Below, piece after piece: positions 1 through 46,474 of a stretch of DNA of 46,474 bases. The stretch comes from Ministeria vibrans ATCC 50519. Taxonomy: Eukaryota; Protista; Filasterea. A program made the translations under genes and the position numbers. The notes beneath the pieces are model-generated. The model was not told the origin of the DNA. It saw nothing but the letters and a program-made list of their open reading frames with translations, and ran no database searches. The stretch covers positions 1 through 46,474 of the forward strand of contig CALSCP010002846.1 in assembly GCA_943704425.1 (NCBI GenBank), read 5' to 3'. The number at the start of each line of letters is the position of its first letter. The first letter of the stretch is position 1.

Positions 1-312
1 CTCATCGCCCACCGTGCCTGGGATACCCCTTTGCCTTCCTGGTACTTCTACCTTTTACAGCTCTTTACGACCCTCGTCATCTTCCTTCAAATGACCTTTA
101 TGCCCACCCGCCACTTGCCTACGCACGTTGAGTTTGCCGATGGCGATCAGATCCCCGAGAGTGAAATCGAGCATGTGCGCGACGTCATGTGGCGCAACCG
201 CCGTTACTTCCACTACCAACAGGGCGATGTGATGCTCATTGACAACCGTGCCGTCTCCCATGGCCGTATGCCCTATGCGGGTCCGCGCAAGGTCGTCGTC
301 GCCTGGTTCTGA
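1..312 (+). CDS. 3' end of a TauD/TfdA-family Fe(II)/2-oxoglutarate dioxygenase (DdaC/SyrP-like); 5' part lies outside the window
   Basis: The frame is open from base 1. The C-terminus ...FADGDQIP...FHYQQGDVMLIDNRAVSHGRMPYAGPRKVVVAWF* matches the TauD-family signature GD-x3-DN-x3-HGR-x-P-x3-R. Confidence 0.8.
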   Translation, partial: LIAHRAWDTPLPSWYFYLLQLFTTLVIFLQMTFMPTRHLPTHVEFADGDQIPESEIEHVRDVMWRNRRYFHYQQGDVMLIDNRAVSHGRMPYAGPRKVVVAWF

Positions 313-447
313 CCTTATGTATATGTGTGTGTGTGTGTGTGTGTTTGTGTGTGTGCGTGCGCAGTCGGCAGTACAACGTCTTTTCTTTCTTTATTATTTT
401 ATTCTCCATGCGGTCGGTACAGGTGCATCACCAATTCGCCATGCGTA

Positions 448-1125
448 TTACGATTGTTTTGTCTTCTTCGCCTCCTTGCCAAGCTCAACAATGACAAGAA
501 GACGCAGAAAGGCCACAACAAACACAGTCGCCATAGTCGGAATGGAATGCTCATCAACGGACCAGCCGACGCAAGACAGAAACATGGCCACATGAGCAAA
601 GTCTCCGACAAACATGAGCAGCTGTGCTCGTTGGCACACTCGCGCTGTCAATCCGCCGTAGTAAAAAATGTACTGTAAGCAAAATAATTGTCAAATTTCA
701 ATTTCAATTTTTGAGGTGTTTTCCTTCTGATCCGACACCACTCGTCCGTATGACCTAGTGTAGTAGTCGCACGGCAACCTCCTCCAGCAATCAGCATCAC
801 AGACAACAAACACAGCGAGGCAATGGCACATCATATTGAATGACACAACATACACTCACTCACTCACCTGCAGCGTTGTAAACATGAAAAGCATAAAGGA
901 AAAGTGCTTTACAAACGTCAATACTAACGGCATGGCGTCTGGAGAGCTCTGCGCAGCCTCGTATTGCTGTGGGAGCATCACCTGCGCGAGAGATCACAAT
1001 ATATAAATACAGACGCAACATTTTCGCCAGACCTGCGCCAAGACAGCCGGCACAAATATTCCCATTGTCGAGGTGATGACATTGATCGTAAGGTCAATCG
1101 GATAGAAGATACTTCGAATCCCCAT
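448..1125 (-). CDS. Small multi-pass membrane protein of unknown function, 3 exons (1125-1033, 981-868, 672-448), 143 aa
   Basis: Three phase-0 exons joined by GT-AG introns give an uninterrupted ORF: MGIRSIFYPIDLTINVITSTMGIFVPAVLAQ|VMLPQQYE...FVKHFSFMLFMFTTLQ|YIFYYGGL...LMFVGDFAHVAMFL...TVFVVAFLRLLVIVELGKEAKKTKQS*. It has about 4 hydrophobic segments and a basic tail. Confidence 0.7.
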
Positions 1126-1342
1126 CAGATCAGTCGGTTAAAAAAAGTGATCCTATTAATTCGTATTATATTATATATAGAAGAAGAAGAATACAACCCA
1201 TTTATTAATGATACAGTCACCACGCAAAGACACAGCCAGACCGCCTTGCAAACTCAACCAAAACTTTTGAGATAACATGGGAGTTAACTAAACTGATTAT
1301 GTTTTACTGAAGGAGAAGAAGTAATACAATAATTTAATACTG

Positions 1343-2644
1343 CTATCTTCCGATCATATTCGATCCGCACACTCTTAACGTCTGTCCCACCATGCGTGCT
1401 CGAGGGTCGGCAAGAAAGGCCACGGCCGAGGCAATGTCGACGGGAAAGCCGCCCTGCTGGAGGGCACTGGCGCGACGAGCCATCTCGCGTGGTACCTTCG
1501 CAACACTCTGTGTCATTTGAGTCTCAATAAACCCCGGTGCAATGCAGTTGTGCACCACTCCGTGTTGGCGCAAGTGCACCTCCTCTCGCGCATACCCCGT
1601 CAGGCCCGCCTTGGCAAACGAATAGTTGATCTGCCCGGCATTGCCCGCCAGCCCCACAATCGACGACATGTGCACAGCACGCGAACCGCGCTGCAACAGC
1701 CCCGTTCCCGTCAGACAGTCCGTCAGTGCACGCGGCACATCATAGTCAAGATGCACCACCCGTCGAAACTCGTCCGAGGTCATTTTGGCACAGAGACGAT
1801 CAATGACAATGCCCGCATTGTTCACAAGCACATCCACTCGCGCCCCCTCCAAATGCGACTTGGTCACTCGCGCAATCTCCTCGACCGCACCCTCGTCGCT
1901 CAGATCCACAGCACACTCCACAACCGTCGCTGCGTCGCCAATCTCTTGCGCGAGCGTCGCCAGTGCCTCCGCTTGTGACGGATGGTCCACCACCACCAAC
2001 TCAGTAATGCCTTCGAGCACCAACTGAAGCGCCACACTGCGACCAATGCCCTGCGCTGCGCCCGTCACCACCGCACTCCGTGTCGTCGTCGTCGTCTGAG
2101 CCTCGCCGGTCGAAGTGCATTGCACGACCTGGCCACTAATGAAGGCACTGTGCGGCGACAACAAGAACCGCTCGGCAAAAGTTGGCGCCGGCTCAGTCGC
2201 CTCGTCGCTGATCACAAGGTTCGCAGTGGCGCCAAAGCGCCCTGCCTCCTTAGCAAGCGTACGCACAAAGCCTTCGACTGCAGCCGCGTGACTTGCGGTC
2301 GCTGTGGCCGACGGGAGATGGCACACAAAGCGCAACGGAACACCGTCACCGCCAGCATTCGCCTTGATCGCCGCCAACCACGACTGCGCCTGGGCGAAAA
2401 GCTTCTCAGGTGACTCTACCCCAGCTACGCGTCGTGTGACGTCACTCTCAACCCAAGGCGTGGACGCAAGCGACGAGACGCGCTCTCCGACAGCGCGACA
2501 CAGCTCCACCGGCTTCGACAGCCCTGCCACCGAACCCACGACTTTGTCGGCCACCGCGCCGAGGCCAGTCGCATCTCGTGCTGCCTGTGCATCCAAGAAC
2601 TGCCGTCGCAGCGCATTGGATACTCGTTGAATGGAGGCGTTCAT
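1343..2644 (-). CDS. 3-oxoacyl-reductase SDR of the high-molecular-weight FabG4 type, intronless
   Basis: SDR motifs TGAAQGIG, NNAG and SS...NYSFAK (YxxxK). The extra N-terminal domain has EGFVRTLAKEAGRFGATANLV and FLLSPHSAFISGQV, characteristic of FabG4 (Rv0242c-like) proteins. First ATG at 2644. Confidence 0.85.
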   Translation of the reverse strand: MNASIQRVSNALRRQFLDAQAARDATGLGAVADKVVGSVAGLSKPVELCRAVGERVSSLASTPWVESDVTRRVAGVESPEKLFAQAQSWLAAIKANAGGDGVPLRFVCHLPSATATASHAAAVEGFVRTLAKEAGRFGATANLVISDEATEPAPTFAERFLLSPHSAFISGQVVQCTSTGEAQTTTTTRSAVVTGAAQGIGRSVALQLVLEGITELVVVDHPSQAEALATLAQEIGDAATVVECAVDLSDEGAVEEIARVTKSHLEGARVDVLVNNAGIVIDRLCAKMTSDEFRRVVHLDYDVPRALTDCLTGTGLLQRGSRAVHMSSIVGLAGNAGQINYSFAKAGLTGYAREEVHLRQHGVVHNCIAPGFIETQMTQSVAKVPREMARRASALQQGGFPVDIASAVAFLADPRARMVGQTLRVCGSNMIGR

Positions 2645-2829
2645 CAAAAATAACTCTCGTTTCCCTATGAGGCTATGACAGATCAAAATTTCAAAACTCA
2701 AAACTCAAGTGACAACTGATAAGTACTCCATACACCTTCCTGTCTTTCTTGCAGTCGTTGCGCGGTATTAGCACCCTCTCCCCCCCACCTCGCCTCCTTG
2801 TCGCGCTGCGCGCCTCATCCGCTGCTGCA

Positions 2830-5800
2830 ATGCCGATGCGACGACTGGCTCTGGTGCTGATGCTGTGTTTGCTGACCCCGTCGGAAATGGCCCCTGCGTC
2901 GCCGTGTACCGCCACCAGCTCCTGTCAGACTGGATCGACGTGTGTAGGCGGGTATCGGCAGACGCAGTTCTGGAACGGCGCGTCTGTCGCAGATGGCGCT
3001 CTCGGCTCCTTTTCCTTCTACGGCGCACCGCACAGCCCGTCCGCCGGCTCTCTCACCGTCACGACCAGCATCCTGTTCCCGTCGGACGCCTTCCTGCATG
3101 TCGTCATCAGCAGGACGCAGTTCCAAGTCTCGTTTGTGCCGCAGTCTCTGGACTCTTGTCTGGTCCAAAGCGAAACGGTCCATTTCAACACCCAAGAACT
3201 CAGCGCCATGGTCGCTGACGATGCCACCGTCTTCGTTGAGGTACTCACCACTGCCAACCACCACATCACCACACCGACACTCGCTGATTGTCCTTTTCTG
3301 CCTTGTTTAACTCCCAATGCTTTTTTTTTTTTTGCATCTCTTATTATTCTTACTCTATTAATTTATCATCAGACTCTAAATCATTATGACGTTCTTCTTT
3401 TATTTTTCTCAATCTTAAATTAGGTGTATGTAAATGGTGTCACGGCTGTCTGTGGTGACGGAGCTTACATTGAGGTACGTTTGCACCCCCAAGTGAGCCG
3501 CTTAGTCTAAAACTCTCTCTTTGTAGGTGACACTCGCATTGGACACTCTCGATCAACATTACTGCGAGTGTCCCTCCGGCGTCTCGGGTCCTCACTGCGG
3601 TATTGCTCAGAATGAATGCGACAGCAGCAACATCACTTGCGCAAACGGCGGGCTTTGTCAAAGCCGCTTTGGCTCGGCCACTCTTGAAGTACTACTTCAA
3701 AATATCTCTTGCAACCAGACTCTCAACCCCTCTTTTAGCAATCGGGCGTAGACAGTTCCAACACTCTTGTATATACGTTTGGATCGACCTCTCTCTCGCA
3801 ATTCGAATTACGATCCGACATTGCAAACGGAACTCTGATTCTTGAAAGTACATCAAACACACTCTCTCGAAAACCCTCACTCACTCTCTTTTTGTTTCTC
3901 AGCAAATGGCGATTTCTTCAGCGTATCAGAATACGCATCAATCAATTCAAATGGCTTCAAAGTACCCAAAACGCCCACTCTGCACACACACATAAATAAG
4001 TTTTTCCTTTTTGTTTTAGAGCACTGCCTTTACTGCATCAAGTGCTTCCGACTGCTCCGTGCGCGTCGACCGGATCCCTTTGACTGAATTTCAAGTGCTT
4101 GACCTTCTCACGTCCTCTCTTTTTGCCGTCTTCACTTCCTCTGTCAGTTCTCAAACCTGCCCTTCAGCGACACTTAAAATCACTCTTGAAATCGAGACGC
4201 TCTCGCGCTCGTCTCCCTGCGTGTGCTCATCCGGCTTCACCGGTTTCGACTGCACCGACGAAAGCCGATGTGTGTCGGGCGTCAATGACTGTCTCAACGG
4301 TGCAACCTGTCAAACGGGGTACACTCAGTCGCAGGTCGTGTCCGAGCCCACCGGCGACCAATCGCCCTCCTTTATCTTTGATTCTCTTCCCCTGACCTTT
4401 ACGGGGGATGCTCTCATCACTGTCGCAACGGTACTGCATGATGAATCAATGGAATTCATTCTAACATACTTACACTCACTCGCTCTTGCATGCACCGTCA
4501 CACAACTTTAGAACGGTGACTTCTCATCCTCCTCGCAAGTCGCCTATGTCGCCGGTCGTGCTCTTTTTGCCACGAGCTACCCAGTCCAGACAGCCTGTCC
4601 CTACCAGACTGAGTCTTTCACAATGAGCAGTGACGAGTTTCGTCGCAGAATAGCCCCTTTCAGCAACAACATCATGTAAGGATACGTTTCCACTCACCTC
4701 ACTCACAGTTTTCCATTTCATCGCTTGTTGTACTTTTCTGTTACAACAAAAGTATGATATTTGTCCCTCACTCACAAAAATAATTTTCCTTTATATATAT
4801 AGTCTTCCTGTACTGTTTTCTTCGTCTGTCTCCATTAACAACTGCCAGGGAATCAGTGCTTTCTTCCAAGTGACCCTGTCGCTCAGTGGCAGCCTTGAAG
4901 ACCGCACCTGTCTCTGCCCCAGTCTGTACGACGGCGAGCTGTGCGATGTAACTATCAACGAGTGCGCCCTCTCTAACCCCTCTGTCTGTCTCAACGGTGG
5001 AACCTGCAATCCCCGGTATGCATCGAGTTATTTCCCTTTTGCGCTCTACCCCTTCCTCACACTTTCTTCTTTCGCTTAGTTATACGGACGTCACACATCA
5101 AATGGACAATGTCTATCATCCCACAACAAAAACCTTCTCCGCGTTCGGCACTGACATTTCCTATACCAACATCAAAAGCGCCAAAGTATCACAAATGGCA
5201 TGTTCTGTCCCGTCCAACAGTATCTCAATCATTCCATTCCTTTTAGCTGACTGTTGTCTCAAATGGTGATTTTGGATCTTCAAGTGAGTACATGTCAATG
5301 CTCATGCCCGGAGATATCACTGTATTCCGTTCTATTGCATCCGGTAAGTATTATTGTGTGTTGCGTTGACTTGCTCTCTTTTCACTCTAAACGTTTTTTT
5401 GTTTAGATTGTATTGTTCGCACGGAAACATTTGAGTTTCCCACGCAAACGGCGGCGCAACTTGTGTCGCTTTCGAGCTATGGTGTGCTTTTTTCAAGCAC
5501 AGTTTCCCTTTCAGCGTGCTCCGACCCTCTGGCAACATTTTCTCTTCGTGTCGAATCGACCACCATGGCACCCTGTACCTGCCCAACGGGATTCACTGGT
5601 GCATTGTGTGAGACCGACATTGACGAATGTAGCGCCTCCAACCCGTGTGTTATGCTCCACAATCGTGATTGTGTCAACCATCTGTCGCTCACGGGTGACT
5701 ATGTGGGACCTGTAGACTCTAGTCACGGTCCCTTTGACATCACGATACCCTTTCCCTCGCCCATCCAGTCGGATCAAGGCACTTGGTAAAAAAGAGTGAA

Positions 5801-8800
5801 AGAAAGAAGAAAAGAAAAAAAGTGCGCCACTTAAGCCCTTATGTTTTCTTATTAATTCAGGCTTATGACTGTCGTTGCTCGCTCCGACTTAAGCAGCACA
5901 AACGAGTTCCTTGCCATCTCCACCTCGTCGGGTTTCTCTCACGACTTTTTCACTACCATCACTCGCGTGGACTGCCTCGATTTTACCGAATCAGTTTCCC
6001 TCACTCCATCTCAGGTAAAATATCATCCAAGTAAAGTTGGCGCAATCTTGCGATTCATTTTTGTTTCAACCCTTTCGACTTCNNNNNNNNNNAAAAAAAA
6101 AAAAAAAAAAAAAAATAGTAATAAGAAAAAACCGATGCACACACGTTTTTTTCTAGGTCTCGTCTATGTTGACAACGTCGGGCTTTGTCTTTACTGTGAG
6201 CCCCTCTAGCGCAGTTGCATCTTTTTGTGACGATACATTTGTCAATATTACTCTCGAGCTTGTCGGCGGCGCCTATGTGTGCCCTTGCACTGCTGGCTTC
6301 TCAGGCTCATCCTGCGGCGGTGACGTTGATGAATGTGCCCTGGGCACAGCGCAGTGCTCTAACTCGCGCACTTGCAACAACGCATTCAACATGTCTCAGG
6401 TACATGGCCCCCCCGTGGTCGGCGCCCTCTACGAATACGAACTGCCTGTGCCATTTCCGTTGGGCGAGCCCCAGGGCAACTTCTATCTCAACGTCACAGC
6501 CCTGCTCAATTTTGCGCCTAAAAACAACCAAATCCTCGTGTCGAATAATGATGCACAACTGTTCGAGCTTCCCTTCCGATTCTTCTTTGGCGCATCTGCT
6601 TTGGACATTGAGTGTCGAACAGTCTCTCAAGTTTTTCCGCTCACCTACGACCAAGTGCTAAGTGTTACGCACAATGGTACCCAACCCGCCCGATTTAACA
6701 TCTCCACTCACGGGGAAAGGGGCACTATTGATCCGTTTGCGTGCACCGACGTGCCTGGCGTTGGTGCAACATTTATCAAATTGGGACTCGAAGTGGTCGC
6801 TGGCACGTACATTTGCGACTGTCCCTACCCGTACACGGGCGTCACGTGTGACACCCTTGTGGACGAGTGTGCCTCCTATCCATGCGTACACGGCCTTTGT
6901 ACCATGACTCCCGTCGGCTACCAATGTACCTGTTCATCGGGCGCCTCCGGCCCCACCTGCGCCGTCACCTCCGGAGCGTGCTCTGGGACACAACAGCCCT
7001 CAACACTGTGCGGCAGCCACGGCACTTGTCTGCCCACCTTCTACCAGAAGACGTACAGCGTCTCGTCATTCCTACCAGCTATCTACCCAATCTCTTTCTC
7101 TTTTAATGATGCCAGTCTCACTCCGTCTGCAGTCGTCTCGCTCATTGTCGAGCTCAGCAACGCCAATGTCGACGATATACGCATAATTGATTCTGCCTCC
7201 TACGTCCTCTCCTCTCACAATGTCTCCTTCACCGTCGGAAACTACTCTCAGACCCTCTTTGCAGCCGACGCCGGCTACTGTCTTGCCTCCAACCAACAGG
7301 GCGCCTCGATTCCAACCGACCAGTTCATTGCCAGTGGGAACAAAGTAATGCTTGACCTCTCCTCAGTACTTGCCTGTGGCCTCACCGATCCCAGCATCAC
7401 TGTCACTTTAAACGTCGCGAACGCTCACGCAACCCAGTGTGACTGTGACCCAGGGTAACACCAAGACAACACGCAAAGACACGAAATCGCTCTGAAACAA
7501 AAATAAAAACTCTTTTCTTTTCTTCAGGTACGCTGGAGCGAAATGTGACGAGGACTATGACGAGTGCAGTTCCTCGCCGTGTCCTACCACATTATCAACA
7601 CCGCGTGTGTGCACCGACTCGTTTACACAGACTGTGTTCCATGGAAACGCCTTCTATCCCAACGTTCAGTGGTTCAATTTTAGTGTGCCCGAGCCGTTTC
7701 CCTCAAGCGACAGCCTGTGGACCCTCACGGCCACGACCAATGTTGACCTTAATCTTGACTCGGAGTACATCCTGTTGCAGACGGAGTTCACTTCATTCCA
7801 TCTATTTGAATTGCCTCCTTTTGCTCCCGACTGTACCACAATCAATACGACGCTGTCTTTCTCTGGCGCCGACCTGCTCACCCTCAGCAACCAGGGCACT
7901 TCCGAAATCTCTATTCTCGCCTCGTATGTCAATGTCCAAGGCTTCTGTCCCAACAGTTATCTCAGTATGACTCTCTCCCTTGTCTCGCGTGGCTTTGTCT
8001 GCGCTTGTGTGCACCCCATGACCGGGTAGGTTGCACGACGATACTACTGATCCACTGACCTTCTATATTGCTTTGTTTCTTTTCTCTCCATCACGTTGTT
8101 TCCTTTCCATCACGTTGTTTCCTTTCCATCACGTTGTTTCCTCTCTATCACGTTGTTTCCTCTCTATCACGTTGTTTCCTCTCTATCACGTTGTTTCCTC
8201 TCTATTACGTTGCTTTCTCTCTATCACGCTGCTTCCTCTCTGTCACGCTGCTTCCTCTCTGTCACGCTGTTTCCTCTCCCTCCTCTTTCTCCTCCTGCTT
8301 TCTATTGTGGTTTAGACTGAATTGCACAACGGAAATAGACACATGTGCCTCGTCTCCGTGTCTCAATGGTGGGACATGCACGAATGTAGCCGGTAGCTAC
8401 ACATGCACGTGTCTTTTGGGGCTTACAGGCATCAACTGTGAAGTGGACGAACAAGAGTGCATCTCGTCCCCCTGCCAAAATGGTGCAAGTTGTACGGATC
8501 GCTATGGTCTGTTTGGCAATTCGGCGACATTGTTTCCTTCACAAGGCATTGCAACCATGTTGAATCTTTTCAATGCGCCTTTGACGTCGATTTCAGCAGG
8601 CGTCATTTTTGTGTCTGCCACAGGTTTCCGATTTCCGGAGAACAATAATTTCCCGACCTATATTCACATCGCCGCTCTAGACGTACCATCTATTTCGGGG
8701 GATCTCTTCAAGTACACTGGAAGTCCCAGGTGTGATGACGCTGACACCGCACAACTGTTCCTCAATGCCACCCAAGCACAACAGCTTCTGGCGGCCTTCA

Positions 8801-11800
8801 TTATCAATTTCCAAATTAGCCTTTTTTCTGTCTCAACTGGATCCTGCGACGCGCCGACAGTCACACTTTCCCTCTACGTCAGCGTCAACGAGTCTTTGTG
8901 TCACTGCGCGCCGGGATTCACTGGTGATGTGTGCGACATCTCAATCAACGAGTGTGCCTCGTCACCGTGTGCCAACGGTGCCAATTGCATCGACTCTAAC
9001 GGTCTGTTCACATGCGTGTGTCCTGCCGGGCGCACCGGTGCCCTTTGTGAGAGCGACGTTTCAGAGTGTGCTTCGCAACCCTGTGAAAATGGTGGTACCT
9101 GCATCGATTCGCTCACCCTTGACCATTTTCTGTGCGTGTGCCAGCTTGGATTCACCGGCATCGTTTGCGAAACTGACATCGACGAGTGTGTCTCGACTCC
9201 CTGCTTTAATGGCGCCACTTGCATTGACCAGGTCAATTCAGTTGTTTGTGTCTGTCTTTCGGGATTTGCCGGTGACTTTTGCACCACCAACATTGACGAT
9301 TGTGCCTTGCAACCGTGTGAAAATGGCGCCACGTGTATCGACGGAACTGGTAGTTTTGACTGTGTGTGTCTTGCCGGCTATACCGGCGTCTTGTGTGAGA
9401 CCGACGTTGACGACTGTGTTTCATCTCCCTGTCGCAATGGGGGTGTGTGTCGCGACGACAACAATCGCTTCTCGTGCACCTGTGTGCCTGGATTCTCTGG
9501 TCCCACTTGTGCGTTTGATCTCAACGAGTGTGACTCGTCCCCGTGCCTCAACGGTGGTGCTTGCAACAACCACGCCAATGGCTACTCGTGCGACTGTCCC
9601 GTCGGATTGAGCGGTGCTCAGTGCCAGAGTAATGTCAACGAGTGTGCCTCGGGACCTTGTGAGAATGGCGCTACTTGTGTCGACACCATTGCGACCTACT
9701 CGTGTGTGTGTCCTCGCGGTGTTACCGGCATTCAATGCGAATCCATCGTCGACGAGTGTGCCTCGTCTCCCTGTTGGAATGGTGCTACCTGTCTTGATTT
9801 TTCAGGCGCGTATATTTGCGCATGCCACGCCGGAACCACCGGGGAAAACTGCGAGTCTGACATTGACGAGGTACATCAAAAAAAAAAGTCTTTCTCTAAC
9901 CTCCTCATTATAGTGCTCTTCATTTCCTTGTGACAACGGTGGTACGTGTTCGACAGGCGCTATCTTTGGGGTGTTTTCATGTACCTGTCCCGATGGATAC
10001 AATGGCAGCCGCTGTGGAGTGGACGTCGACGAGTGTGCATCATCGCCATGCACCCATGGCGGCACTTGCATTGATCGCGTTGCGGGTTTTGTGTGTCAGT
10101 GTGCCCTTGGTTTTACCGGTGCTCAATGTCTAGTTGACATTGATGAGTGTGCCAGTAGTCCGTGTCTCAACGGCGCACTCTGCTCGACGCCCGCCGTCGA
10201 TGCCTTCCGTTGCGCTTGTCCAGCCGGTATCACGGGTGCCCAATGCCAAACCGACATTGACGAATGCGCCTCTAATCCCTGTGAATTCGGCTCGTGTCAA
10301 GACCTCAGTGCCACCTTCAAGTGTCTATGCGATCCTTTTTACACGGGTAAGACGTGTGACACGCAAATTGACGAGTGTGAATCGTCGCCGTGTGCAAATG
10401 GAGCCAGCTGCACGGACCAAGGTCGTGGATTCCTCTGCGAATGTACCAAAGGCTACACCAACGCACAGTGCCAGACAAACATTGACGAGTGTGAATCTTC
10501 ACCGTGTAAACACGGCGGAGTGTGTCATGATGCTGTGGATGCCTTTGTGTGTGAGTGCCCTCAGGGTTTTACTGGTAGTCAGTGTGAAGAGGACGTGGAC
10601 GAGTGTGCGTCGCAACCGTGCGGCGCAGGCATTGCCGTCTCGTGCGTGGATTTGCCCGGCGACTTCCAATGCATCTGTGGGCAGGGTGTGGCGTCGGGCG
10701 GTCACGACTGTGACGAGGAGTGTCTGTCGCATCCCTGTGCCAATGGTGGCACATGTACCGATCAGCTGTTGGGTTTTAATTGCACCTGCGCTGCCGGCTT
10801 TTTTGGTCATGACTGCTCGGCCGACACCGACGAGTGTGCATCGTGTCCGTGTGTCAATGCCGCGACTTGTGACGATATCCCCAACGGCTTTGTGTGTCAG
10901 TGTCTTGCCGGTTTTACAGGAACCCATTGTCAGAGTGATATCGACGAGTGTGCCTCGGATCCCTGCGAGCACGGGGGCACATGTGTCAACGCAGTCGTGC
11001 CAGGCATATTTGCGTGTCACTGCCCGACCGGTTTCAGTGGCGTTGTATGCGACGTGAACGTGAACGATTGTGAGTCAAGTCCCTGTTATCATGGCGGCTC
11101 ATGCTTGGATGGCGTGGACAGCTACCAGTGTGACTGTGCCGTGGGGTTTACCGGCGCTTCGTGCTCGACCGATATTGACGAGTGTGTTTCGTCGCCCTGT
11201 GAAAATGGCGCCGAGTGTCTTGACCAGTCGGGAGTCTTTACGTGTCTCTGTCCGACCGGTTTCACCGACGCTCGATGTGCCATCAACATTGACGACTGTG
11301 CAGCGCCTCCTCTCCTGGACCAAGCGACTGTGTGTCACCATGGAGGCACGTGCAGTGACGGTGTGGCAAGTTTTGTCTGTGACTGTCCAGCCGGTTACAC
11401 AGGCACGACGTGTGCGACGGAAATTGACGAGTGTTCTTCTGCTCCCTGTGAGCATGGCGACTGCACCGACTTGTTTGATGGGTTCCATTGCTTATGTCCA
11501 CCAGGGATTACGGGCGCCACCTGTGCCGACGACATTGATGAGTGTGTGTCGTCACCATGTGCCTTTGGGTCAACGTGTGTCAACCAAATCAACATGGGTG
11601 CCACGTGCCTGTGTCCGTGTGGACGCACGGGTGTTGCGTGCGACGTAGACATTGACGAGTGCCAGTCGGGTCCGTGTGAAAATGGAGCGACGTGCACCGA
11701 TGATGTATGCAATATACAGTGCATGTGTGCCGCCGGCTTTGTCGGCTCACGGTGTCAGCAGGAAATCAATGAATGTGTCTCGTCGCCCTGCCAGAACGCC

Positions 11801-14800
11801 GCCACGTGTTTGGACCTTGTCAATTCGTTTGACTGTGTCTGTGCCTCCGGGTTCACTGGCATCCTGTGCGACGTGGACATCGATGAGTGTCTCTCGTCAC
11901 CTTGTGCCGCTGCCGGCGCCTGTTCCGATGCTATTGATGGGTTCACGTGCGCCTGCCGTATTGGCTTCACTGGCACTCGCTGCGAGACCAACATTGACGA
12001 GTGTGCCTCGTCGCCGTGTCTCAATAATGGCATGTGTAGTGATGGCGTCGACAGTTTCTTGTGTGCGTGTCCATATTATTTTGCCGGTACACACTGTGAG
12101 TCTGCCGTAGACGATTGTTACTATACCGGCTGCCTGAACGGCGCGTCGTGTGTGGACTCATTTGATGCAGATGGGCCACAATGCATCTGCCCTGCGGGAT
12201 TCACGGGAGCCAAGTGTGAGACGGATATATTCGAGTGCGCCTCGGGACCCTGTGGTACCCATGGTGTCTGTCTCGATCTGGAAAACGCCTTCCGTTGCGT
12301 GTGCAATCCGGGATTTACGGGCACGCACTGTGAATCGGACATTGACGAGTGTGCTTCGTCGCCGTGCGCTCATATGGGAACGTGTACCGCTGCCACTGGT
12401 GCATCAAACTTGGGGTTTGTCTGCACTTGCGTGACAGGCTACACGGGGACACGCTGCGAGACAAACGTTGACGATTGCGATGCGAATTGGTGTGCTAATG
12501 GCGGTACCTGTGTGGACCAAGTTGATGGTTACCACTGCGCCTGTGCCGCCGGTTACACGGGAAGTGGGTGCGAGCAGAACGTTGATGAGTGTGCTTCGTC
12601 GCCGTGTGGATCCAACGGAATGTGTGTGGATGCAGTGCATAGCTACACGTGTCAGTGCAATATTGGCTTCACTGGTGAGGTGTGTGAGACTAATTTGGAT
12701 CAATGTGCATCGTCGCCCTGCCACCAGCACGGCACTTGTCTGAGCATATTGAGTGGACCTGCTGGGTTTCTGTGCTCGTGCAACAATGGCTACACGGGAC
12801 CACAGTGTGAGACAGACATTGATGACTGCTTGTCGTCGCCCTGTGTCAATGATGGCGAGTGTCTCGATGGACTCAACGAATTCACCTGCCTTTGCCTGGC
12901 TTCGTTTACGGGCGCCACCTGCGAGGTTTCGCTTGACCATTGTGAATCGAGTCCCTGTGTGAATGGTGCCTCATGCAGCACTGCCGTGACTGGTTTTGTC
13001 TGCGCGTGTGCTTCAGGCTTTTTTGGCAATCGCTGCGAGGCGGACACGGACGAGTGTCGCAGCAGTCCCTGTGCGAATGGTGCCACTTGTCAGGATATTG
13101 TTTCCGGTTTTACCTGTGACTGCCCTGCCTCCTTCACTGGCCTGACCTGTGACGAAGTACTAGTGGACCAGTGTGCCTCATCGCCCTGTGCCAATGGTGC
13201 GTCGTGCCATGCCACATCCAATCGCTTTTTCTGCACCTGTGCGTCTGGTTTTACGGGTGTCTCGTGTTTGGAAACCATCAACGAATGTGCCTCTGAGCCT
13301 TGCCTTAATGGTGGAACGTGCCGCGACGACTTGGTTGCGTTTGTGTGCGTCTGCCCCGCCGGGTACACTGGCGCTGTGTGTGCGACTGACGTGGACGAGT
13401 GTGAGTCTGAGCCGTGTCTCAATGGTGGGACGTGTCACGATTGGGTTAGTAGTTTCTCGTGCGTGTGTGCGGTTGGATATACTGGTGAGCAGTGCGAGAC
13501 AGCCGGCATTGCGTTTGCGTGTGCGTCTTCGCCCTGTCATAATGGCGCGACGTGCAGTGAGAGTGTCAGCAGTCTGCAATTTTATTTGTGTTCGTGTCCA
13601 TCTGGCTTTCGGGGTATTGACTGCGCCGAGAACTTTGAGGAGTGTACATCGTCGCCGTGCCAGAATGGCGGAGTGTGTCAGGATGGCACGGATGGGTTCA
13701 CGTGTGTGTGCAGTGCGCCATTCACGGGACGTCTCTGTGACGCTACGTCAGGCCTGTGTTCATCAATGCACTGTCTTAATGGGGGCACCTGTGAGGAGTT
13801 GGGGCAACAGCAGCTCGCCTACCAGTGTCGCTGTGTCCAAGGCTTCCTTGGCTCCCACTGCTCTGTTCCCATTGCCCTTGTGCCCACTACTATTGGTGCT
13901 GTTGTCAATCCGACACCGATTGAAACGGGCGACGGCGAGTCGCACTTGCGAACGCTCAGCGTGCAGCAGAGCACAGTTGTTGTAGAGGCTGCGGCGCAGA
14001 CCACTGCTGCGGAAGTGGTACTTGGGACGATTTCAACGGTGGTGGTTGAGACGACTGGTGTGGCGAAGATCACGGTTGTTAGTGCGGTGGTTGAAACGAC
14101 AGCTGCTGGTGCAGAGTTTGTTGAGACAACTATTGCTGGCGCAGATTTAGTTGAGACGACTGCTGCCTGTGTAGCGGCTGTTGAGACGACTGTTGTTGGC
14201 GCAGTGGCGGTTGAGACAAGTGATGCTGGTGTAGTGGCCGCTGAGACGACTGCTATTGGTGCAGAGGCCGCTGAGACGACTGATTTTGGTGCAGAGGCTG
14301 TCGAGACGACAGCTGTTGAAGCAGTGGCTGATGAGACGACTGTTGTTGGTGCAAAGACGACCGGTGTTTTTGCATTTGCCGCTAAGACGAGTGCTGCTAA
14401 AGCAGTGGCTGTTGAGACGACTGTTGTTGGAGCAGTGGCTGCTGAGACGACAGTTGTTGAAGCCGTATCTATTGAGACGACTGTTGTTGGTGCAGTGGCT
14501 CCTGAGACGAGTACTGCCGGTGTAGTGGCCGTTGAGACGACTACTGCCGGTGTAGTGGCTGCTGAGACGACTGCTGCCGGTGTAGTGGCAGCTGAGACGA
14601 CTGTTGTTGGTGCAGTGGCTGTTGAGACGACAGTTGTTGAAGCAGTATCTATTGAAACGACTGTTGTTGGTGCAGTGGCTGCTGAGACGAGTGCTGCCGG
14701 TGTAGTGGCCGTTGAGACGACTGTTGAGACGACAGCTGCCGGTGCAGCGGCTGTTGAGACGACTGTTGTTGGTGCAGTGGCTGTTGAGACGACAGCTGTT

Positions 14801-17800
14801 GAAGCAGTATCTATTGAGACGACTGTTGTTGGTGTAGTGGCTGCTGAGACGACTGATGCCGGTGTAATGGCTGCTGAGACGACTGATGCCGGTGTAATGG
14901 CTGCTGAGACGACTGTTTTTGAAGCATTGGCCGTTGAGACGACTGTTGTTGGTGCAGTGGCTGTTGAGACGACTGCTTTTGGTGTAGTGGCTGCTGAAAC
15001 GACTGCTGTCGGTGTAGTGGCTGCTGAGACGACTGTTGTTGGTGCAGTGGCTGTTGAGACGACTGTTGTTGGTGTAATGGCTGTTGAGACGACTGCTGCC
15101 GGTGTAGTTGCTGCTGAGACGACTGCTGCCGGTGTAGTGGCTGTTGAGACGACTGTTGTTGGTGCAGTGGCTGTTGAGACGACTGTTGTTGGTGTAATGG
15201 CTGTTGAGACGACTGCTGTCGGTGTAGTGGCTGTTGAGACGACTGCTGCCGGTGCAGTGGCTGCTGAGACGACTGCTGCCGGTGTAGTGGCTGTTGAGAC
15301 GACTGTTGTTGGTGCAGTGGCCGTTGAGACGACTGTTGTTGGTGCAGTGGCTGTTGAGACGACTGCTGCCGGTGCAGTGGCTGCTGAGACGACTGCTGCC
15401 GGTGTAGTGGCTGTTGAGACGACTGTTGTTGGTGCAGTGGCTGTTGAGACGACTGTTGTTGGTGCAGTGGCTGTTGAGACGACTGCTGCCGGTGTAGTGG
15501 CTGTTGAGACGACTGTTGTTGGTGTAGTGGCCGTTGAGACGACTGCTGCCGGTGTAGTGGCTGTTGAGACGACTGCTGCCGGTGTAGTGGCAGCTGAGAC
15601 GACTGTTGTTGGTGCGGTGGCTGCTGAGACGACTGCTGCCGGAGCAGTATCTATTGAAACGACTGTTGTTGGTGCAGTGGCTGCTGAGACGACAGCTGCC
15701 GGTGTAGTGGCTGTTGAGACGACTATTGTTGGTGCGGTGGCTGCTGAGACGACTGATGCCGGTGTAATGGCTGCTGAGACGACTGCTGCCGGTGTAGTGG
15801 CTGTTGAGACGACTATTGTTGGTGCGGTGGCTGCTGAGACGACTGATGCCGGTGTAATGGCTGCTGAGACGACTGATGCCGGTGTAATGGCTGCTGAGAC
15901 GACTGTTTTTGAAGCATTGGCCGTTGAGACGACTGTTGTTGGTGCAGTGGCTGTTGAGACGACTGCNNNNNNNNNNNNNNNNNNNNNNNNNNNNNNNNNN
16001 NNNNNNNNNNNNNNNNNNNNNNNNNNNNNNNNNNNNNNNNNNNNNNNNNNNNNNNNNNNNNNNTAATGGCTGCTGAGACGACTGATGCCGGTGTAATGGC
16101 TGCTGAGACGACTGTTTTTGAAGCATTGGCCGTTGAGACGACTGTTGTTGGTGCAGTGGCTGTTGAGACGACTGTTGTTGGTGTAGTGGCCGTTGAGACG
16201 ACTGTTGTTGGTGTAATGGCTGTTGAGACGACTGCTGCCGGTGCAGTGGCTGCTAAGACGACTGCTGCCGGTGTAGTGGCTGTTGAGACGACTATTGTTG
16301 GTGCGGTGGCTGTTGAGACGACTGCTGCCGGTGTAGTTGCTGCTGAGACGACTGATGCCGGTGTAGTGGCTGTTGAGACGACTGCTGCCGGTGTAGTGGC
16401 TGCTGAGACGACTGTTGTTGGTGCAGTGGCTGTTGAGACGACTGTTGTTGGTGTAGTGGCCGTTGAGACGACTGTTGTTGGTGTAACGGCTGTTGAGACG
16501 ACTGTTGTTGGTGTAGTGGCTGTTGAGACGACTGCTGCCGGTGCAGTGGCTGTTGAGACGACTGCTGCCGGTGCAGTGGCTGTTGAGACGACTGCTGCCG
16601 GTGTAGTGGCTGCTGAGACGACTGCTGCCGGAGCAGTATCTATTGAAACGACTGTTGTTGGTGCAGTGGCTGCTGAGACGACAGCTGCCGGTGTAGTGGC
16701 TGCTGAGACGACTGCTGCCGGAGCAGTATCTATTGAAACGACTGTTGTTGGTGCAGTGGCTGCTGAAACGACAGCTGCCGGAGCAGTATCTATTGAAACG
16801 ACTGTTGTTGGTGCAGTGGCTGTTGAGACGACAGCTGTTGAAGCAGTATTTATTGAGACGACTGCTGCCGGTGTAGTGGCTGCTGAGACGACTGCTGTCC
16901 GTGTAGTGGCTGTTGCGACGACTGTTGCCGGTGCATTGGCTGCTGAGACGACCATTGGTGCAGCGGCTGTTGAGACGACAGTTGTTGGTGCGAAGGTAGC
17001 TCAGACAACCGTTGCTAATGCAGCGGCTGCTGTTACGACCGCCACACCTGTTGAGCCTCAGACAACTTCTGCAGCGGTTCCTGTCCCGCAGACAACACTC
17101 TCTACCGAGACGACTATCGTTGCCCCCGATGCTGCGTCGACCTCCGCAAGTGCCCCGCTCAACTGCGACTCATCCCCCTGCCAATCGGGCGCTTCGTGTG
17201 TGAGTAAGGTGAACGACTTTACGTGCATCTGCCTCAAAGGGTTCACCGGCACACTCTGCGAGACGGACATTGACGATTGTGTCAACTTTCCGTGTGTGGG
17301 TGGTGGCACATGTGTGGACGCCGTTCTTGGATTCACGTGCACCTGCGCGGCCGGACGCACCGGCAATCAGTGCGAGACGCTCATTGATGAGTGTGCGTCA
17401 TCGCCATGTTTCAATGGAGCGAAGTGCATCGACGGCCCTGCCTCGTTTGAGTGTGTTTGTGTCCCAGGCTACACGGGCGCCACTTGTGCCGTCAATATGG
17501 ACGAGTGCGCGTCAGCGCCGTGTTTGAACAACGGTATCTGCGTTGACGGAATCAACGCCTTTACGTGTACGTGTAACACGACCTTCTATGGACGACGGTG
17601 TGAGCTGCTGCAGGACAATTGTGCTGGCGAGACGTGCAGTGGACGTGGAACGTGCATCTCAGACTCGAGTGTGTCTTTTGTGTGCGACTGTGAGCCGCTG
17701 TACACAGGCGAGCGCTGCGAAATGACCCTGTGCGACTCGAGTCCATGTGCCAATGGCGGCTCTTGCTCCACCACAACCGTCTCGTCTGATGGCTCGCCCC

Positions 17801-19255
17801 TCTGCTCATGCCCCCCCGCCTACAGTGGCGTCTCGTGTGAGGTCTCGCTGTGCGGTGTCTCTCAAGGATCGCATGCGCTCACCGTGTCCACCACACCACT
17901 GCGCTTCAACATTGTACCATCCGTGTTCACTGTCGTTTTCCCGTCTTCCTCCGTCCCACCGCTGCCCTTTTCCTTCTCTACCAGCAGCTTTGTCAGTGGT
18001 GATGCGTGTGATTCGACCGCCTTTGGTGAGCTTCCGTCTACCGTCATGCTGTCGAGTCTGTTTGAGCTGACGGGCAGCGCGACGGGCAACTTTCCGGGTC
18101 GTGGGGTTTTTGTTGAATTCTCAATGGGCAGTGCGTTCACGTCGGACGCAACTATTCTGTACAAGTCGAGTGCGTCTGACACAACATGGGAAACGGCCGA
18201 GAACATTGAGCGGGACGCGGTGACGGGCCGTGTGACGGGCTGGATGCGCCACTTCTCATTTGTCGGGGTGTTTTCGGTGACGCAGACGATTGGTGTGACG
18301 GGCCAGGACAGCGGCGGTGGCGGATCGAGCATGGTGCCCATCATTGCTGCCGTTGTGGGGATTGTGCTTGTCGTTGCAATCGTGGCGGTGGCCGTGGTGG
18401 TGTACCGCCGCCGCAAGGGCCGAGATAGTGGCACGCATAGCATGCGGTGGATGCCGAACAAGCCGAAGAAGGCGAAGAAGAGCAAGAACTCGATGGGCGC
18501 ACCGGGCAGCGACAATATGTTTGCGTTGAGTGTGGGGCCGTCGTCTCTTGCGTCGTATGAGGAGTCTTTTGAAATGCAACCGACTGGCATGATGAATTTC
18601 GTCGAAGGGACTGTGCAGGCGACACAGAGTCTCTTTGGCATCAACACGACCCCGCTCAATCCATCCTATGGTAGTGTCACGAGCGGTGCAGTACCTGCAC
18701 TACATCAACAACAGCCCACTGGTCTTCTGCTCAAGTCTAGCTATACTGGCTCAAGTAGCAGTAAGGGTCCAGCGCTGTCGGGTCCCGTCTACGAGACCAT
18801 CCACGACGGCGCTGCCACACCCGCCTACGAGACCATCCCGTACCCAATCGCCGAACTCACGGGCGCTTCCTATGTGTCAACATCAGACACACTCCAGAGC
18901 AACCAATCGTTTTCGAGCAACGTCTATGTCTCCAAGCAGCACTCCACGCTCTCCCAACAACAGGGCCTTGTGCCGCCCCCACCGCTGCCCACCGCTCGCG
19001 ACACCATGGTCACCCCTGTCCCTGCGCCTCGCCCTCCCAAGCGTCCCTCTGGCGACGGTGCCGCCCCTGTGCCCGCATCCCGTCCCGAGCGACCCGATCG
19101 AAAGCGCATCTCCATGTACGCGTACATTGAGCATGTCCCCGAAAATGACGCTCCCGATGTTGTTATTGAAGCCGCAGCAGCGGCAGCGCCACGTACCGGT
19201 GCGGCAAGGGTCCTCACCATTGGTGATTCTTCTTCTTCTTCTTCTTCTTCTTCTT

Positions 19256-19308
<53 letters not shown>

Positions 19309-20604
19309 CCGCCAACCCTAACATCAACGCCCGCCCCCAATGCGAACTACGACGTGCTCCCGGCCATCCGTCCGAAGCCACAGGGTCCAGTGTACCTGAC
19401 TCTGAAGGGCGCTGGCTCACACAGCTCCACTATTGCGCGCGCCAACGAGCTTCCTCTTGTGGACTACGAGGGCGAAGTGCGCCCCGACCGCATCAGCCTC
19501 ATTCCTAATGATTTGGACGGCTCAACGCAGGACCTGGGACGCGGCAACTTTGGCATTGTGTCGCGAGGCATGTTTGTGACGGCCGCCAAGGGCACGCCTA
19601 CACAGGTTGCGGTGAAGCACCTGGGCGCAGACGCAGATGAGGAGACGCGCACGTCCTTCCTCAACGAGATTCGCATGTACGAGCGACTGCGCCACCCGCA
19701 CATTACTGCCGTGCTCGCCAAGACGGTCGCGTCGCCCGACGCCTGTGAGTGGCGCCTTGCTCTTGAGCTCGCCAAGTACGACTTGCGCACCTTCCTGACC
19801 AATCGCTCGCACACTCTCTCCTTCGACGCCCGCATCCTCCTGTGCACCCACGTCTTTGCTGCCGGTAGCTTCCTTGCGTCGCAGCGTGTCGTCCATCGTG
19901 ACATTGCCCCGCGCAACTTTCTTATCTTTGCATCGCCGCTCGACCCGTCCGGCCGCACTCTCGTCATTAAACTCGCTGACTTTGGGCTCGCCCGTGAGTG
20001 TCTTGAGCGCGTTCCAGACTACCCCAACACGCCCGTCTACCTTGAACGCGAGCGCCTTCATCTTCCCCCTTGCTCTGCTCCCGAGACCATGGAGCGCGGG
20101 CGTGCCATGGAGCGTAGTGACGTGTTTGCTGTGGGTGTCACTGTAAGACTTATATTTTTGTCTTTGACTTTGTTAAAACTACAATAATAATATTATTATG
20201 ACTGTATCAATATACTGACTTGACCTGTGTTTCTCTTTCTTTATTGTGTTTAGTTGTGGGAAATCTGGAATGGGGCGTCGCTGGACAGTGACGCGCGGTT
20301 TGAGCAGTTCCCTGGGCCGTACTATTTGTGGCTGCGCGAACGCACAGGACTGCCCGACATTGACAACTGTCCACCTGTGATGTAAGTGAAAACAATTCTT
20401 GTGGTGTGTGATTGCGACTGACATTCACACATGCAATCTACTTCGTTTGTCATTAGAATGGCGCTGATCAATTGGTGTGTGCTTGACGATCCAATGCGAC
20501 GCCCGACCTTTGCGGACCTCACACAGGCGCTGTTGGATGAGCAACGCGCGCCCGGAAGCAGTGTTGTCAACAATATGCTTCTCCCGTCCGCCACCGATTT
20601 GTAG
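2830..20604 (+). CDS. Giant EGF-repeat single-pass receptor tyrosine kinase, about 5,400 aa, about 18 exons
   Basis: Signal peptide MPMRRLALVLMLCLL; about 59 EGF-like units; 10-aa repeat stalk; ZU5-like domain; TM helix at 18331-18405 followed by RRRK. Kinase motifs GRGNFG, VAVK, HRDIAPRN, KLADFGLAR, APE, SDVF, LWEI and RRPTF. GT-AG introns keep the frame (e.g. 3241-3423, 3475-3526, 3689-3738, 9871-9913, 20143-20253, 20382-20456). Ends ...PSATDL*. The frame break at the N-gap 15967-16063 is treated as an assembly artefact. Confidence 0.9.
2905..8934 (+). other. Region encoding nine split-EGF modules (domain inserted between EGF C3 and C4) plus two intact EGFs
   Basis: Each module reads C-x4-10-C-x5-9-C [110-150 aa insert] C-x-C-x8-C after splicing. 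The inserts share a GD(F/L)xxxxE(Y/F)-like motif, a Cys pair and a terminal TLxL strand. Confidence 0.8.
8085..8277 (+). repeat. Intronic minisatellite with an 18-20 nt unit (ctctctatcacgttgtttcc)
   Basis: About 10 tandem degenerate copies inside RTK intron 8026-8315. Confidence 0.85.
8935..13861 (+). repeat. Array of 42 tandem EGF-like domains, mostly calcium-binding (DIDEC...) type
   Basis: Manual count of 6-Cys units with D-I/V-D/N-E-C starts and C-x-C-x2-G-F/Y-T-G-x2-C ends. Confidence 0.9.
14040..16990 (+). repeat. Coding 30-nt minisatellite encoding about 95 copies of a 10-aa unit (V/A)ETT(V/A)(V/A)G(V/A)VA; interrupted by N-gap 15967-16063
   Basis: The unit gctgttgagacgactgttgttggtgcagtg repeats in frame within the RTK ectodomain. 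Confidence 0.95.
17850..18276 (+). other. ZU5-like juxtamembrane domain ending in HFS
   Basis: ...MLSSLFELTGSATGNFPGRGVFVEF...ILYKS...TWE...VTGWMRHFSFVGVF follows the ZU5 pattern (S-x-x-x-E, F-x2-3-V, W, terminal HFS). HFS codons are at 18250-18258. Confidence 0.65.
19228..19307 (+). repeat. (TCT)n then (GCA)n trinucleotide tracts encoding polySer/polyAla in the RTK cytoplasmic region
   Basis: Seen directly, in frame. Confidence 0.9.
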
Positions 20605-21064
20605 ATTGTTTTTATTATATAATAATATTCTTTGTTCACTACTATATACGATACCTTACCAATTTGAATCTTATTAATAGTATAATAATAATTATACTAT
20701 TGTTACACTTGGTTTGATTTTTCAGTCATGAGCGGATGAATGTGGCACTCTCCATCGCGACCGATGCCACATGCAGGTTGTGTACGCTAAAAGAACAAGG
20801 TGGGTGCAGAGTTGTGTCGTGCCTTTGCCGTTGCCTGTGCTCGCCTCCTCATTGAATTCAATCGCNNNNNNNNNNGGGGGGGGGGGGGGGGGGGGGGGGA
20901 GTGGAAGAGAGTGAGATTGAGATTGAAATTGAGGTGCAGATGGTTATTACTTTGTTGTATGGTAAAATTAATAAAAATAATCAATATTAGAATTTAAATA
21001 ATCGCAATTCACAATTTCACATTACTTCCAACCTTTATCTACTTCAGGCACAGCAACCGCGACA

Positions 21065-22378
21065 ATGATGTCCAGCGCATCTAGCACTCGCACAACCATG
21101 AGGCTGGTGGATGGTACGTCAAGTAGGACATCCACTCCAACTTCATTCCTCCCCGCCCCGTCCTTCAACCCCCCCTCCCCGCCTATGCCAGGATCCCACC
21201 TGCACGTTGGCCAACACGCCTTTGCGAGTAGATACAAAATGTGATGTTTTGATGTTTTGTTGTTACGTTTTTTTGACTTTCGCGCGCAAAGATAAAAAAT
21301 ATATATAAAAATACAATTGGAGAATGAAGAAGACGTGTGGAGGGGCGCAGACTCTGCAGGAGTGTGCACTAACGCACCATGGGACGCATAGGAGTGCGCA
21401 AGATCACGCTGGAGGGCAACATAGCGGCAGGCAAGAGCACCTTCCTGCAAATACTCTCCGAGGAGCTTGACGTCTCGATTGTCCCCGAACCCGTCAGGTA
21501 CACCGCGTCTGCTCCGCGCCACGCCCATACCCTGCCCTTCTCCTACCCCCTCTCACGGCGTCGTGTTCGTTGTTTCGTGTGTTTTTCTTCGTCTTGTGTG
21601 TTTCTGCAGTCGATGGAAGAACATGGAAGATGACGACGCTGGGCGCGGCACAGCGGCCGATGACGAGGACTCCATGCCCCCAGCCAGTCAGCAGACGGGC
21701 GGCAATCTCCTGTCGCTCTTTTACTCAAATCCGCATCGGTAGAACGAAGACAGAACCAGACAAGCGCGCCAAATAGTCATAACTAATGCGTCGTATTGTT
21801 ATGACACGTCTCTTTGCGCAGATGGGCTTACACCTTTCAGACATACGCCTTTCTGAGTCGCATTCGAGCGCAGCTGCGTGCTCCTGATAAGCCTCATCCC
21901 AAGACTATCTTCTACACGAGACGCGTAAGGTGTTGGTTTTGAGTTTGGCTTGCTTGAACTTACACACAATGATTGGATGTGCAGGAGAGCGGTCAGGCCA
22001 CCAAACGAAGCCTTGAAGACATTATTGACGAGGAGGACAGCGAAGAGCCGCCGTCACAGCGAGTACGAGCCGACTCTAAGTCGGAACCGGACACGGACAC
22101 GACACTCGCGAGTGCGGACACGCCAGTCTCTCACAACGACGACGAATGTGCCCTCCTGCCCCAAATCCAGTTTATGGAGCGCAGTGTGTACTCCGACTGT
22201 TATTGCTTTGGCGTCAACTGCCTCGAAGGCGGTCTCTTCTCCCGTCTCGAGTGGCAAATGTACCGCGAAGTAAGACTCACACACACACACACACACAATA
22301 AGCGCCACTAAGCACACATACACTCAGCACCCACACACAATAAGCACGCTCACTGCGCACGCACTAAGAACACAAAAC

Positions 22379-22453
<75 letters not shown>

Positions 22454-22946
22454 TAAATTATAATAATTAATTATTATTTATATTATATATACCCACATAC
22501 ACACTTTGAGAAACGACCCGCTCACTTTGTCTTGTTGTCTCAGTGGCACTCGTACATGCTGTCGACGATCGGCGACAAGCTGGACCTGTCCGGGATCATC
22601 TATCTGCGCACAGCTCCCGAGACGTGCTACGGACGATTGCAGAAGCGCGGACGCAACGAAGAGTCGTCCGTGTCGCTCGACTACCTCACGTCTCTCCACG
22701 AGCGCCACGAGGACTGGCTCATTGAGAAGAAGAAGTCTCTTAAGCTCCACCCGTCTCTTGAAAATACTCCGATTCTTGTGCTGGATTGCGATGAGGATTT
22801 TGAGCATAACCCAAAGGTGAGATTGGTAATTGGGAGCGTGAGGAAAACTGACGCGCTCGTTTTCAAATTTTTATGATGATTAGAAACGACAAGAGATGTT
22901 GGAGGCTGTCAAGGCATTCGCGGGCATTGCTATAAAAGCCCAATAA
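21065..22946 (+). CDS. Deoxynucleoside kinase (dCK/dGK family); may start further upstream at ATG 20736
   Basis: Motifs ITLEGNIAAGKST (P-loop), VPEPV.RW, GGNLL..FY..P.RWAYTFQTYAFLSR, ERSVYSD, GIIYLR...R...RGR.EE and LDYL..LH..HEDWL. Upstream phase-1 exons (21047-21113, 21192-21227) splice in frame via intron 21228-21391, which has a CTAAC branch point at 21369. ATG 21379 is therefore probably intronic. Confidence 0.85.
22381..22453 (+). repeat. (AAT)n microsatellite, intronic
   Basis: Seen directly. Confidence 0.9.
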
Positions 22947-23052
22947 AAAACACAACAGTATTAACTTTATTCATCATACTCAACTCTGAATTCTAATAAT
23001 TATAATATTCATTAAAATTAATAATTTGTGACTTGTGTGAAACGATCGTCAT

Positions 23053-25799
23053 ATGCTGTCCCGATTTGCTCGTCTGAGCGCCGCTGCGCCGGCGCGTCTG
23101 ATGCATGCGAGTGCTGCGTCGCGCACTGTCCTGGACTGTCCCGCAGACACCAACAGTGACCTTTTCCGAGTAAGCAGCGCGATGGAAGAGACCCCCAGTG
23201 CCGGCCGTGTGTATTCATCCATCTGCGTGCCCTGCGGCTGCATCCTAGGAGAAGAGCGAGTCGATGCAGGCGGCTGTGGACGATTTGCGAAGGGTCGTCT
23301 CGAAAGTGCACCAAGGTGAGAATCAATCTCTCGCCTCTCTCTCTCTCCCCGCGCACCCACGCGCTGCGTCGCACCCCCGGTGTGCTTACCACTGCGGTGT
23401 TGGTTCCTAGGGGGCTCGGAGAAGGCGCGTGCGCTGCACCAGTCGCGCGGCAAACTGCTCCCTCGCGATCGAATCCAAACGCTGCTGGATCCCGGCTCGC
23501 CCTTCCTCGAACTGTCGCAGTTGGCCGGCCACAACCTGTACAGCGACCGAGGCCAGACGGTGGACGTGCCGGCAGGCGGAATCATCACGGGAATTGGGCG
23601 TGTCAACGGACATTCCGTCATGATCGTCGCCAACGACGCCACTGTCTTTGGCGGCACCTACTACCCCATCACAGTCAAGAAGCACCTTCGCGCCCAGGAA
23701 ATCGCTGCCCAGAACCACCTGCCGTGCATTTATCTCGGTAAACGCGCCTCTTGGCTCTGTCCCATCCGACTTTGTGTGTCTTTTCATATTCTCATTCGCT
23801 TTTTTTTCTTCTCTTTTTTTACGACTAGTTGACTCGGGCGGTGCGAATTTGCCGCAACAAGCAGATGTGTTTCCGGACCGCGAACACTTTGGACGCATTT
23901 TTTACAACCAGGCCAACATGAGTGCTAAGGGAATTCCCCAAATTGCGGCTGTCATGGGCTCGTGCACCGCAGGAGGAGGTACGTGAGTGACCGAGCGATC
24001 GAGAGTGGGCCTGATGCCTTCTTTGCCTTGTAGCTTACGTTCCTGCCATGGCTGATGAGAGCATCATTGTGCGCAAGCAAGGCACTATCTTTTTGGGTGG
24101 ACCGCCGCTTGTGGAAGCAGCCACAGGCGAAAAGGTACGCTAACCCTATCCCGTAGCCTAGTTCTAACCGAATTTGGATAGGTGTCCGCGGAAGAATTGG
24201 GCGGTGCTGAGGTCCACTGTCGCACAAGTGGAGTGGCTGACCACTATGCGTTTGACGACTCTCATGCGCTTGAGATTGCGCGCAGTATTGTCAAGAGACT
24301 CAACCAGAGAACAGAGAAACTTCCTGTAAGTCATAACGTTTAATGTGAAGGGTGAACAGAGCACAAACACATCGCTTGTATACTTCTCTGACTGTTTTAG
24401 ACGAGTGATATCGATGAGCCTGTCTTCAGCGCAAGTGAGCTGGGGGGTATTGTGGGGACAAATTTGAAGGCCATGGTGGACCCGCGAATGATTATTTCGC
24501 GGGTGGTGGACGGATCGCGCTTTGATGAGTTCAAGGCACTCTATGGGAAGGAGCTTGTCACTGGTATGACTTAGCGATTGGTGTCATTTTTTGTGTGGGG
24601 CACTTTGATTTGTGTGTGTTTGATTCAGTGTGCGTTGCACTCTGAGTGTGTGTGTGTGTGGTCACCCTATGTTGCTCACACACTGTATGTGATGTATTTG
24701 TGACTGTTTAAGGACTGTGTCATGTGTGTCTCTTTGTTGTGTATGTGAGTGAGTGTGCGAGTACTGTATGAGGGCGATTGAGTGTCTGTGTGGCTTACTC
24801 CTTCTCTTTTATTCTCTCCCTCTCCCTTTTTTCTCTCCGTGTGGTTAGGTTTCTCGCATCTGCACGGAATGCCCGTTGGCATTCTGGCCAATCACGGAGT
24901 GCTGTACTCTGAGAGTGCACTGAAAGGAGCGCATTTCATTCAGCTGTGCGAACAACGCCAGATTCCACTGTTGTTCCTGCAAAACATCACTGGGTTTATG
25001 GTGGGAAAGACGTACGAAAGCGGAGGGATTGCCAAGAACGGAGCGAAGCTGGTGACGGCCGTGGCGAGTGCAACGGTGCCCAAGCTGACACTGGTGACGG
25101 GCGGGTCCTTTGGGGCGGGCAATTATGGCATGTGTGGACGCGCTTATAGGTACGAAAAGACTCTAGGGTTGTATGTATGTGTGTGTGTGTGTGTGTGTGT
25201 CAGTAGGAATTGTGAGTGGAATTTGTGAGTGGTTCTACTCTTAATTTTGTTGTATAATTAATTAATATCATTATTATTATTAGTAGTAGTAGTAGTATTA
25301 TTATTGTATACTTACATGCAGTGTATTGTACTCATTTGTGTAGCCCTCGGTTCATGTACATGTGGCCGAATGCGCGCATTTCCGTCATGGGCGGGGAACA
25401 GGCTGCTAATGTGCTCAGTGTCGTCAAACGGGTACAAGCGAAACGCTCTCTTACCATACGCACTTCATAATAGTATTATAATTGTTTTATTTATTTTCAA
25501 ATGTGTGTAGTGGGAAGGAGACGACAAGACGGCCAATGTGAACAAGATTGTCAGCAAATACGAGGAAGAAGGACACCCTTACTACGCTAGCGCACGGTAA
25601 GGAGACTACAGGATTGACAACCAGACAACTCTCGCTTACGCACACACTCCTCTCTCTTTCTCGCCCCTCCCTGTCTCTCAGCCTTTGGGATGATGGAGTG
25701 ATTGCGCCCGAAGACACTCGGTCTGTGTTGGGAATGTCACTGGCTGTCGCGTGCAATGCGCCCAAGGTCGACGGTCGCTTTGGTGTCTTCCGAATGTGA
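23053..25799 (+). CDS. MCCC2: Methylcrotonoyl-CoA carboxylase beta subunit, mitochondrial (multi-exon)
   Basis: Presequence [12 protein letters not shown]. Motifs [116 protein letters not shown] and FGVFRM*. Confidence 0.95.
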
Positions 25800-25924
25800 T
25801 TGATTGAGCGGGAGAGAGAGAGTGAGAAAGAGAGCAAGATTGAGACTGAGAGAAAGAGAGGAATTGCAGAGAAAAGCGCTATGAATCAACAGAAAGTGTA
25901 TGAGTGAGACTGAGTGTGTGGTGT

Positions 25925-26189
25925 TCAGGACAAGAGATCGCGCATGACATCGCTGATGGACGGGCCGGGTTGGAAGGCAGGAGACGCACTGTCGGTGACA
26001 ATGGATTGCAGTGCAACGGACTGTGCTTGTTGCTGTAGCTGCTGTTGCTCTTGCTGAAGTTGCTCTTGCTGTTGTTGCTGTTGTTGTTGTTGCTCTTGAA
26101 TGTACTGTTGGTGCTCGGTGGACAAGGTTGGCTGCATTGGTGTGTCAGTGTGAGAGGAGAGCTGAGCGAGGAACAGCTCAGTGTGTTGT

Positions 26190-26245
<56 letters not shown>

Positions 26246-27144
26246 TTCTGATGTGTCTGTGATGGAGGTGGTGGCGGTATTGAAGATGTCAGGGAGAAGC
26301 AGAGGGGTGGGTTCGGTGGGCTGATCAATGGCAGACGGGTGTGCGGTCGATGCAGCGGAAGCAGCTGGGACAGGAAGGGGAGGCGCAGGGAGGCCAAGGT
26401 AGTAGCAGTCGACTGCAGTGGGGGGATTGAGGCGCAGATCAACGAGCGTCACAATGTCACTGACAATCTGTTGGGTGAGATGTGCGTGGGCACGTGCCCC
26501 ATACACAGCAGTGGGAGTAGAAGTGGGAGTGGGAATGTGTGATGGAGTGAAGTTGAGTGACGCAGTCGCTCCCATGTACAGTGACACGCACGGAAAGTAC
26601 TCGCCGCGTGACAGCCCCTCAAACGCAACTCCTTGACTACACATACACGACAATAAAATAAAATCAGAGAGCAAGATGAAGCGCGTTTACGATTCGCCGT
26701 TGAGGAAGAACTCGAGCGAGCCACCGGCAAGGGGCTCGGCGGGCGCCTTCTTGCCGGGGCGCTCCTTTTCCTCGTAGAAAGGTGTGCCTCTGTAGTCAAA
26801 TTTTCGCGGTCGGTAGTCTGCTTCGATGTCGCGCGTGCTTGCAAGCCATGGCTTCTCCGTGATACCTATAAATAAAACACAGTAATGTGAGCAGATGAGT
26901 CAAACATTTTATTTTATTTCGGTTCACATACCGTTTTCTTCGGGCAAATCAATGAGAACGCCAACAACATCGCCAGCACCAAAGGGTTTCCCATAGGGTG
27001 TGCCTAAAACGCAAGAGTGAAAAACGCAAAACAAAGGAATAATAACCTTTGGCTCTGTGAAACTTTGTGCCTTGGCGCGATCGATAGCAGTAGGAGAAGT
27101 CGTCAACGCCCACTGGTGTCTGTACATTGACTACGCGGCAGAAG

Positions 27145-27215
<71 letters not shown>

Positions 27216-27772
27216 CAACAACAACAACAACAACAAACAAACAAACAATAACATAAGAGGATCGTCAGCAGAGCGAGTAAGGGCAGCAGCGCAGCGCACA
27301 CGTACGGGATCGCTGGCAGACACCGAGGCGCAGTGCTGAGTTGGCGGTGGGTAAGGAGACGACGGTCGCCTCAAAGTAGTAGCGGCCCGCACGGACGCCG
27401 TGGTTCGCCATCACCGACGCGTAGCCCTTCTCGCCCGCCACCGACAGGCGGTCGCTGCTCACCTGAAGCTGGAGCGCCCGATCCTGCGCGAGAAGAAAAG
27501 AAGGAAAAAAAAATGGGAAAACGCATTGCAATTGTGTTGAAGAAAGGGGGAAAAAACAGCCTTACCTGCGTCGACAGCAGCACTTGGTCGTCAACAGCCA
27601 CTCGCCAGCCGTCGATCCAGTGCGGATCCGGCTCGGCGGGCGTGTAGCGGTAGCCGTGGCGGTTGGTGAGCGCAGAGTCGCTTCCGGGGCCCGACCCGGC
27701 CGACGCAGCCACGCGCCGCTGCCGCTTCATTGTCGGATCGCCCGGCTCGACAGCGGGGCGTTTCTTGTCCAT
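25925..27772 (-). CDS. ASH2L: ASH2L/Bre2-like SPRY protein (COMPASS subunit) lacking the N-terminal PHD-WH region, with a polyQ C-terminal tail
   Basis: N.HGYRY..AEPDPH, DRA.QL.VS.DRL.V.GEKGY....A.HGVR.G.YYFE, PVG.D.FSY..RS..GTKFH and QGVAF..L..GEYFPCVSLY align with the ASH2L SPRY region. Confidence 0.85.
27147..27250 (+). repeat. (CA)n followed by (CAA)n microsatellite, intronic
   Basis: Seen directly. Confidence 0.9.
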
Positions 27773-28030
27773 TGGCGCAAGACTATAGTTATGAAATTTA
27801 TGATTCAATGTAATGTTTAGTTGTTTACTAAACTTTACTTACAATTCATCAACCAAACGGCTTAGTGTCAACGCTGCAGGGTCATAAAAGTTAAACCCAG
27901 CACAGAGCAGCTGTCTGTGTGGCTTTCTTCTTTTTTTCTTTGAGCTCAAGTACTACAACTCAGTTTAGATGAGTTGAGTTTTATCAATAATTCAGTCGTT
28001 AATCGTGATCATTGTATTGTGAGTTGAACA

Positions 28031-29087
28031 ATGAGACGATTCGTCTGCGCGACCGCCGCAACCTGTGTTGCATCGGCCTTGACTGTGCGTCAGCTATCGA
28101 CGAGTGCCGCTGCGAGCAGCATCAAACCTCTGGACATCTCAGTGGGTCTGGCGTGCTGTCCCAAGAAAACACCCAAACTCAATTTCAACTGTACGCGCCG
28201 GTCTGTGGCGCTCCCGCTGACACCCGTTCCATGCCAACACGTGTAGGGGACCCCAAGGATCTCAAGGCGTGGTGGGCCAACCGCGGTGAAGACGCCTTTT
28301 TCATTGAACAGAACGAAACGATGTAGGAGAAACGACCTTTTGCCTTTTGCACTGCTGACCTGCAAACGGAATGATGCAGCACGACCATCGGCGTTCTTGA
28401 CGGTGTAGGCGGATGGGCATCCAAAGGCGTTGACCCAGCGGTCTTTTCCGGTGCTCTCGCGCAGTCGTGTGCTCAGGTGGCACGCACAAAGCCCAACGCC
28501 CCCAACGACATCATCCAGTACCATCTTACTACTACTCGTATTGCGATGCATCTGCCCCACTGATGCTGTCTCCGTGCACTGCATCTTTCAGCGAAGGATA
28601 CCTTGAGACGATCAAGAAGGTGGCGCAACTGGGACCCGGCTCGACGACCATTTGCGTTGCGTCGTTTGATCGCACTGCCCACTCACTCAAAGTGTCCAAT
28701 TACGGCGATTCGGGCTTGCGCCGCTACACACTCAACACAGCCAAGAAGTGTAAAGCCATATCATTTCTCATAAGTACGAATAATGCGTCGTATATTGAAC
28801 AGATAAGCTGAAGGGACAGACACGCGAGCAACAGCACTACTTCAACTGCCCCTTCCAACTCAGCAGTGTCGCACGGCACTCATTGCCCGACCCGCTCATT
28901 CTTGAAACAGACCAGTATGTTGATAATAAATTATTATGTTTTCTCTCTGTTTGCATTTGTGTGTGTGTCTCTTTCTGATTTCTTTGACACTGTGTGTGTG
29001 TGTTTTAGACAGCAAATGGACATTGATGAGAACACAATTGTCGTAATGGCCACCGACGGAATATTCGACAATCTTTATGACTGTACA

Positions 29088-29123
<36 letters not shown>

Positions 29124-29486
29124 GTCTAAACGTCAACTCTGATATAATATTATAATAATCACTCCCTTCTCTTATTTTAGCGGTGATTGAAACGATTCTG
29201 AGCGATAATTCCGACGCGTCTGTGTCAGTGCTTGCGACGCTCATTCTGCAGGAAGCTCATCACACCGCCCAGTCCCCCACTGCCCAGATCCCCTTTACCG
29301 ATGGTTTGGCGGCCGATCTGAAGAAAAAGGGCCAAAGAATCACTGTAAACAACACAAAATAATCGTGCTATTTTTTATTTTATTGCGTCTCTTTTATAGC
29401 GTGCCGATATGGGGGGAAAGGACGACGATCTTACGGTGGTTGTGGTGCGCTTTTCGCCGGGAAATCAGCTCAAGTCAAAGTTGTAA
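28031..29486 (+). CDS. PPTC7: PTC7-type PP2C/PPM protein phosphatase (multi-exon)
   Basis: Motifs GEDAFF, GVLDGVGGW..KGVDP..FS, GSTT.CV, N.GDSG, EQQHYFNCPFQLS, ATDGIFDNL and GGK.DD.TVVV. N-terminal Arg/Ala/Ser-rich presequence. Last exon 29400-29486 ends ...QLKSKL*. Confidence 0.85.
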
Positions 29487-29685
29487 AAGAAGAAGAAGAC
29501 ATTTCCAATTTATTATCAATGAAATGAATTATTCTGTCCTAAGATTCATAGATAATCATGACAATTCTATTTTGACATATTTTGAGCCTGACTCGCCGTC
29601 TCACTCACCTAAAGTAATAAAAGTACAAACTTTTGACTTTCCTGTCTTTTCATTTCACCAGTTTAACATTTTTTTCATTTTATTC

Positions 29686-30541
29686 ATGATGGCGTCTACA
29701 GACGAAGTGGTAGCAGTGGTCGAGGACGACGAGCCCGAGACAAGCACGTCTGCAGCGCCTTCCAAGGGCGAAACCATTTTGCCTCAGGCGCGCGTCCGCC
29801 GCATCATGAAGAGCGACCCGGACATCACCAACGTCAGCCCCGAGTGTGTATACCTTGTTGCCCGTGCCACGGTATGCTCCAAATCTCCCGGCCTGTCCCT
29901 TCTCATGTCCCTTTTGTGCTTTTGTGTTTCGCGCGCGCTTTTCCGAAAATGACTTCGTTTCAGGAACTCTTTGTCGAAATGATGGCGCGCGAGTCACAGA
30001 AGCTGGCAGGAAGTCAAAAGAAGAAAACGATCCAGTACAAGCATATTGGTAAGCGGCGGCCGTTTTCGTTGCAGAGGCGCAGCGAAAAAGCAGTGTGTGA
30101 CACGACCGTTTTGCCCTTACAGCGACCATGGTGAACGAAATGGAGGAGCTGCAGTTTCTGCAAGACATCATTCCTCTCCAGGTTGAGGCGCGTGTGATTA
30201 TGAGCGAGCGAGAGAAGCAGCGAGCATTAGAGAAGGCGGCGTCGGAAGCCGTCGTGTCAGTGGAGGTGTCGTCGCCAACCAAGGCACCAGCCGCAGCATC
30301 GCCACCGCCCACCACTACTACCACTACGACCGACACCACTACTACCACAACGACAACAACTGATTCCGCTCCCTTTGCTGCTGCTGCTGCTGCTGCTGCG
30401 AGCGACACGTCTGCAATGGAAGTCGATCAACCAGACGCACAAACGACTCTGAAGAGTGTTTCCGAACCTGTTCCCGAAACAGCTCAAGAGAGTGTTCCTG
30501 AAGACACAACCCCGACGACGACGGCTCCAATGGAGGAGTGA
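29686..30541 (+). CDS. H2A-like histone-fold protein (CHRAC1/POLE4/Dpb3 class) with a low-complexity Thr/Ala/acidic tail; 3 exons
   Basis: LPQARVRRIMKSDPDI..VSPE.V.LVARAT|ELFV...KKKTIQYKHI|A..V...EELQFLQDIIP. Confidence 0.8.
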
Positions 30542-30658
30542 CACACCAAAGATGTAATACTAATAGAATCATAATAATAATTATTTTTTTTTGTTTTCCG
30601 AGTTCACTCAACACCACAAATTATTGTGTAAAAAGAAAGAAAATACATCTTGATGCTT

Positions 30659-30683
30659 CTCTCTCTTTATATCTCTCTCTTTT

Positions 30684-30738
<55 letters not shown>

Positions 30739-30942
30739 ATCACTTTGTTTCTTNNNNNNNNNNNNNNNNNNNNNNNNNNNNNNNNNNNNNNNNNNNNNNN
30801 NNNNNNNNNNNNNNNNNNNNNNNNNNNNNNNNNNNNNNNNNNNNNNNNNNNNNNNNNNNNNNNNNNNNNNNNNNNNNNNNNNNNNNNNNNNNNNNNNNNN
30901 NNNNNNNNNNNNNNNNNNNNNNNNNNNNNNNNNNNNNNNNNN

Positions 30943-31010
<68 letters not shown>
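30659..31010 (+). repeat. (CT)n microsatellite flanking an N-gap
   Basis: Seen directly; gap at 30754-30941. Confidence 0.85.
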
Positions 31011-31016
<6 letters not shown>

Positions 31017-31254
31017 TTCTATTAGTAATAGTGGAAAGTACTTCGTTTGGGTTATAAGCACACAATAGTCCCCTTTTTCTCAATCGCTCTCTTCTTTCTC
31101 TTCGACTACAAAACTGAAAATATGTCTTTCGGTTTTAAGCTCACACAATGTGTACTTGATATAGTTTGTCAATCTCTATCTCTTTCTCTCTCTCTTCTCT
31201 CTAAGTTGGGGTTGCGGGGGGTGGTGGGGAGGGGGCTCACTCAATAAGCACTTT

Positions 31255-32188
31255 TTAGTCGACCTCCTCGATGGTGGGGCCCGAGCCGCCGCCGGACGGG
31301 GGTGCACCGGCACCGCTCATGTCGGGCATGCCGCCGGGCATACCACCGGGCATGCCGCCTTCGGGGGCACCGCCGGCAGCCTGGTAGGCCTTGGTGATGA
31401 TGGGCGAGCAGATAGCCTCGACCTCCTTCTGCTTGGACTCAAACTCTTCCTTTTCGGCGAGCTGGTTGGTGTCGAGCCAGGCAATGCACTCGTCGACTGT
31501 GTTGGTGATGGTGGTACGGTCCTCCTCGCTAATCTTGTCCTTGAGCTTCTCCTCGTCGACGGCCTGCTTCATGTGGAAGCAGTAGGTCTCGAGGCCGTTC
31601 TTGGCCTGGATCTTCTCACGCTGCTGCTCGTCCTCGTCCTTGTACTTCTCGGCCTCGTTGACCATGCGCTCAATGTCCTCCTTGGAGAGACGGCCCTTGT
31701 CGTTGGTGATGGTGATCTTGTTCTCCTTGCCGGTCGACTTGTCGACGGCGCTGACGTTGAGGATGCCGTTGGCGTCAATGTCAAAGGTGACCTCAATCTG
31801 GGGGACACCACGGGGAGCAGGGGGAATGCCAGTGAGCTCGAACTTGCCGAGGAGGTTGTTGTCCTTCGTCATGGCACGCTCGCCCTCGTACACCTGAATG
31901 AGCACACCGGGCTGGTTGTCCGAGTAGGTCGTAAACGTCTGTGTCTGCTTGGTGGGGATGGTCGTGTTACGCTTGATCAGGGCAGTCATGACACCGCCTG
32001 CAGTCTCCAGACCCATCGAGAGTGGTGCCACATCGAGCAGCAGAAGGTCTTGGACCTAAACAAGAAGAAGAAAAAAGAAGCAAGAGAAAATGAGTAAAGT
32101 GACATCAAAAAAGCAGCGATTTAGATCGTCACGTACAGCTTCGGATTTGTCGCCAGTGAGAATGGCAGCCTGAACGGCGGCACCGTAG

Positions 32189-32223
<35 letters not shown>

Positions 32224-32834
32224 TTCCTTGCCGTTGAAGAAGTCCTGGAGGAGCTTCTGAACCTTGGGGATACGGGTGGAGCCACCGACAAGGACCACCT
32301 CGTGAATGGTGGACTTGTCGACCTTGGCGTCACGCAGAGACTTCTCGACGGGCTCGAGGGTGCCGCGGAAGAGATCGGCGCAGAGCTCCTCGAAACGCGC
32401 ACGGGTGATGGACGTGTAGAAGTCGTCACCCTCGTAGAGCGAGTCGATCTCGACGTTGGCCTGAGTCGACGACGAGAGAGTGCGCTTGGCACGCTCGCAG
32501 GCGGTGCGCAGACGACGCAGCGAACGGGCGCTCTGGGTCAGGTCCTTCTTGAACTTGCGCTTGAACTCACTGACAAAGTGGTTCACCAGTCGGTTGTCGA
32601 AATCTAATCAAGTACAACAAACGACGGAAGCATGAGAAAGTTGTTCAAGTAAAAACCAGAAAGAAAAAATATTTTTTACCTTCTCCACCGAGATGGGTGT
32701 CACCAGCGGTCGACTTGACCTCGAAGATACCGTCCTCGATGGTGAGGACCGAGACATCAAAGGTACCACCGCCAAGATCGAAGATGAGGACGTTGCGCTC
32801 GGCACCGACCTTCTTGTCAAGACCGTAGGCAATG

Positions 32835-32866
<32 letters not shown>

Positions 32867-34171
32867 GACGTTGAGACCGGCAATGACACCGGCGTCCTTG
32901 GTGGCCTGACGCTGCGAGTCGTTGAAGTAAGCGGGCACTGTGACAACAGCGTCCTTGACCGTCTTGCCAAGGTAAGCCTCGGCGGTCTCCTTCATCTTGA
33001 CGAGGACCATCGAGGAAATCTCCTCAGGCGCAAAAACCTTCTTCTCGCCCTTGTAGTCAATCTGGATCTTGGGCTTGCCGTTCTCGGCAATAACCGTGAA
33101 GGGCCAGTGCTTCATGTCGCTCTGCACGTGCGAGTCGTCGAAACGACGGCCAATCAGACGCTTGGCGTCAAAGACAGTGTTGGACGGGTTCATCGCGACC
33201 TACAAGTCAACAAAAAATACAAGATGGTCAAGACAAATGAAGACACTAACACAAACCCCAATACATTCATCCAATGCATCCTCACACACACACACACACA
33301 CATAAATATAGCCCATTGCTTTCACTTGATTGCCCATGAATAATTTTTTCCATATATTATACTCATTCCCTATAATATACGATTTTTCGACACGAATCGA
33401 AAACGAAAAAAAAAATCGTGACACGACCCAAATGCAAATGCACACACGTGGAAGCAAAACGACAGCAGTGATCAGCATGCATGGCGCATCAAAGCGGATT
33501 TATGGGCAGATGCCATGGCCTTCGGTCGTGGGGGACGGTATGGCGCGCAATCGTGACATGTGAGAGAAGACAGCGCGAGAAAACGGAAAAAAAAAAAAAA
33601 AGTTTGGCCGAGATTTCCCCAAAATCGCACTGGCAGAGTGCGAGAAAGAGTGCAAGGGGTTTGCAATTGAACAAGGAGGCGGACGAGGGGGAAAGCAGAG
33701 GAGGAGAAGGACGAGAAAAGGCAATCGCGTGGGAGAACGAGTGTTTTTCTCGACGCTTCTATTTCGCGTGCAACCCTTCAAACAGAGCTTTGCCTTCATA
33801 CCTGGTTCTTGGCGGCGTCGCCAATGAGACGCTCGGTGTCGGTGAAGGCCACGTACGAGGGAGTGGTGCGGTTTCCCTGGTCGTTGGCGATGATCTCGAC
33901 CTGAAACGGAAAAAAAAAAAAAGCCAAGAGAGAAGAGTCACGAAAAAAGTCGAAAAAAGACACAAAGACACATTCCGACGAGTCGAAAAGACCATACACA
34001 TACACACACACGCTCAAAGACTCACCTTGCCGTGCTGGAAGACGCCGACGCACGAGTAGGTTGTGCTGCAAAGAGAAAACGAAAACGCCGGTTTTTTTAT
34101 GAGCACACAACAGAGAATGCGTCGCGTGTGTGTCGCACTTACCCCAAATCGATACCAATTGCGGTAGCCAT
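31255..34171 (-). CDS. HSP70: Cytosolic HSP70 (HSC70/HSPA8-like), multi-exon
   Basis: Motifs [57 protein letters not shown] and [11 protein letters not shown]; GGMP repeats; C-terminal GPTIEEVD*. Confidence 0.97.
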
Positions 34172-34279
34172 TGCTGTATGTAAGAGTGTAAGTGGGTGGT
34201 TTTTGGTAACGAGTACAAAAAAAGTAACGTGATTAAATTCGAAGTTGAAATGAAAACCTTAGCTTTGATCGAGGTGATT

Positions 34280-34299
34280 ATTCTCGAACAGTCTAGAAA
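34280..34299. promoter_or_regulatory. Heat-shock element upstream of HSP70
   Basis: aTTCt-cGAAc-aGTCt-aGAAa forms four alternating nGAAn units with one mismatch, about 110 nt upstream of the HSP70 ATG. Confidence 0.7.
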
Positions 34300-34463
34300 A
34301 AGAGAGAAGTCGCCCTTCAGCGCGATTTGCACAAACAGGCATGCAATCGTGATAGTGTTGATTACAGCTGGTGTTAAGTGGTTATGAGCCGGAGTAGTCG
34401 GGAGTACGATAATAAATTATAATAAAAAAGACATTTTTTTCATTTCCTTTTTCATTCTTCTTT

Positions 34464-36347
34464 CTAGACGAGCATACTGCCACGAGCAAAGGGCCCAGGG
34501 ATGTCTGACTCGGGAGAAGGCGGGGAGGGGTCCTGGCGGTAAAGCTCAGCGGCCTCTGCACCAAACATGGGGAGAACCTCAAGGTTGTCATTTGCGGCGA
34601 CATTGAGGTGGATGAGGGCGTCGGTGCCAAAACCCTCCATGGACGAGATCGACAGGTCGCCGCCAAAATATTTGGCATACAGACGCGACAGTGGCAGCCC
34701 ATAACCAAGTCCAGCCTACGCAAAAAAAAAAAAGAACAACAACAAAAAGAAAACATCAGCGGCCTCATGCAAAATATTGTTTGTTCAAATTTTGTTTGTT
34801 CTTACCATTGGAGTGGACTCGGAGCAGTCTTCGACCGGAACACCGGCAGTCGTGTAAGAGTAAGAGAAGATCTTATCGACGTCTGCACGAGGAATGCCGC
34901 CACCTTCGTCGCTGATTTTGATGGAGAGGTCGTTGTCGCCCTTGACAATGACCACGTCGACGGGCGGGAGGTCCCCGTCGGAGCCGCAGTGCTCGACGGT
35001 GGCACGGAACGAGTTCTTCAACAGCTCGAAGAGGATATGGTGCAGGTGTGACGGCACGTACGAGAAGCAGATAGAGTCGGTGGCCCCGTGAGAGTCGTAG
35101 GAGCGAACACGGACGCGCGGCGCTGTCATGTAGTTGGCCTCGCACAGAAAGGTCGCATCGCGAATGGCATCGTGACACACATCGTTAACACATGTGGACT
35201 CGTCGATAATGCCCACCCACGAGTCCGTGGGAGTGCTCTGGTTGTCGGACGCGAACAGTTCGAGATGCTGTGAGATGAGCATGCGAATGCCAATGCGTGA
35301 CAAGTAAAAGCGGTCCAGGAAAGTCGGAATCGACTGATCTTCCCAAATTGCAGTCCCACGCACTGCCTTGAGTTCCACAATACCTTGTGCCATCGTTTGA
35401 ACAACCTAAATTTACATCAAAAAATTAACGTAAGAGCTTTAAAGAGAGAGAAGAGAGAGACAGAGAGAGACAGAGAGAGAGAGAGACAGAGACAGAGAGA
35501 GGAGACAGAGAGAGGCTTACGTTTGCATGACGCTGGTGGATGTTGCGCACAAGCGACGTGACGGTGCGCACATAGTCCTTGTCGGATGTGCTGTCGGCCC
35601 CTGAGTAGTCGACCAGGTCGCGGAAACTCTGTAAATAGCTACACAGAAGAAAACAGCATCGCGCACGTGTGAGGAGTGCTGGGTGGGCGTCGGGGGCACC
35701 ATGACACTTGCATGGTGCCGCTGGGCGCCATGCCGCAAGAACATTGCCACAAACGAAGGTGAAACGTGAAGTTGAAAATAATTCAGCGAAAAAAAGAAAA
35801 AAATTTGCAAAAAAAAAAAAAAAAAAAAAAAAAAGAAAAAAAAAAGAGAGAGACGAAAAAAAGAAAAAGAAAAGTCGCGACGAAGAGACAATCGTCTCGT
35901 GCTGGGCGTTGTTTGGCCGTTCCATTGCCATCAACATACACGCGCGTGTGTCATCGACCCATGCCTGCTGCGTGCACATCGAAACACGCGCGAATTTCGC
36001 GGTTTCACGCGTAAACAGTCGGCAGCGCAACATAATATAAAAAAAGGACGAGAAAAAAAAACCTTACCCGTCAGAGACAAGCCGGACGCCACGCTGAGCC
36101 AGAAGATCTTGCGGGAGAGCGTTGATTTCCTTGGTCTACGGAGAAAAACACGTAAGGGATTTGTGTGTACGAGACAAAAAGTTGCAATGATGGGAAAAGT
36201 CGTCATCGGCGACGTCAAGGGAGAAAAAGACGCAGACAGAGGCGACGGGAGGGGGTGGGTGCGGTACCATGTGGGCAAGACGGATGGGGAGCTCGTTATG
36301 AAGCCATTTGCACGACATGAGAGCCTTGGAGGCGTCCGGGGTGCGAC
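34464..36347 (-). CDS. PDK: Mitochondrial pyruvate dehydrogenase kinase (PDK/BCKDK family); 5' exons lost in gap 36407-37387
   Basis: Motifs WLHNELPIRLAHM, YLQSF, FLDRFYLSRIGIRMLISQH, YVPSHLHHILFELLKNSFRATVE, KISDEGGGIP, FSYSYTTA and AGLGYGLPLSRLYAKYFGGDL...SMEGFGTDA. Confidence 0.92.
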
Positions 36348-37737
36348 CTGCAAGAGAGTGAGAGAGAGAGAAACACGGGATTGAGTGAGGTGGCGAGTGG
36401 GGGGGGNNNNNNNNNNNNNNNNNNNNNNNNNNNNNNNNNNNNNNNNNNNNNNNNNNNNNNNNNNNNNNNNNNNNNNNNNNNNNNNNNNNNNNNNNNNNNN
36501 NNNNNNNNNNNNNNNNNNNNNNNNNNNNNNNNNNNNNNNNNNNNNNNNNNNNNNNNNNNNNNNNNNNNNNNNNNNNNNNNNNNNNNNNNNNNNNNNNNNN
36601 NNNNNNNNNNNNNNNNNNNNNNNNNNNNNNNNNNNNNNNNNNNNNNNNNNNNNNNNNNNNNNNNNNNNNNNNNNNNNNNNNNNNNNNNNNNNNNNNNNNN
36701 NNNNNNNNNNNNNNNNNNNNNNNNNNNNNNNNNNNNNNNNNNNNNNNNNNNNNNNNNNNNNNNNNNNNNNNNNNNNNNNNNNNNNNNNNNNNNNNNNNNN
36801 NNNNNNNNNNNNNNNNNNNNNNNNNNNNNNNNNNNNNNNNNNNNNNNNNNNNNNNNNNNNNNNNNNNNNNNNNNNNNNNNNNNNNNNNNNNNNNNNNNNN
36901 NNNNNNNNNNNNNNNNNNNNNNNNNNNNNNNNNNNNNNNNNNNNNNNNNNNNNNNNNNNNNNNNNNNNNNNNNNNNNNNNNNNNNNNNNNNNNNNNNNNN
37001 NNNNNNNNNNNNNNNNNNNNNNNNNNNNNNNNNNNNNNNNNNNNNNNNNNNNNNNNNNNNNNNNNNNNNNNNNNNNNNNNNNNNNNNNNNNNNNNNNNNN
37101 NNNNNNNNNNNNNNNNNNNNNNNNNNNNNNNNNNNNNNNNNNNNNNNNNNNNNNNNNNNNNNNNNNNNNNNNNNNNNNNNNNNNNNNNNNNNNNNNNNNN
37201 NNNNNNNNNNNNNNNNNNNNNNNNNNNNNNNNNNNNNNNNNNNNNNNNNNNNNNNNNNNNNNNNNNNNNNNNNNNNNNNNNNNNNNNNNNNNNNNNNNNN
37301 NNNNNNNNNNNNNNNNNNNNNNNNNNNNNNNNNNNNNNNNNNNNNNNNNNNNNNNNNNNNNNNNNNNNNNNNNNNNNNNNNNNNNNNTCCAAAATCCCCT
37401 CTTTGTGACAAACAATAGCAAATCACAAGTTTCAAAACGTTTTTACTCGATATCGAGTTTTTGAAAAAAATCGGGGTTTTTTTTGATCAGTCTCAATTAA
37501 TTCTTTGCAGATTCTGACTTCGACTATGAGCCAACGTGCCAAGACGTGGATGGATTGGGAGCGCGTCCACTCGATTCTGTGCAGCGCTGGCTCATACCAA
37601 ATCCTCTACTTCGAACGCAAAGCCACGCACCACAAACCCAAGCCGATAAAAAATGAGCCACAGAGGAGTGGGGAAAGCAAAAGCGATAGACCAAAATGGG
37701 TGTAAAAAGTGTGCAACAACAACAGGTGTAGATGTGG

Positions 37738-39655
37738 TCAGTCCTTCTTGTCGTGATCATATTCGCGGTTGTCGTGGATGTCGTCACCGTTGATGGCCAC
37801 GCGCACAATAAACTGGACAATAAACTTGTACCAGACAAGATTCATGACGAGGAGAGCCAAGAGAAGAACATTGAAGAGCAGAGGGAAGGGTGGCTCGCGC
37901 ATGAGCTGCCATGCAGTGATGCCCACGCCTCTCAGAACAATTGTCGGGTACAGGTACAAACGGAAGTAGGCCCTGCAATGTGAGGGTGTGTCAGCCAGGC
38001 AATATTTCGATTAGGTGGTGGTGAGTGAATGGTTCGTTCGAGTGACAAGTGAGTGGTGAATGAATGAGTTGGGAGTCGGTAAATTGAAATTACAAAAAAA
38101 AAAAAAAATGCGTACCAAGTGACGGCAAACACAATGAAGCCCAGTGCAGAGAACAAATCGTACACCTTGTAAACCTTTCCGTCCGCACGCTCCTTCAAGT
38201 ACGCCATAATCTATACAACATACATGATTATAATAAGGTTTTGTCTCATTGCGCTTTATCATTGTTACCTTTGTGATTTCAAGACAAAAGTCGCTAATGT
38301 CGTGCAGAAAGAGAACAAGAATGCCAATGCGATGGTGTCGCACGGCAAACGAAAAGGCCAATAGGGATACTGTCACAATGTGATGCACTGTCATCTGAGA
38401 AGAACCACGAAAACAACACACTCAGTCGTGTCTATCACGTTGTTTCTCTCTCTCTCTTTCTATCTATCACTTTGTTTCTTTCTCTCTCTCACTCTCTCTC
38501 TCTCTATCACTTTGTTTTTCTCTCTCTATCACTTTGTTTCTTTCTTCTCTCTCTCTATCACTTTGTTTCTTTCTCCTCTCTCTCTCTCTGCCTATCTGTT
38601 TCTGTCTATTACTTTGTTTCTTTCTACCTCTCTCTATCACTTTGTTTCTTTCTACCTCTCTCTATCACTTTGTTTCTTTCTCCTCTCCCTCTCGCCCTCT
38701 CTCTCTCTCTCTCTCTCTCGTTATTTTAGTACCATCACTGTGTCTTTGCGTTGCTCGTCCCAATAGAGTGTCCCGTAAATCGAGTGCACATAAAAGGCCA
38801 ACTAAAAACGGAAACGAGGGGTTTCACCAGTCTTCGCAACAGATCATTTGGTCATCGTCATACCTGAAGCATATAGAGATAATACAGATCGTGAGGCACT
38901 ACCATGGTCGGACTCCAATCTACACGACACACACACAGACATTCACAAATGTTCCTCTCAAGTCATGTCTTTGTATTTCAACGCCACGTACCAATCCATG
39001 GCGCTAAGGGGTCACTGACATACGCGTGCTCGGGCTTCGACAAGAGATAGGCGGCCCAGAGCCACGTCGCCACGTAGTAGAACAGCTTGAAGAAACACTC
39101 GGGCAGCTTGCGACGATGCTCGAGCGTCAGGTTCCACCAGCGACCCACCGGCCCCGACACAAAGCGATCAAGAACCACTCTGTAGAGGGTCACGGCAAGA
39201 ACAAACACAACGACGGCCACGGTGTCTTCCATCCGCCACGAACTCAGTCTCTGCCACACAACAGAATATGAACGTTTTGTTTCTCGCTATCTCGCTCTCG
39301 GCCATCACTCTCCTCCATCGATAGAGCAGCCAGACACAAACAAATACACACACACACACACATAGACACACACAGACACACACGTGCAGTCAGACAGACA
39401 GAGAGACAGGCCTATCAAAATGAGCTCACCAGAACGGATCCTGTCAAACCCGAACTACACACACACACACTCTCTCTCTCTCTCGCACAAAGAGCCCCGC
39501 TCAAAGACACTAAGCAAGCACCGTACCTGCACATCGGCGACAAACTTCCGCACAAGCTCGCCTGGAGATGTCGCAATGGTCTCCTTTACCATTCGAATCA
39601 ATGGTGGCAGCACACCCTGAAACGTACTCGTGTACTCTTCAATAATGCCGCTCAT
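37738..39655 (-). CDS. CERS1: Ceramide synthase (TLC/Lag1 domain), CERS1-like, with no Hox-like domain
   Basis: KLPEC.FK..YY; Lag1 motif RKD.V.M.VHH.VT..L..FS......IG.LVLFLHD.SD..LE..K; FRLY.YP; FN.LL..L..MN..W; C-terminal D.REYD as in CERS1. Confidence 0.85.
38430..38682 (+). repeat. Intronic minisatellite (ctctatcactttgtttcttt), related to the repeat at 8085-8277
   Basis: About 8 copies interspersed with (CT)n. Confidence 0.8.
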
Positions 39656-39975
39656 TCTTGACGCCGCAACAAGTAGAGTATAGACTGTCCGACTGTGAGA
39701 TATAAAAAAATGTCTTTCAGAAATCAGACTTCAGTCAATAATTAAATACTCACCTTCTCAGTCTGTGTCAATTGTATTACATTTCTTATACTCGACTGTG
39801 ATTAAGTATAAAGACAGCCTTGTCTCATTATCAACTCAGTGTCAGACATGGTGACTGAGAGATTATTCACTCTCCTAGATCTGTAGTAATACAACTCAGA
39901 AACAAACTACTCGTCCCTAACATTCACTGTACTGAAGAAGACAAAAAGAGGCAGAATTGTATTTATTTTTTCAAA

Positions 39976-40616
39976 TTAGGGAGGCGAATAGGTCGTTTCC
40001 GTGCGCTTTGTCACAATGCACACAGTGTCGGAACCCTGAATGGTCGATGGAAAGACGGCTCCAACTGTGAACAAATAGTCAATGTATTCATACGAAGTCG
40101 TAGAATCTGCGCGTCGTGTCTCTTGACTACCGACAGTGTCAACATGGCAGAAAAAGTTGCGCGTACGCGACAACTATAAAGACCAAAGAGAACAACTCAG
40201 TCATAACAACGATGGATATGTAATGAATGATATCTTTACGTTGGTGCACTTGGTGCGTGTGTAGAAGCTTCCGTCGGTAGTGAAGCCATCTTGGCCAAAT
40301 TCGACTACCTCAGCAAGGTTTCCTGCGACACGGAGAAGCAAAAAACCCCCCAAAAAATTTACAAAAATAAGATACTCGAGAGAAGACGTTTCGTTTGAAA
40401 AGGGAAAAAGAACCCTTTCAGTGTCAAAGTCAAAAAAAAAAAAGTCAAAAAAGTACCTCCAATACAGTAAAGATCAGCGGTGATCTTTGAAAAGGGAAAA
40501 TCAGCGGGGGCCAGGGTGCCCTCGCCAAGGAAGAGGTTTGTCGGCGTGACGAATGGCCCAGAGCCCAGCGCAAGACTGCCCGTCACCAGCGCAGCAACAG
40601 CAAGAAGAACCTTCAT
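39976..40616 (-). CDS. Small secreted protein of unknown function, 3 exons (40616-40457, 40322-40240, 40173-39976), 146 aa
   Basis: Signal peptide MKVLLAVAALVTGSLA. Introns with compatible phases join ...LYCIG|GNLAEVV...TKCTN|LSRTRNFFCHV...VCIVTKRTETTYSPP*. Four Cys. Confidence 0.7.
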
Positions 40617-41984
40617 ATATACCACCTAATCCCACACCGCCCAAGGGTTAGTTGCGTTGCAATGCCCATGCCATGATACGAGGCGTCCCAAGACGACACA
40701 AAAAAAAAGCCGTTCCGAGAAAAAAAAAAAAAAAAAAAAAAAAAANNNNNNNNNNGTGTCAACAAGATGGAAATTCCAACGGATCGAACATTTTGGATGG
40801 TGCGTTAGGAATACGAATAGGAAGGACGCGCTTCAGATTTCACGAGAGGTTTCATCGAAACAGACTTGCGTGCACACACGCACACGCACAGTCCACAGCC
40901 ACACGGCTCAAGTACGACGCATCGAGACCGTATCCTCTGTTTTTTCGACGTTTTTTTTCTCATTTTCGCTCCTTATTTCGCTTCTGGGGCGCTCACACGT
41001 CGCCAAACGCCGACTTCTGGCGCATCAAAAGCACGCCTGTGTGACATAGCACTCTCAGCTCGACGCCGGCCTTGAACAACTCAAGGCCAAATTGCCCTTA
41101 AGGGTTTGACACAAAGTGGCATGGTAGACACACAGCGCAGAAAACCAAGACGAGCCGCAACCAAGAGCGGTTGCAAAGTGAACAAAAGGATGAACGCTTA
41201 CCGTTGCGATAGAGAAAGAAATAATGATAACAATAAACAATAATTATTATTCAAAATACACGAAATTATTATTGTATTGGCAACGTATGTGAATTTGTAG
41301 CACGCTTGTTGCACGTTTGTAAACACTAAAAGGTAATCAAGATTGGTTAAGTAAGACAGACAGGCTTACAGGCTTTGACCGCCTTTGAAGCTTGCCGCTT
41401 AGCACTTCTTTCGTGCTATTTGCTGGCTCATCCTTTGGCGCGCGTTGATTTAAATTCTATTCCTTATAATTATAGTCACAGCCTCAGCAAGTAAAGAGTT
41501 AAAACTAAAGACTTTTAAGAGAGTTCTCATTTTCTTTATATCTACCGTAGCTTCTCTGCTGCTGCGTGTGTTCTCTTCTCTCGTGTCTAGTCCGTCGGAG
41601 AAAGACAGGGACAGAGAGGCCCTTGAAGGAACATTGAAGAGCAAACTTCGAGCAAACGGCCTTTCGCAAAGGTGTCGCAAAGAGACTTCTCTCGCGCTGC
41701 TCCCGTCCTACAACCGTGCATCTGCCTCTGCATATCATTTCCTCACGCTCTGCTGCACCGTGTCGCCTCGGACGACCGCTACAATCCCCTACACGAGTAA
41801 TTATCTTTTATCTCTTAATATTCTCACTGGCTGGTCTCTTCCCTTCCCTCTGTCGCCCGTGCCCCTCTCTTCGTCCCCTGTGCCTTCCCCTGCTTTCCAT
41901 CTTCCTTGAGTGCGCCATCTCCTGACCGTGTCTGCTCGCTTTTTTGATGTGGTAGAAGAAGAAGCTGACCGATAAGAACTAAAA

Positions 41985-44900
41985 ATGGCTTATCAACACC
42001 ACGGCCTCGTCGCGCTCCTCGCGCTCTGTCTGTGCGTCTCTCCGGCCCTCTCGACTGTGCTCAACTGTGCCAACGGCGGGACTTGCGAAATCAATGCTGA
42101 GCAAGAGCCCTACTGCGAATGCACTGAGGGCTACACCGGAGACCTTTGCCAGACTGCCGTGACGCAAGTATTCTCAGTCAACTAACCACCATCCCCAGAC
42201 TCACCCCTGTTCATCTTCTCATATTTCTCTCAGTGCTCACTCGCGGGCTGCCCAGACTTCTGTCTTGAGCTACAGAACTCTTTTCATTGTCAGTGCGACG
42301 TCGCGGCACCAAGCCTGATCAGCTCCTACTCAGAACAGACCAGCTTTTTTTCAACCAAAACCAATTTCACGGCTGTGAGCATCGATGACTTCACCAATAT
42401 ATATAGCGTTGTGGGCATCACCAACGGCGACCTGTATACCGAAGAGTCCTTTGGCGGCAACGATATCTTCATGCTCGTCGTCGACATCAACTCTCCGCAA
42501 CAGCCTAACGTACAACAGCAGTTTGGCACGGACGCCGACGACACTGCCGAAGGAGTCGTCTTCCTCAACAATTTTGGCGTTGTGGTCATTGTGGGGAACG
42601 CTCCCACCACGTCGGGTTTCTCAATCGCTGGCGACCCAGTCAGCGGCACCCCGGGCGCCTACCTCATCTTCGTCGACGCAAGCGCCGCCAACATTGTAGC
42701 GAGCTTCACCTTTGGTAACGACACCCGTGACACTCTCAACGCAGCCACCAAGTCTACCTCTGGCAACAGTGTCTTTGCTGCGGGTGCCGTCATCGACCCG
42801 GCGACCAACCTTTTTCACATTCTCGTTGTCCTTATCAACGCAGACCCCCCCACCTTCTCGCTCGTCTTCGAGGTCACCATCGCCGGTGACGGTATCGACA
42901 TCGCAACAGCAGTTGCCACGGACGATTTTTCAGGGACCAGCGTCTTTATTACTGGCTCGTCCACCAGCAGCGCTATTCTCGGCACCTCCAACCCAAATGC
43001 ACCGCTCGAGACCACCTTCCTCATGTCCCTCAGTGCCTCCGACGGTGCTCTCCAACAAGTCAACTTCTTTTCCGCTAGCACCGATGCTTCCATCGGCACT
43101 GCTCTGGCCTTCTCTCCTTTCTCGCAGATTCTTGTCGCTGGCACCAACACTAACAATTCCATCTCGTACGATACTCAACACTAATATTCTAAAAAAATTA
43201 TTATTATTAATTTTATTATTATTGCTGTTGTTGTTGTCGTCGTCGTCGTCATTGTTGTTGTTTTTGCCGGCCTTTGTGAAAAAACACTTATTCATCAACT
43301 GTTTATTTTCTTTTTCCTAGAAACGCGTACATGGCTGTGTTTGACGCGACGACACTGACATTTATGTCATCCACATCGCTGTGGCCGTCGGTGCCGGAAT
43401 CAAGCGCAAGCGGCATCGCCATCGACGACTTCTACTATGCCATTTACGTCGGTGGTACCGCACGTCCCAATGCAGGCACAACATTCGGCATCATCACCCA
43501 AATTGACTTGTCCACCTTCGACGAAAAGTCCAATATTACCATAGCGGACGTGCTCGATGTCGACCTCCAGGCAGTCACTGTCAGTCGCGCCACAGGCAAC
43601 GTGTACACGGCCCTCACGTTGTCAAACGCACCTCGAACCGAAACTTCAACGTTCCTGTACGACGTCTGCTTCCTCACCCTGTGTGCTTCCTCTCCGTGTG
43701 AAAACGGCGGATCTTGCGTCGCTAATGATCGCTATTACGTTTGTAATTGTGCCGAAGGCTATACTGGCCCCCAGTGTGAATCTACCATTGACTACGTACG
43801 TTTTTTTTTTTTTTTGCTCAAATACTTTTTTCTGACACATTCATTGATCCCCTTGTTTTTTCTCGTCTAGTGCGAATCATCACCTTGCCAAAACTCGGGT
43901 GTGTGTATCTCAGGTACGACACAGTACACCTGCTCCTGTCCAAGCAACAGCACCGGCACCCATTGCGAAACTTTGGCATCGTCGTTGCCTGCTTCCTGCG
44001 ACGAACTTCTTGCTCTATCGCCCCAAAGCAGCAACGGTCAATATTTGTTCTACGTGCGTAGCGGTGGTGGCTTTATGGAACTTTACTGCGACATGACAAC
44101 CGATGGAGGCGGTTGGACAATTCTCGCCTCGACTGCAGCCAGTGCAGCTGGCGGAATTCCTTTCACGGCAGACTACGTGACTCTTGGTGACCCTTTTGCA
44201 TCTCAAGCAATGTCACTGACGCGTCAGACTAAAGTGATTCTTTCGGATGACTACTCGCTAAGAAGCTTGGAGACCCTTATCGTGAGCTTGAGTACTCTTG
44301 ACACTTTCATCGTCCAGACCGCTCCTTTTTCGCGCGACCTAATCTCCACTAGCGGTACTTTTACGGAGACGAGCAGCTCGACCCTGTCTGTAAACTCGGG
44401 TACAGGCATCTCGGTTGAGATTGGCTGGAGCACGGATGGTATTGCGCGGGGTGGCGACTTTGGCATTGTGGGGACCACGTTTGACAACTCAAATCCGGAT
44501 GCCTGGTTGACTAACTCAGACTGTCTCGACCATTATTTTTACTCGCTCAGTCCCAACGCCGACGACAACGCCGCATACCAAACCAGCTCGACCACGACTA
44601 CAAGTTGTATTTCGTCCGAGATCGGTGAAATCGTCTACTTGGCGGTTCGTGACCCGTGTGTCATGAATTCGCAGTGTGCCTGCTACGCCGTCAGTGCGCC
44701 TTGTCCTCAAAATTTTGTCTGCATCGAGGACATTGGCGGTCAGGTGGGATACATCTGTGAGTGCCAATACGGTTATACGGGCGCTTCTTGTGACATCAAA
44801 ATAGACTCGTGTGACCCAAATCCGTGTCTCAACGCTGCTATCTGCAGAGATGGGCTTTTGTCGTACGTATGTGAGTGCCCGACGGGCACAACAGGCACAA

Positions 44901-46474
44901 TGTGCGAGACGAACATTGACGATTGCAACGTGGAGACGTGTCTCAACAGCGGAACGTGTGTTGACGGTCTCGACACATACAGCTGCGTCTGCGCCGCTGG
45001 CTATACTGGCGACCACTGTCTTTTTGAGATCGATGAATGCTCAAGCGAGCCGTGCTTGAACAGCGGGACGTGCGTCGACAATGTCGATGGGTACACTTGC
45101 ACGTGCGTCGTCGGATACTCCGGTGTACAGTGCGAGACGAACATTGACGATTGCAATGTGGAGACGTGTCTCAACAGCGGAACGTGTGTCGACGGTCTCG
45201 ACACATACAGCTGCGTCTGCGCCGCTGGCTATACTGGCGACCACTGTCTTTTTGAGATCGATGAATGCTCAAGCGAGCCGTGCTTGAACAGCGGGACGTG
45301 CGTCGACAATGTCGATGGGTACACTTGCANNNCGTCTGCGCCGCTGGCTATACTGGCGACCACTGTCTTTTTGAGATCGATGAATGCTCAAGCGAGCCGT
45401 GCTTGAACAGCGGGACGTGCGTCGACAATGTCGATGGGTACACTTGTACGTGCGTCGTCGGATACTCCGGTGTACAGTGCGAGACGAACATTGACGATTG
45501 CAACGTGGAGACGTGCATCAATGGTGGCACATGCGACGATGGTGTCGATTCTGTACTGTGCACCTGTGCGCCTGGGTTTACGGGAACAAACTGCGACTCG
45601 GACATTGATGAGTGTGCCTCAATGCCGTGTTTGAACAACGGGACGTGCACTACACCCGCGGTAGGCATGTTTGACTGTCTCTGTCACGCAGGGTTCACCG
45701 GCATGAACTGCGAGAGTGACATTGACGAATGTGCTTCGTCGCCGTGCTCGAATAATGGAACATGCAACCAAGGAAACTCGCCAAACGAATTTTCGTGCGT
45801 GTGTAAAATAGGGTTTTTTGGACAGAGATGCGAGTTCGACATTGACGAATGTGCCTCCTCGCCATGTTCGAATGGAGGCACATGTAGCGAAGGACGGGCA
45901 CCTCACAAATTTGAGTGTACCTGTGCATCTGGATTTATTGGAATACGATGCGAGACGGACATTATCGAGTGCGACTCCGCACCTTGCTCAAACAATGGCA
46001 CATGCAGCGAGGGAACAATGTCTGACATGTTTGAGTGCATATGTGAACCGGGATTCACCGGCGTGATGTGCGAGACGAACATTGACGACTGCAACAGCGA
46101 CACATGTGTCAACGGCGGAACGTGCACCGATGGTGTGGAGTCTGTGGTGTGCTCGTGTGAGCTTGGATTCACTGGCAGCAATTGCGAGAGCGAGATCATT
46201 GAGTGCGCGAGCAATCCGTGCTTGAACGGCGCGACGTGTGTGGACTCGATTGATTTCCACTCGTGCGACTGTGTCGACGGATTCACGGGAACGCTGTGCG
46301 AGACAAACATTGACGACTGCAACAGCGACACATGTGTCAACGGCGGTACATGCACGGACGGCGTTGAGTCTGTGGTGTGCTCGTGTGAGCTTGGATTCAC
46401 TGGCAGCAATTGCGAGAGCGAGATCATTGAGTGCGCGAGCAATCCGTGCTTGAACGGCGCGACGTGTGTGGACT
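41985..46474 (+). CDS. Secreted or cell-surface protein: EGF, beta-propeller (SBBP-like), EGFs, fibrinogen-like (YCDMxxxGGGW) domain and an EGF array; 3' end outside the window
   Basis: Signal peptide MAYQHHGLVALLALCLCVSPALS. Propeller-type repeats (QFGTDADDTAEGV; GDGIDIATAVATD..SVFITGSSTS). Fibrinogen-like segment PASCDEL...NGQY...LYCDMTTDGGGWT. Tandem calcium-binding EGFs continue to the window end. Confidence 0.85.
44903..45510 (+). repeat. Near-identical 228-nt (two-EGF) tandem duplications; a second 228-nt pair lies at 46066-46474
   Basis: 44903 vs 45131 and 46081 vs 46309 are near-identical at a 228-nt offset. A 3-N gap at 45330-45332 breaks the frame. Confidence 0.85.

Follow-up and report, generated by a model that had tools for sequence, protein, structure and literature searches.

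Nine split EGF modules with predicted nested jelly-roll domains in a putative receptor tyrosine kinase of Ministeria vibrans

Nesting of one domain in another is known from the L4 module (domain IV type A; Pfam Laminin_B, PF00052), which is inserted in laminin EGF-like (LE) domains and occurs in perlecan too. Its place in laminins is the Cys3–Cys4 segment of the LE domain; L4 has neither an assigned function nor a known ligand, and bends are found at the L4 and LF positions (PMC5338690). Another system for comparison is the I3 repeat of ichthyosporean receptor tyrosine kinases (RTKs), which has been compared with prokaryotic adhesins and builds highly repetitive and plastic arrays (PMC4342544).

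A locus in the filasterean Ministeria vibrans ATCC 50519 (contig CALSCP010002846.1 of assembly GCA_943704425.1; the whole stretch analysed, 46,474 nt, is called the window) resembles laminin L4 in architecture only, namely in an insertion between Cys3 and Cys4 of an EGF-like host. While the LE host has eight cysteines, the host here is a six-cysteine EGF; the L4 insert is about 180–200 residues long and that of M. vibrans about 130; and L4 is found once or twice per laminin chain, whereas here nine inserts occur in one protein and about 70 in the genome. PF00052 did not match the inserts at E ≤ 1 or E ≤ 5, nor any site in the genome in a search run without a positive control, and L4 structures are absent from the top 50 fold matches. 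As for I3, the ectodomain of a protist RTK is assembled from repeats otherwise seen in prokaryotic adhesins, though I3 is a different domain and is not nested in an EGF. The first-pass annotation had not recognised the architecture from any described receptor; the position of laminin L4 in the LE domain is a precedent for it.

The exons were modelled on the + strand from the ATG at 2830, and the model was read up to 9000. It consists of 15 exons and 14 introns of 50–290 nt, all 14 with GT-AG borders, and has no stop codon to 9000. In the translation, the start codon and a signal peptide (20 residues) take up 2830..2889 (+ strand), and the hydrophobic N-terminus is visible in the sequence. Eleven C-x-C-x8-C tails are found in the model: nine close split EGFs, and two belong to ordinary EGFs, both on the + strand and matched by PF00008, one between modules 6 and 7 (6850..6960; residues 238–266 of the 6157–7455 open frame) and the other between modules 8 and 9 (8326..8439; residues 9–38 of 8320–9001). 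From 8935 on, the same strand carries the remainder of the gene, recognised from open frames, PF00008 and PF07714 matches and EGF spacing. It comprises ordinary EGFs (at least 44), a long stalk of V-E-T-T repeats that has a gap of its own and six further EGFs; downstream of these come a transmembrane helix and the tyrosine kinase domain (PF07714, 5.4e-31), the hydrophobic helix preceding the kinase domain in the 15958–20184 open frame. Judged from its sequence, the gene would be that of an RTK with signal peptide, extracellular region, one transmembrane helix and kinase, with exons modelled to 9000 and a second gap at about 15967–16065. The modelled stretch is best explained as coding for the N-terminal part (~1,580 residues) of a very large type-I RTK in an intron-rich unicellular eukaryote.

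Nine of the first 11 EGFs of this gene have 126–146 residues between Cys3 and Cys4. The same spacing is 8–12 residues in its ordinary EGFs (at least 44), just the length that had been quoted as normal in the first-pass annotation, and the nine split EGFs with large inserts described there are all recovered by the 15-exon model. These nine modules depart from the short Cys3–Cys4 hairpin typical of an EGF, a departure of the nested-domain type. The six-cysteine order of the host, C1..C2..C3..C4-x-C5-x8-C6, is kept in the nine modules of the window and in 37 paralogous ones; in the tail, C-x-C-P-x-G-(Y/F)-T-G-x-x-C, the G is invariant and an aromatic residue stands at Cys4-2 in 28 of 46 modules. 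Pfam EGF-type models match the split halves weakly. Each insert has exactly two cysteines, in addition to the six of its host. Pairwise identity is 10.7–27.4% among the inserts (mean 17.8%) and 36.1% among the EGF halves.

A profile built from 36 paralogous inserts, all outside the window, was run on the model and returned exactly nine domains, one per insert, seven of them at 15–68 bits. The inserts had been claimed to be mutually homologous and alignable, which this recovery bears out; the motifs quoted for them (NGDF...E, a Cys, SSSV..C and a closing TL.L strand) likewise align in register. All nine modules lie on the + strand. In module 1 (2890..3598), the insert of 128 residues (2944–3562) is interrupted by introns 3241–3423 and 3475–3526 and scores 29.9 bits. 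Module 2 (3599..4253) has an insert of 132 residues (3659–4217) with three introns, and its profile match of 61.7 bits spans exon junctions. Two introns are found in module 3 (4254..4944; insert 4311–4908, 130 residues, 38.5 bits) and three in module 4 (4945..5609; insert 5008–5573, 126 residues, 45.6 bits). Module 5 (5610..6315), with the highest score (67.8 bits), has an insert of 130 residues (5673–6279) that contains intron 11 (5786–5860) and intron 12 (6015–6156). The insert of module 6 (6316..6849) is the longest, 146 residues in an open frame free of introns (6376–6813); it scores 15.4 bits and is also matched by the A2 profile, of which module 6 is itself a member. In modules 7 (6961..7546; insert 7030–7437, 136 residues) and 8 (7547..8325; insert 7613–7999, 129 residues, 57.9 bits), the tails cross introns 7455–7527 and 8026–8315, respectively. 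Module 9 (8440..8934; insert 8494–8898, 135 residues) is again an open frame free of introns. The matches of modules 7 and 9 are weak, 8.6 and 11.5 bits vs 8.8 for the best of 200 shuffles, so that their assignment comes mainly from the cysteine register, which module 7 keeps, and from the alignment.

As modules 1–5 are rich in introns, the inserts could be thought to be introns themselves, or cassette exons that are skipped, with transcripts that encode ordinary EGFs. This is very unlikely. The inserts of modules 6–9 are open in frame for 129–146 codons, the protein profile that finds all nine finds hundreds of bacterial proteins as well, and the profile alignments cross predicted exon junctions; removal of an insert would moreover leave zero residues for the hairpin. 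Sampled words of 6200–9000 are present at 0.86–0.87 in runs X1–X4, guessed to be RNA, while runs X8 and X9, which resemble DNA, have a share of 0.97. With only the two predicted introns absent, the share should be about 0.85, whereas loss of the four inserts in this interval would leave less than 0.3; the values of X1–X4 are thereby an indirect sign of expression. The earlier reading of the inserts as coding agrees with the open frame and the GT-AG introns.

The inserted domain is predicted to be an autonomous jelly-roll beta-sandwich of about 125–145 residues that contains one helix and has a disulfide of its own. AlphaFold2 gave a confident jelly-roll sandwich for module 9 (pLDDT 81, pTM 0.70) and in a second model (pLDDT 91.4, pTM 0.81); the two have a common strand pattern, with long terminal strands that start at Cys3 and end at Cys4-Cys5. 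A beta-sandwich or jelly roll looping out of the Cys3–Cys4 hairpin, as had been proposed from the letters alone, is thus what structure prediction on modules returns. In 311 homologous domains, both insert cysteines are present in 247, neither in 64 and a single one in none; the pair, which covaries with itself and not with the host cysteines, co-occurs without exception, in line with the disulfide that had been postulated. The covariation gives indirect support for the EGF connectivity 1–3, 2–4, 5–6, which the host cysteines would retain. Probably, then, the hairpin tip between Cys3 and Cys4 has been swapped for the sandwich, whose first and last strands seem to extend the two strands of the EGF hairpin. 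Because the terminal strands would continue those of the hairpin, the EGF rod would stay unbroken and each sandwich would project sideways from it.

The fold neighbours are themselves jelly rolls: BcsB (Z 9.4), the PNGase F N-domain (8.9), the furin P domain (8.6), Tk-SP (8.5) and several CBMs. The furin/Kex2 P domain, the beta-jelly-roll of Tk-SP, the PNGase F N-domain and BcsB have an eight-stranded jelly roll in common with the inserts (Z 8.3–9.4, rmsd 2.4–4.5 Å, 91–128 aligned residues), but have no sequence relationship with them. CBM35 (2w46), the beta-sandwich to which the L4 fold is likened, appears with Z 6.2 and 7.1, far down the lists of generic jelly rolls. With Z at about 9, a range in which models lacking a true match often fall, the best fold neighbours are of middling similarity and none stands out, so that function is not readable from the fold. 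As a candidate identity, the proprotein-convertase P domain was rejected: PF01483 matches nine other sites of the genome and none of the inserts.

The inserts belong to a large family for which Pfam and NCBIfam have no model, as judged from profile searches. A profile of 40 protist inserts, searched against 1.84 billion proteins, found 990 protein clusters at E ≤ 1e-3 and 223 at E ≤ 1e-10, mostly bacterial. Neither Pfam nor NCBIfam has a model that covers the domain, be it in the window inserts, the paralogues or the bacterial members; PF24878, a weak lead in P0001, has no match in this genome, and PDB sequences gave zero profile matches even at E ≤ 10. Among the carriers are Acidobacteriota and Planctomycetota proteins named subtilisin-family, choice-of-anchor D, CARDB, LRR or GC-type dockerin, T9SS-tailed proteins and one protein of a diatom (Bacillariaceae). 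Some of the bacterial homologues are attached to subtilases. The hallmarks of the family are G-D-(L/F)-G-x3-E, D-C, D-G, S-x-x-V, a second Cys and V-x-L-x-Y, with column frequencies in the 311 copies of 91% for D, 86% for E, 94% for V, 89% for Y and 79% for the C/C pair. The bacterial and diatom repeats are true homologues (per-domain E about 1e-5 to 1e-22 among the proteins listed) with the motifs and the cysteine pair in common, but unlike the inserts they stand free, arranged in tandem or interspersed with Ig-like, HYR or GC-dockerin modules, and are never nested in an EGF; one fifth of the copies are without the disulfide. The domain that had been called unknown is not confined to this protein, with about 990 clusters that carry the family and about 70 nested copies in the genome.

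The best-scoring database matches being bacterial, contamination or a chimeric assembly might be suspected as the source of the likeness. This is extremely improbable: the inserts share the reading frame of the EGF halves on either side and contain GT-AG introns of their own, an independent metagenome contig (L031) reproduces 6094–7841 at 99.8% identity, and bacterial copies are only 25–40% identical and never EGF-flanked. Two short metagenomic proteins, P0116 and P0098, have 25–40% identity to the inserts. Furthermore, the composite recurs in EGF context throughout the genome, with about 70 nested copies (full-span profile matches) on about 20 contigs.

The nesting is identical in the 37 further modules outside the nine, and the insert occupies the same EGF position in 46 of 46 copies checked. 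A tree test did not reject a single clade of all 46 copies (p-AU 0.955), the domain tree itself being poorly resolved. Amplification of the composite as a whole, suggested in the first-pass annotation, is supported by both results. Even with the domain tree so poorly resolved, a single origin of the composite of EGF and jelly roll in this lineage is most likely: it would have arisen once and then been duplicated to about 70 copies, which would be spread over many EGF-rich membrane proteins.

The explanation that best covers the whole, and that we regard as probable, is that nine split EGFs host nested jelly rolls, that the composite was amplified once formed, and that the heads would serve as binding modules. 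By analogy, the likeliest role of the nested domain would be that of a lateral head for ligand or adhesion binding. The heads would bind a ligand or an adhesion partner, a function common among such jelly rolls on bacterial surfaces, and would signal their occupancy to the kinase. A structural Ca2+ may be held by conserved acidic residues of the insert. Alternatively, the jelly rolls could be architectural and bind no ligand; like laminin L4 and LF, they might stiffen or kink the EGF rod, set its spacing, or let receptors self-associate laterally. Laminin L4, at the same Cys3–Cys4 position without a known ligand and with bends at L4 and LF (PMC5338690), favours such a role, as does the finding that conserved family residues lie mostly in the core strands and the disulfide. 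Yet the bacterial relatives reside in giant surface proteins with peptidase, LRR, HYR, Ig-like and dockerin modules, surroundings in which binding modules are typically met, and the nine heads are strongly diverged while the EGF halves are more conserved, as expected for diversified surfaces; we therefore consider a purely architectural role rather unlikely, and binding heads the better reading.

A bolder and more doubtful extension of the binding reading is that a bacterial surface jelly roll was acquired, possibly by horizontal transfer, grafted once into an EGF hairpin and amplified to about 70 diversified heads on receptor kinases and EGF-rich membrane proteins, giving a recognition repertoire. 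If true, this repertoire would be lineage-specific and rapidly diversifying and might recognise, for instance, prey bacteria, substrates or partners, and the principle would be serial domain nesting in EGF rods, elsewhere found sporadically, namely in animal laminins (PMC5338690). The nesting principle is already known from laminin L4, and the insert family is not unique to the lineage, its other members being mostly in giant bacterial surface proteins.

A minor point concerns the assembly gap at 6083..6092, which is non-coding, adjoins a poly-A run and lies inside intron 12 (donor GT at 6015, acceptor AG at 6155–6156). Contig L031, examined at this position, does not bridge the gap and has only further low-complexity sequence on the left side. 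In module 5, the profile alignment continues over the junction of exons 12 and 13, where it has just one gap, of one residue, so that no coding sequence is lost at 6083–6092.

In the spliced gene model, EGF domains with a C-x-C-x8-C tail are found in two forms. Two of the 11 such tails close ordinary EGFs, which are located at 6850-6960 and 8326-8439 on the plus strand and are matched by PF00008, and the other nine close split EGFs (modules 1-9, spanning 2890-8934), in which Cys1, Cys2 and Cys3 are placed normally and 126-146 residues then come ahead of Cys4. In ordinary EGFs of the same gene, the Cys3-Cys4 spacing is 8-12 residues (at least 44 EGFs), being 8 residues in 33 of them. The model starts from an ATG at position 2830 of the plus strand, followed by a hydrophobic signal peptide, in a window that is eukaryotic and intron-rich; up to position 9000 it consists of 15 exons and 14 introns of 50-290 nt with GT-AG ends in 14 of 14, and has no stop codons. 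The frames of the inserts are open and uninterrupted in modules 6-9; searches with the spliced modules 1-5 used their exons one at a time, and the joined protein model was used only in local analyses. The first-pass annotation had described nine EGFs interrupted after Cys3 and completed by C-x-C-x8-C, and the spliced model confirms this.

The inserts are strongly diverged, with pairwise identities of 10.7-27.4% (mean 17.8%), compared with an average of 36.1% for the EGF halves. All nine have exactly two cysteines, and the motifs earlier quoted for them are aligned in register across the whole set. Their mutual homology, also claimed in that annotation, is borne out by a profile made from 36 paralogous inserts from elsewhere in the genome, without any sequence from the window: in the spliced model this profile finds exactly nine domains, one per insert. 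The scores are 15-68 bits in seven of them, and 8.6 and 11.5 bits in modules 7 and 9, close to the top score of 200 shuffled inserts (8.8 bits), so that the support for these two comes mainly from the cysteine register and the alignment. The profile alignments of modules 1-5 cross exon junctions, thereby supporting the splice model independently. Retention of the inserts in transcripts is indicated indirectly by the sampled 31-mers of 6200-9000, of which 0.86-0.87 are present in four putative RNA runs from one study, versus 0.97 in DNA-like runs; absence of just the two predicted introns would leave about 0.85, and loss of the inserts less than 0.3.

Downstream on the plus strand, dozens of ordinary EGFs are encoded in long open frames, together with a stalk of V-E-T-T repeats; beyond these lie six further EGFs, a transmembrane helix and a tyrosine kinase domain matched by PF07714 (5.4e-31). 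The split-EGF modules thus make up the extracellular N-terminal part of a giant receptor tyrosine kinase. The stalk is made of near-perfect repeats of the V-E-T-T-(A/V)-(A/V)-G type at 14000-17100, broken by a second N run at about 15967-16065.

The modules are not limited to this gene. In the genome (29.7 Mb in 2,860 contigs), 37 further modules with the identical layout of three EGF cysteines, a two-cysteine insert and C-x-C-x8-C were identified in the loci fetched, and a search with one module as query gives full-span matches, about 70 of them as a lower bound, on about 20 contigs. The consensus of the EGF tail is kept in the 46 modules checked, with an invariant glycine, and 28 of the 46 have an aromatic residue at position Cys4-2, so that the inserted domain takes the place of the hairpin tip. 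A paralogue at about 114264-117650 of contig C2121 has two split-EGF modules with a transmembrane helix and a tail rich in proline and serine directly after them, and no kinase; the module is thus not confined to receptor kinases. At about 43480-53640 of another contig, C1769, module matches are paired exactly 5,559 nt apart within one open frame of 3,641 aa; either several modules were recently duplicated in one large tandem event, or the duplication is an artefact of the assembly.

The annotation had proposed a beta-sandwich or jelly-roll fold for the inserts, and AlphaFold2 predictions of two single modules support it. Module 9, modeled with an alignment of 38 modules, reached a pLDDT of 81 and a pTM of 0.70, and one paralogous module a pLDDT of 91.4 and a pTM of 0.81. 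Both models have eight to nine strands and one helix, with a long first strand running from Cys3 and a long last strand running to Cys4-Cys5, so that the insert would look like an EGF hairpin extended into a sandwich. Structure matches are generic jelly rolls, none of them prominent: BcsB (Z 9.4), the N-domain of PNGase F (Z 8.9), capsids of nanoviruses and satellite viruses (Z 8.7-8.8), the furin P domain (Z 8.6), Tk-SP (Z 8.5), and CBM35, CBM36 and CBM6 (Z about 7). Foldseek against the PDB likewise yielded weak jelly-roll matches only (TM <=0.47), no credible relative was found in the ESM Atlas (best score 0.86), and no PDB sequence matched the insert profile at E<=10.

Outside the genome, the domain belongs to a large family. 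A search with one insert as query against proteins of 610-1940 aa found no match; a profile of 40 inserts against 1.84 billion proteins matched 990 proteins at E<=1e-3 (about 990 protein clusters) and 223 at E<=1e-10. The top matches are giant proteins in which the domain occurs up to nine times. Named carriers are from Acidobacteriota, Planctomycetota and unclassified bacteria, annotated as subtilisin-family protease, choice-of-anchor D, CARDB, LRR or GC-type dockerin proteins, and some carriers have T9SS sorting tails. One match is from a diatom (Bacillariaceae), with a signal peptide and four copies in tandem. In these bacterial and diatom proteins, the domain is free-standing, arranged in tandem or alternating with Ig-like, HYR and GC-dockerin modules. 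Among the 150 matches listed, only four are flanked by EGFs, and all are open-frame fragments from the organism itself or a near-identical strain: P0039 and P0100 are 100% and 98% identical to this genome, and P0031 and P0044 are near-identical to exons 13 and 14 of the window. No curated family covers the domain, either in Pfam for the inserts or in Pfam and NCBIfam for the bacterial members; a lead to PF24878 (YkcB_C) was followed, and neither this model nor PF01483 or PF00052 matched the inserts. With about 990 clusters, a confidently predicted fold, clear motifs and no Pfam or NCBIfam model, the family is ready for definition.

Column statistics were taken from 311 near-full-length copies in the listed matches, excluding the window fragments P0031 and P0044. 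In the hallmark columns, D has a frequency of 91%, E of 86%, V of 94% and Y of 89%, and each of two cysteines one of 79%. These cysteines are both present in 247 copies and both absent in 64, and no copy has a single one. This all-or-none occurrence is strong evidence that they pair with each other, without the EGF cysteines, in what would be a disulfide of the insert's own. The conserved D/E/D positions could make up a putative structural Ca2+ site.

Free trees of such a short domain were not resolved, and only the constrained-tree test was informative on origin: placing the 46 protist inserts in one clade gave a likelihood above that of the free quick tree and was not rejected (p-AU 0.955). 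Taken with the constancy of the nesting position, the result agrees with one grafting, after which the EGF-plus-insert composite was duplicated, and it fits the earlier proposal that the composite unit was amplified as a whole.

For an EGF-like host whose Cys3 and Cys4 are separated by an inserted domain, laminin L4 is the only example found in the literature (PMC5338690), and L4 was not among the top 50 structure matches. Because laminin L4 shares the nested design, the view that the architecture lacks precedent is not upheld; the observation of the first-pass annotation stands, and its interpretation does so in part. Unlike laminin L4, however, the host here is a six-cysteine EGF, the guest is of a different, uncurated family, the modules occur nine in a row and about 70 times in the genome, and the context is a receptor kinase. 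It is a known kind of architecture in a new form, built with a domain family outside every Pfam and NCBIfam model. Lineage-specific repeats that resemble prokaryotic adhesins are known from protist receptor kinases, the I3 repeat being one example (PMC4342544), and the split-EGF receptor fits the same pattern; no relevant literature was found on filasterean receptor kinases, nor on EGFs described as split or interrupted. The receptor offers a concrete case of unicellular relatives of animals assembling receptor-kinase ectodomains from lineage-specific, often bacterial-like parts.

The inserted heads would be shown sideways from an EGF rod, where they may bind a ligand or mediate adhesion. Such binding is their most likely role, judging from the bacterial context, the fold and the strong divergence of the heads. 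Or the heads may be purely architectural, as has been proposed for laminin L4 and LF, which is the main rival explanation. If the heads do bind ligands, the array would be a compact scaffold of interest for protein engineering. The serial, genome-wide use of Cys3-Cys4 nesting also offers a natural system for studying how grafted domains are tolerated and displayed by EGF rods.

An assembly gap at 6083-6092 falls within intron 12, whose donor is at 6015 and whose acceptor ends at 6156. The window-free profile aligns through the exon 12/13 junction of module 5, where the sole gap is one residue, and hence no coding sequence was lost there. An independent ENA metagenome scaffold of 1,782 nt (L031) is 99.8% identical to 6094-7841, indicating that this organism, or a strain very close to it, was present in that environmental sample. 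The scaffold retains intron 13 and is thus DNA; left of a poly-A run, it has a different low-complexity sequence, so that the assembly gap is not bridged. Intron 11 includes a purine-rich low-complexity stretch at 5788-5825, and intron 14 (8026-8315) is mostly a tandem array of a C/T-rich unit of about 20 nt, of the cacgttgtttcct type, which forms an intronic minisatellite at 8040-8290.

What the first reader, a model, noticed from the sequence alone, without database searches (positions are those of the whole stretch)
2830..20604. Giant Notch-like receptor tyrosine kinase: candidate long-range contact- or force-sensing system
Seen: signal peptide, 9 split-EGF heads, 42 calcium-binding EGFs, a stalk of about 1,000 aa, 6 EGFs, a ZU5-like domain, TM, pTyr/PxxP region, tyrosine kinase and PDZ ligand, about 5,400 aa in all. 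Established: unicellular holozoans have lineage-specific RTKs with varied ectodomains, and Notch couples about 36 EGFs to a proteolytic switch but has no kinase. Inference: this protein combines a Notch-sized EGF rod, a spacer and a potential cleavage switch with kinase output. It could act as a receptor reaching beyond the glycocalyx for prey, substrate or cell-cell recognition.
Basis: partly seen in the sequence, partly recalled or inferred. Interest (0 to 1): 0.8.

Follow-up and report, generated by a model that had tools for sequence, protein, structure and literature searches.

The report
Giant EGF-rod receptor kinase with ZU5 switch
One very large gene of an animal-relative protist encodes a roughly 5,300-residue cell-surface receptor kinase, and just outside the membrane it carries a domain of the self-cleaving ZU5/GAIN type, a combination not described for receptor tyrosine kinases.

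Summary
On the + strand from ATG 2830 to stop 20604 I find these parts:
- a signal peptide;
- nine EGF domains, each split by an unknown insert of about 120 aa;
- two plain EGFs;
- 42 contiguous EGFs;
- a 10-aa E-T-T repeat stalk of at least 930 aa;
- six EGFs;
- a 164-aa juxtamembrane domain;
- one transmembrane helix;
- a Tyr/PxxP-rich tail;
- a three-exon tyrosine-kinase-type domain;
- a C-terminal T-D-L.

Both gaps are harmless. Gap 6083-6092 lies in a GT-AG intron. Gap 15967-16063 lies inside one 30-nt tandem array whose two edges overlap by 112 nt (1 mismatch), in frame.

The juxtamembrane domain is a real ZU5/GAIN-B fold. A profile of its paralogs matches ankyrin ZU5 at E 1e-11, and the fold match scores Z about 10. 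An H-F-S motif sits in the turn before its last strand.

The gene is not unique in its genome. At least 14 kinase genes, five 7TM receptors and some non-kinase membrane proteins carry the same module just before the membrane. No ortholog turned up in public proteins; the best kinase match is 32% identical.

"Notch-like" applies only to the EGF rod. Cleavage and force sensing are inference.

The parts
2830..2904 (+). Start codon and signal-peptide-like N-terminus (about 25 aa)
   Evidence: First ATG of the open frame 2713-3420. It has a basic n-region, a Leu-rich core and a small-residue end. The neighbouring gene on the other strand ends at 2701.
2905..8934 (+). Nine 'split EGF' modules plus two ordinary EGFs (6856-6960, 8329-8439), broken by about 16 short introns. 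Each module is an EGF N-half (Cys1-3), an insert of about 120 aa with two invariant Cys, and an EGF C-half (Cys4-6).
   Evidence: EGF half-hits. The 27-module profile A3 maps all nine modules exon by exon. The same profile hits single solved EGFs with two separate pieces. Every junction can be bridged in frame by a GT-AG intron.
6015..6156 (+). Intron holding assembly gap 6083-6092, next to a poly-A run
   Evidence: Donor GTAAAA at 6015, acceptor CTAG ending at 6156, phase 0. Profile positions run 106 then 104 across it.
8935..13861 (+). Rod of 42 contiguous EGF domains, with one short intron at about 9871-9913
   Evidence: Pfam EGF at E 4.6e-174 and 2.5e-64. A local EGF profile counts 8+1+33 domains. 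Of 44 parsed EGFs, 35 carry C-x-S-x-P-C, 25 carry the O-fucose consensus, and 25 carry the strict Ca consensus.
13862..17160 (+). Stalk: degenerate linker, then a tandem array of 10-aa E-T-T units (30-nt period, 14090-16991), then a T/P/S/A-rich linker
   Evidence: TRF finds period 30/60/90 and about 95 copies. There are 92 units, 83 of 91 spacings are exactly 10 aa, and the composition is A27 V26 T20 E11 G9 % with no Pro.
15967..16063 (+). Assembly gap inside the stalk array; only the copy number is uncertain
   Evidence: The 112 nt on either side are the same sequence with 1 mismatch, in frame. The two flanks are 84-90% identical to each other, against about 70% to the only other such array in the genome.
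17161..17838 (+). Six membrane-proximal EGF domains
17839..18330 (+). Extracellular juxtamembrane ZU5/GAIN-B-type beta-sandwich. H-F-S (18250-18258) sits in the turn before the last strand.
   Evidence: 25 copies in the genome. Profile A2 matches ankyrin ZU5 at E 1.1e-11. The AF2 model has pLDDT 80.7. Foldseek and VIA-align match ZU5 at Z 10.1-10.6 and GAIN at Z 9.7-10.1.
18331..18405 (+). Single transmembrane helix followed by RRRKGR
   Evidence: A 25-residue hydrophobic run read directly.
18406..19527 (+). Cytoplasmic docking region: 13 Tyr including two YETI (18790-18801, 18826-18837), NPSY (18658-18669), PxxP stretches (18973-19047), and a poly-Ser/poly-Ala tract (19228-19308)
   Evidence: Read directly. 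No Pfam domain.
19528..20604 (+). Kinase domain in three exons (19528-20142, 20254-20380, 20457-20601) plus stop. It has GRGNFG, VAVK, HRDIAPRN, DFGLAR and SAPE. The C-terminus T-D-L fits a class I PDZ ligand.
   Evidence: PF07714 scores 107.7 bits against 76 for PF00069. All 60 best solved relatives are tyrosine kinases. Splice sites GTAAGA/TTTAG and GTAAGT/TTAG. Exon 1 is 52% identical to the intronless paralog on contig C1425, and exon 3 aligns to its C-terminus.

Best explanation
This is one gene for a type I membrane receptor kinase of about 5,300 residues.

Shown:
- The domain order, from the outer tip to the tail, is: nine split-EGF display modules, a 42-EGF rod, an E-T-T repeat stalk, six EGFs, a ZU5/GAIN-B-type sandwich carrying H-F-S, one transmembrane helix, a tail with SH2/PTB/SH3-type docking motifs, a kinase with all catalytic residues intact and a tyrosine-kinase-type catalytic loop, and a PDZ-type C-terminus.

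Inferred:
- The ZU5-type domain cuts its own chain between Phe and Ser, as PIDD and Nup98 do at H-F/S and adhesion GPCRs do at H-L/T.
- The huge outer part then stays held to the membrane-kinase part only by the last beta-strand.
- The distal modules bind a surface, prey or another cell.
- Clustering, or pull on the rod that loosens or removes the outer part, switches the kinase on. The kinase then phosphorylates its own tail and recruits adaptors.

The protein is one member of a lineage-specific family that uses this module in front of kinases, 7TM receptors and plain membrane anchors.
For: One gene:
- Open frames of 2,017 and 1,373 codons meet inside one tandem array, with overlapping, in-frame edges.
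- A paralog on contig C1664 has the E-T-T stalk, the ZU5-type domain with H-F-S, the TM helix and an HRDLAARN kinase in one uninterrupted frame.
- The 5' exons all join in frame.
- Flanking genes bound the locus.

ZU5-type module:
-.
- H is invariant and S is at least 90% conserved across 23 paralogs.
- The motif lies between the last two strands.
- PIDD cleaves at H-F/S right after its ZU5 domains, and the fragments stay associated (PMC3210808).
- In five 7tm_2 receptors the same module sits directly before TM1, where GAIN sits in adhesion GPCRs.

Kinase.

Binding-type ectodomain: the split-EGF module is a conserved eight-Cys family found in at least eight other genes.
Against: - There is no RNA or protein evidence for the transcript, the cleavage, or any ligand.
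- Pfam's own ZU5 model does not hit any single member, even at E up to 10.
- Animal ZU5 domains are cytoplasmic and many do not cleave.
- The kinase is very divergent: at most 33% identical to any public kinase, with plant receptor kinases among the hits. It also lacks the Trp of the tyrosine-kinase P+1 loop.
- The structure of the stalk, and therefore the reach of the receptor, is unknown.
- The fold of the split-EGF insert was not predicted.
Confidence: 0.6

Rival explanations
1. This is the same single gene and the same receptor kinase, but the ZU5-type domain does not cleave. It is a rigid spacer or a protein-binding sandwich. Signalling is ordinary ligand-induced clustering, with no role for force.
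For: Ankyrin, UNC5 and ZO-1 ZU5 domains are binding modules, and the profile match is to ankyrin. Three paralogs have H-L-S or H-L-T instead of H-F-S. Nothing here tests cleavage.
Against: H-F-S is near-invariant in a family that otherwise averages 30% column identity. The motif lies exactly between the last two strands. In five 7TM receptors the module occupies the GAIN position.
Confidence: 0.25
2. The model fuses two genes, or is a scaffolding error. On this reading, a secreted EGF/stalk protein on the left of the 15967-16063 gap was joined to a separate stalked receptor kinase on the right.
For: The join lies in a long repeat, where assemblers fail. A second E-T-T array exists elsewhere in the genome. 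There is no transcript evidence.
Against: The edges overlap by 112 nt with 1 mismatch, in frame. The flanks are 84-90% identical to each other but only about 70% identical to the other array. There is no stop codon, start context or terminator on either side within the array.
Confidence: 0.07
3. The protein is mainly an adhesion or surface-coat protein. Its kinase domain is not a tyrosine kinase: it is either Ser/Thr-specific or only a scaffold.
For: The catalytic loop HRDIAPRN is a hybrid. The P+1 loop lacks the Trp typical of tyrosine kinases. Named hits include plant Ser/Thr receptor kinases.
Against: All catalytic residues are present. The Ala and Arg of the tyrosine-kinase catalytic loop are kept. 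The DVF..G..LWE and RPTF motifs are of tyrosine-kinase type. The 60 best solved relatives are all tyrosine kinases. The tail carries YETI and NPSY docking motifs.
Confidence: 0.08

Closest known systems
Lineage-specific receptor tyrosine kinases of unicellular holozoans (choanoflagellate, filasterean, ichthyosporean and corallochytrean RTK families; PMC4342544, PMC8662651)
   Same: It is a type I receptor with a tyrosine-kinase-type domain and a lineage-specific, repeat-rich ectodomain that includes EGF domains. The family is expanded in one genome and has no animal ortholog.
   Different: No described family has a ZU5/GAIN-type juxtamembrane domain, split-EGF modules or an E-T-T stalk. The kinase is at most 33% identical to any public kinase.
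Notch
   Same: It has a long run of EGF domains (42 against about 36), many with the O-glucose and O-fucose consensus sites. A proteolysis-prone module sits between the rod and the membrane.
   Different: It has no LNR/NRR, no RAM and no ANK domain. The juxtamembrane module has a different fold. The output is a kinase, not a released transcription co-activator. It is not a Notch homolog.
Adhesion GPCRs and polycystin-1 (GAIN domain with GPS autoproteolysis)
   Same: A beta-sandwich of matching fold (Z 9.7-10.1) sits directly before the first TM helix. Its H-[FL]-[ST] motif lies between the last two strands, and a hydrophobic strand follows the motif.
   Different: There is no GAIN subdomain A and no GPS cysteines. 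Sequence similarity is to ZU5, not to GAIN. Here the membrane part is a single helix plus a kinase.
ZU5 domains of ankyrin, UNC5, ZO-1, PIDD and the NLRP1/CARD8 FIIND
   Same: It shares the fold and a profile-level sequence match. H-F-S is the PIDD/Nup98 self-cleavage motif (PMC3210808).
   Different: Those domains are cytoplasmic and are usually followed by UPA and death domains. This one is extracellular and is followed by a TM helix. Pfam's ZU5 model does not reach it.
Laminin LE domain with an inserted L4 (laminin IV) domain (from my own knowledge, not tested here)
   Same: An EGF-type domain serves as a scaffold, with a whole globular domain inserted in one of its loops.
   Different: The insert here has no detectable relative. 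The host is a Notch-type EGF, not a laminin-type EGF.
Juxtamembrane SEA domain of choanoflagellate Sema-FN1 and of mucins (PMC8011033)
   Same: It offers a proposed self-cleaving 'breaking point' near the membrane in a large surface protein of a unicellular holozoan.
   Different: The fold and the motif are different, and those proteins have no kinase.

Membership tests
Receptor tyrosine kinase (generic) | Signal peptide, a single TM helix, and the kinase on the cytoplasmic side | tested here: met
   Read directly from the translation. RRRKGR follows the TM helix.
Receptor tyrosine kinase (generic) | Kinase domain of the tyrosine-kinase group with intact catalytic residues | tested here: met
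   PF07714 scores above PF00069. All top solved relatives are tyrosine kinases. GxGxxG, VAVK, HRD..A.RN and DFG are present. The P+1 loop is atypical.
Receptor tyrosine kinase (generic) | Phosphorylates tyrosine | not testable with these tools
   This needs an enzyme assay.
Notch | LNR/NRR module, and RAM plus ankyrin repeats in the intracellular domain | tested here: not met
   A Pfam scan of both large frames finds only EGF-type, Decapeptide and kinase families.
Notch | Long EGF array with O-glucose and O-fucose consensus sites | tested here: met
   There are 42 EGFs. Of 44 parsed, 35 carry C-x-S-x-P-C and 25 carry C2-x4-[ST]-C3. The GT90 and O-FucT families are present in the genome.
ZU5 domain | ZU5 beta-sandwich fold | tested here: met
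   The model has pLDDT 80.7. It matches ankyrin ZU5 at Z 10.1-10.6 and rmsd 2.7 A over 124-126 residues. Unrelated rows score Z 6.4 or less.
ZU5 domain | Sequence match to the family | tested here: inconclusive
   The profile of 23 paralogs hits ankyrin ZU5 at E 1.1e-11, and UNC5B and ZO-1 at E 0.6-0.8. Pfam PF00791 hits no single member.
ZU5 domain | Cytoplasmic location, followed by UPA and death domains | tested here: not met
   The domain lies between a signal-peptide-led ectodomain and the TM helix, and no UPA or DD is found.
Self-cleaving ZU5/GAIN/Nup98 class | H-[FL]-[ST] motif in the turn before the last strand | tested here: met
   H138-F139-S140 lies between strands 131-136 and 141-146. 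H is invariant and S is at least 90% conserved.
Self-cleaving ZU5/GAIN/Nup98 class | The chain is actually cleaved | not testable with these tools
   This needs expression of the wild type and the Ser-to-Ala mutant.
GAIN domain | Helical subdomain A and a GPS motif with conserved Cys and Trp | tested here: not met
   An EGF domain directly precedes the sandwich. Pfam GPS is absent from this gene, although it is present further out in the 7TM paralogs.
Calcium-binding EGF | [DN]-x-[DN]-[EQ] before Cys1 plus the beta-hydroxylation consensus | tested here: inconclusive
   The strict N-terminal consensus is met in 25 of 44 parsed EGFs and the hydroxylation consensus in 29 of 44. Pfam EGF_CA scores E 2.7e-37.
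Mucin-type (PTS) stalk | Repeats rich in Pro, Thr and Ser | tested here: not met
   Thr is 20%, but there is no Pro and only 1% Ser. Ala plus Val make up 53%.

The most novel reading that the evidence does not exclude
This genome holds a class of two-subunit, self-cleaved receptor kinases. On this reading they are the kinase counterpart of adhesion GPCRs. An extracellular ZU5-type domain with H-F/S acts as a mechanical fuse or tethered-strand switch in front of kinases, 7TM receptors and plain anchors alike. It may represent the extracellular ancestor that links cytoplasmic ZU5 to GAIN.
Probability: 0.3. Interest if true: 0.85.

Novelty: new variant of a known kind. Interest (0 to 1): 0.62.

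Why it matters
Receptor tyrosine kinases of animal relatives are known to be numerous and lineage-specific, but how they sense anything is unknown.

Here a whole family places a domain of the self-cleaving ZU5/GAIN class between the ectodomain and the membrane. That is the same design principle as adhesion GPCRs, Notch and mucins, but with kinase output. If the cleavage is real, force- or shedding-gated kinase signalling existed in a unicellular relative of animals.

The same module sitting directly before 7TM receptors bears on the origin of the GAIN domain.

The split-EGF module is an unclassified domain nested in an EGF scaffold, and a candidate recognition unit.

Tried and rejected
- A single-sequence AlphaFold run of 17839-18330 gave pLDDT 41 and was useless. 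Only the paralog alignment gave a usable model.
- Pfam at E up to 10 found no ZU5, GAIN or any other family in the juxtamembrane domain members. The seven-sequence profile found nothing in the PDB.
- Pfam, a PDB profile search and the ESM Atlas found no relative of the split-EGF insert.
- The HMMER search of 1.84 billion representatives gave no self hit and no ortholog; the best was E 9e-24, over the kinase only. Its top hits are scattered across Achlya, Oscarella, Daphnia and Hartaetosiga.
- The search for homologous proteins on the ZU5 region gave nothing. On the paralog kinase it gave JAK at 27% identity and plant receptor kinases.
- The metagenome scan found no relative. Alignments A2 and A4 were too variable for that tool.
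- The Pfam 'Decapeptide' hit (49.6 bits, cut-off 45) falls below the cut-off in the genome search. I take it as compositional.
- Kinase exons 2 and 3 are too short for Pfam on their own. Exon 2 does not align to the paralog by BLAST beyond its first residues.
- My local seven-sequence profile missed the ZU5-type domain on contig C1664. The genome search had found it, and it is plain in the translation.
- The paper by Liao et al. 2014 on GAIN, ZU5 and Nup98 is not held.
All searches used single stop-free exons or frames by reference.


Full report
**What the window is.** The window is contig C2846 of a 29.7-Mb draft genome in 2,860 pieces. That genome holds at least 173 matches to the tyrosine-kinase family. 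The window is eukaryotic, with short GT-AG introns. An HSP90 gene of this genome finds animals as its best named relatives, and two unnamed JGI metagenome proteins at 95% local identity. The genome's own proteins are not in the public collections searched, since there was no self hit. I take the organism for an unsampled unicellular relative of animals, and I did not name it.

**The gaps, tested first.**
- Gap 6083-6092 lies in an intron. The exon ends at 6014 and is followed by GTAAAA. The next exon starts at 6157 after CTAG, in phase 0. The profile of the split-EGF module runs from position 106 on one side to position 104 on the other, so no coding sequence is missing.
- Gap 15967-16063 lies inside one tandem array of 30-nt units spanning 14090-16991. 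The open frame on the left (9914-15964, frame 2) and the one on the right (16066-20184, frame 1) read the same decapeptide.
- The last 112 nt before this gap equal the first 112 nt after it with one mismatch. Merging by that overlap keeps the frame. The apparent frame change is therefore an artefact of the estimated gap length.
- The two flanks are 84-90% identical to each other. The only other such array in the genome, on contig C1664, is about 70% identical.
- That C1664 array belongs to a paralog in which the stalk, the juxtamembrane domain, the TM helix and the kinase stand in one uninterrupted frame. So the right-hand architecture is real, independently of this scaffold.
- What remains unknown is the number of repeat units.

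**Anatomy.**
- *Start.* The first ATG at 2830 opens a signal-peptide-like sequence.
- *Split-EGF modules.* Nine modules follow. Each has an EGF N-half, an insert of about 120 aa, and an EGF C-half.
- *How the split was shown.* A profile of 27 such modules from this genome has eight invariant or near-invariant Cys, six from the EGF and two in the insert. It matches single solved EGF domains with its two ends only: positions 1-19 and 140-157 fall on residues 3-21 and 19-36 of one 40-residue EGF. That shows directly that one EGF is split.
- *The insert.* It has no match in Pfam, the PDB or the Atlas. The module recurs in at least eight other genes.
- *EGF rod.* Two plain EGFs and then 42 contiguous EGFs follow. 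Most carry the Notch-type O-glucose consensus. About 25 of the 44 I could parse carry the O-fucose consensus, and the same number carry the strict calcium consensus. Glycosyltransferase families GT90 and O-FucT exist in the genome, though that does not identify the specific enzymes.
- *Stalk.* It holds 92 readable units of E-T-T-[VA]-[VA]-G-[AV]-V-A-[VA]. It has no proline, so it is not a classical mucin. Its fold is unknown.
- *Proximal part.* Six more EGFs precede a 164-residue domain, a TM helix and a basic stop-transfer sequence.
- *Tail.* It has 13 tyrosines, including two YETI and one NPSY, two PxxP stretches, and a poly-Ser/poly-Ala tract.
- *Kinase.* It has three exons. Exon 1 is 52% identical to the intronless kinase of the paralog on contig C1425 and ends at the same residue where that paralog continues with L-W. 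Exon 3 aligns to the paralog's C-terminus.
- *End and size.* The protein ends in T-D-L. The mapped parts sum to about 5,290 residues.
Every search used a single stop-free exon or frame by reference.

**The juxtamembrane domain.**
- Alone it matched nothing and folded poorly.
- The genome holds 25 copies. In 14 of them a tyrosine-kinase match lies 0.5-2 kb downstream on the same strand, including this gene.
- Five copies sit directly before a 7tm_2 receptor domain, and three of those genes also carry a canonical GPS motif further out. Others sit before a TM helix with a short tail.
- Across 23 copies, mean column identity is 30%. Yet the His of H-F-S is invariant and the Ser is at least 90% conserved.
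- The profile matches the ZU5 domains of ankyrins (E 1.1e-11 to 3e-5), and weakly those of UNC5B and ZO-1.
- With the alignment, AlphaFold gives pLDDT 80.7.
- Foldseek ranks GAIN domains of adhesion GPCRs and ankyrin ZU5 first.
- VIA-align gives Z 10.1-10.6 for ZU5 (rmsd 2.7 A over 124-126 residues) and Z 9.7-10.1 for GAIN subdomain B. Unrelated sandwiches score Z 6.4 or less.
- H-F-S lies in the turn between the last two strands. This is the position of the GPS cut in GAIN.
- PIDD cleaves itself at H-F/S right after its ZU5 domains, and the pieces stay together (PMC3210808).
- The held library has no paper containing the phrase 'extracellular ZU5'.

**The kinase.** All catalytic residues are present. 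The catalytic loop keeps the Ala and Arg of tyrosine kinases. The alpha-F and alpha-I motifs are of tyrosine-kinase type, but the P+1 loop lacks the usual Trp. The 60 best solved relatives are all tyrosine kinases. No public kinase is more than about 33% identical.

**Reading.**
- The architecture is shown.
- The mechanism is inferred: self-cleavage at H-F/S, an outer subunit held by one strand, and activation by clustering or pull.
- The strongest indirect support is that the same module occupies the GAIN position in 7TM receptors of the same genome.
- The reach of the receptor cannot be given. It depends on whether the stalk is extended or a compact solenoid.

**Comparison with known kinds.** It works like a lineage-specific holozoan RTK (PMC4342544). 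It borrows the rod of Notch and the juxtamembrane logic of adhesion GPCRs, but it is a member of neither family. I file it as a new variant of a known kind.

**Earlier notes of this scan.** They cover the sub-features on this same window. I tested most of them independently, and they agree with what I found.

Noticed in passing
L006/L011 (G000:C2066:6473-9892), L015 (C2584), L022 (C1103), L025 and L028 (C572): Five secretin/adhesion-type 7TM receptors have the ZU5-type H-F-S domain directly before TM1. Their order is EGFs, ZU5-type domain, then 7tm_2, and three of them also carry a canonical GPS motif further out. This is an unusual replacement of the membrane-proximal GAIN domain.
   Followed up: partly
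L065+L066 (G000:C1664:53146-60104, minus strand): A paralogous giant receptor kinase has its own E-T-T decapeptide stalk of more than 1,000 aa, then the ZU5-type domain, a TM helix and a canonical HRDLAARN kinase in one frame. Its stalk also holds assembly gaps (58230-58325, 59329-59335).
   Followed up: partly
G000:C904:52000-64000, and also C1236, C1139, C1933, C807, C1542, C138 and C1961: The split-EGF module (eight conserved Cys, about 157 aa) occurs in tandem in several other genes. C904 alone has at least eight copies. The insert is an unclassified domain.
   Followed up: partly
window 42066-46474: A second EGF-rich gene on the + strand runs off the window end, with at least 17 EGF hits.
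   Followed up: no
window 1343-2701 (-): An intronless short-chain dehydrogenase (FabG-like; PF13561 at E 2e-35) is transcribed divergently and ends about 130 nt from the receptor's start codon.
   Followed up: no
L003 (G000:C1425) and L002 (G000:C16): Two paralogs also end in class I PDZ-type C-termini (S-L-L and S-N-L). A PDZ ligand may be a family trait.
   Followed up: no
window 8059-8316: The intron before the EGF at 8329 contains a tandem repeat of about 60 nt. It reads as an open frame but matches no module.
   Followed up: no
L058 (G000:C1392:44434-47004, minus strand): An HSP90 gene of this genome has two unnamed JGI metagenome proteins at 95% local identity (P0162, P0163). A close relative of this organism is therefore present in environmental data.
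   Followed up: no
window 19228-19308: A run of 10 Ser followed by 17 Ala lies in the cytoplasmic tail just before the kinase. It is a likely slippage-prone tract.
   Followed up: no

Follow-up and report, generated by a model that had tools for sequence, protein, structure and literature searches.

The receptor locus

Self-cleaving juxtamembrane modules such as GAIN, SEA and the Notch NRR are a known way to turn mechanical pull into a signal, and to our knowledge no receptor tyrosine kinase (RTK) has been described with a self-cleaving module of the GAIN/ZU5 type. We wondered whether a giant receptor encoded in the filasterean Ministeria vibrans might be of this kind. The gene lies in the 46,474-nucleotide stretch of DNA analysed here (contig CALSCP010002846.1; hereafter the window), and a sequence-only reading of it had proposed an extracellular ZU5-like domain, about 25 residues before the transmembrane (TM) helix, that cleaves itself at HF/S and serves as a convergent equivalent of the GPS.

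The architecture of the protein could be followed along the forward strand, on which all coordinates below are given. The peptide HFS-FVGVF is in frame, by translation, in an open reading frame (ORF) at 16066-20187; an upstream ORF (9971-16066) reads on into this one, with only a 97-nt gap of Ns (15967-16063) between them. Pfam recognised EGF repeats in six stretches within 17131-20184 (E = 3.7e-34), and translation placed a membrane-proximal block of EGF-like repeats (17131-17850) directly before a domain of 160 residues (17851-18330), whose borders are the cysteine after the last EGF (nt 17851) and the end of a Gly/Ser stalk (nt 18330). A paralog profile and a predicted model, both described below, mark this domain as a juxtamembrane beta-sandwich of the ZU5/GAIN-B type. 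Its H134-F135-S136 triad (domain numbering) is encoded by the codons cac-ttc-tca at 18250-18258, which puts the predicted scissile bond, F135/S136, between nt 18255 and 18256.

The last beta-strand of the domain starts S-F-V-G-V-F and occupies 18256-18276 (model strand 137-142, in a block with pLDDT >90); its alternating hydrophobic pattern is kept across paralogs. A flexible stalk rich in Gly, Ser and Thr follows (18277-18330; model pLDDT 56-63) and leads to a single TM helix of 25 residues that starts M-V-P-I-I, identified by translation and a hydrophobicity scan (18331-18405; 18331-18423 together with its basic stop-transfer sequence, R-R-R-K-G-R). S136 lies 25 residues before the helix. 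On the far side of the membrane, a tyrosine-kinase domain comprising the N-lobe and most of the C-lobe lies at 19528-20145 (Pfam PK_Tyr_Ser-Thr, E = 5.4e-31, profile positions 5-194 of 258). A downstream exon at about 20431-20604, joined by a presumed splice, appears to encode the remainder of the C-lobe; an ORF there carries a kinase subdomain-XI-like motif.

Since the EGF repeats lie upstream and the kinase downstream, the protein has type I topology and its ZU5-type domain is extracellular. The analysis confirmed that a giant EGF-rich RTK carries a juxtamembrane domain of the ZU5/GAIN-B type: both the position of the HFS-FVGVF peptide relative to the TM helix and the extracellular, juxtamembrane placement of the domain, with EGFs before it and TM helix and kinase after it, are as the sequence-only reading had them.

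Predicted self-cleavage and its precedents

Our preferred reading is that the domain is probably a stand-alone, ZU5-type, predicted self-cleaving juxtamembrane module of a type I RTK. Judged by homology, motif conservation and position, the F135/S136 bond is likely to be cut while the protein folds or matures. In this superfamily the hydroxyl of a Ser or Thr attacks, a His acts as base and a buried Phe or Leu holds the kink (PMC3210808; Brogan & Rudner 2026). In the window domain, Ser136, assisted by His134 and with the buried Phe135 as anchor, would attack the strained F135-S136 peptide bond; an N-to-O acyl shift followed by hydrolysis of the ester would then split the protein. The N-terminal product would be very large, comprising the EGF arrays, the repeat stalk and most of the sandwich; the C-terminal product would start at S-F-V-G-V-F and consist of the last beta-strand, a stalk of about 20 residues, the TM helix and the kinase. 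The two fragments would stay joined non-covalently because the last strand would remain in the sandwich.

Cytosolic proteins provide one set of precedents: PIDD cleaves at HF/S, and CARD8 and NLRP1 cleave at SF/S, with Ser as the nucleophile, Phe as a buried anchor and fragments that stay associated (PMC3210808). The ZU5 domains of PIDD1 and UNC5CL and the FIIND of NLRP1 and CARD8 share their beta-sandwich fold class and their Pfam family, ZU5, with the window domain, and their cleavage sites, HF/S in PIDD1 and UNC5CL and SF/S in FIIND, sit at a C-terminal turn before a long beta-strand, as does the window HFS. In these cytosolic proteins, however, ZU5 is accompanied by UPA and a death-fold domain, whereas the window domain is extracellular and stands alone after EGFs, followed by stalk, TM helix and tyrosine kinase. 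Pfam found no UPA or Death domain in the window protein, and no ZU5 with UPA or a death domain was seen in this genome.

A second set of precedents comes from prokaryotic cell surfaces. The MAIN domains of bacteria and archaea are stand-alone GAIN-B/ZU5-like sandwiches with HFS in secreted, surface-anchored proteins that have large ectodomains, the anchors being sortase, SLH or cell-wall-binding domains or lipid; MAIN domains with HFS cleave at F/S in vitro and in vivo, as established by Edman sequencing, a cleavage that S-to-A abolishes and S-to-T restores, and the products co-elute and co-purify (Brogan & Rudner 2026, bioRxiv 10.64898/2026.05.12.724683). Likened by description to this family, which is defined on prokaryotes only, the window domain resembles it in architecture and in HFS, and the SLH-anchored Bacillota proteins that are the top matches of our profile share the architecture of the described MAIN proteins. 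MAIN proteins are without a signalling domain; the window protein, in contrast, belongs to a eukaryote and has a TM helix and an active-looking tyrosine kinase. Bacterial surface proteins had also been reported to carry ZU5 autopeptidases (Zhang et al. 2012, PMC3482391), and an extracellular or surface ZU5-type domain is not without precedent (PMC3482391; Brogan & Rudner 2026).

Notch NRR and the SEA-domain receptors (mucins) share a concept with the window protein, by analogy only: a pre-cleaved, non-covalently held juxtamembrane module from which a large ectodomain can be released mechanically. Folds and chemistry are unrelated to those of the window domain: furin makes the S1 cut in Notch, and SEA has a different fold. 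A SEA-fold or NRR-fold reading of the domain was ruled out by the fold search (VIA-align).

Copies of the module in the genome

We searched the genome in six frames (29.7 Mb, 2860 contigs). The paralog profile gave 25 matches, which correspond to 23 distinct modules when one intron-split gene is allowed for (the C16 paralog, whose halves, L014 and L024, were analysed separately, exon by exon), and all 23 stand directly before a hydrophobic TM segment. A Pfam ZU5 scan added five modules, again extracellular and juxtamembrane; three of these carry C-V-T-S-F-S, the SF/S variant of NLRP1 and CARD8. The genome total is at least 28, all of them extracellular and juxtamembrane, which rules out the module as a one-off feature of this RTK. 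Spacing is also regular: in 25 of 27 copies scanned, the P1' residue lies 10-30 residues from the start of the hydrophobicity window, which opens a few residues before the TM segment. Of the two exceptions, one carries an inserted EGF and one is a wrong pick by the script.

The effectors that follow the module differ. Pfam placed a kinase after it in L009, L010, L015, L016, L018, L019, L020 and L027 as well as in the window gene, and in L037 translation gave a motif resembling the kinase glycine loop after the TM segment; with L037 included, at least ten copies are joined to kinases. Five further copies (L022, L023, L028, L029 and L031) stand directly before a Secretin/adhesion-type 7tm_2 domain and occupy the usual place of GAIN. 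In three of these five, Pfam finds a canonical GPS that arrays of EGF repeats have moved upstream; in a fourth, L022, a GPS match lies on the same contig, about 1.3 kb upstream. For another eight (L012, L013, L021, L026, L030, L036, L038 and L040), no kinase was found within the stretch examined, in which their cytoplasmic parts are partly sampled.

What might cleavage do for such a receptor? While the fragments are joined, the N-terminal fragment would restrain or position the kinase stub; a pull on the ectodomain, or its engagement, would make the fragments dissociate and leave a TM-kinase with a short stub, its activity or fate changed. By analogy with the release of the N-terminal fragment of adhesion GPCRs, we propose tentatively that loss of the ectodomain may alter the activity or fate of the kinase stub.

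A serious rival to this signalling role is that cleavage serves release alone: as a breakaway link, the module would shed the giant adhesive ectodomain under load, and the kinase would just lose its ligand-binding part. A breakaway link releasing the ectodomain under load is the role proposed for MAIN domains (Brogan & Rudner 2026, bioRxiv 10.64898/2026.05.12.724683), and the eight paralogs with no kinase in the stretch examined indicate that the cassette need not go with kinase signalling. The cytoplasmic parts of these seemingly kinase-less copies are only partly sampled, however, and a kinase follows the module in at least ten copies, a 7TM signalling domain in five. A pure release function is in our judgement possible, if well short of probable.

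Conservation of the HFS motif

An alignment of 20 paralogs has a mean column identity of 35%, and His134 is its sole invariant column; Gly130 and Ser/Thr136 are kept in at least 90% of the sequences. The motif takes the forms HFS, HLS and HLT, with HLS or HLT in three paralogs. In the model, H134-F135-S136 occupies the turn that links strand 127-132 to the last strand, 137-142, and the earlier claim that HFS lies at a self-cleavage position agrees with this: it is the turn before the last beta-strand in which PIDD1, Nup98, GAIN and bacterial MAIN domains have theirs. The alignment supports strong constraint on the motif across paralogs, as would be expected of a functional site and not of a chance tripeptide.

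A full-profile HMMER search of 1.84 billion representative proteins extended the comparison. At a threshold of E = 1e-3 it returned 8854 matches; 422 of these reach 1e-10 or better, and none falls below 1e-30. The best matches are mostly bacterial surface proteins and include SLH-anchored Bacillota proteins with a D-H-F-S-K-Y-A-V-like motif (E = 6e-26 to 1e-21); other bacterial matches are lipoproteins with DUF4215 repeats whose gene neighbourhood is bacterial. Two matches from SRA assemblies, P0019 and P0030, are compact eukaryotic RTKs with the order ZU5-like(HFS)-stalk-TM-kinase. We re-aligned 225 domain instances from the 150 best hits; 205 of these have residues at the motif, and 183 (89%) carry H-[FL]-[S/T/C]. 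Counted by motif, there are 116 instances of HFS, 40 of HFT and 22 of HLS; SFS occurs in five. Judged from these alignments, the H-[FL]-[S/T/C] triad is a hallmark of the distant-homolog family.

An intact motif is no guarantee of cleavage, and the domain might instead be an uncleaved ZU5-type rigid spacer or binding module, like the ZU5 domains of ankyrin, UNC5A-D and ZO-1; HFS would then be structural, its buried Phe anchoring the turn. Ankyrin ZU5 domains are not known to cleave, and they are the best sequence matches of the window family, in a match that leaves out the C-terminal motif. Some GAIN domains that bear the consensus site likewise stay uncleaved. In Nup98, moreover, the His is only partly required, H-to-A having a mild effect, and in CARD8 other residues matter to cleavage too (PMC3210808). 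Against a mere spacer stand the invariance of the His, and of no other residue, in 20 paralogs of such low identity, and a nucleophile column made up of Ser and Thr only, the pattern expected of catalysis and not of packing. The triad is also kept in the great majority (89%) of the aligned distant instances, and bacterial homologs that bear HFS do cleave (Brogan & Rudner 2026). We regard a non-cleaving domain as rather unlikely, and retain the predicted self-cleaving module as the preferred reading.

Fold and kinship with ZU5 and GAIN-B

Kinship of the domain was traced through its family. Taken alone, the window copy has no Pfam match even at E up to 10, and against PDB sequences a first profile of seven sequences gave only spurious NTF2-like matches (E ~0.6). 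The 20-paralog profile, in which the window copy is the first row, matched both tandem ZU5s of ankyrin-2 in the same database (E = 6.6e-11); the ZU5 matches to ankyrin-2, -1 and -3 range from 6.6e-11 to 2e-7, that to UNC5B is weak, and GAIN sequences are absent among the matches. The ankyrin match is confined to profile positions 15-114; the sequence match to ZU5 does not, therefore, derive from the catalytic C-terminal part. Pfam ZU5 matches three of the 20 paralogs (best E = 2e-4), and in the six-frame genome scan L022 scored 22.4 bits against the 21-bit cut-off of the family (PF00791). Among ten distant homologs examined, eight passed the Pfam ZU5 gathering score, at 21.3-55.2 bits (P0001, P0003, P0004, P0005, P0016, P0019, P0030 and P0055). 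At the level of sequence, the membership of the window copy in ZU5 is transitive, via paralogs and homologs, and not direct.

An AlphaFold2 model, a prediction made from a shallow alignment of paralogs only, has a pLDDT of 82.7 and a pTM of 0.77; its ten beta-strands make it all-beta over the 160 residues save for one helical turn of four. The best Foldseek matches in the PDB were a mixture of GAIN (CD97, BAI3, CELSR1, BAI2) and ZU5 (ankyrin-B, -R and -G, UNC5B). VIA-align gave Z 10.8 for the ZU5 of ankyrin-B (139 aligned residues, rmsd 3.8) and Z 10.4 for that of ankyrin-R (123 aligned, rmsd 2.7), and among GAIN-B structures Z 10.7 for BAI2, 10.4 for BAI3 and 10.0 for CD97; the first clearly unrelated folds, glycoside-hydrolase beta-sandwiches, followed at Z ~6-7. 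The predicted fold fits ankyrin ZU5 and GAIN-B equally well. The ESM Atlas added little: bacterial and archaeal clusters without a name matched at 0.92, and ZU5 was the closest cluster with a name (0.86). Taking profile and predicted model together, the domain is a member of the ZU5/GAIN-B superfamily, and by sequence it is nearer to ZU5. The ZU5-like beta-sandwich of the sequence-only reading is borne out by the ankyrin-2 profile match and by the predicted fold, and the AlphaFold model, when set against the ZU5 and GAIN folds, matched both (Z 10.8 and 10.0-10.7, respectively).

Liao et al. (JMB, 2014) reportedly described homology of ZU5, GAIN-B and Nup98, and extracellular ZU5-like domains in CILP and FAM171. 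Zhang et al. (2012, PMC3482391) treat ZU5, GPS/GAIN-B and Nup98-C as homologous members of a single superfamily. Because this homology is published, and because the model matched GAIN-B as well as ZU5, the earlier description of the domain as convergent with the GPS is incorrect.

Could the domain be a canonical GAIN/GPS that Pfam missed, or an unrelated fold that arrived at the GPS solution by convergence? It shares with the GAIN/GPS of adhesion GPCRs and polycystin-1 an extracellular, juxtamembrane position and an H-hydrophobic-S/T motif in the turn before a last strand that is predicted to stay as the N-terminus of the membrane fragment. In Foldseek and VIA-align, moreover, GAIN-B structures score as well as ZU5 against the predicted sandwich, and the best hhalign path against the GAIN-B regions of the same genome sets W on W and HFS on HLT. 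This alignment, of the paralog profile with 18 genuine GAIN-B/GPS regions, is not significant, however, at E = 0.3 against 6.6e-11 for ZU5, and the window copy has no match to Pfam GPS (PF01825). Unlike GAIN, the window domain is without the helical subdomain A, for which there is no room because an EGF abuts the domain. Unlike the GPS, it is without the GPS cysteines and disulfides (none of the four cysteines is present, and the C-terminal half of the 20-paralog alignment has no conserved cysteines) and has Phe, not Leu, at P1. Its coupled effector is a kinase, not the 7TM domain of adhesion GPCRs. Membership in the GAIN family is rejected on the hhalign result and on the missing subdomain A and GPS cysteines; the fold match to GAIN-B supports shared ancestry at the level of the superfamily, as far as a predicted model can indicate. 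Convergence is at odds with the shared fold and with the published homology (PMC3482391). Either version of this reading is very improbable.

That HFS is a chance tripeptide in a linker outside any domain, a reading for which the window copy's want of a Pfam match of its own might speak, is refuted by the confident model, at least 23 profile paralogs and five Pfam ZU5 matches, the 8854 library matches and the conserved motif column.

Implications

In the literature searched we found no report of a GAIN/ZU5-type module on an RTK, nor of a stand-alone ZU5-type domain that replaces GAIN next to the 7TM domain of holozoan adhesion GPCRs; a 2025 survey in eLife, on the GPCRs of the close relatives of animals, makes no mention of ZU5. 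What appears to be new here, on the evidence of sequence and predicted structure, is a known type of autoproteolytic module in a new class of receptor, with cleavage as a prediction.

A bolder and doubtful extension concerns origins. This lineage may have made a general pre-cut cassette out of an ancestral HFS-type ZU5/GAIN-B domain and set it before tyrosine kinases and adhesion-type 7TM domains alike, and the RTKs may be mechanically gated through a GAIN-like tethered stub, an arrangement older than animals. Under such gating, loss of the N-terminal fragment, driven by force or ligand, would unmask the stub and thereby activate the kinase or license further processing.

Within one genome, one HFS-type cassette is joined to at least ten RTKs and to five receptors of the adhesion-GPCR type. 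This suggests that a unicellular organism already used the ancestral stand-alone GAIN/ZU5 form as a general module for its receptors. If cleavage is confirmed, the module would represent a new regulatory principle for RTKs and would bridge bacterial MAIN, ZU5 and GAIN in evolutionary terms.

A second self-cleavage candidate in adhesion-GPCR-type genes

Elsewhere in the Ministeria vibrans genome, the extracellular ZU5-like module bearing the candidate HFS triad lies immediately ahead of a 7tm_2 domain in five adhesion-GPCR-type genes (loci L022, L023, L028, L029 and L031, on contigs C2584, C2066, C572 and C1103). Three of these five additionally have a canonical GAIN/GPS by Pfam, with the motif C-x-C-N-H-L-T-N-F-A-V-L-F, far upstream of its usual place and separated from the module by EGF arrays; L022 is a fourth with a GPS match, about 1.3 kb upstream. 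Genes that combine the HFS module with GAIN/GPS therefore have two candidate self-cleavage sites each. The strand following HFS in the 7tm_2-linked genes (for example, D-V-V-V-Y-Y-E) occupies the usual tethered-agonist position. Canonical GPS motifs (Pfam PF01825) occur in at least 53 places in the 29.7-Mb genome, all above the cut-off; canonical GAIN domains and the stand-alone HFS module thus coexist, both in large numbers.

Variants of the triad

In another group of juxtamembrane ZU5 domains, which score above the Pfam ZU5 cut-off, C-V-T-S-F-S stands in place of HFS (L036, L038 and L040, on contigs C1214, C1507 and C1072). These domains are extracellular and follow EGF repeats in type I membrane proteins, and their SF/S is the self-cleavage motif of the FIIND domains of NLRP1 and CARD8. 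In one further paralog (L025, contig C232), HFS is replaced by the GPS-type triad H-L-T; here the candidate site is about 60 amino acids from the start of the transmembrane hydrophobicity window because an additional EGF-like, Cys-rich segment is inserted between the module and the transmembrane helix.

Gene model of the window receptor tyrosine kinase

The reading frame of the window's receptor tyrosine kinase (RTK) is split into two ORFs (9971-16066 and 16066-20187) by an assembly gap of 97 N at 15967-16063, inside the stalk of hydrophobic 10-amino-acid repeats. The kinase ORF ends at 20187, covering only positions 5-194 of the 258 in the Pfam model, and a motif resembling kinase subdomain XI is encoded in a short ORF at 20431-20604; together these suggest that, in the 20150-20604 region, an intron interrupts the 3' end of what is otherwise a long exon almost free of introns. 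Further gaps lie at 30754-30942 and 36407-37387, alongside several 10-N runs, and the low GC content that shows at 36-38 kb is not real but produced by a 981-N gap.

Distant homologs

Among the hits in the protein library searched, the nearest motif-level look-alikes of the window copy, sharing I-R-H-F-S-F-V-G/A-V/P-F, are four small bacterial lipoprotein-like proteins (P0004, whose gene context is locus L035, P0012, P0016 and P0055). Their ZU5-like domain directly follows a lipobox-like Cys. Gly-rich linkers come after the domain, as do DUF4215 Cys-rich repeats in P0004 and P0012. The predicted cut would leave the N-terminus anchored and set the C-terminal part free, a polarity opposite to that of the window RTK.

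Four other homologs (P0003, P0020, P0021 and P0046) each contain three to five tandem domains, counted by motif, most of which end in C-G-x-T-x-H-F/L-T-N-F-A-I/V-L-L, a sequence that combines the GPS tail C..H-L-T-x-F-A-x-L with the HF-S/T of ZU5. P0003 scores 32 bits against Pfam ZU5 and has a weak GPS match. These tandem-domain proteins may represent intermediate forms linking ZU5 and GAIN-B.
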